DNA from: Oikopleura dioica
Lineage: Eukaryota; Animalia; Chordata
Length of the DNA stretch: 64,000 nucleotides
NCBI GenBank assembly: GCA_907165135.1
Contig: OU015570.1
Coordinates: forward strand, 1,695,929 to 1,759,928
Direction: 5' to 3'
A program made the position numbers and the translations under genes. Under the pieces are notes generated by a model. The model had not been told where the DNA came from, searched no databases, and was given only the letters and a program-made list of their open reading frames with translations. Positions 1 to 64,000 of the stretch are shown here, piece after piece. The stretch's first letter is position 1. Each line of letters opens with the position of its first letter.

Positions 1-1478
1 AAAAAAATTCCAAAAAAATTCCAAAAAAAAGCGACTAACAAACACAATCTGATGGCAAAATTTTATTTCATCAAATATTTACGCCAAGATCGATTCTACA
101 GATTTAAATTTGTCTTGTCACGCTTGGTATCACCAAATTGATCCGACATATTTGCAAAAATCATTTCACGATACAGTCAATACGAAAAGTTCGTTTACGA
201 GCCAGATTGACCCAAATTGTCGTATGATCATGTCATCTCCTCTATTACGAGATAACGTTTTACCATTGGAATGCTCATTGCTCTCAGTCATAATCAACGG
301 GTCGAAACTAATTAAGGGTTCATTCGGTCTAGGACCCAGGTGTATGTACCATACTTGAAGTCGTCTTTGATTGTTTCTGACTATTCTAGTGCGATCTGAC
401 GTCGCATTCATCCTGTTATGCAATTCGCAAAACCGCATGCTATTTTATTTTTGATATTTCTCAGAATCAAGAGCTTTAAACTCGAAATTTGCTCAGATCG
501 ATAATTGAGCGAATAAATGTGAATTTAATAATCACAACAATAATTAGCCCTCAAATAAAAATAAAACCACCCGCATAAATGAATCAATCGATAAACCGAT
601 TTATAATCTTCGATGCCGCTGAGACAGACGATTAAGATAATCTGCCAATGGGTCATGGCTTGATGCAAATTAGCTCATCCGAATAAGTCGACAGTTACGG
701 AGTCGAACAGGCGACATGTAAATTACTGCAGTAACTTCCGCCTGAACTTGCTTTTTTCATCCCGATTTCGATTGAAATAATGAGTGCATTTTATAGAAGA
801 TCCAACGATCGAGAGCTCTGCTGCTTGTCAATTTATTTGTAAAACTGATTGAACGTATGAGCGCAAGCATATCATTTACAAGTGAATTATGATTTGACCG
901 TGAGGAGAAGGTCGAGTGATATTAAACGCTATCTTTTACAGTATCGTGACTTTTGGGGAGAGTATCTTGAGACTGGCTTTCTGCAGTTTATTTTAACCGT
1001 GAAAAGAATTGATAGAATTCAATTTTTTTATCCTTATTTTTCATACTATTAGAACACTGTGACCACTTACGGGTCTGGAACTATTTGAAAATCCTTTTTT
1101 TGACAAGTGACTGTCATACTTCTCTTAAAAGATGATTAAAAATAACTTGTCTGAGCTACCCAGCGAAAGAAAATTTATACTTCCAAAATAGGATCAATAA
1201 AAGCCTGCTTATCAACTCGTCATGATTTTGGAAAATTGCTGGAAAAATATTATTCATGGCCTCCATTTCGGCTTTGCGAAGACTGCAGTGGATTATTTTG
1301 AATATTATGTAAACCGCAAGAGCCTTCAGCTCTGTTTTTATTTTAAACGCTAAGTTTAGTTTAAGTTTTAGAAACCATGAAAACACTATAAAATAGATAT
1401 TCTCCATTCGATGATTTTTTCCAGTTGCAAAATTTTTGCTTGATGATCCTTATTTTTAGGACAGCCGCTTCCGCATCA

Positions 1479-4400
1479 TTTTCAGATGATTTACAGTTCA
1501 TTTGAATAAAAAATAAAAAAATTCTGATGCGTTTTTGGCGTTTTCAGATAATTTACAGTTCATAAAAATGAAAATAAAAAAATTCTGATGCGTTTTTTGG
1601 CGTTTTCAGATGATTAACAGTTCATAAAAATAAAAAAAAAATTAATAGAAAGTCTGATGCGTTTTTTTGCGTTTTCAGATAATTAACAGTTCAAAAAAAT
1701 AAAAAAAAAAATTAAAAAAAAATTCTGATGCGTTTTTTGGCGTTTTCAGATAATTAACAGTTCAAAAATCGAAAAAATTAAGAAAATTCTGATGCGTTTT
1801 TTGGCGTTTAAATGATTAACAGTTCATAAAAATAAAAAATATAAATTCAGAAAATTCTGATGCGTTTTTTGGCGTTTTCAGATGATTTACAGTTCATAAA
1901 AATAAACGTTTATGCATTCAAAAAACCATCGAAAAAATTAAAAAATTTGATGCGTTTTTTGGCGTTTTCAGATGATTTACAGTTCATAAAATAAAAATTA
2001 TAAAAAATTCTGATGCGTTTTTTGGCGTTTTCAGATGATTTACAGTTCATAAAATATAAAATTAAAAAAATTCTGATGCGTTTTTTGATGCGTTTTGTTT
2101 TCAGATGATTTACAGTTCATAAAAATAAAAAATTAATAAAATTTTGATGCGTTTTGGCGTTTTCAGATGATTTACAGTTCATAAAAATAAAAAAATTAAA
2201 AAATTTTGATGCGTTTTTTGGCGTTTTCAGATGATTTACAGTTCATAAAAATAAAAAATTAAAAAATTCTGATGCGTTTTTTGGCGTTTTCAGATGATTT
2301 ACAGTTCATAAAAATAAAAAATTAAGAAAATTCTGATGCGTTTTTTGGCGTTTTCAGATGATTTACAGTTCATAAAAATAAAAAATTAAAAAAATTCTGA
2401 TGCGTTTTTTGGCGTTTTCAGATGATTTACAGTTCATAAAAATAAAAAATTAAAAAATTTGATGCGTTTTTTGGCGTTTTCAGATGATTTACAGTTCATA
2501 AAAATAAAAAATTAAAAAAATTTGATGCGTTTTTTGGCGTTTTCAGATGATTTACAGTTCATAAAAATAAAAAATTAAAAAAATTCTGATGCGTTTTTTG
2601 GCGTTTTCAGATGATTTACAGTTCATAAAAATAAAAAATTAAAAAATTTGATGCGTTTTTTGGCGTTTTCAGATGATTTACAGTTCATAAAAATAAAAAA
2701 TTAAAAAAATTCTGATGCGTTTTTTGGCGTTTTCAGATGATTTACAGTTCATAAAAATAAAAAATTAAAAAATTCTGATGCGTTTTTTGGCGTTTTCAGA
2801 TGATTTACAGTTCATAAAAAAAAAAAATTAAAAAAAATTCTGATGCGTTTTTTGGCGTTTTCAGATGATTTACAGTTCATAAAAATAAAAAATTAAAAAA
2901 TTCTGATGCGTTTTTTGGCGTTTTCAGATGATTTACAGTTCATAAAAATAAAAAAATTAAAAAAAATTTGATGCGTTTTTTTGGCGTTTTCAGATGATTT
3001 ACAGTTCATAAAAATAAAAAATTAAAAAAATTCTGATGCGTTTTTTGGCGTTTTCAGATGATTTACAGTTCATAAAAATAAAAAATTAAAAATTCTGATG
3101 CGTTTTTTGGCGTTTTCAGATGATTTACAGTTCATAAAAATAAAAAATTAAAAAAATTCTGATGCGTTTTTTGGCGTTTTCAGATGATTTACAGTTCATA
3201 AAAATAAAAAATTAAAAAATTCTGATGCGTTTTTTGGCGTTTTCAGATGATTTACAGTTCATAAAAATAATAAAAAATTAAAAAAATTTGATGCGTTTTT
3301 TGGCGTTTTCAGATGATTTACAGTTCATAAAAATAAAAAATTAAAAAAATTTGATGCGTTTTTTGGCGTTTTCAGATGATTTACAGTTCATAAAAATAAA
3401 AAATTAAAAAATTCTGATGCGTTTTTTGGCGTTTTCAGATGATTTACAGTTCATAAAAATAAAAAATTAAAAAATTCTGATGCGTTTTTTGGCGTTTTCA
3501 GATGATTTACAGTTCATAAAAATAAAAAATTAAAAAAATTTGATGCGTTTTTTGGCGTTTTCAGATGATTTACAGTTCATAAAAATAAAAAAAATAAAAA
3601 AATTCTGATGCGTTTTTTGGCGTTTTCAGATGATTTACAGTTCATAAAAATAAAAAATTAAAAAATTTGATGCGTTTTTTGGCGTTTTCAGATGATTTAC
3701 AGTTCATAAAAATAAAAAATTAAAAAAATTCTGATGCGTTTTTTGGCGTTTTCAGATGATTTACAGTTCATAAAAATAAAAAATTAAAAAATTTGATGCG
3801 TTTTTTGGCGTTTTCAGATGATTTACAGTTCATAAAAATAAAAAATTAAAAAATTCTGATGCGTTTTTTGGCGTTTTCAGATGATTTACAGTTCATAAAA
3901 ATAAAAAATTAAAAAAAATTTGATGCGTTTTTTGGCGTTTTCAGATGATTTACAGTTCATAAAAAAAAAAAAAATAAAATGCGTTTTTTGGCTGATGCAG
4001 TTCATTTGATGCGTTTTTTGGCGTTTTCAGATGATTTACAGTTCATAAAAATAAAAAATTAAAAAAAATCTGATGCGTTTTTTGGCGTTTTCAGATGATT
4101 TACAGTTCATAAAAATAAAAAATTAAAAAAAATTTGATGCGTTTTTTGGCGTTTTCAGATGATTTACAGTTCATAAAAATAAAAAATTAAAAAAATTTGA
4201 TGCGTTTTTTGGCGTTTTCAGATGATTTACAGTTCATAAAAATAAAAAATTAAAAAATTTGATGCGTTTTTTGGCGTTTTCAGATGATTTACAGTTCATA
4301 AAAATAAAAAATTAAAAAAATTTGATGCGTTTTTTGGCGTTTTCAGATGATTTACAGTTCATAAAAATAAAAAATTAAAAAATTTGATGCGTTTTTTGGC

Positions 4401-5096
4401 GTTTTCAGATGATTTACAGTTCATAAAAATAAAAAATTAAAAAATTCTGATGCGTTTTTTGGCGTTTTCAGATGATTTACAGTTCATAAAAATAAAAAAT
4501 TAAAAAATTTGATGCGTTTTTTGGCGTTTTCAGATGATTTACAGTTCAAAAAATATAAAAAATTAAAAAAAATTTGATGCGTTTTTTGGCGTTTTCAGAT
4601 GATTTACAGTTCATAAAAATAAAAAAAATAAAAAAATTTGATGCGTTTTTTGGCGTTTTCAGATGATTTACAGTTCATAAAAATAAAAAATTAAAAAAAT
4701 TTGATGCGTTTTTTGGCGTTTTCAGATGATTTACAGTTCATAAAAATAAAAAATTAAAAGAAAAATTTGATGCGTTTTTTGGCGTTTTCAGATGATTTAC
4801 AGTTCATAAAAATAAAAAATTAAAAAAATTTGATGCGTTTTTTGGCGTTTTCAGATGATTTACAGTTCATAAAAATAAAAAATTAAAAAATTCTGATGCG
4901 TTTTTTGGCGTTTTCAGATGATTTACAGTTCATAAAAATAAAAAATTAAAAAAATTTGATGCGTTTTTTGGCGTTTTCAGATGATTTACAGTTCATAAAA
5001 ATAAAAAATTAAAAAATTTGATGCGTTTTTTGGCGTTTTCAGATGATTTACAGTTCATAAAAATAAAAAAAATTAATAAAAAATTTGATGCGTTTT
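1479..5096. repeat. Tandem satellite, 62-64 bp unit (TTCTGATGCGTTTTTTGGCGTTTTCAGATGATTTACAGTTCATAAAAATAAAAAATTAAAAAA), truncated by assembly gap
   Basis: Over 50 head-to-tail copies; unit starts at 2341, 2405 and 2467 give periods of 64 and 62. Confidence 0.98.
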
Positions 5097-5596
5097 NNNN
5101 NNNNNNNNNNNNNNNNNNNNNNNNNNNNNNNNNNNNNNNNNNNNNNNNNNNNNNNNNNNNNNNNNNNNNNNNNNNNNNNNNNNNNNNNNNNNNNNNNNNN
5201 NNNNNNNNNNNNNNNNNNNNNNNNNNNNNNNNNNNNNNNNNNNNNNNNNNNNNNNNNNNNNNNNNNNNNNNNNNNNNNNNNNNNNNNNNNNNNNNNNNNN
5301 NNNNNNNNNNNNNNNNNNNNNNNNNNNNNNNNNNNNNNNNNNNNNNNNNNNNNNNNNNNNNNNNNNNNNNNNNNNNNNNNNNNNNNNNNNNNNNNNNNNN
5401 NNNNNNNNNNNNNNNNNNNNNNNNNNNNNNNNNNNNNNNNNNNNNNNNNNNNNNNNNNNNNNNNNNNNNNNNNNNNNNNNNNNNNNNNNNNNNNNNNNNN
5501 NNNNNNNNNNNNNNNNNNNNNNNNNNNNNNNNNNNNNNNNNNNNNNNNNNNNNNNNNNNNNNNNNNNNNNNNNNNNNNNNNNNNNNNNNNNNNNNN
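5097..5596. other. Scaffold gap (500 N)
   Basis: Run of exactly 500 N. Confidence 0.99.
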
Positions 5597-7581
5597 GGCT
5601 TGTTTTGCTTCAGCCATCTCCGCTGTTACTACAATGCTCAAATCATTTTTATCGCGATAAGCTCGAGTTCGGCGGATTTTAACGTACTCTGTCTCCTTCG
5701 GACCGATAAAGGACGTGTCCATAGCGACGAGAGCAGATTTTTAGTACGCTTTACAATCTCGACGATTTTCTCTTCGATTTTCGTGCATCTGAACCTTTTT
5801 AGTAGAATAGGTCCTTCAGGAAAGCCGTAAAGATTTTTAATCTTTTTAGTAGGTTATAGCCTAAAACTCCGTTGTAATCAATTTTATTTTCATTTGATAT
5901 AATTAAAAATTTTATATTAGGGACTGTCTTCCCTTGAACATTAATATTACAGGTAACTGTTTCTGAAATGCTGCACATGTTGACGTTAAATGCATTGCTT
6001 ATTCCTACTTCAGATTTACGCAATAAAAAGCTGCTGGCTCCTGTATCGAGGAGAACATTATGAACTTCGTGGTGAAGAATATCTTCGTCTCGATATTGGG
6101 CGATAATGATTGAGGTAGTTGGCAGAGCGGGTCCCATCTTGATTGGGAATTTTACAAATTTATAATCAAAATAATTGAACGGATTTTGGGGAAATATACA
6201 AGGTCGAGAAGATTTGAAATTGTTTTAGAGAACGCTTGGACACTGACTCTTCTAGTGACCACGTCCCTGACATTTGTAACAGGTAACGTGTGCCCTTGAT
6301 TTTACAGGCTTCTCATCGTCACTTTTTTCTTACTCTTGGTATTTTCCCCGCTTCCTTGCGCCTTTTTCTGATAACTGCTCTGCTTTTTATTGTTATCGCT
6401 CTTGCCTCGATAATTCTGGTTTGATCCTTTTCTTCTTTGGCTCTCACTTTTTGCCAATGATGATTTGATATTTTTGTCTTTTCCTTTACTACTCAATCCT
6501 TGGCCCTGATTTTTATAATGCTTCTGCTTATAATTATTCAGGTTCTCTTGGGATTCCTGCGGTTTCCCTTGAGTTTTCGATTTCTGAGTCAAATAGAGTT
6601 CCGATGAAGGGCTCCTTGTCGCATATAAATTTTCTTAGATGCGTAATTGCTCTTCCTGTGACTGCTCAGAGGCAACCCTAAACAATGACTCGTTTGTCAG
6701 ATAATTGGGAAGCTTGCTTTTGAATTTATCCCAACTGATTGCCTTAATAACAAGAGGCGTTTCCTCTGGGTGAATTTCCTCAATAAAAGATGTTACTTTT
6801 TGTAGAAAAGATTTGAGGTCATCGGGCTTATTGAACCTGAGTTCCTGCAGCATTCAAGTTGCAACTGCATCATTTCGCCGGTATTTGACTCGAATTAAAT
6901 CGAGGAATTTTTCGAAATTTGTACGGTCTTCAGCTTTTAGATTTGAGAGTTGTAGGTTTATCTGTATCTGATCCGAAATCGGTAGGGCTTTGATGGTCGC
7001 TTCAATTTTAGTGTTGAAATCTGCGACATTTTGCCTTTCCAATTGCGATTTGATAAGCTTTATCCGTGATTCAACTCTCAATTTCGGTGAGTAATCAGAA
7101 AAAGTGATTTTATGTGCCTTGTTTAATTAACAAGATGACATGTTGTTTACTTTTGCGTGTAAAGGTTCGTCTTTTATGTGATTATCTTCGGAAAGCTCGG
7201 AGTCAATTCGCAATTCCTCCTGGCTGAAGCTTTCAGTATTCATATTCAGATCCAACTGATTTTTGAAATTTGAATCTGACTCTACCAATGAGAGTGCAGA
7301 TTTATACGGCTGATATGCTTCCAGGAAATCCGAGTCGGATTTTCGGATTGGCGTGTCAAGTGTATTTTCAGATGCTTGATTGTAGCTGAAGATAATGCGG
7401 ATGTATGACACAAGTCCTGTTGGTGCGCTGTGTGCAAATTTTGATGAAAAAGAAGATCATCGCCGTTGTGTCGCAAAATTTGGACTTTAACGTAAATCGC
7501 CTTCTTTTTGATTTCAGCGACAATTGGATCTTTCTTCAGGTTTTCGGCCGGTTGATTTTTAAAAATTATTGGAAAAAACAA
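5597..7581 (-). pseudogene. Decayed LTR-retrotransposon gag-protease (probably Ty3/gypsy), cut off by the gap
   Basis: Gag pieces share one frame with stops at 7127, 6854 and 6635. A frameshift leads into a CCHC knuckle CYKCQGRGH*KSQC at ~6230-6275. Aspartic protease motif LLDTGAS...VLG lies in 5799-6137. Confidence 0.85.
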
Positions 7582-7838
7582 TTCAAATAATAAGTTTTTA
7601 TTGACTTTGTTATTTTAACGTTGAAGCTTTGGCCAAGATGTTAAACTTCTACCATTATTTATTTTGATTAAAATTCCCATTCCTTGCTCCTAGTTCGTTG
7701 ATAATATCGTTTTTGAAAGTGCTTTTCTCCTGAATCACTTATTTCAAAGTAAGGATTTCACTTGAAGTAATCAGCTCTTTCTAAAATAAACTACCAATCT
7801 AAAGACCGACGTGCTTTTCTGAGAAGTGCTAACTAAAA

Positions 7839-8852
7839 CAGGGATGGAAATCTGAGCGGCACGGCACAGCGGCATGGAGAGTAAAATCTGGTTGCGGCAC
7901 CGCGGCGCAGTATAATTAACCATTCCTTGATTTGTTAATTTAAGGGGCTTGACGGCCCTTCGGGCGGGGCTATGTACTTAACTCGAAATGCCTTAACTCG
8001 AAATGGCCCATAACCCTAACCCTAATCCTAACTCTTAATCATACAAATATATGTTACATATAATACCGATGAAAGTAGGGGTTGCCCTGGAAAGAAGCCC
8101 GAATAAGCGACACCATGCGGGCGGATATCTTTTTCTTTCAGCGGCGGAGGACCCGGTGGAGGACCCCGCTTGCTGGAAGAGTTCTATTATTTGAGAAGAA
8201 ATCTCTTCTCACTAAAATTTTTCTAATTATTACGTAATTACACCACCAAACACCTCCAAAATTATTTCTTTTTCAATTTTATTCATCTCCCTCAGCAAAA
8301 CAGAGAAATAAAAAAGCCTCACTCTCCTGGGAGAAGGGCGCCAGGGGGTGGCCAGAGATTATCTCCATATATGGAGATAATCTTTTTTCCAGGGCAATGC
8401 TTTACTTTCATCGGTATGTATATACATGGAAACTAACGAGTTTCCATTTCGAGTTCAGCCATTTCGAGTTAAAGCATTTCGGCCGTTTCAGCCCCGTTCC
8501 TTGATTTGTTAATTCAAGGGGCTTGACATTGGCTGGGAACATTGCTTTCAATCTCCGTAACGTCGCCAACCCCACCCTCACCCATTGTTTGAAAAATTCA
8601 AATTATCCAACATTTTAAGTTCATTATTGTTTTCATTTAATTTTTTGATAATTCTAGTTCACTAGAAGCTTTAATTTTTTTCATTTAAATAAATAAGTTA
8701 TATGATTCAAATTTGTGCCGTACCGTGCCGTGATGCCGCGGCACCCCATTATCGAATTTCGTGCCGTGCCGTACCGTGCCGCGGCACGGGTATTTTGGTT
8801 GTGCCGTGCCGTGCCGGTGCCGCTTGAAAATTTTCTCATATTTCCATCCCTG
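7839..8852. mobile_element. hAT-like MITE carrying nested insertions
   Basis: TIR CAGGGATGGAAAT at 7839-7851 and its complement at 8840-8852; subterminal (CGGCA)n/(TGCCG)n repeats; flanking 8-mers do not match. Confidence 0.7.
7975..8482. mobile_element. Fold-back MITE with telomere-like repeats, enclosing a second inverted-repeat element (~8062-8425)
   Basis: CTCGAAATGCCTTAACTCGAAATGGC is mirrored by GCCATTTCGAGTTAAAGCATTTCG. TAACCCTAACCCTAA lies at ~8011. The inner pair is ATACCGATGAAAGTA..GCCCTGGAAA / TTTCCAGGGC..TACTTTCATCGGTAT. Confidence 0.7.
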
Positions 8853-10636
8853 ATATAGGCTATATATATATATGTAATTCTTATTTCCATCAAATCTAAC
8901 ACCTTCTGATCAATACTCACCCGATTTATTTCTTATTGTTTATTCGTGGTAGTTTTGTAAGAGACATTTCGGTCTCCGTTAATCAAATGTATGTAGAGCT
9001 TTGGTGGTGCTCCTTATTTATGGGATCCCCCGATTTCGCCAACTTTGACCTCTATCTACTTTTTTGAGCTTACGTAGGAAGCTGGTTTTGGGCGCATTAG
9101 AAAGCCCGCTTCGAAAAGAGCAAATTCTGGTAGAATCAGCTTGCAAGCAAAACATTCGCTTATGCATTACAGGCCGTCAAAGTGATTAACATTTTGAAAA
9201 ATGGCCATTTAAGGTCATTTCCAAATCGTATCTACTTTTTTTTGGGCTTTGGGATTCAAAATCTTCTTGGTTTATCTAAAAGTATAGACGCGTATCTTTA
9301 TTTTTTTGTTAGAATCAGCATGATCGGATAAGTGATTAAAAAAATTCTAGTTGTAAAACTTTTTGAAACCATTTTTGGCGTTATTTGGGTGTAAGAATGC
9401 TCTCTGGCGCCAACAATTGACCGAAGATTCTAGTGCGGTTATAATATTCGTAATCTTCACATTCTAAGCTTTCGAAAGAGCCCTTGTTTGTGTGATTTCG
9501 ATGATTATGAAAAATCGAAAAAAATTGTGATTTTCACGATGTACAATTTACATGCATTTTCCCGAACTTTGGGAGCCAAAATTTCGGGGATGCATTTACA
9601 TCCCTGTATGTTGGGGGGCTGATCAACACCTCATATGAAAGCTTAGAGTCTGTTGTTTGTAGCATCGACCGAATTTTTGGAATCGACCAATCAGATGGCG
9701 AGAAATTTCTTGGTCAATGTTTGATGATTTTTTTGTCAAAAAACGCTCAAAATTTCATTTTTTCTTTATTATCGGCCAGAATATGACCAGCTATGGCCAG
9801 CCATGGTCAAGTTTGGCCGGAGGACCCCGGAGGACCTCTATGGTAGAAGACCATCCGCTGGAAGACCAGTATAAAAATTAAAAAAAAAATATTCAATATA
9901 TGGCCGTGGTCGGTCAGTATATGACCACCTCTGGTTAACTTTGGTCAAGTTTGGCCGGAGGATCCCCGGAGGACCTCCCTGCTGGAAGACCACTCAGATG
10001 GCGAGAAATTTCTCGGTTAATTTTTGATTATTTTCTGTCAAAAAACGCTCAAATTTTGGTTTTTAAATAATTTCATCGATTTTGAAAAAGATAAGTAGCA
10101 AGACCGACTGGTTGATTTCTATAAAAATTCGAATTTTATCTCAATTTTAAAAAATTAACCGCCTTTCATATTAATTTACCGGCTATTTTTACGATTTTTT
10201 GGTAGTTAAAATGTACCGCGGGTTAGCTTATCGGTGAGAATATCTTAAATATCTGATTATTTTTACAATCGACCATAATTATTTGGGTTTTCTGACAAAA
10301 ATTAGTTTCAAAGTGTTTATGTTTAAAAGATATATTTACACTTGATCTAATGTACTACACAGAATAAGTATTATTTTCGCTTGAATTCGACGTTTTCTTC
10401 ATAATTGTCCATATGCCAGAAAACGCTTTGAGATAAATTTATTAAATAATTTTTCCAAAATGGCTTACCGATGTTGATTTCGCGCTTCAGTGATGTCATC
10501 TCGTGAAAAGTAGAAATACTCTGTTTTGAGTTAGCTATCAAGATTAAAATAAAAGGATTTTCGAAAAATATTTTTAACTCCTTCCTGCATGGTCAGCGCC
10601 AAATTTCAGAAAAGCTTCGCTGTCAATAATCGTTAA

Positions 10637-11162
10637 CCGTGTGGGACGAATCCCCGCGTATGAGCGCGGGAGGAACCGTACATTCGAATGTCATTTAAGC
10701 AAAAACTCGAATAACTCATGAACCGCTCGTCCGATATTCCTCAGATTTTCAGAGATTACTAATCTTTATGTCCTCTTTCATATCCTGATGTCAGAATTCA
10801 TATCTTGGTATCGTCAGAAATACTTATTTTTTAGAAAGTATGAAAGTGAGAAATTTTAATTATCATCATGTTGCAGTTGATGAGATTTCATCAGAAATAT
10901 AGATTAAAGTTGCCTAAATAGCTCAAACAAACAAATTGGTTCGTTTTTACAGTAAAAATCTCAGCGGGCGCTCGAGTAGGGTAGACATAATCCCGTGTCA
11001 GGTGCAACTGAGCCCTGATAAAAATTCCATATTTGCACAAGTTACTGAGAAGGCATGAACCAACCCACATTTAAAATTTAAAAGTTCTCGGACTTATAGT
11101 TTGGGAATAGCGGGCCCCTAAAGTCTTAAATGACATTGGAATGTACGATTCGTCCCACGCGG
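10637..11162. mobile_element. piggyBac-type MITE
   Basis: TIR CCG(T/C)GTGGGACGAATC..GTACATT.AATGTCATTT; TTAA at 10633-10636 and 11163-11166. Confidence 0.8.
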
Positions 11163-11166
11163 TTAA

Positions 11167-11646
11167 CCCGTTAACTGGGCGCGCGATATTATACGTTAAC
11201 AGACGCGTGGAGATCTAATCTCCACGGACGTTCTGACGATTTCTGTAAAGTATGGCCAATCTTAGTAAATTCTAAGAAGACAGGGTGATTCAGAAGCGTC
11301 TGCTCTTTCATCTGACCATTGTTTTTTTGTTACTCTTGGTCGTCTAATGGCTGAAAATTGGCTTCAAAGTTACGTCATTTTCGGCGCTGAAAACCATTGA
11401 AAAGGGAAAAAAGGGAAAAGGCGAGCGTGTTGCATTACTCTTTCCCTTTTTTTCGCTGACTGAAGTTTTTCTTTTGCTTCTCCTGAGAAGAATTTCACGC
11501 AGAATTTTTTGAAAATTATACTAGGGGATAGAGAATCGATTATATTTTTCAAAAATGCAAAAATTTAAAAAAAAATTGAGTCTGGTCCATGTTAGAGCGC
11601 TTCAAAGGCGCCGTGGAGATTAGATCTCCACGCGACTGTTAAGGGG
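11167..11646. mobile_element. piggyBac-type MITE abutting the previous one
   Basis: CCC...GGG ends; internal inverted TTAACAG(A/T)CGCGTGGAGATCTAATCTCCACGG; TTAA at 11163-11166 and 11647-11650. Confidence 0.7.
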
Positions 11647-14128
11647 TTAACGGGCCGCAATCTGGAACTCCAAAGAAAATTTTCACAAAATAAGTTTTAC
11701 CTAGACTTCCCTGAGGGCACATGTTTGTTGTCGTTCTTTTTTGGATATTATTTCCGTAAAACAAAGAGAAAACTGCGTCAATTGCTGGAAAAAGAAACGG
11801 CCAATATTGCTCGTGGTATCTTTTGTGAGCTTTTCAAATGTTTTTTTAGGGTTCCAAAAAATAAATGCATTTTTAAGCTCATTCTCGATAAATGTGATCT
11901 TGAAGAGACAAGGAACTCGTGTCCGCTTGTATAAATACTGTTATAAAATGACCAATATCATTTTCGAGTTTCCATCATTTTATTGTGTTGAACGGTTTCG
12001 AGCAAAGCTCTTCATCAGAACACTAGGAGAAGGTAGAAACATAAGGAACAGAAAGGAAGAGTTAACCTGCAAAATTGTGCGGATGGGACTGATGGAAACT
12101 CAATTATAAAACGTAAACTTCAATATAATATCATTTTCGTCAATAGTGTCGTCATTTTCTTTTGTTGGAGTAAAAGATCTCTGAGTTACCATGTCCCAAT
12201 CAATATAGATACTTAACATGATAAATATCAACGATTTAATTAATTAAAATATTGTTTTGAGTTGAATTAAAAAACAGCTTTTCAAAAGGAAAAACTTATT
12301 TATCATATACTTATATTTTATAATATAAGTATATATATAATATATATATAAGTATATATATTATAATTATAATAAATATACTTATATTTTATCTTACCTC
12401 ATTATTATAGAATCAATTTGACGGCCCTTTGTCTCTTCGATGACAAGTTTTTTTGCTTGTTTCTTTTGTTTTGAATCGCCTGTAGCCAAATTGAGAATTC
12501 AAAGTGATTGTGAGGGTCCTGACAGATTGATATTATTTCAAATTTGAAAGTATTACCGAGTAAAATAGACTTTGATTCCTTGTAGAGTTGTTTTTAAGAG
12601 ACCAAAGAAGGCGAGAACATGTGTCGACGTGATAAACGTTATCTTTTAAATAACAATTAAACATGATTTATAAATAATAAAAAACACCACTTTATCCATA
12701 GATGATTACTGACAAAATGATTGATTGAAAGAAATAAATGTTTACACCAATGACATAAAAATCCAGCACAATATAAACTATAATTTGAGAAAATTGATTG
12801 CCCGTAGGGAATAAGCGTCTCCTAACTTCTTTTGAAATTTTTGGACGGATTCATTTGCTTGAAAATCGACTTTCTTCATTTTTTCAAATTTAAGAATCTA
12901 TCTTCAGCAGTCGTCACGTTGATTATCTTTGACGGCGTAATGTTCTCCATGAAAATGTTGCTCGCATCTCCGTTATCGTCTTTTTGTTTTTCATAGCAAT
13001 TGTCATTCGTCGTTGTCAATCTTTTTTGGTGGCAGAATATTCGTCAAATCAGCAAAAGGTTTTTTCTCGCTCTTCCGTTTTTTCGATTCGCTGACTTTTC
13101 TTTCTACGAAGAAATTTTCTTTTGCAAAACTGCTCGACTATCGATTTTGTTGCATTCCCTGAATTTGCCTCGAACACAGCTAATAATAATATTATTATTT
13201 CTTATCCGATTATTTTTTTGTTTATGGATGATCACAAGAGCAAGAGAAAATTTACCGTTGACATTTAAAATCGCCAATTATAGAGCCACCCTGTCTTTCT
13301 GTAGCTTCGTTAACGTTAATAAAATAACGCTAATGATAGTGATACAAAAATTATACCGATTTGCTTGTGAGTCGCGCATCTCTACGTTTCCGCACTGTTC
13401 AAGCCTTTCAAAAAGTTTCAATAAATCACTGATTCAAGTGGCCAAGCCGAAATAGAAAAGAGGCAAGCTGCTTTGTAACGGATAAGAGTTCAAGATTAAC
13501 AAACGCATCTGAACTTGTTTTCTCATTTTCAGATTATTTTATCTCTTTGCTGAAACTTTATTTTTCTTCTCAAAAAGTCAAACTCTTCTCGCGCTCTGCA
13601 TTCATCAATAAGCTCGACGTGATTTATCGCTCGGTCCATTGTATTAAGTTCCGATGCAATAATGCTAACATAGCTATGATGCGCATCTTTCAGAGGTTTT
13701 TAAATTTGTTTAATATTTGTTTTAATTATTGATTTTTAGATTCTTCACAAACTCTGGCGATGTATGATTTACTTTCTAAAGGCTGCTCTTTATTCTTTAA
13801 AACTTTCAAAAATTTTAACAAACGCCTTTAATTGTGAGCAGCCTAAACTGTGCAGCGGTGTTTTAAAAGTTATGACCAATTCAGGGTAGAACCGTAATTG
13901 TGAGAAGCTGAATTAAAAAATCTATGAGTATTAACTCATACCTGTATTGGTTCTTGAAGTCGAGAATGGGGTGAGAATTTTTCATCTATTTTATTCCATT
14001 TTTTATTATTCTGGGTTAATTTTGTTTAAATTGAATTATCTTTTACTTTTTAATTCTTAATTCTTTTAAAAGATTATGACTTCTCATCTTTATTTTTATA
14101 CTTATTTAGAGGCTATAGTGGATCTCAA

Positions 14129-14573
14129 TGTGCAATTCGCGCTGCGCACGGAATTCATAGTATTTCCTGCGCAAACAAACCCCTCCGCACGGACAGACTT
14201 CCCTGCGCACGGAGAGACTTCTCTGCGCGCGGACAAAACTATCTACGCCCGTAACAAAGAACGCTTGCTCCCTACGTAAAACCCCTTTCTCCCTGTGCAC
14301 AAACTTCTTTACGCACGTGATTATTCATTCTCCATACGGAACTCTCTTTCTTTCTCACGCAACTGTATCACTTCCGTGCGGACCAAGCTCTGTCCGTACG
14401 CATAGAAATAGTATATAAGTCGCTGCGCTCTGCACCTCCATCGTCACTTGAAATTACTCGCTCACTTGTAAAACTTGCTCTTTTTACAAAACAACGCTCA
14501 CTATTTTTATCCTGCTCGCGATAACAATAAACTACATATTCATATCCAACTTATGTGCATTGAGAAACACGTA
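14129..14573 (+). promoter_or_regulatory. Probable 5' LTR of the gypsy-like element that follows (left boundary approximate)
   Basis: TG...CA ends; TATATAA at 14412; AATAAA at 14526; internal CTGCGCACGGA repeats; PBS-like TGGTGACTGAAT at 14581. Confidence 0.6.
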
Positions 14574-14724
14574 CATATTTTGGTGACTGAATAAAACGGA
14601 ACGCCTCCCAAGAGATACAGTCAGAGACAGAGATCAAGTGCCGCTCGACGTTCCAAAAACTTGGTTTCTCAAGGACCAGACTCAAATAGGTTAAGGTTAC
14701 CCAGTAAGCTTATTTTTCGATATC

Positions 14725-15995
14725 ATGGGGGACGAGCTTTACTATAAAACGGTCGTTGACCTCACTGCCAAGGAACTTATGCTTGTTTATGACAAGAATC
14801 CAAATCGAAAATACCCTTTGGCAATTCCAAGATTTGACAAATCAGGATGTGTTCTGAACTTGCTCAATATTCAGCCAAACTTGTTCGATGATTTGGACAA
14901 AAGTATTTTTCGAAAGACAAACCAAGGCCTTGAGTTCGACCCCGCATTTGATGTTACTAACATCCAAGAAGCTGTCCAAAAGACTGCTCGAGCCGACCAT
15001 AAGATTGATGTCGATAAAATAAATGAGATCATTGTTATGGACAACCTTGCCACAATTCTTGACCGAATTGACGAGTCTGAAAAGCAAGAGGAGACCAAGT
15101 ACCGGCCACCACCCTCTGACTCTAAGCCATCTGGATCAACTCCACGAAATGGAAATGCTCAGCCCCGAGGAAGTGCTCAGCCGAAAAAGGAACCAACTAA
15201 CGATCGCTCAAATCGTTTGGACAAGTGAAGATGAAGACCCCGAAATTTGATGCTCAACTCCCAGTTGAAAATTTTATTTCGAACCTGGAACTCTACGGAA
15301 ATTGCTCGAAGATTTGCGACGAAGATCTTATCAGTGTTGCTCTGTCCCAAATCCTGATGGAGGAAAGTGGAACTTCTCTCGTCGAAGCAATCACTGAAGA
15401 AGAAAAACAAAACTGGAACAGCTTCAAGGGTAAGCTTGTTCAAGTTCTGGGTAAAGACAAAGAGCACTACAAGCACATGTATACATCGTTCCAACGAGGT
15501 CAGGAGACACAGCAAATGGCAGTCACAAAACTTCAAGCCTTCTTCAAGAAAGGATACGGAAAGCTCAATCTTGATGCTGCAGATGAATCAATTATCTGTG
15601 ACCGATTTATCGAATGCCAAGAGCCAAGACTCGCTGAACTGCTCAGACGTGAAAAATCCTTGCTGACACTCCGAAATATCGCTCAACGTGCCATGGAACT
15701 GGAGAGAAGCTTCTTCAAACGAGAAAATATCTTCGTCGCGGAAAGCTCTTCAAATGCGAAGGAATCTGAAATGGCCCAAATCTGCTCTCAACTGAAGGAA
15801 ATTATATTTGCTGCGAAGGAGCCAGCAAAGGAAAAGAAGAAAAAGGGAAGATCGAGAATCCCCATCAACAAGCTCCAAGGACACTGCATTTCATACGTCC
15901 GAAATAACCGATGCCGATTTGGCGAAAAGTGCAAATACCTTCATGCGGAAGACGTACCAAAGGAAATTGAGGAAATAATCAAAAAGGAGGCATGA
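14725..15995 (+). pseudogene. gag: Gag of an LTR retrotransposon (one frame change near 15225) with a C-terminal CCCH zinc finger
   Basis: ORFs 14725-15228 and 15225-15995 lie between the PBS and the protease; KTPKF..VENFISNLELY is capsid-like; motif C-ISYVRNNR-C-RFGEK-C-KYL-H. Confidence 0.8.
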
Positions 15996-16583
15996 CTATC
16001 AAGAGTCATTGAAACGTGTGAATATGCTCATTTTGCACCGGCCTCGCTCAAATTTGTTAAGATTATGCTCAACGGACTAAAATTTCCCTGCCTTATCGAT
16101 AGTGGCGCAAGTAGAACATGTTTCCGCTCAGATGTTCTAGATCTATTACCGTCAACTATCAACAAACAAATTCCATCTACAATCATGCTCAAGTGTGCGA
16201 ACTCAGAAGTCGTCAATGTTAAAACGCTCAGCTCCCCAATTGACGTCAAATTCGAAACAAGCTCTTCGCCACTAAGATTGAAGTTAGATCCGCTCATCGT
16301 TCAAAATTTATCGTGCCCGATCATTTTGGGAATGGATGCTCTCAAGGGGATAACGATCGGAGAAAAATCAGTCACTTTATTTAATAAGAAAATTCCAACA
16401 ATAGATCCGAACTCAACTGATTTGTTCTTAACTGGCCTTATTGAAATCGACAAGAATTCTGGTCGTGAGAAAGAAGATTACGAAGCTTTCTTGAAGAGGC
16501 GATCAGAACAAGCCCAGAAAATCAATTTTGTTCCAGCTATTGGTTCTTATGGTGCAACTGACTTTGACTGTTTCCGATTTTGA
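15996..16583 (+). pseudogene. pol: Retroviral-type aspartic protease (5' part of pol), truncated before RT
   Basis: LIDSGAS...CPIILG; in frame with gag after a single TGA; no RT sequence follows. Confidence 0.85.
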
Positions 16584-17641
16584 GCGTGAAAAATAGAGCG
16601 CAACGGGATAAGTTATCGATAATAAAGGCGTTATTCAAAATTCTAAATCCTAGGATGGAAAGATCAAACACTCTTCTACAAACTGATCTTTTGTTCAAAA
16701 AATAGTTGGAATAGTTCAGAAGTTCTATGCGGTTAACGAAACCCCGAGCTTTTCAACTGCTTCTGTGATCACGAAATTGCTGATTTTTGGTCGGCTAATA
16801 GAGAGAGCTTCAAAGATCATGTAGGAATAATCTTCCAAACTCTAGATTTGAGTTCAATTTGAAAAATATCGCCAGAGCGGCCGTGAGGCGAGCGCAAGGC
16901 CCCGCGCCGATTTTCTGCATTACCCTTAAGGGAACGTCGACGATAATCAGGCATTTCTCAACCAAAATTTTTTTATACGATAAATAATCGAAGAATTCTA
17001 ATATTTCAGGTATCAAGAAATGCCTTTGAAGAATACATGAGCGTGAAGAAAAAAATTTTTTGAAAAAATGTAATCAAAAAATAAAAAAGTCGAAAAGATT
17101 TCTCCTATTGATCTCATCTGTAAATAAATTTATATCTCAAAATGAGCCTGAACGGCCCATTAAGTAAAAGCCGATTTTTGTGCGACCACCCTAATCATAT
17201 GACAAAAATCAATTTTTCACCGTTCACTCCCTATATATATGGTGTAACGGTCCTTTTGGCGATGGCGTAACGTTCCGATATGGCCTATTGGTCCGAGTTT
17301 TTAATAAAAATTCCCGAGAACGCAAAAAATAATCTATGCATAATTTAAATTTTATCCCGTCCCTCCTCTGGTTCCCCTCTTTCCAAAAATTTTCATTTTT
17401 TTTCGTGAAGTACAATTTTTCAAAAGCGCTCGACACAGGATGACGTGGACATGTACACAGGTCCTGTGTCCGTTTGGAACCAAAAAAATCTTGATTTTAC
17501 GAATGCACTCAGACAGTTTTAATAAGTTACAGGAGAGTAGGGATAAATATTTCGGTATAGAAAGAAGAGACTTTTTATTTCTCACTAAAACCTAACCCGA
17601 ACCCGGAGGCTTACCGAAATATTTTTCCATACTACGAGTTA

Positions 17642-18478
17642 CAGTGGTTTTCCATTTTAAGAGCGTTTTTCAGATGACAAGAGTCGATCAAAACGCTCTG
17701 AAATTGGGCGAAAACCATTGTATTCAAAAAATCCTTTTCTAGAACACTTTTATAAGCTAAGTTTTATGTCTTGCTAAAAATACCGTGGTTTCCATCTTAA
17801 GAGCGCCCGACTTAAGAGCGTTTTTGCGTATATTGTAAAATGTTGTCATCTGCAAAAATTCCAACTTAAGAGCGTTGTTAAGATTTTTATTTACAGTGAT
17901 AACCCATTTTAAGGCCGACCCTTTTAAGGCCACTTTTCCGAAAAATCTCAAAAATCTGTCATCCTTAAAAAATCCACTTTAAGGCCACTTTTTTCAATTT
18001 CTATTCAAAACCCGAAAGTTGCAGTGTCACTTGAAAAAGCTTTTTATCTTCGACTGCCCGATGCCTCCTGTTTTTATATTTATTCTTATTTTTTGGTACT
18101 CTTCGATGATTTTTTCTCGAATTATACAATTAGCGATGATTTCTTACGGTCCTGTCTGAATTTTTACTTAGATTTGACTCCAAGTAATTAAATTTATCAT
18201 TATATTGGCGTCAAAAAATACGCAGAGAAATGTCTTAACCATTTTTCTTTCGAAAAAGCTCATTAATTATCTTCTTCACGTAACTTTTCTTTGACGTCTT
18301 CACTAGAATCTCTTCATATCTTTTTTTCTTATGATTCGTCATGTTACATGACTCATGAGTCATGAGTCATGTTGTTCCTTTTTTCAGACATGTTTTTCGA
18401 ATATAATTTTTAAAATAATGAAAGAAAGAATCACCTTGAGTTCAATTCAAAAATCGGCCTTAAAATGGGTTTTTACTG
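17642..18478. mobile_element. Non-autonomous Tc1/pogo-type element, same family as 52274-53039, with a second left end at 17783
   Basis: TA-CAGTGGTTTTCCATTTTAAGAGCG at 17640, TA-CCGTGGTTTCCATCTTAAGAGCG at 17781 and a degenerate right end ...AAAATGGGTTTTTACTG-TA. Confidence 0.6.
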
Positions 18479-18834
18479 TATGTAAAGAGGTATTATCATA
18501 TATCAAAATGATCCCCAGAACACGAGGAATCTAATCATAGGCGATAATGACCGGTGCAAAAGTTTTGAAAAATCGGGGGGGGTGATCCCTTATGACAGTA
18601 GCGCATGGCGCTAGAGTTCATTGGTGCTGGCGGAGCTTCGGCGATAATGCACGCTTATGCAGATTGTTCGCCGTCAAACCGAAGCACCTGTCGCAGTCAT
18701 CAGAATCGTTGCGGGACACGTCCTTTTGCTGGGAATTGCCTATCCATCTGTCGAAGCAAAAAGTCCTCGACTTCTTATGATAGCTCAAAAAGTATGAAAA
18801 AAGGGGGTGTTAAACTATGATATTATTTAAATTT

Positions 18835-19021
18835 TATCGATTCCTGCTTCCACTGCAAATATTGAACGGGTTTTCGGTAGAGTTAGCAAATATCTTCACG
18901 ATCCGAAAAGAAGTCGAATCGAGGCGAACACGGTGCTGTTACTCAAACAATTTTCAATGACGCAAAGATTCGAAGAAGAACTTACGAAATATTGCAAGGA
19001 AAACAATATTCCTCTTGAATA
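18835..19021 (+). pseudogene. hAT transposase C-terminal dimerisation domain remnant
   Basis: Manual translation LSIPASTANIERVFGRVSKYLHDPKRSRIEAN matches the hAT S-x-P-A-S...ERxFS motif; not in the ORF track. Confidence 0.75.
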
Positions 19022-19757
19022 ATCTTTCTATAATGTTTCAAACTATTTTTTCATCAATAAATTTTTTCAATGAAGAAGAAAAAAACATAAAAACAGGAAA
19101 ACAACCATTTTTACAAAAATTTGAAACACTGGGCGTAATGAATATTTAAATTTGGTAAAAAATATTTTTTAGTTTGCGTCATTCTCGAATTATCTTTTGA
19201 ACCCGATGCTGTATACTATACAGTGTATAGTCTATACAGTATAGTCTATACTGTATAGAGGATGCTCAGTGTAAAATTATTCGATAACTTTTCGCGTTTC
19301 TTTTTCTCCCCATTCATTTTTTCTATCACCACCATTTTGATCCCGATCAATCGTCGCATTAACTTCTTTTTCGGGAAACCCTTGGGTGCTTTATTTCTCG
19401 GATATTGCAAAATTATCAGATTTTTGATGAGCATTTGATGAGTTCTTGTAAGCACTACGTCTAAACTCGCCAAGGATCAACCAAAGCTTTATATTATAAA
19501 ATAGGTGGTGGTCTAAACTTTGAAGTTCATATGTGCGATAACAACTTCGGGTGGCCTAAACTTTGATCGTTCTCATGTGTGATTCTTTGAGAAAGTGGCC
19601 TAAACTTTGAATTTCCCCGGAGGCGCTTCTGCCATCGGTGACTAGAGCACTGCCCTACGCTTTATGCAGACCAATTAGGATTACGCTGCATTCAAGGTGA
19701 TGACACACATGGAACTAGTCAGAGTGCCTCAGGGGAAATTCAAAGTGATTAACCGTG

Positions 19758-19900
19758 ATTATCATTTCTGAGTGACTATTCTTGTCCGCCTACGCTCGTC
19801 ATTTTAACATTTTCGCATAGGAAAAATGTTATAACGAAAAATTGTCAATGTTAATTGACGGAGCGTAGGCGGACACAGTAGTCATCTAGAAATGATAATC
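19758..19900. repeat. Short fold-back element (MITE-like)
   Basis: GATTATCATTTCT..GACTA..TGTCCGCCTACGCTC.GTCA..TTAACATT is mirrored at the right end. Confidence 0.7.
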
Positions 19901-21339
19901 GCGGTATATTTGTATTTATATTGTATTTGTATATATTTGAAGGCGAGCAATCATCTAGAAAATAAATTGGGACCGCCCGCTTTTAAAAACTACGTATCGC
20001 AAGCGTGCCGCAGCAGTAGACAGCATTACTACTTATGGGAAAAACAAAGAGCTCAATTAAATAATTAAATTGCAAAATTATCGAAACCCTGCCGAATAAA
20101 GCTCGTATTTAAAAATTCATTGGAGACAATTATCTTTAATTCACGCTCGTTCAATTTAAGAAAAAATTCTAGAATGAACTAAGCCGAGCAAGCGCCGCCT
20201 GTTTTTATTTTTTCAACTTCTCAGAAATCGACGTTCGTTCATCATAAATTTCAAAAAAGGGCTAGATACAAAAGCTAATAGCTTTTCTCTTTCAATAACA
20301 ATTATTTCATAAAAATAAATAATTTAAAAGAAAAAATAGGAATAAGGGTGAGGTAGGGTTCGCAATGAAAAAATTTTTGGTCCAAAAAAAATTGTTTAGA
20401 TATTAATAGATCAAAATTAACAATTGTAATTTGACCTCAATAAGTCCAGAAAGTAAAAAAAAATCGGATTAATTATCCGATAAATGATTTTGTTAAAATT
20501 TTTTCGGAAAAATGAGGTTTTCTCGCCATGAGGGGGCAGGGCAACTTTGCGTCGCTGATATAATATAGTCTATATTATATAGATAAGGAATTCTCAAAAC
20601 ATATTTAAGTAAGTTTGTGTCATTAGAAAGAAACGCGTGGGCGCATTTCACATTTAAAGTTTATATTAACCAAAATTTTAAGATGACCTTATAAAATGCT
20701 GACTAATAATCAAATAAACCTTATTAGTTTATTTTTGTACATTTAAAGAAAGCGATTGAAATTAAAGAATGAAGAAAAAAGAAGTGAATTATCGATTACT
20801 AAAATCTAATATCCCGCTATGCCTATTTTTAAGATAAACTTATATAAAAAAGAGATCTCATATATTATCAGTGATCCCATAATTATTCCTATTGTTGGAT
20901 GGTTAATCGGTAAGCCCTGTTTCATCTGGGGAGACATAAAAAAAATCTGATTTCAGATTTGAAACCCCACCATTTTTTCATTGCGAACCCTAGCTGAGCT
21001 TGAGAACAGATTCGGAAAGAAGCGAGTACATCATTAGAAAAGTGGATCAGTCCGGTAGAGCCATTGGAACCGTGAAAATCGAAAAAGATGCAAAGTTTTC
21101 GCCTTTTTCAAAAATGAAGAAGCAGCTGGAATTTGTAGAAGTTCGACAATACATTCCCCCAGTAAAGTCTCGCGACTCTCACAAACTCGCGGAAATTGTT
21201 GCCTTTTCGATCGAGCACAGGTTTTCTGAGCCATCAACGCAGAACGATCCTGTTTCCATAGGTGCACGTTGGCGAATGGAATGCTTGACACCTGGCAGTA
21301 CTTCAAAATCACAGGTACATGAAAAAGCTTTTTTGTGAT

Positions 21340-22046
21340 ATGATAAACGAAAGATAAGCCTTGTGATCAAGTTGTGAATCTTTGGCTGAAGAACAAGATA
21401 AAGACTGCTGTTGCTTTGTATGGAGCTCGACTTGGGCCTTTTCGAGGAGCGTGTCCGACTCGATCATGGGTTATCAAAAAGGTTTAAAAAAGATTTTACA
21501 GAACAATATTAAATTAAAATTAAGGCCTTCCAATTGATGCTTGAGATTCCGAAAGAAACGATCGACGCGTCTTGGAGAAAAGTGAATCTTGAGCATCCAA
21601 TGATCCATGAAGACTTTATCTTTGAAGTCGATGATGAAGAAGAAGAAATCGAAGTTGGTGCTCAAAATGGACAAGTTGGGGATGGTGCTCAGATGGAGGA
21701 AGAAGCCGAAGTTGGTGCTCAAAATGGAGAAGTTGGGTATGGTGCTCAGATGGAGGAGGTAGCGGATGAAGGATATCAAAATGGACAAGGCGGAGAAGTT
21801 GGTCAGATGATAGACGAAATGGTAGCTGAGATTGATTGGGAAATGGTTGGAGCAGAGAATGAAGCTTACGGTGGTGCTCAAATTGAAGAAATCGATGATG
21901 AAATGGAAGAAAATGGAGGAGAAATGGATATTGGTAGGGTAAACGCACAAAAAATCAGCTTTTTTTCTAGGGGTCGTAGAAACTTTATTTTTGGTGACGT
22001 GATTGCCCAACATGAAAAACTAAAATTTCCGAAAAAAAATTTTTAA
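21340..22046 (+). pseudogene. C-terminal remnant of a pogo/Tigger (DDE_1) transposase with a 44-nt intron and an acidic repeat tail
   Basis: KPCDQVVNLWLKNKIK resembles the QPLD motif. A GT-AG intron at ~21482-21525 joins WVIKK to AFQLMLEIPKETIDASWRKVNL. EVGAQNGxVGxGAQMEE is duplicated. Confidence 0.6.
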
Positions 22047-22427
22047 AAAAACCACCTGACATCATTCTAGCGCCCTCTAAAGGGCTCCAAAAATCTATTT
22101 TTCGAGTGGATTGAGTTACAAAGCCGTGGAAGGTCTCATTCGACGCGCCTTGAGATTCTGATCATTTTGAGACAAAAAAATTTAGTGACAATACTTCTGA
22201 TCGATCAGGAATCAGCTGGAGGACCTCTAGCTCCTTGCTGGAAGACCAGAAATTTACTGGAAGAATGAAGATTTTTAAATTGAAGTAAATTAAATCCTTA
22301 ATTTTTTATAAAATTAAGAGATAAATATCATGTGATCACACGGAGGACTCTTGGAGGACTTTGTCGGGTTGAAAACATCAAGTTGGTGGAAGACATCAAA
22401 ATTCAAAATTTTTATTATTTTGTTTAT

Positions 22428-24802
22428 TTTTAATTAAAAATGGGCTTGACGGCCCGAAGGGCCGTCTCAGCCCCGTCCCTGGCTTTTTATTAAAAATGGG
22501 CTTGACGGCCCGAAGGGCCGTCTCAGCCCCGTCCCTGGCTTTTAATTAAAAATGGGCTTGACGGCCCGAAGGGCCGTCTCAGCCCCGTCCCTGGCTTTTA
22601 ATTAAAAATGGGCTTGACGGCCCGAAGGGCCGTCTCAGCCGTCCTGGCTTTTAATTAAAAATGGGCTTGACGGCCCGAAGGGCCGTCTCAGCCCGTCCTG
22701 GCTTTTAATTAAAAATGGGCTTGACGGCCCGAAGGGCCGTCTCAGCCGTCCTGGCTTTTAATTAAAAATGGGCTTGACGGCCCGAAGGGCCGTCTCAGCC
22801 GTCCTGGCTTTTAATTAAAAATGGGCTTGACGGCCCGAAGGGCCGTCTCAGCCGTCCCTGGCTTTTAATTAAAAATGGGCTTGACGGCCCGAAGGGCCGT
22901 CTCAGCCCCGTCCTGGCTTTTAATTAAAAATGGGCTTGACGGCCCGAAGGGCCGTCTCAGCCCCGTCCTGGCTTTTAATTAAAAATGGGCTTGACGGCCC
23001 GAAGGGCCGTCTCAGCCGTCCTGGCTTTTAATTAAAAATGGGCTTGACGGCCCGAAGGGCCGTCTCAGCCCCGTCCTGGCTTTTAATTAAAAATGGGCTT
23101 GACGGCCCGAAGGGCCGTCTCAGCCCCGTCCTGGCTTTTAATTAAAAATGGGCTTGACGGCCCGAAGGGCCGTCTCAGCCCCGTCCCTGGCTTTTAATTA
23201 AAAATGGGCTTGACGGCCCGAAGGGCCGTCTCAGCCCCGTCCTGGCTTTTAATTAAAAATGGGCTTGACGGCCCGAAGGGCCGTCTCAGCCGTCCTGGCT
23301 TTTAATTAAAAATGGGCTTGACGGCCCGAAGGGCCGTCTCAGCCGTCCTGGCTTTTAATTAAAAATGGGCTTGACGGCCCGAAGGGCCGTCTCAGCCGTC
23401 CCTGGCTTTTAATTAAAAATGGGCTTGACGGCCCGAAGGGCCGTCTCAGCCGTCCTGGCTTTTAATTAAAAATGGGCTTGACGGCCCGAAGGGCCGTCTC
23501 AGCCGTCCCTGGCTTTTAATTAAAAATGGGCTTGACGGCCCGAAGGGCCGTCTCAGCCGTCCCTGGCTTTTAATTAAAAATGGGCTTGACGCCCCGAAGG
23601 GCCGTCTCAGCCCCGTCCCTGGCTTTTAATTAAAAATGGGCTTGACGGCCCGAAGGGCCGTCTCAGCCCCGTCCCTGGCTTTTAATTAAAAATGGGCTTG
23701 ACGGCCCGAAGGGCCGTCTCAGCCCCGTCCTGGCTTTTAATTAAAAATGGGCTTGACGGCCCGAAGGGCCGTCTCAGCCGTCCCTGGCTTTTAATTAAAA
23801 ATGGGCTTGACGGCCCGAAGGGCCGTCTCAGCCCCGTCCCTGGCTTTTAATTAAAAATGGGCTTGACGGCCCGAAGGGCCGTCTCAGCCGTCCCTGGCTT
23901 TTAATTAAAAATGGGCTTGACGGCCCGAAGGGCCGTCTCAGCCGTCCCTGGCTTTTAATTAAAAATGGGCTTGACGGCCCGAAGGGCCGTCTCAGCCCCG
24001 TCCCTGGCTTTTAATTAAAAATGGGCTTGACGGCCCGAAGGGCCGTCTCAGCCGTCCCTGGCTTTTAATTAAAAATGGGCTTGACGGCCCGAAGGGCCGT
24101 CTCAGCCCCGTCCCTGGCTTTTAATTAAAAATGGGCTTGACGGCCCGAAGGGCCGTCTCAGCCGTCCTGGCTTTTAATTAAAAATGGGCTTGACGGCCCG
24201 AAGGGCCGTCTCAGCCGTCCCTGGCTTTTAATTAAAAATGGGCTTGACGGCCCGAAGGGCCGTCTCAGCCCCGTCCCTGGCTTTTAATTAAAAATGGGCT
24301 TGACGGCCCGAAGGGCCGTCTCAGCCGTCCCTGGCTTTTAATTAAAAATGGGCTTGACGGCCCGAAGGGCCGTCTCAGCCCCGTCCCTGGCTTTTAATTA
24401 AAAATGGGCTTGACGGCCCGAAGGGCCGTCTCAGCCCCGTCCCTGGCTTTTAATTAAAAATGGGCTTGACGGCCCGAAGGGCCGTCTCAGCCGTCCCTGG
24501 CTTTTAATTAAAAATGGGCTTGACGGCCCGAAGGGCCGTCTCAGCCCCGTCCCTGGCTTTTAATTAAAAATGGGCTTGACGGCCCGAAGGGCCGTCTCAG
24601 CCGTCCCTGGCTTTTAATTAAAAATGGGCTTGACGGCCCGAAGGGCCGTCTCAGCCCCGTCCCTGGCTTTTAATTAAAAATGGGCTTGACGGCCCGAAGG
24701 GCCGTCTCAGCCCCGTCCCTGGCTTTTAATTAAAAATGGGCTTGACGGCCCGAAGGGCCGTCTCAGCCCCGTCCCTGGCTTTTAATTAAAAATGGGCTTG
24801 AC
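22428..24802. repeat. Tandem satellite, 53-56 bp unit (GGCTTTTAATTAAAAATGGGCTTGACGGCCCGAAGGGCCGTCTCAGCCCCGTCCCT), about 43 copies
   Basis: Period 56 (22441 to 22497); each unit contains the perfect hairpin GACGGCCC-GAA-GGGCCGTC. Confidence 0.98.
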
Positions 24803-27715
24803 AAAGGCCGGGATAAGAATACAGGACTAAGGTGATCAGTCTCAGTTCTGTCCCCAACCCCGCCCTCACCCGTAGATTATTTTTTCCATATTTCCCCTTC
24901 TGGTATTGCTCTTATGGTTTCTTTTCTTTGGAATTTTTTTGGAAGTTTTTATTTATAGAAAGCGGTTTTTATGAAGTTCATGATATTCTTTATATATTCC
25001 TGACTTTCACTTATATTGAATTCTTAATTTTTAATCAAAAATATTAAAAAATTTTTATTAAAAATTTTTTCTTTCAGCAATGGTTTGTTTTCCTTCGAAA
25101 AGTCCTCCGTTAGGTCCTCCGAAAAAAAGGGACGAAAAATTATCATTATTTTAGGGGTTGAAAAGGAGTAAGATGTATTTCTTTTGTCCTACAACAATTA
25201 TTAGTCTCAATTAGTGTTACATAACAAGGTTACGTAACACTCTTCGGCAATTTCTGAGTCATCGGAGATATGGTCACTAAATTTTTTTTTATGAAAATGA
25301 TCAGGAGCTTATTCTGCGTCGATCTAGCTATTCTAGAGTCTTCTCACATGATCCACTCAAAAGTTAGCCTTTTGCCTGGCTTAAAAAGGTTGAAAACCTT
25401 GAAAAATTTTGAAAAAAATTTGAAAAGTACTTTGGCATGATCTATCACCATGCCAAGTTTCAAGTCAATACTCTTTCGAGGGAAAAAGTTGATTTTTTTG
25501 TGCGTTTACCCTAGATATTGGCCCTGAGGAGATTCAATAGATCAAAGATTTTGAAGATTAGTTTTTTACTGTAAGATTTGACTGAAAAATTACAATGATA
25601 AAATAAAATTTTAATTAAAATAAAAGCTTTCTTAATAAAAAAAACGATTAGAAGTAAAATAAATCTTGTTTTATAATCATGCAGAATTTCTCTCCGTTAG
25701 AAATTTCGTCGAGTTCACTTCTGGGAGAATCAATTTTAGAAAAGGGGCGCATCGACTTTCAGCGATTCAGAGCGCGGATTCTTGGTGACTCTCTCTCGGA
25801 TGGATTTTTACGAACTCAAACACCTAGTCAGTAGAAATTCTTACCAAAAAGCGATATTTGGTAGCATCATAACATACGATATGCGAATATTTCTAAGAGA
25901 GTAAAAAGGTAAAAAATGCACAGAAGTATTGAAAAAAGTTAAATTTCTGATTGAGAAAACTCGAGGGGGTGCGACAAGAAAAAACAAAAATCTCAAGAAT
26001 TTTACTGAAAAAATAACGAGAAAAGACATGTTTTTGTTGTACGTTTCATTCGATAGATTCGATAAATTTTCAGCTCCGTCGGATATCGGCGATTTTTTTA
26101 TCAAAGAAAACGAGCAAGATCACAAAGTTATCATCAATAATGTTTTCCAAATTAAGCACTTTTCTTCTACGTCTTTCACTCAATAAGATTCATTTATTTA
26201 GTCAAAATCGACGCCCGCTCAGCGGCTTAAGTGGTACGACGCTCTGACAAATTAAGTCGGTTTTTTAAATTAATCGATTATAGTTATATAACAATGCTTT
26301 TGGCAAATTTAAAAATGAACTTTTAAGATCTCATCAAATCAACAAAATATAACCTGTCTTGTAAATCTTATTAAAATAACAAAGAAGATAATCGAAGGCT
26401 TTGATATTCAGATATAATAGATTAAACTCATTCGCAAAACGCCATAGTTGAATAACATTTACAGAAGTTATTTTTTTCTCTATAAACTTATAACACTCAG
26501 CAAGTGGTGCTAAAAAACCAAAAAAATCGGCTTTTTAGACATTTAAAATGATAGCCTTAATTTTTATACGATTTTTTTCGTAGCGAGTTAATATGTCTTG
26601 TTTACCCTTAATAATTTAATCTCTCCCTTTTTTGGGCTAGCAAGTTAATTAGTCTCGAGAGATAGCGTTAATTTTTATCGAAATTTTTATGTGGCAAGTT
26701 CATATGTCTCGAAAAGCCTTAATTTATTTAATCTCTCCCTTTTTTTGGGCTAGCGAGTTACTTGAACGGCGTAACTTTATTTTTGCTTTTAACGAATTTT
26801 AATCCTCACAGCTGCATTAACCAGGTGCAGTGGGGAAGGGATAATATAAAGTTATTTTTCAGAAAAGCAAGCGAAAGTATGGCTAATCACCTGTGTAAAC
26901 AATCACGGCGCGTGAACCTTAAAGCGCGCACAGGTGTGGCCTGAGGCGCATGAAGCAAAAAGTAAAGCGCTGTTTAAACTAAAAATCTCCGGATATCCCA
27001 GGTGCACGTCCAGGTGCAGTGAAAACAAATTTGCAATAATTAAAAAATTGCGATCAGCACCTAGTTGCTGCGACACCTGTTGGCGCTAAACCCTTCGAGC
27101 ACGAAAAATCATTTTTACGATAATTCGTTAATTTGCAAAAATGCATAAGGTCTCCATGAGCAAGAGAATCAGCGCCGCCCAACAAAAGCTTAATAACATA
27201 CTCCGAAAAGAAGCGATTCCAGGAATGCCTAGCGCGACGCTCTTTACAGTCGCACAAAGTGCCATCGTATTCTCGCCAGCTGAAATAAACGTAGGACCTA
27301 CAACGGGGAGTAGAAATGTAGGCTAGGATTGGGGTATGGAAATTTACAAGTAAAGCGTTCAACGAGGACTTAAGTACAGTAAGGGTAAGCGTAAGAGGTT
27401 AAGTGGAGCTATCGAAACAAGAGCCCGCAACTCATTACAGTAAGAAGCCGATAAAGAATAATGGTAATTTAGAACCAGTTATGGCGAGAAGTCAAGTAGA
27501 TGTACGAGTCAGCGATCAGGCACTACGTCGTTAGAGGCAAATTTCAAAGGAACTTCAACACCAAGGCGACTTCCTTACCCCTCCTCACCCACATGTTCAA
27601 GAAAGAGGGATGCGACAGAGTGAATTTGCTTGACGGCGACAGAACGCTACTTGCTTTGTCCAGTGCTTGAGAGGAGCCGATTGACGCAACCGGCGCGACT
27701 CTTCTTGAAACATGC

Positions 27716-27738
27716 TTAGGGTTAGGGTTAGGGTTAGG
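27716..27738 (+). repeat. Interstitial telomere-type repeat (TTAGGG)3 TTAGG
   Basis: Read directly from the sequence. Confidence 0.9.
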
Positions 27739-28007
27739 CGGAATGACGTCCAATGCCAAACCATCCATCGAGTGAAAATTCACAGCGAGCATCGATGTTA
27801 TTTGCTTGGAACAAGGCGACAAAGAGACCCACCTGGAGTTGGTCTCGCTGGAGGAAGGGCCCAGGCGCCTACAACAGGCACGAAGAGACTTGAGGGAGGC
27901 GATGCAAGCTGAAGATGATCGGATCTGGGGACAGAAGAATGACGCAAGCTACAAAGTTCGCTCTTGCGGTCTTTCTCGGTGCCGTCAGAAGTATCAGGGA
28001 TCATAAA

Positions 28008-28378
28008 CAGTAAAAACCCAAAAATTGCCCACCTGAAATTTGGCCGCTTTTTGTCTAAATCCGCCTTTTTTGGAACGAAATCAACCCGAAATTTGGCCGC
28101 TTTTTCAAAAATAAAAAATCTTCTATCAGAATTGGCCCAAAATGATGCTATTTCTGATCATCTTTAGCTTTTTAAAGTGTTTTAATCATTAAAAATGACT
28201 AAATTTTAATAAAAATGTCTTCAGACAAACAAAAATTTGAAAATCATGCCGATTTTCGAAAATTTCGAAACTTCGCTTTTTGAAGAAGGGACTTGGCTAA
28301 CCGGCAAAAAACCCAAAATTCTGCCGCTTTTTTCGGGAATTTGTATCTAAAAACCGGCCAATTTTCGGGTTTTCACTG
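28008..28378. mobile_element. Tc1/mariner-type MITE
   Basis: TIR CAGT(A/G)AAAACCC(A/G)AAAATTG at both ends; TA present on the right side only. Confidence 0.65.
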
Positions 28379-29826
28379 TAAAGAAGCTCGCTCTTGTTAA
28401 ACACACTTTTCATGCTTTACTTATGTTGTCTGCACCGAAAAAAGAAAATCTTTTGCCAGACCACAGCGAATCGTAGTCCTTATCTTAGAAAACAAAAGGA
28501 GCTCGACGAACTAAGAATAAGAACCAGGCCAGAGAGACCGAAACAAAGGTATGACGACTTCAGATAAGGGAAGCCAGCGAAGGGAGACGAGTCAGAGACT
28601 CAGAAACCTTATGAATAAGGTCAGTAAGATACAGTATGGGAAAACGGAATTCCTAGAGCAAGACAAAATTGGGCCCTTAATCATAATTTTTATCGAAATG
28701 ACGTGCGAAAACCCGAGTTTAGACTAGGGTCGGACACAAAAAAAAGTTCTCAAATCCGTCTCTTCTCATCAGTACCGAATTCAGCATGGTCAAAAACCCC
28801 CGCCCACAAAAATTTAGCACCATTGGTGGTGAACGTTAGATAAGAGAGGCTAAAAACCCTTAAAAATGCCTATTTAAAAAATATAGGTAAAAAATCTTTA
28901 GAAAATCGAATTCAATATAAAAATAATGCGGATAAATTATTTTATTTTATTGATAGGCAGGAAAGAGTTGAAACTATATGTGAGAAAAGATTCAGAGGCA
29001 GAAATGAAATATAAGGACATTTGAGGTGCCTTTTACATTGCAAATAACACATTTTTTCTTTAAATAGCTATATAAAAACGGCCTCATCTCAATAAATCTA
29101 AGATGTGCAATCTTAATAATTGTGGTCCATATAAAACAGACACTTGGCTCTCATCTTCAATAAAAATTTTGTGCATAGCTATTTGGAATATTTTATAAAA
29201 TCTTTTTTTCTAATGTCCGAATAGGGATAATTTGGAAAAATTCAACTTTTTGAATACAATCTCCAAGCATTTTTTCTGGCTTATAGGTGGAAGAAACATG
29301 GTTAATGGCTTAAATTGAAGCTTGCTAAATTCTTTATAATATGCTTTATATTTGGACCAACCAGCCGGTAATTCTAGACCTACCAGCTGGTAAAATGATT
29401 GAAACCTTTTCCAATTTTCCAAAATTTTTATTGAAATGTCTTATACATATATATAAAAATAATTTGAAAAAGTACTCATCACATGACTTGAGAAGGACCC
29501 ATGGAGGTCCCCTACTGCTGAAAGACCCATATTCCTGGAAGAATATTGAAAAAAAAGAAAAAGTGCAGTTAAAAAATAAATTAATATATGTCGCGTAACG
29601 CGATCAATAATTCATAAAAAATGAAAAAAGTAACGCACCTTAAGCACATTAAGGGAGACCACAACATTATTCGATAATAGATTCTTCTACCTCTCTGTTT
29701 TTCGGAGAGCAGTTTTGAATACATGAGGTAGAAAAATCTATTAGATTCGACGGAGATGGCTCCCCGCGCTTCGACAACGTTTTCCGACCATTTCATCCGA
29801 GTTCTGTCGAGATGATTTCTAATTAA

Positions 29827-32552
29827 CCCTTTTCTGACGGGGCGGTAACTGACCTTGACGGAGTTTTACGCCAGAAAGCAGGTTAAGGAGAATGGAGAGA
29901 AAACACTGTCGCGAAGAGTAACCTTCTTACTAAATCCTAACTTTGGAGATTCTCCGCCTACGAAATATCGATAATCGGCATCATCGATGAGCGTGTTTTG
30001 TGCATTAAAAGCACGCTCCATAGTCGTGGCTATGCTCCGCAGACCAACTACTTCACAAGCCGTGCAGGAGCAGTCAAAACCACAACTGGTCCCTCGGTTA
30101 ACCAGATATGGAGCTGCTGCCACTTGACAAAAAAGTCTTGCACTGGCCCAATTTCGTCCAAAACACTTCTCCTAGAAAAAAAATAAATCAAATGCACTCA
30201 TTTATACCTATTTATTTATTCTAAAGCTAACTAGACTTAATCACAACAACTTGTTCAACAACGTAATTTTTTCTTGTTGAGCAAGTTTTCATGACTGCTA
30301 AGAAGTATTTGAAACAAAAAATGGGACCTGGACTTTGGTCTCTTCGATAGGACCGCCGTTCCCGCGGCCCTATAACCGATGTTGTTGGTGATTTTCTTCT
30401 TTTTAATATCGATATTTGGCTACAGCAATCTGAGAAAATTTTTGGCGTAAGTTGTTGAAAAAACAGAGATCGAATATTGGTATCAGTAAAATATTTTATT
30501 TTTGCAGCAAAAAATAGAAGCTGAAGCGAATGTGAGAATTAAAGCAGTAAGCAGTTTGAAAAGGGAATGTGATTTTATAAGTGTTGATTGATGATCCGCT
30601 CGAAGACAGCTCTCCAGTAATCGATGCAAGAATTTCTACTAAGATGAACATCATCGTCAAAATCGAATTTTTTGATGAGGATGAATTCGCCCATCTTCTT
30701 TGTCCTCAGAAATTTTAATAAAGCATGTTAATTGATCCAATTTCTTTTAATGTGTACCTCTTCCAGCAGATAATTATACCGATCAAGAAACCAGACAGAT
30801 TTTTTTTTAATTAGCGGGCATGGCGGCAGAATAAAGCAATACGATTTCGCACGAGGAAAACAACCTCGAATAGCTTTTTCGAGTATTGCTACAGATTCAG
30901 AAATTTTCTCCTAAATTCGATTTGAAATTTCTTATATTCTTTGTGAATTACGCATGTGCGTTGTATATCATTTATTCCGATGAATAAGAAGAGTGTTTCT
31001 TTGAAATCAAAAGGGCAGTTTTGACGGCAAATATCACACTTGTTTATTGTGTGACCTTTTCTTGGAACTCGTTCGCTGCTCTCATATTTTGGAACAGCCC
31101 TTGGCTTGGAAAATCTATACTTTTTGCACTCGGGGGGCAATATTCGTCTGACTTCTTACGAAATAAATTTGCCAATCTGGCATAATTCTAACTTGCCATT
31201 TTTGAATTATCTTTCGGCGGTGTTTTCTGCTTGAGTAAGTCGAGAGCCCCACTATATATAAAAGAAAATTTCCTTAACCCCACGAGTCAAATTGAAGGGC
31301 GTAACCCCATGAGTCTAAGTCGACATTTTTTGTCGAAATGGCCTTCCCGGTGCGATAACCTATTGAAAATTAGTACTTATACTAATTGAAACGTGCTCAT
31401 TCTCATGAAGCATTTTGTTTTTCTCTAGCATGAGTAGAACATGATATATTTGGTCTGACCCAATTTTACAAGCACCGTTCCATCTTTTTTTAGCGGCGCG
31501 CAAATTTTCAAATCTTCATGACAATATTTGAATGGAAACAGACTGAATCAATGAATAAGGCCAAGGTTTTAGCAGGATTACTGCATGATGTAGAAATGCT
31601 TCCGTTTTTGCTGCCTGTATTACCATTCTTTACGCGCTTGTTTTTCAAAAATGTCTGACTCCGAAAATGAAAATATAGCTGAGAGAATTCTTTCCGATGA
31701 AGAGATCACAGAGTTTCTTGAAAAAATTGAAGAAGAATTGTTCTGTCCGCCTTCTTACAGATTTCACCACTTGAAGTCATCACTTCTGTTCCTAGCTCAG
31801 ACTATCTTCATTTTATCTAATTGTAAATGTCTTATTTGAATTCTACGCATTTGAAAACCTACATCATGTACATTTTTGAACGAAATAAATCCGATTCTTT
31901 GATCCGAAATAATTGTCGGAAGGTTATCGCAAGTACTTTCACGTTGGTGCAGTAAGTGATTAATCCGGTACCAAGCGCCACCAAAAGGGATAAGCGCGCT
32001 CTTTTTTTGGTCAGAGGTGCTTAATACCAGTTTGAATATCCGTTACATTTTTCAGCTCGATCCGGATCACAGATAGATCAGTACAGCTGATTTAAACCGG
32101 ATTTCGACAAAAAATGTCGACTAAGACTCGTGGGATTAAACCTACATCGCAACTTAGTCTTATTGCATAGGTTTTCCCCTCGGGGCGTTTTTTTGACTAC
32201 TTCTTCGTCATCAGTATTAATATGAGCATTCAAACGTCCTCTTTGAAATTAACGATCGCTTTTTTTGAGGATTCGTAGCTCATTGAGGGTGCCAAAATGC
32301 AATTTTTTGTTGTTCCATTTTCCTTTTTAGGCCATGATCGCTTTTTGATGAGCTGCATCTTGTTTTTTTCGAAAGCGCTCCTCTTTCTCCTCAGCCTCTG
32401 CCATGCTGACTTTGTTTTGTCGGAAAAATGAAGCCAAGTCCCGCACAAAATATTTTATCACAAAATGCACATTTGGCCTTGTTTTGCAACGATTTCCTCA
32501 TAATTCTGTAGCAACCATCGCGCCCGGAGCACACATGTTCTTTGCAGCATAA
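29827..32552. mobile_element. Block starting with a piggyBac-like terminus and holding decayed minus-strand cargo ORFs; truncated by the palindrome arm
   Basis: TTAA(29823-29826)-CCCTTTTCTGACGGGGCGG; Cys-rich fragments at 30889-31140 and ~32390-32552; no matching right end seen. Confidence 0.4.
31278..32135 (+). mobile_element. Internally deleted piggyBac-like element
   Basis: TIR CCCA(C/T)GAGTC..AGTCGACATTTTTTGTCGAAAT; TTAA at 31274 and 32136; acidic ORF start MSDSENENIAERILSDEEITEFL at 31651. Confidence 0.65.
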
Positions 32553-35500
32553 GAGTTTTCAGAGTTGAAGTGGTAGTTGCCGATCATAATTATGACATTG
32601 TTCTTCCGGCGACTGCTTTCGGTCATTTTGAAATTGATAACGAGAGAAAAGTTGCTATTTTGGACGGTGAGGTAGTTCCGCTAGTACAGAAAGGTGGTCA
32701 CGTTGAGGTCAATCTTATTGAGTGAGTGGTTCTAGCGCCGTTTGAGTCTTTGGTCGTGGCTGGAAAGTGCTCACTTGATTCTAGAGCTCAAGGAATAGTA
32801 GCGGTAGAGCGGTCGTCTTCTGGATTTTTGCCCGAAAATGATATCGAGCTGGTCGAGAGCATCGTCGATGCTTCCAAGGAGGTCAACGTGATGCTTGTTA
32901 ACAATAATCCTTTCGAAGTCGAGGTTCCAGAGGCGGCAAAAATTGCTGACGGACACTAGCTTGAGCCTACTAAAAATGAATTTGAGTCTAATGAGCTTGT
33001 TGCTATCCAAGAGCACCCAGATCTAGAATTGGAAGCACGTGCGGCTGCCGAGCTTCGTAAAAAGCGGTTTAACCCATCAGCGTCTGAAGTCTATAATGAG
33101 GTCGAGATAGGGGCGTGGCTTGATAAGACGGAGTCTGAAGGATTTCGCGATCTTATGGGTGTCCATCGTGTTGTGTTCTCCACTTCTGATGAGGACATCG
33201 GCATTATCAACCAGTATGCTTATTCCATCCGATGGAAAGATGAGACGAAAGTTGTGTACTCTAAGCCCATCAAACCGAAATTCGCGTTGAGGGAGGAAGG
33301 GTCTCAGATGCTTCGGAAGTGGTGTCGAATGGATGTGATACAGAAAGGCGTGTCCCCAAATAATAGTCCACTTTTCTTTATAAGAAAAAAAGAATGGTCG
33401 CTGCCGCCCAATTCTGGACGCCCGTTTGACAAATAAGGAGACGCTTACAGAACGCTGGCCGTTACCTTCCATGGAAACCATGCTTAACCAAATCTCTGGT
33501 ATAATAAGCAAATCGGAAGGGAACATTTACATGTCTGTCACAGATATCAGTTCGGCTTATTCGCAGCTTCTTCTCACCAAGGATTCTAGGAAGAAAGTTG
33601 CTTTCTCTTTCGGCCCGGACCAATACACGGCAAAGAGGGTACTGTTCGGGCTCGCCAATGCACCTTCTTTGTTTTCGCTTCTGATGCGAAACGTGCTCAA
33701 TGGGATCGAGAACGTGTTTTGTCTAATTGACGACATCATTGTTCTTAGTCACAGCTACCAGGAGCACATGCACGCTCTGAAGGAGATTTTCACGCGGCTA
33801 ATCTCTGTGGGTATCACTCTGGCTCCCGCGAAAACGCGAATTTGCTGTACGAGGAATTCGAGTACCTCGGGTACGTGATTTCACGTAGGGGTTTGCGGCC
33901 AATAAAAAGCAAGCTTGACTCGATCATACAGTTTCCGGCACCGAAATCGCGACGAGAAGTTCGACGCTTTTGCGGCCTTTGCGTTTTTTACTCAAAGCAT
34001 TTGCCCAACATCATGATGACTCTTAATCCCTTGCATAAGATGTGCTCGAATACGGCGGAGAAATTTCAGTGGAGGGTTGTTCATCAGGAGGCGTTTGAGA
34101 AAGCAAAGGAGATACTCAAGAAAGCGGTAGAACTTGTCCATGTTGATGATTCACTTGATCTGGTCTTGATAACTGACGCTTCTGACCTGGGCATTGCCGG
34201 GGCTTTGCACCAAAGACAGAAAGATGGCATTCTTGTTCCATTAGGGTTTTACTCAAGGCGACTTGTACCGGGTGAGCAGAGGTTAAGCAGTAGATATAAG
34301 GAGTTTTTGGCTCTAGTGGCGTCACTAGAATTCTTCGAGAGCTACACTTTTGCGCGTATGGTGTACTGTATCACCAATCACGCCTCTCTCGTTGGTGTTT
34401 TAGAGCAGAAGCGGCTCAAGGAGAATCTACCCGTAAGGGTCCTGAATCTCTTTGCCAGGATCACTCGCTTTGACGTCCGCGCCATCAAACACGAGAGAAA
34501 TGATCACCCAGGGATAGTTGCAATTGATGCGCTCTCGCGTAGTTTCCCTGTAGCGACTTTCTCTGACTTTGATGAATCAGATGATCTCGCCGTCTGTCAC
34601 TCCCTCGAAGCCACACTCGGTCCACAAACGCAAGTCTGCTCTATTTTGCAGTGTAAAAGGTACAATTTGCGTTCAAATAAGGCCGTCGAGTCGGATGATA
34701 CAATGTTCATTGTCGATGGATTACCGTACTCGGTCGAGATGCTAAAGAAGGCGCAAGATAATGACGCGTTCGTCGCCAATGAGGTTGCCAGGAGAGCGGC
34801 TTTCAAGCACGAGAATGGACTGTTTTACAGCCAGGATTACGTCATTAAGCCATTATTACTTCTTCCTGAGGACATTGCCCATTCTGTTGCGTCTTTTCTC
34901 CATCAGAAAATGGAACATCCGGGGAGCAAGGCTCTTGCCTCGATGTTTTCGCGATATTTTCGAACGCGTAACATCACTAAAGTAGCGGTCGACATTTGCT
35001 CTAACTGCTCAGTTTGTATCCAGAGAAAGCCTAGACCACCCTTAAGACCATGTGATCGTCCAGCGCCAAATATCGGAGTTCTTCCTTGGCAATATGTCTA
35101 CCTAGATTTAGCAGATATGGGGAGCTGTGATTCAAATGGGAATCGCTACATTTGCGGGCTCTTTGACGGGCTCACCCATTTTCTAATCGCATGCCCTCTG
35201 AAATCGAAAAGCGCTAAGGACGTAGCACACGCGTTGAGCTCTCTTCTTCTGAGTCAGAACATTGTCAACACCAGGTTGATCACCGATTATGATCAGTCAT
35301 TTAAGGCTGTTGTTCCCCTTTTACAGAAGTTAAATATTTCTGTAGGTTTTATTTCACCAATGCACCCGCCAGGAAATCGTATTGAACGATGCTGGCGGTA
35401 TTTAAAGGTTAAGAGCCAAATTTTGTCGCTGTCACGTGAGAACTGGAGTTATGAGTTACAGTATCTACTGTTCCTTATTAATAACTCTCCAAGTTCTTCT

Positions 35501-35923
35501 CTAGATGGCCTTACCCCCTCTGAATGTCTCACGGGACGCCTACTTCCTCTGCCACTCTTCAAGGCCTCAGAGAATGAAGACATACAGGTGTATGATCCAC
35601 TCAGTTGGTATTCATATATCACTGGGTGGCTCTCTAATCTCGGTCAGGAGTTAAGTGCGCGCCAAATGGACAAGTTTATTCGAAGTGAGATCCCCTTACA
35701 TAAGGGTATCAAGCTCAAAGAAGGCCAGCACGTTTTCTATTGGAAACCGCAGCGTGAGGGTAATTCGAAGAAGTTATATGTCCATTGGGAAGGTCGCGGG
35801 AAAGTGACAGAAAGGTTACAAGCCGGAGCTTACAGGATCAAAACGAGTGAGGGGAAGACTTTAGTCAGAAATATACGGCACTTGCGCCCGTATAATCCAT
35901 CGTCAGAGCCCGCGCTAGAATAA
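32553..35923 (+). pseudogene. pol: Ty3/gypsy pol (RT, RNase H, integrase), 5'-truncated copy
   Basis: DISSAY, FGLANAP, LIDD, TDAS, H..HPG..CSNCSVC, D-D-E core and GPY/F-like tail; extra stop at ~32957, extra frameshift at ~33385 and shared frameshift at ~33850. Confidence 0.95.
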
Positions 35924-36042
35924 GGTTTCTTTTTTCTAGAATGGGTTAATTTTCTCCGTTCTTTTTGTAAATACAGTTAAATTCAAGATTTTAAATTTTC
36001 ACTACTGTAGCTCATTATTTACTTAAGGGGGTGACGCGCGAA

Positions 36043-38443
36043 ATGGTTCGACTTGCATGGATCACGTGGTGGATTTACGGTGCTGCTGCTCAGAACATCG
36101 AGATTAGAGATGGGGGCCTCCTCCTTGAATCTTCCGGAAAAGTGTACCTCACTTATCAGAAGAAGGTGCATCGGTTCAGGGTTATTCGAACTAGTCCGTC
36201 AGAGGCTTATCAGAATCTAACATTTAGCGACTGCTCCAAGGAACACTGCGTTCATCTCGCAGGGGATGATAGAAGGGCACAAAAGCAATGTGAGGATTCT
36301 AGTTTTGAGACTGCTAAGCTCTTTCATGCGACTCTTAAGGGGACTTACGAGACTAGATTGAATGAAATTTTGGCGGAAGCTACTGCATTTAAGGGCCGAA
36401 TGCGCAGGGATTTAATGTCCAGTGCTTCTTTAGTGCTTGGGTTGGTTAAGACGGCTCTAGAGACTGCCAATGGTTTTAAGATTAAGAAAGTCGAGGAGGT
36501 CACGCTTAGGAATCAAAATAACATTGAAAAGCTCCGGGATATGGTACTTGAGAATGCCCAGGCAGTGCAAGTAAGGCTCAACCAGTTATATCATTTCGCC
36601 TCTAATATAGATAAAAAGACTGTGTGAGACCCGGCGAGACATACGCCGAGAACTTGCCACAAGGGAGATCGCTACTTTAGTCACGAGCTACCTTGACCAA
36701 CTAGAATCTGAAGTTGGAACCCTTATGAAAGGGAACCTCCCTGCAACCGTTGAGTATTTAACTCTTTACCGAACCAGCTGTCTCGTTTCTTGTGCGGCTC
36801 TCCCAGAATCTGAGTGTCAAGCGTACTGCTCTTACTTACTCAGGAGCATGCCGGAGGCAACTCGATCCCAGTTAGCTGGAGTTGAGATAATAGACGGGCA
36901 CGTGCACATCTTGTTTTCAATGTCATTTTTCGACATTCTCGACTCATCCACGCCCAGATACTCCGTTCGAAGTTTCGGAATGATCCGCCCGGGTCAACTG
37001 AGAAACCAGCTGGTCCGCCCTCAAGTGGGTCACTATATCACAATTTCTAGGGGTACCGTCATGGATATTGATAGAGCTCTTTGCCAAGAAATTGGTTCTG
37101 AAATGCACCTCTGTCCAACAGACGCCCTCTTGTGGAGCTGCTTGAATGATCCCGAAACTTGCCCGGTTATTATAACTAGGGACTATCACGGGAGCGCGGG
37201 AGCCCCATTTTCGCTTTCCCAACTTCCCGAAATATGCATCCATTCTTCTTGATTTTTCAGTCTCTAGATGTTTTCGTACCTGCTGATTCCAAATATGACA
37301 GAAAAATTGGCAAAAAAATATTGAATGTTATGAAAAACATAGAATTTATCTTTAAAAGATGCAAAATGTATAGTGCTCGTCTTTGCTCGTCATTTTTTTT
37401 TTTTCGATATGTTCTCTGTCAGACCCTTCTGCTTAATCTCTCAAAAAATAAATTTACTTGGTTCTACTAGTCGGCCACAATCATCAGATAAGTAAGTAAA
37501 AGTGACGGCGCGCTAGTGCTTTACACGCTGCGCGGGGAGCCCGAAAAGCATTAGCGCGCGCCATACTCTCAGTGGGTGCTTGCTTTGACCCAGTACACGG
37601 AATCAGATGCAAACAATACCGGGTGATTAACACAAAAAAGTTCCCAGAAGTCCTAAGCTTCATGTTTTAAAAGAAATATTCGAAAAATGATAAGCAAGTG
37701 ACCCAGAAAACTCGGGTGAAAAATCAGTCAGCTTTAAGAGTAGTCTTAAGCTTGTCTTCCGCAGCATTTTCCGATCAAAAAGATTTTGGTATCATCAGAA
37801 TCAGCAGAAAAATTCATACTTATGAGGAAATTTTTACGAAAATCGAAGGGCAATCGTTTACCCGTGAAAGTCCCTAATTATAACTGAGACGCAAGACTCG
37901 TGCTCATTTGCGGTTGCGAGCAATGGAGTAGCGGTCTATTCTAGTGCTATTTCGACCCATAGAAGCAAGATTGGACGCACCGGGAATCAGGGTCTAACAA
38001 CTCAATTCGAGGGATTTATGTTTTTTGAGAGTTCTCATAACAGGGCTGAGGTACTTTGTCCAAGAGCTGAAAGCCAGGTACAGATCATCTCTGTTAAACG
38101 AGCTCAGGTTGTTGATGAGCATAATATTGAGATCAAAGCGCCACTTGGGCGACATATCTTTAACTTTAGTACGTTGGATGAGCCGCGATTTGATTTTAAT
38201 CAAACATACAAGATCCACTCAGCATTCGATTTAGAATAAGAGAAGGTTGAAAAAGAATCAAGATTGATCGCCCTCTCTATCGGGGTCTCCACCCTTACGC
38301 TCGTTGCGCTTGTTCTCTGGTACGCAAGGCGAAAATTAACATTACTATTTTCGAAGAATAGGCAACTTTATCGCGACATAAACAGCCTTAAGCCAATAGG
38401 ATTTAGTTCAGTAGGAGCGGGAAAAGGCACTAGCCGAATCTAG
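36043..38443 (+). pseudogene. env: env-like class I fusion glycoprotein, disrupted (left-arm copy)
   Basis: Signal peptide MVRLAWITWWIYGAAA; furin site RMRR followed by a hydrophobic peptide and a heptad region; frameshift at ~36612; two AT-rich insertions; TM LIALSIGVSTLTLVALVLWYA-RRK after the in-frame stop at 38237; stop at 38441. Confidence 0.85.
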
Positions 38444-39642
38444 TGTTCAAACGCCATCGGGAAACTATCCAGGAGCCAGAACTTAATTGTTCGCTTCTTT
38501 TTATATGAAAATTGACCTAAGGTTACTGTAAATTTCAAAGGAGCGCATTTAAGAATCTAGTTAATTTAAGGTTTTTCAGGGATCGAGTTTCAAAAAAGTT
38601 CAATTAAGGTCGATTTGCGGGCCCAATTAGGAATATTGGACTTCCCGTTAATAGTTTTACGCCTTTCAGGAGTTGCCCTGACTCTAGGTTCTGATAGGCG
38701 GTCTGATAGGGTATTTTAAAATTAAGCCTAGAGGGTCCCTTAGGTTTTGTTTATTCGTTTTATTTTTCATTGCGATTTTTCTCCTTTGTTGTCCTTTCAG
38801 TAATAACTTCCAACTGTTCAAAATGCTTTATTCCCGCTGCAAAAACGAAAAAGAAAAAGGTGGAGGATATAAAGTACTCCCAAAAAATCCTACTGTATGA
38901 AAAATTCAAAATTTCTCGTCTCGAAGACTCGCTTCGTCGTGAACGAATCAACCCACTTCTACGCGTCTACACTTCCAACCAGATCGCGTCATGCCTCATC
39001 GACTACGCCTCGACCCAGCGCGCTCATCAAGCGTTGCACTTGGTCCTTACTCTACTCCGTCTACTTTTCAACTCGTTGCTACATGCCTGATACGACTACA
39101 TCTCCACCACTAGCGCGCTCACCAAGCGCTGCGCCAAGACACCGTTCTTCTACTTTTCTCCAGAATAACTCGCTGCACGCCTCAAGCATTCACGCCTCCA
39201 ATCCGAGCGCGTCACGAATCATTACGCACACCCCAGCTAGTCGCGCGCTCACTAAGCGCTGCGCTTCTCTCAATAACCGGTCAATTCGCCAAAAAGCGCG
39301 TCACGGTCGTGAAAACGCTCAACGCCATCGTCAACTACTCCTGTGCACCGCTGCTGCGCCGCAATCCTTTCAAGGTCAAAGCTGACTTCAATAGGAAATG
39401 ACATTTCACTTGATATAATTTTCATTCTTTTTATTTTCATTTCTAGTCCAAATTGGTGATACAGTCGTATATTTGTCGTTTATCTTGTGTCTTATTTTTT
39501 TTACTGACGCTTTCCAAAGATTTCCTCTTCGATTTCGGTGATAAGTGCTCTACAATTTTCCAGAGCAGCCAATCGTTCTTACGGACTGAAAATTCGATTT
39601 TAGAATTGAAACAAAAAATCTGGAATTCTAGAGAATCAGCTT

Positions 39643-39924
39643 TTACCCCATGGGTTTGACAACCGTAACGGTCGAGCGCGGACGCCGCTTTGCTGCTGGC
39701 TGTTCAACTGAGATTTGAACTTCACCCGATTCGGGTTGAAATTTAAAATTCGCGAACATTTTGCGCGCCGTCTGAAGATTGCGCCGTTTAGTTTTCCAAG
39801 TTCCGTTCGAATTTTGTTTATAATCGATCAGCCCTGCTTGAAATTCCGCCGAAGTCAGCCACTTTTCAGGGCTCAGCCTCAGACGGAACAAGATTTTCTT
39901 CTGAGTCTCGGTGTAGTCAGCCAT
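39643..39924 (-). pseudogene. Unknown ORF, possibly a Gin/Ginger-like integrase N-terminal fragment (left-arm copy)
   Basis: MADYTETQ...IDYKQNSNGTWKTKRRNLQTARKMFANFKF..GEV; the resemblance was judged by eye only. Confidence 0.3.
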
Positions 39925-40008
39925 GTTTTTAGAAGAAAAATGCAATTCTCTTGTCCTTTTTAAGACTATTTTCTCAAGATATATTAGATTTCGAATGATT
40001 TTCAAACC

Positions 40009-40115
40009 CTAACCCTAACCCTAACCAATCGGACATTCAAACCAGTGTTATGAATGTCCGTTTCGGTTTTAATGTCCGATCGGTTTGAATGTCCGATTGG
40101 TTTGAATGTCCGCCT
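40009..40115. mobile_element. Partial telomere-repeat MITE at the palindrome spacer edge
   Basis: CTAACC x3, then AATCGGACATTCAAACC and inverted GGTTTGAATGTCCGATT repeats. Confidence 0.65.
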
Positions 40116-40116
40116 C

Positions 40117-40280
40117 TCAACCGGTTGTACATGTGAAAAATAGTTGGGCAAATGGTTTCCTGTGAAATATGTACATTAGCGCGCATTCACCCATGAATGT
40201 GCGCGAGGTTTTGGTAGATAATTGAGGACTTGAAAGTGATTTATATGGTTAAATATAAGTCAAAAGTCCAAAACCCAATA
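40117..40280 (+). repeat. Dispersed ~163-bp direct repeat, copy 1
   Basis: Near-identical to 54442-54602. Confidence 0.9.
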
Positions 40281-40505
40281 CCCCTCCCTGGCTTTTCAGC
40301 ACGTGATAGGCGGGTTGAACGATTGAAAACAGTGATGTCAACATGGAAAAAGGGAAAACACCAGAAATATCTTAACGGAATACGGTTTATGCACGGATGA
40401 GCACATCTGAGTTGTTCTAGCGGTTTGAAAATCATTCGAAATCTAATATATCTTGAGAAAATAGTCTTAAAAAGGACAAGAGAATTGCATTTTTCTTCTA
40501 AAAAC

Positions 40506-40787
40506 ATGGCTGACTACACCGAGACTCAGAAGAAAATCTTGTTCCGTCTGAGGCTGAGCCCTGAAAAGTGGCTGACTTCGGCGGAATTTCAAGCAGGGCT
40601 GATCGATTATAAACAAAATTCGAACGGAACTTGGAAAACTAAACGGCGCAATCTTCAGACGGCGCGCAAAATGTTCGCGAATTTTAAATTTCAACCCGAA
40701 TCGGGTGAAGTTCAAATCTCAGTTGAACAGCCAGCAGCAAAGCGGCGTCCGCGCTCGACCGTTACGGTTGTCAAACCCATGGGGTAA
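40506..40787 (+). pseudogene. Unknown ORF, possibly a Gin/Ginger-like fragment (right-arm copy)
   Basis: Mirror of 39643-39924. Confidence 0.3.
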
Positions 40788-41986
40788 AAGCTGATTCTCT
40801 AGAATTCCAGATTTTTTGTTTCAATTCTAAAATCGAATTTTCAGTCCGTAAGAACGATTGGCTGCTCTGGAAAATTGTAGAGCACTTATCACCGAAATCG
40901 AAGAGGAAATCTTTGGAAAGCGTCAGTAAAAAAAATAAGACACAAGATAAACGACAAATATACGACTGTATCACCAATTTGGACTAGAAATGAAAATAAA
41001 AAGAATGAAAATTATATCAAGTGAAATGTCATTTCCTATTGAAGTCAGCTTTGACCTTGAAAGGATTGCGGCGCAGCAGCGGTGCACAGGAGTAGTTGAC
41101 GATGGCGTTGAGCGTTTTCACGACCGTGACGCGCTTTTTGGCGAATTGACCGGTTATTGAGAGAAGCGCAGCGCTTAGTGAGCGCGCGACTAGCTGGGGT
41201 GTGCGTAATGATTCGTGACGCGCTCGGATTGGAGGCGTGAATGCTTGAGGCGTGCAGCGAGTTATTCTGGAGAAAAGTAGAAGAACGGTGTCTTGGCGCA
41301 GCGCTTGGTGAGCGCGCTAGTGGTGGAGATGTAGTCGTATCAGGCATGTAGCAACGAGTTGAAAAGTAGACGGAGTAGAGTAAGGACCAAGTGCAACGCT
41401 TGATGAGCGCGCTGGGTCGAGGCGTAGTCGATGAGGCATGACGCGATCTGGTTGGAAGTGTAGACGCGTAGAAGTGGGTTGATTCGTTCACGACGAAGCG
41501 AGTCTTCGAGACGAGAAATTTTGAATTTTTCATACAGTAGGATTTTTTGGGAGTACTTTATATCCTCCACCTTTTTCTTTTTCGTTTTTGCAGCGGGAAT
41601 AAAGCATTTTGAACAGTTGGAAGTTATTACTGAAAGGACAACAAAGGAGAAAAATCGCAATGAAAAATAAAACGAATAAACAAAACCTAAGGGACCCTCT
41701 AGGCTTAATTTTAAAATACCCTATCAGACCGCCTATCAGAACCTAGAGTCAGGGCAACTCCTGAAAGGCGTAAAACTATTAACGGGAAGTCCAATATTCC
41801 TAATTGGGCCCGCAAATCGACCTTAATTGAACTTTTTTGAAACTCGATCCCTGAAAAACCTTAAATTAACTAGATTCTTAAATGCGCTCCTTTGAAATTT
41901 ACAGTAACCTTAGGTCAATTTTCATATAAAAAGAAGCGAACAATTAAGTTCTGGCTCCTGGATAGTTTCCCGATGGCGTTTGAACA

Positions 41987-44385
41987 CTAGATTCGGCTAG
42001 TGCCTTTTCCCGCTCCTACTGAACTAAATCCTATTGGCTTAAGGCTGTTTATGTCGCGATAAAGTTGCCTATTCTTCGAAAATAGTAATGTTAATTTTCG
42101 CCTTGCGTACCAGAGAACAAGCGCAACGAGCGTAAGGGTGGAGACCCCGATAGAGAGGGCGATCAATCTTGATTCTTTTTCAACCTTCTCTTATTCTAAA
42201 TCGAATGCTGAGTGGATCTTGTATGTTTGATTAAAATCAAATCGCGGCTCATCCAACGTACTAAAGTTAAAGATATGTCGCCCAAGTGGCGCTTTGATCT
42301 CAATATTATGCTCATCAACAACCTGAGCTCGTTTAACAGAGATGATCTGTACCTGGCTTTCAGCTCTTGGACAAAGTACCTCAGCCCTGTTATGAGAACT
42401 CTCAAAAAACATAAATCCCTCGAATTGAGTTGTTAGACCCTGATTCCCGGTGCGTCCAATCTTGCTTCTATGGGTCGAAATAGCACTAGAATAGACCGCT
42501 ACTCCATTGCTCGCAACCGCAAATGAGCACGAGTCTTGCGTCTCAGTTATAATTAGGGACTTTCACGGGTAAACGATTGCCCTTCGATTTTCGTAAAAAT
42601 TTCCTCATAAGTATGAATTTTTCTGCTGATTCTGATGATACCAAAATCTTTTTTGATCGGAAAATGCTGCGGAAGACAAGCTTAAGACTACTCTTAAAGC
42701 TGACTGATTTTTCACCCGAGTTTTCTGGGTCACTTGCTTATCATTTTTCGAATATTTCTTTTAAAACATGAAGCTTAGGACTTCTGGGAACTTTTTTGTG
42801 TTAATCACCCGGTATTGTTTGCATCTGATTCCGTGTACTGGGTCAAAGCAAGCACCCACTGAGAGTATGGCGCGCGCTAATGCTTTTCGGGCTCCCCGCG
42901 CAGCGTGTAAAGCACTAGCGCGCCGTCACTTTTACTTACTTATCTGATGATTGTGGCCGACTAGTAGAACCAAGTAAATTTATTTTTTGAGAGATTAAGC
43001 AGAAGGGTCTGACAGAGAACATATCGAAAAAAAAATGACGAGCAAAGACGAGCACTATACATTTTGCATCTTTTAAAGATAAATTCTATGTTTTTCATAA
43101 CATTCAATATTTTTTTGCCAATTTTTCTGTCATATTTGGAATCAGCAGGTACGAAAACATCTAGAGACTGAAAAATCAAGAAGAATGGATGCATATTTCG
43201 GGAAGTTGGGAAAGCGAAAATGGGGCTCCCGCGCTCCCGTGATAGTCCCTAGTTATAATAACCGGGCAAGTTTCGGGATCATTCAAGCAGCTCCACAAGA
43301 GGGCGTCTGTTGGACAGAGGTGCATTTCAGAACCAATTTCTTGGCAAAGAGCTCTATCAATATCCATGACGGTACCCCTAGAAATTGTGATATAGTGACC
43401 CACTTGAGGGCGGACCAGCTGGTTTCTCAGTTGACCCGGGCGGATCATTCCGAAACTTCGAACGGAGTATCTGGGCGTGGATGAGTCGAGAATGTCGAAA
43501 AATGACATTGAAAACAAGATGTGCACGTGCCCGTCTATTATCTCAACTCCAGCTAACTGGGATCGAGTTGCCTCCGGCATGCTCCTGAGTAAGTAAGAGC
43601 AGTACGCTTGACACTCAGATTCTGGGAGAGCCGCACAAGAAACGAGACAGCTGGTTCGGTAAAGAGTTAAATACTCAACGGTTGCAGGGAGGTTCCCTTT
43701 CATAAGGGTTCCAACTTCAGATTCTAGTTGGTCAAGGTAGCTCGTGACTAAAGTAGCGATCTCCCTTGTGGCAAGTTCTCGGCGTATGTCTCGCCGGGTC
43801 TCACACAGTCTTTTTATCTATATTAGAGGCGAAATGATATAACTGGTTGAGCCTTACTTGCACTGCCTGGGCATTCTCAAGTACCATATCCCGGAGCTTT
43901 TCAATGTTATTTTGATTCCTAAGCGTGACCTCCTCGACTTTCTTAATCTTAAAACCATTGGCAGTCTCTAGAGCCGTCTTAACCAACCCAAGCACTAAAG
44001 AAGCACTGGACATTAAATCCCTGCGCATTCGGCCCTTAAATGCAGTAGCTTCCGCCAAAATTTCATTCAATCTAGTCTCGTAAGTCCCCTTAAGAGTCGC
44101 ATGAAAGAGCTTAGCAGTCTCAAAACTAGAATCCTCACATTGCTTTTGTGCCCTTCTATCATCCCCTGCGAGATGAACGCAGTGTTCCTTGGAGCAGTCG
44201 CTAAATGTTAGATTCTGATAAGCCTCTGACGGACTAGTTCGAATAACCCTGAACCGATGCACCTTCTTCTGATAAGTGAGGTACACTTTTCCGGAAGATT
44301 CAAGGAGGAGGCCCCCATCTCTAATCTCGATGTTCTGAGCAGCAGCACCGTAAATCCACCACGTGATCCATGCAAGTCGAACCAT
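41987..44385 (-). pseudogene. env: env-like fusion glycoprotein, disrupted (right-arm copy)
   Basis: Mirror of 36043-38443 with the same lesions. Confidence 0.85.
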
Positions 44386-44504
44386 TTCGCGCGTCACCCC
44401 CTTAAGTAAATAATGAGCTACAGTAGTGAAAATTTAAAATCTTGAATTTAACTGTATTTACAAAAAGAACGGAGAAAATTAACCCATTCTAGAAAAAAGA
44501 AACC

Positions 44505-47500
44505 TTATTCTAGCGCGGGCTCTGACGATGGATTATACGGGCGCAAGTGCCGTATATTTCTGACTAAAGTCTTCCCCTCACTCGTTTTGATCCTGTAAGC
44601 TCCGGCTTGTAACCTTTCTGTCACTTTCCCGCGACCTTCCCAATGGACATATAACTTCTTCGAATTACCCTCACGCTGCGGTTTCCAATAGAAAACGTGC
44701 TGGCCTTCTTTGAGCTTGATACCCTTATGTAAGGGGATCTCACTTCGAATAAACTTGTCCATTTGGCGCGCACTTAACTCCTGACCGAGATTAGAGAGCC
44801 ACCCAGTGATATATGAATACCAACTGAGTGGATCATACACCTGTATGTCTTCATTCTCTGAGGCCTTGAAGAGTGGCAGAGGAAGTAGGCGTCCCGTGAG
44901 ACATTCAGAGGGGGTAAGGCCATCTAGAGAAGAACTTGGAGAGTTATTAATAAGGAACAGTAGATACTGTAACTCATAACTCCAGTTCTCACGTGACAGC
45001 GACAAAATTTGGCTCTTAACCTTTAAATACCGCCAGCATCGTTCAATACGATTTCCTGGCGGGTGCATTGGTGAAATAAAACCTACAGAAATATTTAACT
45101 TCTGTAAAAGGGGAACAACAGCCTTAAATGACTGATCATAATCGGTGATCAACCTGGTGTTGACAATGTTCTGACTCAGAAGAAGAGAGCTCAACGCGTG
45201 TGCTACGTCCTTAGCGCTTTTCGATTTCAGAGGGCATGCGATTAGAAAATGGGTGAGCCCGTCAAAGAGCCCGCAAATGTAGCGATTCCCATTTGAATCA
45301 CAGCTCCCCATATCTGCTAAATCTAGGTAGACATATTGCCAAGGAAGAACTCCGATATTTGGCGCTGGACGATCACATGGTCTTAAGGGTGGTCTAGGCT
45401 TTCTCTGGATACAAACTGAGCAGTTAGAGCAAATGTCGACCGCTACTTTAGTGATGTTACGCGTTCGAAAATATCGCGAAAACATCGAGGCAAGAGCCTT
45501 GCTCCCCGGATGTTCCATTTTCTGATGGAGAAAAGACGCAACAGAATGGGCAATGTCCTCAGGAAGAAGTAATAATGGCTTAATGACGTAATCCTGGCTG
45601 TAAAACAGTCCATTCTCGTGCTTGAAAGCCGCTCTCCTGGCAACCTCATTGGCGACGAACGCGTCATTATCTTGCGCCTTCTTTAGCATCTCGACCGAGT
45701 ACGGTAATCCATCGACAATGAACATTGTATCATCCGACTCGACGGCCTTATTTGAACGCAAATTGTACCTTTTACACTGCAAAATAGAGCAGACTTGCGT
45801 TTGTGGACCGAGTGTGGCTTCGAGGGAGTGACAGACGGCGAGATCATCTGATTCATCAAAGTCAGAGAAAGTCGCTACAGGGAAACTACGCGAGAGCGCA
45901 TCAATTGCAACTATCCCTGGGTGATCATTTCTCTCGTGTTTGATGGCGCGGACGTCAAAGCGAGTGATCCTGGCAAAGAGATTCAGGACCCTTACGGGTA
46001 GATTCTCCTTGAGCCGCTTCTGCTCTAAAACACCAACGAGAGAGGCGTGATTGGTGATACAGTACACCATACGCGCAAAAGTGTAGCTCTCGAAGAATTC
46101 TAGTGACGCCACTAGAGCCAAAAACTCCTTATATCTACTGCTTAACCTCTGCTCACCCGGTACAAGTCGCCTTGAGTAAAACCCTAATGGAACAAGAATG
46201 CCATCTTTCTGTCTTTGGTGCAAAGCCCCGGCAATGCCCAGGTCAGAAGCGTCAGTTATCAAGACCAGATCAAGTGAATCATCAACATGGACAAGTTCTA
46301 CCGCTTTCTTGAGTATCTCCTTTGCTTTCTCAAACGCCTCCTGATGAACAACCCTCCACTGAAATTTCTCCGCCGTATTCGAGCACATCTTATGCAAGGG
46401 ATTAAGAGTCATCATGATGTTGGGCAAATGCTTTGAGTAAAAAACGCAAAGGCCGCAAAAGCGTCGAACTTCTCGTCGCGATTTCGGTGCCGGAAACTGT
46501 ATGATCGAGTCAAGCTTGCTTTTTATTGGCCGCAAACCCCTACGTGAAATCACGTACCCGAGGTACTCGAATTCCTCGTACAGCAAATTCGCGTTTTCGC
46601 GGGAGCCAGAGTGATACCCACAGAGATTAGCCGCGTGAAAATCTCCTTCAGAGCGTGCATGTGCTCCTGGTAGCTGTGACTAAGAACAATGATGTCGTCA
46701 ATTAGACAAAACACGTTCTCGATCCCATTGAGCACGTTTCGCATCAGAAGCGAAAACAAAGAAGGTGCATTGGCGAGCCCGAACAGTACCCTCTTTGCCG
46801 TGTATTGGTCCGGGCCGAAAGAGAAAGCAACTTTCTTCCTAGAATCCTTGGTGAGAAGAAGCTGCGAATAAGCCGAACTGATATCTGTGACAGACATGTA
46901 AATGTTCCCTTCCGATTTGCTTATTATACCAGAGATTTGGTTAAGCATGGTTTCCATGGAAGGTAACGGCCAGCGTTCTGTAAGCGTCTCCTTATTTGTC
47001 AAACGGGCGTCCAGAATTGGGCGGCAGCGACCATTCTTTTTTCTTATAAAGAAAAGTGGACTATTATTTGGGGACACGCCTTTCTGTATCACATCCATTC
47101 GACACCACTTCCGAAGCATCTGAGACCCTTCCTCCCTCAACGCGAATTTCGGTTTGATGGGCTTAGAGTACACAACTTTCGTCTCATCTTTCCATCGGAT
47201 GGAATAAGCATACTGGTTGATAATGCCGATGTCCTCATCAGAAGTGGAGAACACAACACGATGGACACCCATAAGATCGCGAAATCCTTCAGACTCCGTC
47301 TTATCAAGCCACGCCCCTATCTCGACCTCATTATAGACTTCAGACGCTGATGGGTTAAACCGCTTTTTACGAAGCTCGGCAGCCGCACGTGCTTCCAATT
47401 CTAGATCTGGGTGCTCTTGGATAGCAACAAGCTCATTAGACTCAAATCCATTTTTAGTAGGCTCAAGCCAGTGTCCGTCAGCAATTTTTGCCGCCTCTGG

Positions 47501-48127
47501 AACCTCGACTTCGAAAGGATTATTGTTAACAAGCATCACGTTGACCTCCTTGGAAGCATCGACGATGCTCTCGACCAGCTCGATATCATTTTCGGGCAAA
47601 AATCCAGAAGACGACCGCTCTACCACTACTATTCCTTGAGCTCTAGAATCAAGTGAGCACTTTCCAGCCACGACCAAAGACTCAAACGGAGCTAGAACCA
47701 CTCTCTCAATAAGATTGACCTCAACGTGACCACCTTTCTGTACTAGCGGAACTACCTCACCGTCCAAAATAGCAACTTTTCTCTCGTTATCAATTTCAAA
47801 ATGACCGAAAGCAGTCGCCGGAAGAACAATGTCATAATTATGATTGGCAACTACCACTTCAACTCTGAAAACTCGTGTTCCTATGACTAAAGATACAGTA
47901 GTTTCGCCGCTAATCTTAAGATAATCGCCAGAAGCCGCTCGAACAGCCACTTTTGACGGAGTAAGGTACAGTGACAATTTGTTAGCAACAGAACGTGAAA
48001 GCATGATCAAGTTACAACCGCTGTCGAGAAGAGCAGTTAACGAAGAATCTTTTAATTTGCACTGAATCTGAGGAAGAAGTTCAGGAGTGCTCAAAAGATG
48101 GATTTCAGGTGCCGGGGGCTTTCCTGG
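44505..48127 (-). pseudogene. pol: Ty3/gypsy pol: protease-RT-RNase H-integrase with one frameshift near 46550-46586
   Basis: LLDSGC protease, RT LIDD, RNase H TDAS, HHCC and DDE integrase; PR-RT-RH-IN order defines Ty3/gypsy. Confidence 0.96.
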
Positions 48128-48608
48128 TCATTGTTGAAGATGGCACTGTTGTGGTCAATGTCTAGGTGGTCCTCCAGATGACTCTAATGAACACTCGGTA
48201 CAGAAGGGAGCAGTCACTTTCGCGTTCTTATTACGCTGCTTGTTTTGCCCCTTCTGACCACCTTGAGATCCGCTGGAACCCTGGCTCTGCGATCCGTGCG
48301 AAATATTTGCTTGTCCAATCTTCAGCTGCTCTAGAATCGAGTTAAAGCCCGTCTTCATTTCCGACTGAATATCGGAAACACTTGTTTCGAGTTTCGAAAC
48401 TCGTCCCTCGAGCCCTGCTAAGCTCTGAAGCTTTGGGCAAGAAGCCAAAAAATGAGGTCCCTTACAGTAATGACAGGTTATTCTGCCATTCATAGCACAG
48501 AGATCAAAATCAGATTCCTGTCTCTCGGCCTCTAAAACGTTGCAGTTCTGATTGCGCGATTTCGCCACTTGGCGCATGATCTGGAGATTAGCACTCAAAT
48601 CTATAGTA

Positions 48609-50823
48609 CAGTGGTGTGAGGAGTTTCCGCACCCTTTGTGAGTGCTGCGTTCCCGCACCCCTAGCCCGCACTTTTTCGCTAGATGAGGGTCACGTCGCGC
48701 CGGCTATTTCGCCAAATCTAGAAGAATGAAGCCCTTTTAAGGGCTAAAATTTTCATGCTTTCATCAATCTTCAAAATTTAAAATGAAAACCACACCCGGT
48801 AGAATTACCGATTCTGTCAAAGAGAAAATTTTTCGGACAAACAAGAAGCTGACACTTCATCAGAAAAAAGCCGTGGTAGAAATTCATCACAAAAATAAAA
48901 GTTTAGGCTATAAACGGCTGATAAAACTTCTTCATGAGAAGCTAGATTTTACTATATCCGTTTCTACTCTTAGAGGTATTTTAAAAAATAAAGATAAACT
49001 TGAATGCACTACCACTTCCACCAGAACAACTCGAGTCAATTATTTTTCAAAATCAATGAACCGGTTTCGTCAAACAGTTGTGGACACAATCATTGCAGAA
49101 AGCCATTATATTGCTGTTAGCAATATAAATATACAGGAATATTGCTTCATCATTCAAAAATATCCTGAATTTAGAGAAGATAAAGCAATAAAAAAATTGA
49201 CTTTCAACACGCACTGGATCCTTTCATTGAAAAAAGACTACGAAATAACACATCGAAAAATCACAGGCAAAAAGTACTTAGTAAAACAAGACGCTGTCGA
49301 TAAATGTAGAAAGCAGCTGAAGGAATCTTTGTCTAGTTTTGAAGAGTCTGATAGGTGGAATATGGATGAGACCCGTTTCAATTTCTGGCAGGCGAACGGT
49401 AAAGGAAACTATATAAAATCCTTCGATACCGCGATGACCCATCGATTCGATGAAAGGGACGCTTATAGTGCGGGCTCATTCATTTCTTCCTCCGGTCAGA
49501 CAATCTTCCCCTTTTTCATCGCTTCTTCTTTCCCTAGAAATCTCTTTGGTAAATCCATTAAATCAAAAAAAATTGAGTATACGAATTCTCGAGGAGAAAA
49601 AATGAGCGATGAAGTAAGGTATTTCAAAGTCAAAAAAGATGAAGAAGTTCAAGAGTGTCTTTTCTTTCGATCAAGAAAGGGTTACATGACCAGACCTTTA
49701 TTTTGTGAGCTTATGCGGATATTCAACAAGTGGAATCAAGACCGATCTCGAAAAGCTGCACTTGTACTGGATAACTGTCCTGCTCATTGCAATGTTGAGG
49801 AGAGCCTTGGCCTTGATTCTGTGAAGCTTTTTTACTTGATTCCAAATGCTACCGCGTGGTGCCAGCCCGCAGGTTTTTATGTTGAACGTGAAAAGTTCAT
49901 AAATTTACTTTGGAAACAAAAACTTTAGACCTTTCTCTATTTCCTATGGAAGCCAAAAATTAAAATTTAGATCAAAATATCTTCAATATTGCTAAAAGGG
50001 AATACAGAAGCTGGTTGACGAGACAAAAATCTCCATTTCTATCTGGCTTTGCACAGCCAAAACCTCCAGAAAGAAAAGAATGCGTCTTGAAATTCGCCAC
50101 TCTGCTTGGCTTCTTTCCGAAAAATTACGTTGTTAAATGTTGGGAACAGGCTGGACTTCGGGAGAAAGTGGAGGCCAGTCCTGACGATCAGCAAATTATC
50201 AACGAGTTGGAAGGTAATTTTGTTCTTTAAAATCATTTAAAAACCTAAATTAAATTTTAGCCGCGAAGGAATTTGGAGAAGCACCGTTGGAGGGAGGGAT
50301 TCTCGATCAAAATCGTATTGATCCTCCGCCATTGCTCGATTTTGATGAAAATTTTCAAGCAATTGATGTCCCGCTGCTTCCCGTCCCTCCAGCGGTCGCC
50401 GAGAAATCCGACGATACCAGAAATCGACCGAGCTCCTCATCCGAAAGCTTCCGTTCCAGCGACTCGTCCGAGAAATCGCCCAACCTTTCCGATCGTCCTC
50501 CTACTTTTTCTTCTTCTACGACTGTTCAAAAAAAGAAGAAACAACTGTCCATCCTTCAATTTTTGGATAAAAATAAATATTAACAAAAATTTAACTCAAA
50601 AATCCGTCGCATGACTTTTAAATTGCAGGAAATTTAATATTTTTACAAGCTTTGAATCAACAATTCTCTCAAAAAATAGCAAGGGCAACATTAATTTTCT
50701 AGATGAAAGAGGCGCGACGTGACAAAATCTCTCGGTAGAGATAAATTCTCTGTCTGGAGTGATTGCTGCGTTTCCGCACCTTTTACCCGCACTTTAGGGG
50801 TGCGGAAACCGCTCACACCACTG
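48609..50823 (+). mobile_element. Full-length pogo/Tigger-family DNA transposon
   Basis: 26-bp TIRs CAGTGGTGTGAG(GA/CG)GTTTCCGCACCC at 48609-48634 and 50798-50823; TA duplication at 48607 and 50824. Confidence 0.95.
48783..50583 (+). CDS. pogo-family DD33D transposase, three exons (48783-49872, 49971-50213, 50261-50583), 551 aa
   Basis: N-terminal HTH-like region; [15 protein letters not shown] and WCQPA-D; GT-AG introns of 98 and 47 nt give a continuous frame of 1656 nt. Confidence 0.88.
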
Positions 50824-52273
50824 TACTGTCTCGAGAAAGCCACAGTGTCTCCCACATGGCGTAAGCGCTGGCGGTCAGAATTTTGGAGACGCCCTCCTCG
50901 AGCAATGATCTCCTATTCTCAACCGGAATCTCGTTATAGTTCAAGCCCGATAAGATCTTCAGTAACCAACGAAATGCAACTACAAGGTCCTCATTTGGTC
51001 GGAGTCGGAAAGATCTGAAGTCAGCCCGGCTGTCATTATACAACTCACACTGGTCTATTAGTTTTCGACAGATTGCTCTAAAAGTGTCGCTGGTTTTTAT
51101 CCCTACCTCCAGGCGCAGTTCCGCGGAAAGCTTCGTAAAAACTACATCCGCGCAAGAACTATCTGACCACCCAAATCTCTGAGCGTGCTCTTGGATGTCC
51201 AAGATGAGAAGCTCAATACGCCGAGATTCAAGGCTGGTCAGCCGCTGAATGTTAGCGGCTTGTTTTATGAGCCGAGTTGGATCGAGCCGCACCGCGGCTC
51301 TTTCCGAAAAATTCTCGGAGTGCCACCCTTGATCCCGAGTCTGAAAACGAGGTGTACTCGGAAGATTGTCAGAAGGAGATCGGCGATCAGAAAAACGATC
51401 TTGTGCATTCACTTTACGTGTTTGCTGGTTAGAACTCGAAAATTGAGATTCATTTGGCCGCGCAGAGGCAAAACCAGCGAATTCATTTGCATTTGATTGG
51501 GGGGTTTCTTGTTGATTGCCAATTCTAGCGCTCATTGCTGGCGGCGCTGGAACTGTACCTGTTGGCCTCGGATGCGATTGGTCAAACCCATCACGGTTAG
51601 ACCCGGATTCCGAAACTCTTGTAACGGGCGTTTCAGTAATACTCCTAGGCTCAGCATAAATGCTTTCTATCTCCGGGAAATTTCTCACACCCCGGGGGTT
51701 AATGAGAAATTCGCCACTTTCTTCATCTCGCCTCCATACATGCTCCTCTGCGTAATCTTTCAGAGCCTGTAGATTATCCTCATCAGAAGCTCCTTCCGGA
51801 ATCTCCTTTGCTACCAAACAAGCTATCACTTGCCGAGGAGTAAGTTCTGATAGCTTCAAAAATAAAGACTCCCTTATTGGTAGGGGGTGCACAGTAGGAA
51901 AATAACCAAAATCGAAAGTATTTTCAATAGGCTTGAATTTTTTTAAGTAAGTAGAACACCTTCCGTGGATCATTTTAATAAAAAATGGCAAATTATCCCA
52001 AAATTTTTGGTTTTTTCGGATTTTTTCAAAACGGGGTTCAACGGGGGACTAGATAAAACCAGATTTGGATAGAGCAGCTCAAGAGCTTTCAAATCATACC
52101 CAAATCTCATTGTGCACTTTTGTGCAAAAAATTCTTGAGCCGATTTTCTGTCGAAACCCTGCAATTTTCGGCCGAGTGGGGTGTTCGAATCCCGACGATG
52201 CTATTTTTTTTTCATGACCGTTTTCCACTCTAAATGATAAGAACTGATCATGTGATCCAGCGTTAGTCATATA

Positions 52274-53039
52274 CCGTGGTTTTCCATTTTAAGAGCGCCC
52301 AATTTAAGAGCGTTTTCGCCAACATTTTGCAAATTATGTTATCTGCGAAAATTCAAATTTAAGAGCGTTTTTGAAGATTTTTATGCAATCAAAAAATTTT
52401 TAGACTCAAATAAATCATTAACTAAAACGTGTAATCTCTGACTGCTTTTCCGGCCATTTTAAAGTCAATGGTTTGGTAGTGTCGGCTCCTTCTGTCATTT
52501 GAACTTGAGGTTCTTCTCCAATCTCCATCGTCGACGGACCATCAGGGTCGGAGCTCTTTTGCTTTTAATCTGATTCCTAGATATTTAATTTACCTATTCC
52601 TACAAAGGCTAGAAAATGTACCCTGAGGCATGTCTTCCCCATCATTTTCCTTCGGATTATCTATTAGATCTCCATGACAGTCTTTCTCCCATCCTTTCTT
52701 TTTGAGCCTTCACCAGAATCTGCGCATATTTTTTCTTCTAAGCCAAAGACATGTGTTTTTCTTTTCTTCTCCAGGCATTTTCGTTGTTTAAATTTTGAAG
52801 AATGAAAGAGATCAGATTAAGAAAAAGCGCTCGAGCAAAATCCTGAAAAAATCACTCACGTTCTCATCTTGATATACAATTACTTTTGCTTCTAGATCTT
52901 TTCTGTTTCATACTTTCGAAATTCCCTGAAAAATGAAAATAACCACTGTCATCCTATATCGATAGAAAAATTTCCAATTTAAGAGCGTTTTAGGCAAACC
53001 CTGTCATCTAAAAAACGCTCTTAAAATGGAAAACCACGG
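52274..53039 (-). mobile_element. Internally deleted pogo/Tc1-type element
   Basis: Perfect TIR CCGTGGTTTTCCATTTTAAGAGCG with TA at 52272 and 53040; decayed HTH-like KRKHMSLA*KKKYAQILVKAQ on the minus strand. Confidence 0.8.
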
Positions 53040-53249
53040 TATTGTCCTCCTGAGGACTTTGCTGGTGGAAGAATGCTCCTGGAAGAAGAAAAAAATTATT
53101 ATAATTTTAAAAAATAAGGAAAGTTCGGGAACAGTTAGGGGAGGGGCCAAGCCGACCAGAAGGGGAAGCAAGCCCCGTTTTATCAATTCAGTCAAGGACA
53201 GGGTAAAGCTGACCCGAAGGGGAGGCCACGCTCGTCTATTCAATTCAGT

Positions 53250-53352
53250 AAGCCCCGTTCCTTGATTTTTAATTTTAAGGGGCTTGACAGAGGCCTGGGA
53301 CTCTTAGTTGATCAATCTCAGTTACGTCCCCAACCCCACCCACGCCCGTTGA
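53250..53352 (+). repeat. Dispersed copy of the hairpin element related to the 56-bp satellite
   Basis: AGCCCCGTTCCTTGATTTTTAATTTTAAGGGGCTTGAC...CCCCAACCCCACCCACGCCC; relatives at 7923-7970, 8483-8585, 24790-24872 and 57050-57092. Confidence 0.8.
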
Positions 53353-54441
53353 TATTAAAATTTAAGTAATCCTTGTATTTTTCTTAATTATGGTCTTTAT
53401 GAGACGTCGACAAATATCTTTAACAACGTGTTTCTCTTGAGTAAAAGCAGTTGTAAAAGAGTTTTGACCGTGATATTAACGATTTTTAATTATTTTTTTT
53501 CCCTCTGATGGATGAGGATGGATCCGGATGAGGTTTTTACGACGATAAAAATGATCAGTCATCATCTGCGATCAATTTTATGCATAAAATCCCTAATCTA
53601 AATCGGTTTTGAGAAAAATCGTATTTTGACCTCAGGTGACCTCAGATGACCTTCAATGACCCCAAGTCATATGTCAAAATGATCAGTGGATCATAGGCTT
53701 TCCATTGATGTATCATTCATCCCTATAAGTGGATGATAAAAAAATCGATTTTCCCACTGTGCACCCCCTACTTATTGGCATTGCTTTGAAAAAATGATGA
53801 GACCGAAATTGATTTTCGAAAAACTAAGATAATTCAAATAAACTAGAGATAAATGAAATTTCAGATTTCAAAACAAGAAATCTGAAAAAGTTATCCGACC
53901 GTCAAATCCCAATTAGAAATTAAAATTATGTGTTTTTATAAAAAAAATTTATTTCTTTCAGAATCTCGAAATCATGAAAGATACAAAAAAACAATTTGCA
54001 AAAGTACCTTGATTTAAAGTTGAAAAGTAGCAAACTGATGGAAGATGTAGAATTGAGCGAAGAAAGACGAGTTGAAGGAGTTGTTGCTGATCCGCTGGAG
54101 CCGAAACAGGAGAGCTATTACGAAACCGGAAGCTGGAAATGAACTAGACGTCTGGGCGAAAGCCGCGCTCGGATTGACTGTAGTAGCGCTTAGCAGTGCT
54201 GCAGTTGACTGGAAAGAAAAACCTCCTTTTTTGTTGTAGAAATTTGTTTTGTTTCGGGGGCAATTCAAATCTCTTTATCAAAAAAATTTACTTCAGTCAC
54301 CAGTTAGGGGACTGGATTTATGACTGTTTTATTTGGACGCGAAGAACCTTTCGGGAAACAAGGAGCTTGCAAATGCGTAGTTTATTGAGGAAAACAGCCC
54401 AGACATGGGCAATGTGGCAGCAGAGAGAAGTGTAATTAAGA

Positions 54442-54602
54442 ACCGGTTGTTCATGTGAAAAACAGTTGGGCGAATGGTTTCCTGTGAAATATGTACATTA
54501 GCGCGCATTCACCCATGAATGTGCGCGAGGTTTTGGTAGATAATTGAGGACTTGAAAGTGATTTATATGGTTAAATATAAGTCAAAAGTCCAAAACCCAA
54601 TA
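54442..54602 (+). repeat. Dispersed ~163-bp direct repeat, copy 2
   Basis: Near-identical to 40117-40280. Confidence 0.9.
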
Positions 54603-56324
54603 TCCTATTGTAGAAAATTTTACGGGTGATTTACTCATTACTTATAATTTATAAATTATAAAAAATATATTCTTGGCTCTTGAGCATCAATTTACTTCCA
54701 AACGAATCACTACTAAGTTGTTATATACTTTTTATTTTACTTAACGGACAGCAAACATTGAAAAAAATCCGAATCGTCCGAAGACAAAACCCCCGTTTTC
54801 TCTTCCAATGATTCGGGAAATCCCGAATCATTTGGGATCCAAAACTGTTCGAAGTTTTAACCTCTTTATATTATGGCCCATATAATAACTTATATGATAA
54901 GTTATCATAGGCTATGATTCATAGGAATTTGAACTTCTAACAATTTCTGTTAATAAGAATAATTTCATTATCTTCAGTTGGCCTTGGGTCTCATGCGAAA
55001 ATTCCGTTAGATGAAAGTTCCTTACACTCCCGAATGATTCGGGATCCCAAACTGTTCGAAGAGACAACCTAAAGATCTGTCCTAGAATTACAAAAGAACC
55101 TTTTGGAACTTTTTATTTACAGCAAAAAAAATGCCTTGAGTAATCTTCTCACGTGATTTAAGGGTGTCAACAACGATTGGGTTAGGGTTAGTCTTAAATG
55201 TCGATCAGTAAGAATAATGTTATTAAGTTTATGGTGATTACAAATCTTTTTTCAGATCTGAAATATCTCATCTAGATCACGAGATACGGGTTATTCTTTG
55301 AGCGCGCAAATGCATTAGTGCTCGATAGAAATACTAGTACACTGTTAGAGGAGTCATTTTTAAATTTTCGATTTTGTATAGCAAATTATATATTTTCAGA
55401 TAGCGGCTATCTGAGATAGCTTAAAAAATTCTCTATCCATTGATACCCATAACGAAACCGTTAAACGTATTTTACCCACTAGGACGGCGCGCCAAAAGTC
55501 CCAAACACCTGCACTTTGGCGCCGGAAACGGGGATAAAATTAATTATAAGCGCGCGATCTTGATGTAGAAATTGATTGCTGATGGTTTGAACTATTTTCT
55601 GTGAAAAAATGAAACAAATCGAACCAAGGCTTCCGCAGCAAATTTAAGGCTAAAGTTGAATAAAATCGTATGTTTACATAGGATGCGTGCGTGCGAAGAA
55701 AATGAAAAAAGAGCGCCAAGAAGACTCATACTTTTGTATGAAGATTCTTGTCTGAAATTTTCAGATCCCTATCTCCTCTAGAACTCCCGCTACGGATGTC
55801 AAAAGTAAGCCCTATTTTGCAAATGTACCTTGTAGTCTTCTCTGAAGTCGGTGGGGGATTAAGGGACTCCGCCGACCCAGCTCCGCGCGCCTTGCTCGCT
55901 CTTTTTCACTCTCACTTTCTATGAGGACAATATTTTCTATTTTCATGAAATTTTAGGACCAAACTAAACTTTTTATTCTCTTTATCCTCCATCTCTTAAA
56001 ATTTCATATGTTGTAGCTATGCTGAGTTGCGGCAAAAACTTTGGCGCTCGACTTCAAGTGTACATAAGTACTCGAAATACTCGGATTGAGACTTTGAGAC
56101 TCGACTCATTGAAAAGCCCGTGCCTTCTTGCATAAGGCCTTCTTATTGAGATAAAATTATAATTTATGCTGCTCTCGTAAACGAGCGGTAAATAAAGGTT
56201 ATTCAGAATAATTTATGGGGGGTGGCGGGCGCTCAGGTTCAAAATCGGTTGGTTCACAATTTTGTGAACCCGGTTCACAATTTTGTTAGTCAAGATGTTA
56301 GTCAAGAGCCTCTCAAAAAATATA

Positions 56325-56724
56325 CAGTTGGTTTCCCAATTTCCGGACTAATTTTGTCCCCTGCTTTCCAAAAAAATGTCCGGAAATTTGGGTCACCGGA
56401 AAAAAATTTTATGTCCCACCAAGTATTCTTAAAAAACGTTGGTACAGGCTCAATACAAAGAGATTATGAAAGAAAAACCACTAAATGACCCTTAGTTTTA
56501 CTCTTCTTCTTCAACCTCGCGAACAAGCTCAGCTTGCGCCAAAAAAGTAGTTAATTTAACCGTAGATTGATTCCTCTTTTAGAGAAAATGATCGCTAATC
56601 AATAAAATTTTGAAAAAAAATCCGGAAATTCGGACAATGGTCGATTTTGTAGTGTCCCACTAAGATGCCTTAAAATCTGAAAAATGTCCGGAAATTTGGA
56701 CTCCGGAAATTTGGAAACAAACTG
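56325..56724. mobile_element. Tc1/mariner-type MITE
   Basis: TIR CAGTT(G/T)GTTTCC(C/A)AATTTCCGGA flanked by TA on both sides. Confidence 0.75.
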
Positions 56725-57209
56725 TATTGATAGTTCGACCAATAAGAACACATTTTTGGCGTAGAGAAACGGGAGGCCCTTGACTAACATACTGTATTTA
56801 TTACAGTCAGTTTTTTGCCTTTTTTGTGTGGCGCGCAGCGCGCGGCGCCGAGTTCGCCCTCAGGCACTTATTAGGATGGTCGCCGCGGAATTCAATTGAA
56901 ATTCTTTCTTTTAAAAGAAATATCAAAAAATGAGCAATTAATTAAATTTAAAATTATAAAATTAATCTTTAAATGAGTAAATAAAACAATTTTTTTAAAT
57001 TCTCTATATTTTTCAGAAAATATTAGAATATTTTTTTCTTCTTCTTTTTCCGAAGGGCCGTCTCAGCCCCCTTCCTTGATTTTTTATTTTAACCCCTATA
57101 CGGGAGGTGTACAATTTTTGTCGATTTCGGGATATAATCGCCAGCGATAAATTGCTCCTGCAGAAACTCAACACCCTCAATACTCTTACACGTGTAAGCG
57201 TTCTAACGT

Positions 57210-57500
57210 TTATTCTAGTACAGCAGTTAGGCTCAACAAAACAAACACGGGTTCTACAGCGTCTCCAGCGGTGATGATGGAGGCCCGAGAAGGATACACG
57301 TGATGGAAGTTGATGTTGGAAGCTGCGTCTCCACGTTCACTGAACAAACCTGAAATCCGATTAGTCTGCTGTAGCTCCACTAGAATCTCTAAATAAACGT
57401 GCTTCACCTCGAGTTCGAACGCTAAGCGTATGAGCAACGGTTGGTGCGAACTCAGCCGACCGTTCTCGCGCGTAGGTTTTCTTCCTAAGGGCAGGCGAGC
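57210..57500 (-). CDS. Small hypothetical protein (5' end uncertain)
   Basis: Open frame GRKPTRENGRLSSHQPLLIRLAFELEVKH...VLE*, directly downstream of the RGG-tail gene. Confidence 0.35.
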   Translation of the reverse strand, partial: ARLPLGRKPTRENGRLSSHQPLLIRLAFELEVKHVYLEILVELQQTNRISGLFSERGDAASNINFHHVYPSRASIITAGDAVEPVFVLLSLTAVLE

Positions 57501-57577
57501 CTGGCCGAACTATTATTCTATCGTCTAAATCCTAACGTCCCCCCTATTTGACCGAAGTAAACCTACCGGACCTACAT

Positions 57578-58875
57578 TTAATATCTTCCCCGTCGAGCGC
57601 CGCGGCCGTTGAATGATCCTCGTTTTGGCGCGAAACCGTGATAGTTTCCTCGTGCTGGAGCCGGTCTTTTATATGCTCCTTCGCCGCTGAATCCTCCAGA
57701 TGCTGAGCTCCACGAGCGTCCACCCGTGTACACTTTCCAGTGCTGGGCCCATGCTGGCAGGGGAATCCTTTCAACCACGTGACGGTTTTCCTCGATGCTG
57801 AAGGATGTTTCTAGGCAGCGCAAGCTTCCATTGGGGCCGACTATCACGAGTTGACAAGGCCGAAGGTGGTCCATCCCGAGCACGTGACAAAGCCTGGCCT
57901 TTTCTCCCCACTTCGAGCAATACTCGATCAACGTCTCCAGCGTCCAATTCTTCATTTCCTCCACCGATTGGATGAAGTCCAGGCCCGCAGCTTGACTTTT
58001 GATTGCCAGCTCCGACGTGGTTTCGACCCATCCCCGGAGCTCGTCCTTTGACGCCTTTTCTCCCGGCTTTGGTGAGAGCTGATAGCATTGTTAAATCGAT
58101 GGGAACCCCGCCGGGTTTTTATCGAGTATCGCAACGTGAATCAATACCCGTTTATTTCACTTACCCAGTTGGGGCTAAGGGCGCTAAAGAGACCCTGGAG
58201 ATTGACCACGTTCGCCTTGATCAAATCGTCAGCCACAACTTCACTTGCCATATTCCAGAATCTTGATTTTAACTCCTCAGTGCTGTCGCACTCGTAGAGC
58301 TTCATTCTAAATCCCGACGACTTCGGGAAAAAGAGATCGTTCACCGTCACGAGGTAAGAATAGTAGCCCCCAACAAGCCGAGGCGCGTTTATAAATTGAT
58401 CTACTAGGTCTTGCGACCCCTTCAGCTGCAGCAACACGAATGGAAGCGTCGACGTTCGCGTGTTCTTCTGAACTCTACCGGTAAGTTTCTTTTAATACAC
58501 GTGTAAACAGACCTGTTCTTCAACCGTGAAAATCTTTCGCTCCGCCTTCGCAATCTTATCACATAAGATGCGGAGAGCCGACATAAACTTTTTCACTTCC
58601 GGATCGTTTTCGTTCGTTTTCACGTCCTCGATCTTCGCGAACGTGCTGACAAACTGCGCCACGGGTACGCCGCCCTTGAGTTCGTTTCTTGCACGTGTAG
58701 ATTCTTCCGACAACTTGACGTCGCGGGCTAGATCTAACTGGCCCGAAGTCATCCGGCGCTTATCATCCGTCTTGAACATGCTTGTGGTTTCTGGTGGTTG
58801 GTAACCATCATCTAGGTCACGGAAGGACGGGCCAGCCGTTTCCATTTCCATAGGGGTAGACTTTTTAGGGGGCAT
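57578..58875 (-). CDS. Hypothetical 388-aa protein with an RG/RGG-rich tail; exons 58875-58513, 58467-58165 and 58078-57578
   Basis: Two phase-0 GT-AG introns (45 and 86 nt) join three ORFs without stops; the protein ends RGSFNGRGARRGRY. Confidence 0.75.
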
Positions 58876-58961
58876 TCAGTCTAAACCAGAATACAATTAA
58901 CAATTTTATCTCGTCTAATCGATTAGCTTGGGACACGGAAATTTAGTTAAACACGTGTTGA

Positions 58962-60745
58962 ATGCCCCGTCCGGCGAGAAAGGTTACTCCTCGTTGATTT
59001 CGTCGTTGTCTCCATTCTGGGAGCCTAAACAAACTTTTTACTTTTGAATTTTTGGTCTTTTCCGAAGATATTTTCCAGAGAGTTGACCGGTATCGAGGCC
59101 TACTTCAACAATCTTGCCCGCCGCCGCGAACTACATCCGGACCGCCCACGTGATCTCCTCTACAAGTACGAGTTCGATGCCCGTAGCGTGTTTCCTCAAC
59201 GTGGGACTCGCCGAGCCTACCGAGACGAAAACGTTGCGAATTCTACCCAGCGTATCACTTCACTTCGTGTCCTCTCTGACGTGCTCGGAGTCGATGTTAC
59301 TCCTGCTCTACTCCGAACCGGTCGAATCCCAATTCGCGTGAGATTTGAAATCGACGGCCACCGTGAGGATCTTCGAGCTGAACTTCACCTTCCACGACTT
59401 GTTGACTTCCAGGTCAACGTCTACACTCTCTACTGCGAATATCAGTCCGCAGTTAACCGAATTTCTGACGACCGAGGCCGTCTCACCCGTGATCACCGAG
59501 CTATCGCGTGTCGCCGCTTCTTGGTGCACCTTCTGCGCTACACCACCTTCCGAATCCACGATGCCGCCGAGCTCTACCACAAAATCAACCGGCCGCTTCC
59601 CCACGAGATTGGCGATCCATCTGTAGGCTACTTTCACTACAGTCTCGACCACGCCCCGCCATACTTTGTCTTTTGCTCTGGTCCGTCGCTCTGCACGGAG
59701 TAAGTAATTTATTCTAAATTGCTTTGCGTTTACACTTGCCTTTCCTAACTCGATATTCTAGCGAGTACTCTACGCACGCCGGTGGGGCTTTACACCGCAA
59801 AATGGGCGCCCACATTCACTCGTGTTCAACAGATCATCTCTCCGCAATCCTGCCAGCCCAGAGTCCAACATTATCAGGTGTATTACCTCGGTCTTCGGGC
59901 GAGATGTTTTCAACAACAGCGAGCACGGATACCGCGGCAGCCTCGGGGACGACAACAGTAAAGGTGACGCGAGAAGTTGCTTTTCCACGTGCTAAAATTT
60001 ACTAGTCATTGTTCGACTCAACTTCAATGATCTCCCGCGCTTCTTCACTGATCACAACCTTTCGATGATTATGTTCCTCGCTCTCTATCTCTTCCAGTGT
60101 ACCGAAAAGCACTCCTTTGTCGGCCAAGTAAGATTATTACCTGTTTTCTCAGCAGTCTTCTGCTGCTCAGCTCCAGAAATTATGGATTCGTTCCCTGTGT
60201 CTGACGCGCCTTTTTTAGGATGAAGCGGCAATCATCTTTGCGGGCGGATTTTGTTACTAAGGTTCCGTTTTTGCCACCCCACGTGTGCTCGTGAAATCTG
60301 GTGGCCTCCGACTCTTTTACGAGTTCTGCAGCAAAGGCGGTATCCACTTTCCCGACTACATCAAGAAGCGAACAAACCGCGGCACCGAACTCTATTTCCC
60401 ACGTGACATCTTCGCTCACGCCCGTAAGATTACAAATGAGTTATATTTATTCACGTGCCTTATTCTTAGCTTTATTCTCCGCTATACTAAATACAAATTC
60501 TAGGTGAGCACAGGGTGATTCCGAAAGGGTCACTAGAACTCTACCTCGGGGTCGACCTTGTCCAGAAAATTATGGATACGGATACCATGGAACTTCCGGT
60601 GCTCCCAATTCCTCACGCGCCTCGGTTTGAGACGGTTGATGACGATTTCATCTGGCCCAACGACGCGAAGATCCGTGAGCAACAAGCCGCCCGCGGCTTG
60701 CCCACTCCTCTCGGCGGATACGGTCATCTCCGCTACTCCGCTTGA
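58962..60745 (+). CDS. Hypothetical multi-exon protein (about 6 exons), possibly disrupted
   Basis: Phase-compatible GT-AG introns at 59964-60005, 60128-60218 and 60424-60503. The first exon and the junction at ~59698-59761 are uncertain. There is an in-frame TAA at 60258. Confidence 0.55.
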
Positions 60746-61035
60746 TCCTTTCCTGAAATCAACGACGATTCAGCCAGGGGGCCCACTTCCGCGTGGCCCA
60801 AATTTCCCGTGTATATTTTTCTCCGTTTCTTTGGCTGCGAGAAAGCAAACTCTTCCAGCCAACCTAAACAATTTTGCCCTACTAATCTGTTTACTTTCTC
60901 ACCTTCATGTTTCGCTTTCCGTTTCGCCGTATTTTCGGCCATCATTTTAAAATTTTCCGTTATCGCTCGCGCCAAATCCGCGTCAGTTTTTGCTCCATTT
61001 CGAAACTTATCATAACACGAGTCAACTTTTCCCAT
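60733..61035 (-). CDS. Small hypothetical protein with a PKKRRK NLS-like motif
   Basis: ATG follows CTTTAG-AA; optional in-frame 39-nt intron; the stop overlaps the end of the convergent gene. Confidence 0.5.
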   Translation of the reverse strand: MGKVDSCYDKFRNGAKTDADLARAITENFKMMAENTAKRKAKHEGEKVNRLVGQNCLGWLEEFAFSQPKKRRKIYTGNLGHAEVGPLAESSLISGKDQAE

Positions 61036-61119
61036 TTCTAAAGCGACCAAATAAATGTCTTTTCTTAACCTGTCTCAATTATTCAGCACGTGAGTTGATA
61101 CAGTTAGATTGCCACGTGG

Positions 61120-61744
61120 CTAAGCTCTTCGAGGGGTGGTGGAGTCCATCTCGATGTCAGCGACGTTCGACTGTTGTGCAAAGCGGCGGAAGCGAACTGC
61201 TTCTTCGGTTTGATCGGCCACGCCGTTGTTGACATCCCTAGCTCTAAGTGGCCTAGCGTCGCACGTGATTCCCCGAATGCTGACCATCGACTGCATCAAT
61301 AAACCCGGGAAATTGCACGGGTCCACGTCCAGCACGTTGGCCACCCCGACCACGTTGTGAACCATGTGGTCGAATTCGCGAATCATGGCATTGTGCCCTT
61401 TGCTTTGCGCATCCACCACTTAATCACTAATGAAAGGATGGTACGGCAGCTCAAGCCTTACCTTCAATCAAATCGCTCAGCTCAGCGCGAACTCTCGCGA
61501 TCATCGCCTCAGCTGGGTTGACCAGCGCAGACGTTACTGGCAGAAACACTGCAGTGTCGATCTTCAGCCCACAATCCGGGCAAGCAGCGCAATCCTTCGC
61601 GCAGTTCACACACACGTGATTATCACACGAGTGGACGATGCACCGTCGCCGACAGAAATCCATCTCACGAGTGCAAATAGAGCACGCTCCTAGCACCGAT
61701 CTTGGAAAGTTGTCCAAGAACATGCGAATTCCATGGGGATCCAT
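61120..61744 (-). CDS. RING-finger-like protein, 193 aa from ATG 61744; exons 61744-61462 and 61418-61120; a short upstream exon at 61888-61859 is possible
   Basis: C-x2-C-x15-C-x2-H-x-C-x2-C-x6-C-x2-C; 43-nt phase-1 GT-AG intron. Confidence 0.75.
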
Positions 61745-62031
61745 TTCCTTCTAAAATCACAACTTCATTAACTCCTCTCGAAATCAGAGGACGATACACG
61801 TGAGCACAAAAGGGTACAAAATAAATATAGCACGTGCACAAATATAAACTAGTGAAACTTCTGGCTTCGCTTCTCTTTCGGTCCGCATAATTTTCTCTCA
61901 CGAATCTTCATGGATCTGCAATTTGACCCTTGTTTCAAACTGTTTGCTTAACCCACCGGTTGTCGCTCGATCATTGGTCCTTGCTGTCTTCGACCCGCGC
62001 GCCTGATTACGCATCACACCTGGCTGGTCAA

Positions 62032-63142
62032 ATGTTCACGAGTCGAAAAGAGAAGAGAACCTGGGATGCCTCGGAAACCCTGCCCGAGTCCGCTCCCCAT
62101 CGCGAAAGTAAAATTCCACGTGACTCCGACGAAGCTCGCCCGTCTGCCAAAAATGAATTTCTCGTGCCAAATCCCGTCGACACTCCCGGAGGTCATACTG
62201 TTTCCGCTGCAAACGTATCGTCTACACCCGTGAAACATCTTCCTGCTGCATCCGACGTGGATTTTGATGCGAGTCGGATCCCTCTTTCCGACAATTTAGT
62301 ATCCGCTATGTCCCTCGATCACACGGAGTTTACCTCGGAGAAAACCATCTCCGAACACGAGACAAAAGTCCCTGCGAGCGATGACACTATGACATCTCAA
62401 GACAAAACCACCATTCTTATGAACACGATCGATCACCTGATCGACAAGAATGCCAGTCGGCTCTCTGTCAAGAGCGAGCCTGACGCTCCAGTTCCTATGG
62501 AGCTGCCGATTCTGCCCACTTTTGTGCCACGTGACCATCTATACACTCGCTGGTATTTAGCAATTTAATTCAAGCCTCCTTTAACTTACTGACCTTTTAG
62601 TTACTCTCTCCAAAATTTACCGCCGAACTTGTTTCCTGAGTTCGAAATCGACGTGTTAAAGTACTATTCACGTGGCCCACTTCTTGTACACCACGTGTTC
62701 GTCGATCTACGCCAGCAAGCTGGTCTTCAGCACCGAATTCTCCAGCATCCATTCTCACGTGTCAAACAATTTTTATTACATATAGGTACGGCTTTGTTTC
62801 GACGCACACGACTCATATTATAGGTCGGACACTTCATTACTCACGAGTGGCTCCTCCATGCAAATTCGAACTTTCCTTTCCTCCGACCGTGGAAATTGCT
62901 GCCAAAGGTTTCACCCCGCATTTGCTCGTGATCTTCGTGGTTTACTCACGTGTTATCTCACCTCACTTAGTGAATACTATCGCGGAAGTTGTTTTATCCA
63001 GCCTCGCACGGAAACTCAGAAGCGGCGCCTCACCGAGCTCGCGCATTCATTGTGCGACAACTTTTTCGCTCAGAATTTCGGACACGATTATCGGCCTCCA
63101 TTTCTCGTCGAATATGACTCGAATCGTCGACCTAGAGAGTAA
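62032..63142 (+). CDS. Hypothetical multi-exon protein with a Ser/Pro/Thr-rich N-terminus (3' structure uncertain)
   Basis: A 48-nt phase-2 intron at 62553-62600 links ORF 61930-62568 to the frame of ORF 62629-62823; later frames are ambiguous. Confidence 0.5.
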
Positions 63143-63944
63143 CCAGCCATTACCCAGTATCGTCCTTAAAACCTCACGTGAACGCAAACGAAACAACTTC
63201 ACTCTACCACGATTTTCTTGCACTCTACCACTCATCTTTCTGATCTTTGCCGTTCTTTTCTTCATCCTCGTCGCTTACGCCGTTTCCTTCTTCCGCGAAA
63301 AGCTCACAGCCCTCGCACACTACGTCCAGTACTTTCACACGTTTAGCCCGGTAATGCCTTGCAGAAAACCGCATTAATATAATATAATTTCTAGCTTCCC
63401 AAAACTCATCGACGCCGACGTCAAATTGGTTTCGACGAGCTCATGTCCGTCAGTGCTGCCGCCTATGACCCCGAGCCTGTTCCTGAGAACTCCCCCGCCA
63501 CCACCACCATGCGTTTTGGTGGTGCAAGCCCTTGGGAATGGTAAGATCAATTATCCCTCAACCATCATGACGTATTCAAGGGTCACTTTCGGGGTCGCTT
63601 CTCTGTTTTTCTTCTCGTGTCTCCTCTGCGCCTGCGGCCATCAAATAACAGCTGTCCTGAGACAATGCACGTGGAGCCTTCCGAATCCTGGATCCAGTCA
63701 CGACGATGGTGAATTCTCCGAAGTAATCGCTCTTCGACGACAAATAGCCGCAGACAAGCAAATGATCAAAGCGCGCAAGGCTCACTCAAAAGTCACGAAG
63801 AAACTTCGCGCTCTCGGCCCCGCTGACGCTGAAATTCCATCCGTCGTCCCGGCGACCGACGCTCACATTCCTACACGTGCTTCTTCTCGAAACGCAGAGC
63901 CACTCCTCCACGTCGCTGACCAAGAAAACTCCTGCTGGGCTTAA
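63114..63944 (+). CDS. Hypothetical two-TM membrane protein with a furin-like site; exons 63114-63350, 63395-63540 and 63581-63944
   Basis: GT-AG introns of 44 and 40 nt keep the frame open; TM1 LPLIFLIFAVLFFILVAYAVSFF, then HRRRRQ, then TM2 WVTFGVASLFFFSCLLCAC. Confidence 0.6.
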
Positions 63945-64000
63945 ATCTCCCTTTCTTTTGTCAACAAATTTCGCAAATTATTCATCGAATTATGATAGAA

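What the first reader, a model, noticed from the sequence alone, without database searches (positions are those of the whole stretch)
57189..63879. CACGTG (E-box) is roughly 20-fold denser in the island than in the rest of the window
Seen: I count at least 27 CACGTG in 6.7 kb, at 57189, 57297, 57776, 57881, 58498, 58692, 58952, 59147, 59986, 60280, 60400, 60452, 61087, 61113, 61262, 61613, 61797, 61831, 62117, 62528, 62669, 62692, 62756, 62947, 63175, 63668 and 63874. I count only about 11 in the preceding 57 kb, and chance expectation for the island is about 2. Sites occur in exons, introns and intergenic DNA alike. Several extend into longer palindromes (CTTACACGTGTAAG, AACACGTGTT, GCCACGTGGC). 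Known: CACGTG is bound by bHLH-ZIP factors such as Myc/Max and USF. Inference: the whole element may be coated with a selected binding signal for expression, replication, packaging or silencing.
Basis: partly seen in the sequence, partly recalled or inferred. Interest (0 to 1): 0.82.

Follow-up and report, generated by a model that had tools for sequence, protein, structure and literature searches.

The report
Dense CACGTG coat on gene island
A 7-kb cluster of unknown, intron-bearing genes at the end of the window carries the palindrome CACGTG about once every 250 bases in exons, introns and spacers alike, far beyond what base or codon composition explains; what reads this signal is unknown, and nothing shows that the cluster is a virus or a mobile element.

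Summary
The count is exact: 27 CACGTG lie in 57189-63879 and 11 in the preceding 57 kb. CACGTG is the commonest hexamer of the island. Local dinucleotide shuffles give 1.6 +/- 1.3 (maximum 8 of 2000). The excess survives codon-preserving shuffles: 18 sites in 5.0 kb of exons against 4.3 +/- 1.6. It is stronger still outside exons: 9 sites in 1.9 kb against 0.26 expected. No other E-box or ACGT-core hexamer is enriched. The flanks are unrelated, there is no periodicity, and longer palindromes occur at chance rate. The island is unique DNA of about 50% GC that starts at 57093, directly after a host-type repeat, and runs off the window. It holds at least four compact genes on both strands. Nine canonical, frame-preserving introns of 38-86 nt support them. 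No gene has a relative, domain or fold match. No transposon or virus hallmark was found. The flanking retroelement's closest named relative is from Oikopleura dioica, so the host is probably an appendicularian tunicate. My best reading, at low confidence, is an exact-hexamer mark kept by selection over a whole gene cluster and read by a dimeric E-box protein. I could not test whether ordinary genes of this genome share the density.

The parts
57093..64000 (.). Island: unique DNA of about 50% GC, dense in CACGTG, cut by the end of the window
   Evidence: GC is 0.49-0.50 against 0.20-0.46 elsewhere. No repeat is shared with the rest of the window to the right of 57092. There are 27 CACGTG against 1.6 expected.
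57189..63879 (.). Array of 27 exact CACGTG sites (57189, 57297, 57776, 57881, 58498, 58692, 58952, 59147, 59986, 60280, 60400, 60452, 61087, 61113, 61262, 61613, 61797, 61831, 62117, 62528, 62669, 62692, 62756, 62947, 63175, 63668, 63874)
   Evidence: The flanks are unrelated, so this is not a repeat family. Every 500-bp bin holds at least one site, with no periodicity. Twelve of the 18 exon sites sit in the frame xCA-CGT-Gxx.
57050..57092 (+). Solo unit of a host dispersed repeat and satellite, forming the left edge of the island
   Evidence: It matches the 56-bp satellite at 22428-24802 and solo units at 8481-8517 and 53251-53278.
57578..58875 (-). Gene g1: 3 exons, introns 58468-58512 (45 nt) and 58079-58164 (86 nt), Arg/Gly-rich C-terminal tail, no known domain
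   Evidence: The reading frames are open and the GT-AG introns preserve the frame. There is no Pfam hit and no metagenome relative. It holds 4 CACGTG, one of them in the 45-nt intron.
58876..58961 (.). Divergent spacer between g1 and the g2 region, with one CACGTG (58952)
   Evidence: The g1 ATG is at 58875 on the minus strand and the first plus-strand ATG is at 58962.
58962..60745 (+). g2 region: one or two plus-strand genes. Exon pieces are 59079-59699, 59762-60002, 60261-60423 and 60504-60742. Introns are 59700-59761 (62 nt) and 60424-60503 (80 nt). The model is unresolved for 60003-60260.
   Evidence: The 204-aa exon has no relative among 1.84 billion representatives, none in the word search and no Pfam hit. 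Its AF2 core (residues 55-155) has pLDDT 70-90 but no fold match in the PDB or the viral library.
61120..61744 (-). Gene g3: 2 exons, intron 61419-61461 (43 nt); exon 1 is a Cys-rich RING-like zinc finger
   Evidence: The only matches are weak: zf-RING_5 at E=0.9 and the Roquin-1 RING at E=0.01.
60733..61035 (-). ORF g3b, about 100 aa, just downstream of g3 (operon-like spacing). Its 3' end overlaps the 3' end of the g2 region.
   Evidence: There is no Pfam hit. The gap between g3 and g3b holds two CACGTG (61087, 61113).
61745..62031 (.). Divergent spacer between g3 and g4, with two CACGTG (61797, 61831)
62032..63944 (+). Gene g4: 5 exons, about 580 codons, with hydrophobic membrane-like segments. 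Introns are 62553-62600 (48 nt), 62786-62823 (38), 63351-63394 (44) and 63541-63580 (40).
   Evidence: All four introns are GT-AG and preserve the frame. There is no Pfam or PDB hit. It holds 9 CACGTG, all in exons.

Best explanation
The island is a compact cluster of lineage-specific, spliced genes lying in transposon- and satellite-rich DNA of an appendicularian-type animal genome. The exact palindrome CACGTG is kept at about 4 per kb over the whole cluster as a DNA-level mark. The mark is most simply read by a dimeric class-B E-box protein: the Max network (Myc, Mnt or Mga with Max), USF or TFE/MITF. Many weak-to-moderate sites spread evenly would let such a protein occupy the whole domain. 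That could switch the cluster on, or hold it silent, as one unit against its repeat-rich surroundings. What is shown: the excess, its exactness, its independence from coding and its even spread. What is inferred: selection, a protein reader, and control at the level of the domain.
For: There are 27 sites against 1.6 +/- 1.3 in local dinucleotide shuffles. In exons there are 18 sites against 4.3 +/- 1.6 after synonymous-codon shuffling and 1.65 after codon permutation. No shuffle of 2000 reaches 18, so both codon choice and residue order accommodate the word. Outside exons there are 9 sites in 1887 nt against 0.26 expected, including sites inside 45- and 80-nt introns and in both divergent spacers. 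Only the full palindrome is enriched. The 29 other ACGT cores match their expectation of about 30, no other CANNTG is enriched, and one-off variants are only about 1.7-fold up. This pattern fits cooperative reading of both half-sites by a dimer. Sites are spread evenly, with at least one in every 500-bp bin and a variance/mean ratio of 0.40. Their flanks are unrelated, so they arose independently and not by copying. From established knowledge, CACGTG is the class-B E-box, and MGA/MAX in PRC1.6 uses it to silence germline genes in mammals.
Against: There is no flank preference of the kind real bHLH-ZIP factors show. There is no concentration at promoters. Exon density equals spacer density, which is unusual for transcription-factor sites. 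No reader protein, occupancy or expression data exist. Only one island is seen, and it is cut by the end of the window. The genome-wide background is unknown. The island also differs in GC and in strand composition, so a compositional or historical cause is possible.
Confidence: 0.35

Rival explanations
1. The density is a genome-wide or compartment-wide word bias. Ordinary genes of this species, or of this chromosome, would all carry CACGTG at this density. The contrast in the window would then only reflect genes beside repeats.
For: The other 57 kb holds no clear host gene, only satellites, retroelements, a pogo-like ORF and MITE-like units. There is therefore no genic control inside the window. 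The resident retroelement shows a mild excess, 4 against 0.7 expected, P=0.006. Island intron sizes and gene spacing are host-like: the O. dioica intron peak is 47 bp, most intergenic spaces are under 1 kb, and operons are common (PMC5240408).
Against: A CAGE-based motif study of O. dioica promoters reports TCTAGA, TATA and a TFAP4-type E-box. The strings 'ACGT', 'Myc' and 'bHLH' do not occur in its text (PMC6389100). Only one unrelated paper in the library holds both 'Oikopleura' and 'CACGTG'. All island genes are orphans, unlike an ordinary gene-rich stretch.
Confidence: 0.2
2. The island is foreign or formerly episomal DNA: horizontal transfer from another eukaryote, an endogenised large DNA virus or giant transposon, or an assembly chimera. 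The word excess would be the donor's genome signature or a replication or packaging signal.
For: There is a sharp jump in GC. A strand asymmetry runs across the region: third codon positions make the + strand C-rich whichever strand the gene is on. All genes are orphans with overlapping 3' ends and spacers of about 90-290 bp. The island shares no repeat with the rest of the window.
Against: No viral or transposon domain was found in any exon. The one confident model has no match in the viral structure library. There is no terminal repeat at the left edge and no second copy. Nine canonical short introns are of host size, and they carry the motif at least as densely as exons, so the word was kept or made after the introns existed. 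The island directly abuts a host dispersed repeat with no gap.
Confidence: 0.15
3. The excess is made by mutation or repair, without a reader, as proposed for the highly iterated palindrome HIP1 of cyanobacteria. A site-specific DNA methyltransferase or mismatch-repair activity would convert near-cognate words into CACGTG within this region.
For: Recognition is of an exact 6-bp palindrome with no flank preference, as for restriction-modification-type enzymes and unlike most transcription factors. Density is equal in coding and non-coding DNA.
Against: The expected precursor and deamination neighbours are not depleted: CATGTG plus CACATG number 1 against 2.4 expected, which has no statistical power. 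No such process is known in animals. It would have to be confined to 7 kb, since the flanking 57 kb is at expectation.
Confidence: 0.12
4. The signal acts at RNA level. Because the word is a palindrome, it reads the same in transcripts of either strand. It could be a site in pre-mRNA for an RNA-binding protein or for pairing between transcripts.
For: Sites lie in exons and introns of genes on both strands. Five sites read CACGTGAG, which resembles a splice donor.
Against: Five sites lie in spacers or the left flank, where transcription is unproven. No RNA family matches the island. No known factor reads this word in RNA.
Confidence: 0.05

Closest known systems
Class-B E-box sites of bHLH-ZIP factors (Myc/Mnt/Mga-Max, USF, TFE/MITF) and homotypic clusters of binding sites
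   Same: The core is the exact CACGTG, a palindrome suited to a dimer. Sites are present in both divergent promoter spacers, and many sites lie in one locus.
   Different: Known clusters sit in promoters or enhancers of a few hundred bases and show flank preferences. Here the sites cover 7 kb or more evenly, exons included, with no flank preference.
PRC1.6 (MGA/MAX/E2F6) silencing of germline genes through E-boxes in mammals
   Same: It uses CACGTG as a recruiting word for a chromatin state over lineage-restricted genes.
   Different: Known targets carry one or a few promoter sites. No E2F6-type partner motif, expression pattern or factor was tested here. The comparison rests on my own knowledge, not on a tool result.
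HIP1, the highly iterated octamer palindrome of cyanobacteria
   Same: It is a short exact palindrome, hyperabundant at about one per few hundred bases, in genes and spacers alike, with unrelated flanks.
   Different: HIP1 is genome-wide and bacterial. Here the word is confined to one island of an animal-type genome with introns, and the flanking 57 kb is at expectation.
Domain-wide recruitment words: X-chromosome dosage-compensation motifs of C. elegans and Drosophila, and the upstream motif of nematode piRNA clusters
   Same: A short word at raised density defines a chromosomal domain rather than a single promoter.
   Different: Those words are longer (8-21 bp), oriented or degenerate, enriched a few-fold over megabases, and mostly non-coding. 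Here a 6-bp palindrome is enriched 17-35-fold over kilobases and includes codons.

Membership tests
bHLH-ZIP E-box binding-site cluster | Exact CACGTG core, far above chance | tested here: met
   27 against 1.6 expected, and the only enriched CANNTG word.
bHLH-ZIP E-box binding-site cluster | Flank preference typical of a given factor | tested here: not met
   At position -1 the counts are A15, T17, C12, G10 of 54 half-sites, close to base composition. TACACGTG occurs 8 times, a weak hint only.
bHLH-ZIP E-box binding-site cluster | Concentration in promoters or enhancers rather than coding DNA | tested here: not met
   3.6/kb in exons against 4.8/kb outside, and an even spread.
bHLH-ZIP E-box binding-site cluster | Occupancy by a cognate factor of the host | not testable with these tools
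   No host proteome or binding data could be reached. No bHLH domain is encoded in the island.
Highly iterated palindrome (HIP1 type) | Short exact palindrome, hyperabundant in coding and non-coding DNA, with unrelated flanks | tested here: met
Highly iterated palindrome (HIP1 type) | Genome-wide distribution | tested here: not met
   Outside the island the observed counts equal expectation, except for a mild excess in the retroelement. The whole genome was not available.
Highly iterated palindrome (HIP1 type) | Cognate DNA methyltransferase or modified site | not testable with these tools
   No modification data exist, and no methyltransferase domain is encoded in the island.
Transposon or virus-like element | Hallmark genes (transposase, integrase, reverse transcriptase, polymerase, capsid, packaging ATPase) | tested here: not met
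   No exon piece reaches a Pfam family threshold. The exon searched with HMMER has no relative. There is no viral fold match. Only 7 kb is visible.
Transposon or virus-like element | Terminal repeats, target duplication, further copies | tested here: inconclusive
   There is no repeat at the left edge or inside the island and no copy elsewhere in the window. No copy was found in metagenome contigs. The right end lies outside the window.
Domain-wide recruitment motif (dosage-compensation or piRNA-cluster type) | Raised motif density across a chromosomal domain | tested here: met
   About 20-fold denser than the flanking DNA, with an even spread.
Domain-wide recruitment motif (dosage-compensation or piRNA-cluster type) | Associated chromatin state, small RNAs or sex linkage | not testable with these tools
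   No expression, small-RNA or coverage data are available.

The most novel reading that the evidence does not exclude
An animal genome keeps an exact 6-bp palindrome as a 'barcode' over a whole cluster of young, lineage-specific genes. It is held by selection even inside codons and 40-80-nt introns. A single E-box complex can then occupy the whole domain and switch or shield it within transposon-rich, possibly sex-chromosome, chromatin. This would be a eukaryotic counterpart of iterated palindromes and domain-recruitment words, at much higher density and specificity than any described.
Probability: 0.2. Interest if true: 0.8.

Novelty: new variant of a known kind. Interest (0 to 1): 0.6.

Why it matters
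If the mark is specific to the cluster and conserved, a short transcription-factor word can be selected across coding sequence to define a chromatin domain. That constraint would shape codon and even residue choice in young genes. It would also give a simple sequence handle for finding similar domains in compact genomes. If instead every gene of this species carries the word, it is a striking, undescribed genome signature that needs a mutational or repair explanation. Either way the finding is cheap to settle with the full assembly.

Tried and rejected
1. Composition artefact: rejected by local dinucleotide shuffles and an order-2 Markov model. GC-rich controls in the window agree: the 56-bp satellite has 0 sites and the retroelement 0.7/kb.
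2. Codon-usage artefact: rejected by three codon-level shuffles run exon by exon.
3. Repeat family carrying the word: rejected, because the flanks are unrelated and the island has no internal repeats.
4. Longer palindromes or hairpins: at chance rate.
5. Nucleosome-like or other periodic spacing: none; the best Rayleigh R is 0.42 against a null mean of 0.45.
6. Protein identification found nothing useful.
   - Pfam on every exon piece.
   - Word search and HMMER against 1.84 billion representatives for the 204-aa exon.
   - Back-translated scan of metagenome contigs for g1 exon 3.
   - PDB sequence search.
   - AF2 with fold searches against the PDB and viral libraries.
   - The only outcome is a weak RING-like signal in g3.
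7. Paralogy among island genes or with the rest of the window: none.
8. RNA genes: none.
9. Exact 27-mer of the island in metagenome contigs: none.
10. Exact look-ups of two window ORFs: not on record.
11. Host background DNA through the pogo-like ORF: only contigs of 2.6 kb or less holding the transposon itself.
12. Literature: no report of CACGTG enrichment in Oikopleura or of a comparable iterated word in animals.


Full report
OBSERVATION

The pattern search returns 38 CACGTG in the window. Eight of those 11 are four sites seen twice in the two arms of a large inverted repeat. Density is 3.9/kb in the island against 0.19/kb elsewhere.

The island stands out in GC: 0.49-0.50 against 0.20-0.46. 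CpG is not depleted anywhere in the window.

IS IT MORE THAN CHANCE?

CACGTG is the most frequent hexamer in 57051-64000.
- 2000 dinucleotide-preserving shuffles of the island alone give 1.6 +/- 1.3, with a maximum of 8.
- The order-2 Markov expectation is 3.4.
- Orders 3 and 4 rise to 12 and 22, but only because CACGT and ACGTG consist mostly of the motif itself.

Among the 64 palindromic hexamers, the 16 CANNTG and the 16 NACGTN words, only CACGTG is enriched. The 29 ACGT cores outside full sites match their expectation of about 30. One-off variants are up about 1.7-fold overall, mainly CACGAG/CTCGTG at 16 against 3.9.

The flanks of the 27 sites are unrelated, with no base preference beyond a slight A/T excess. 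The sites are therefore independent and not copies of a repeat. Extension into longer palindromes is at chance rate: 6 of 27 against 6.75 expected. There is no periodic spacing. Every 500-bp bin holds at least one site, and the variance/mean ratio is 0.40.

WHAT THE ISLAND IS

The island's interior shares no repeat with the rest of the window. Unique sequence starts at 57093. It directly follows a solo unit (57050-57092) of a repeat that also forms the 56-bp satellite at 22428-24802 and occurs at 8481-8517 and 53251-53278.

Stop-to-stop frames and a splice-compatibility scan give nine canonical GT-AG introns of 38-86 nt, each of which keeps the reading frame. They define these genes:
- g1 (minus strand, 57578-58875, 3 exons).
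- A g2 region (plus strand, 58962-60745, unresolved between 60003 and 60260).
- g3 (minus strand, 61120-61744), with a small downstream ORF, g3b (60733-61035).
- g4 (plus strand, 62032-63944, 5 exons, about 580 codons).

Pooled codon positions show the usual excess of G at position 1 over position 2, 0.32 against 0.18. Genes are about 1.3-1.9 kb apart, with divergent spacers of about 90 and 290 bp and overlapping 3' ends.

The exons were never joined. Every search, fold and shuffle was done exon by exon, by reference, and codons split by an intron were left out. Because of that, full-length relatives longer than 1.75 times an exon could have escaped the word search. The HMMER search has no such length limit.

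GENE CONTENT

No exon piece reaches any Pfam threshold.

The largest exon (204 aa) was tested most fully.
- The word search finds no relative.
- HMMER against 1.84 billion representatives finds none.
- Its single-sequence AF2 model has a confident core (residues 55-155, pLDDT 70-90).
- That core matches nothing in the PDB (best E 0.47) or in the viral structure library (best E 0.05).

The other pieces gave as little.
- g1 exon 3 has no relative in metagenome contigs, and its model is poor.
- g3 exon 1 is weakly RING-like: Roquin-1 RING at E=0.01, zf-RING_5 at E=0.9.
- The genes are not paralogues of one another or of anything else in the window.
- No RNA gene is present.

Nothing marks the island as a transposon or a virus.

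HOST

The rest of the window is satellites, two arms of a Ty3/gypsy-like retroelement, a second gag/protease-like stretch, a pogo-like ORF and MITE-like units.

The retroelement's RNase H-integrase frame has its best named relative in Oikopleura dioica (54% identity, E=1.7e-134). Other named or unnamed hits are at about 25%. O. dioica has an intron-length peak at 47 bp, mostly sub-kilobase intergenic spaces and operons. [quoted passage not shown]

The island's gene architecture fits that picture, and the surroundings would fit a Y-like region. I take the host for an appendicularian tunicate, not necessarily O. dioica itself. The contig is not human.

CODING VERSUS NON-CODING

In 5028 nt of exon pieces there are 18 sites. 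Three codon-level controls give far fewer:
- Synonymous shuffling within each exon: 4.3 +/- 1.6.
- Resampling from the pooled codon usage: 2.7.
- Permuting codon order: 1.65.
None of 2000 runs reaches 18 in any scheme. One search gave the same result with an earlier model.

Twelve of the 18 sites sit in the frame xCA-CGT-Gxx, but all three frames are used. Outside the exon pieces (1887 nt, GC 0.42) there are 9 sites against 0.26 expected, about 35-fold. These include sites inside the 45-nt and 80-nt introns and in both divergent spacers.

The word is therefore a property of the DNA, not of the proteins. It was kept or created after the introns existed.

OTHER PECULIARITIES OF THE ISLAND

The + strand is C-rich across the whole island. 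At third codon positions, plus-strand genes have C well above G, while minus-strand genes have G at or above C. The asymmetry therefore follows the region and not the direction of transcription.

INTERPRETATION

The facts are: a strict full-palindrome requirement, independence from coding, an even spread, and presence in both promoter spacers. They fit best a mark read on both half-sites by a dimer. The known readers of CACGTG are bHLH-ZIP proteins, and this step rests on established knowledge and was not tested here. A domain-wide coat could activate the cluster or, as with MGA/MAX in PRC1.6 on mammalian germline genes, hold it silent.

Against this reading, there is no flank preference and no concentration at promoters. 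I give it 0.35.

The rivals are:
- A genome- or compartment-wide word bias (0.20). It is untestable here because the window has no other genic DNA. It is weakened by the absence of any such report for O. dioica promoters.
- Foreign or formerly episomal DNA, or a chimera, carrying a donor signature (0.15). The GC jump, the strand asymmetry and the orphan genes favour it. The host-sized introns carrying the motif, the host repeat at the edge and the lack of any hallmark gene count against it.
- A repair- or modification-driven iterated palindrome of the HIP1 kind (0.12).
- An RNA-level signal (0.05).

COMPARISON AND NOVELTY

The core is a textbook E-box. The distribution is closer to cyanobacterial HIP1 or to domain-recruitment words than to any described E-box cluster. 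I file it under none of these as a member. For the E-box cluster, flank preference and promoter concentration were tested and not met. For HIP1, genome-wide spread was not met within the window. I rate it a new variant of a known kind, with interest 0.6. That score depends on a genome-wide scan that is easy to run.

Noticed in passing
window 32553-40008 and 40422-47874: A very large, almost perfect inverted repeat: arms of about 7.4 kb, 99-100% identical in four gapless blocks, with a 413-nt spacer. Each arm carries a Ty3/gypsy-like retroelement. It is either a real young palindrome, as on sex chromosomes, or a fold-back assembly artefact. In both arms the RNase H-integrase frame is open for 693 codons. 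It lies in a different, overlapping frame from protease-RT, so there is one frame change, which may be the natural arrangement. The protease-RT frame is open for 514 codons in the right arm. In the left arm it is interrupted by one frameshift and cut short at the arm's outer end.
   Followed up: partly
window 1479-5096 and 5097-5596: A 63-bp AT-rich satellite of about 56 copies runs straight into the window's only gap (500 N).
   Followed up: no
window 22428-24802; solo units at 8481-8517, 53251-53278, 57050-57092: A 56-bp satellite (43 copies, 97% matches) with a GC-rich core. Single units are scattered in the window, and one forms the left edge of the island.
   Followed up: partly
window 52271-53042: A MITE-like unit bounded by perfect 27-nt terminal inverted repeats, with related short repeats inside.
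   Followed up: no
window 48783-49928; loci L001-L006: A pogo-like DDE_1 transposase ORF (381 aa). Its closest relatives (49% identity) lie on short JGI metagenome contigs from several samples, so kin of this host's transposons occur in environmental data.
   Followed up: partly
window 14725-16583: A second retroelement-like stretch: ORFs with a CCCH zinc finger and a gag-type aspartyl protease domain.
   Followed up: no
window 57093-64000: A region-wide strand asymmetry: the + strand is C- and T-rich. At third codon positions this holds for genes on both strands, so it follows the region and not transcription.
   Followed up: partly
window 57093-64000: CACGAG/CTCGTG occurs 16 times against 3.9 expected, often as CACGAGT. 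It is either a decayed form of the main word or a second signal.
   Followed up: partly
window 32500-38000 (and its mirror 42700-48700): The retroelement arm carries 4 CACGTG against 0.7 expected (P=0.006). This is a mild excess in a resident host sequence outside the island.
   Followed up: partly
window 59700-59761, 60424-60503, 62553-62600: Several of the short introns carry a branch-point-like CTAAC, CTGAC or TACTAA word 10-20 nt before the acceptor.
   Followed up: no
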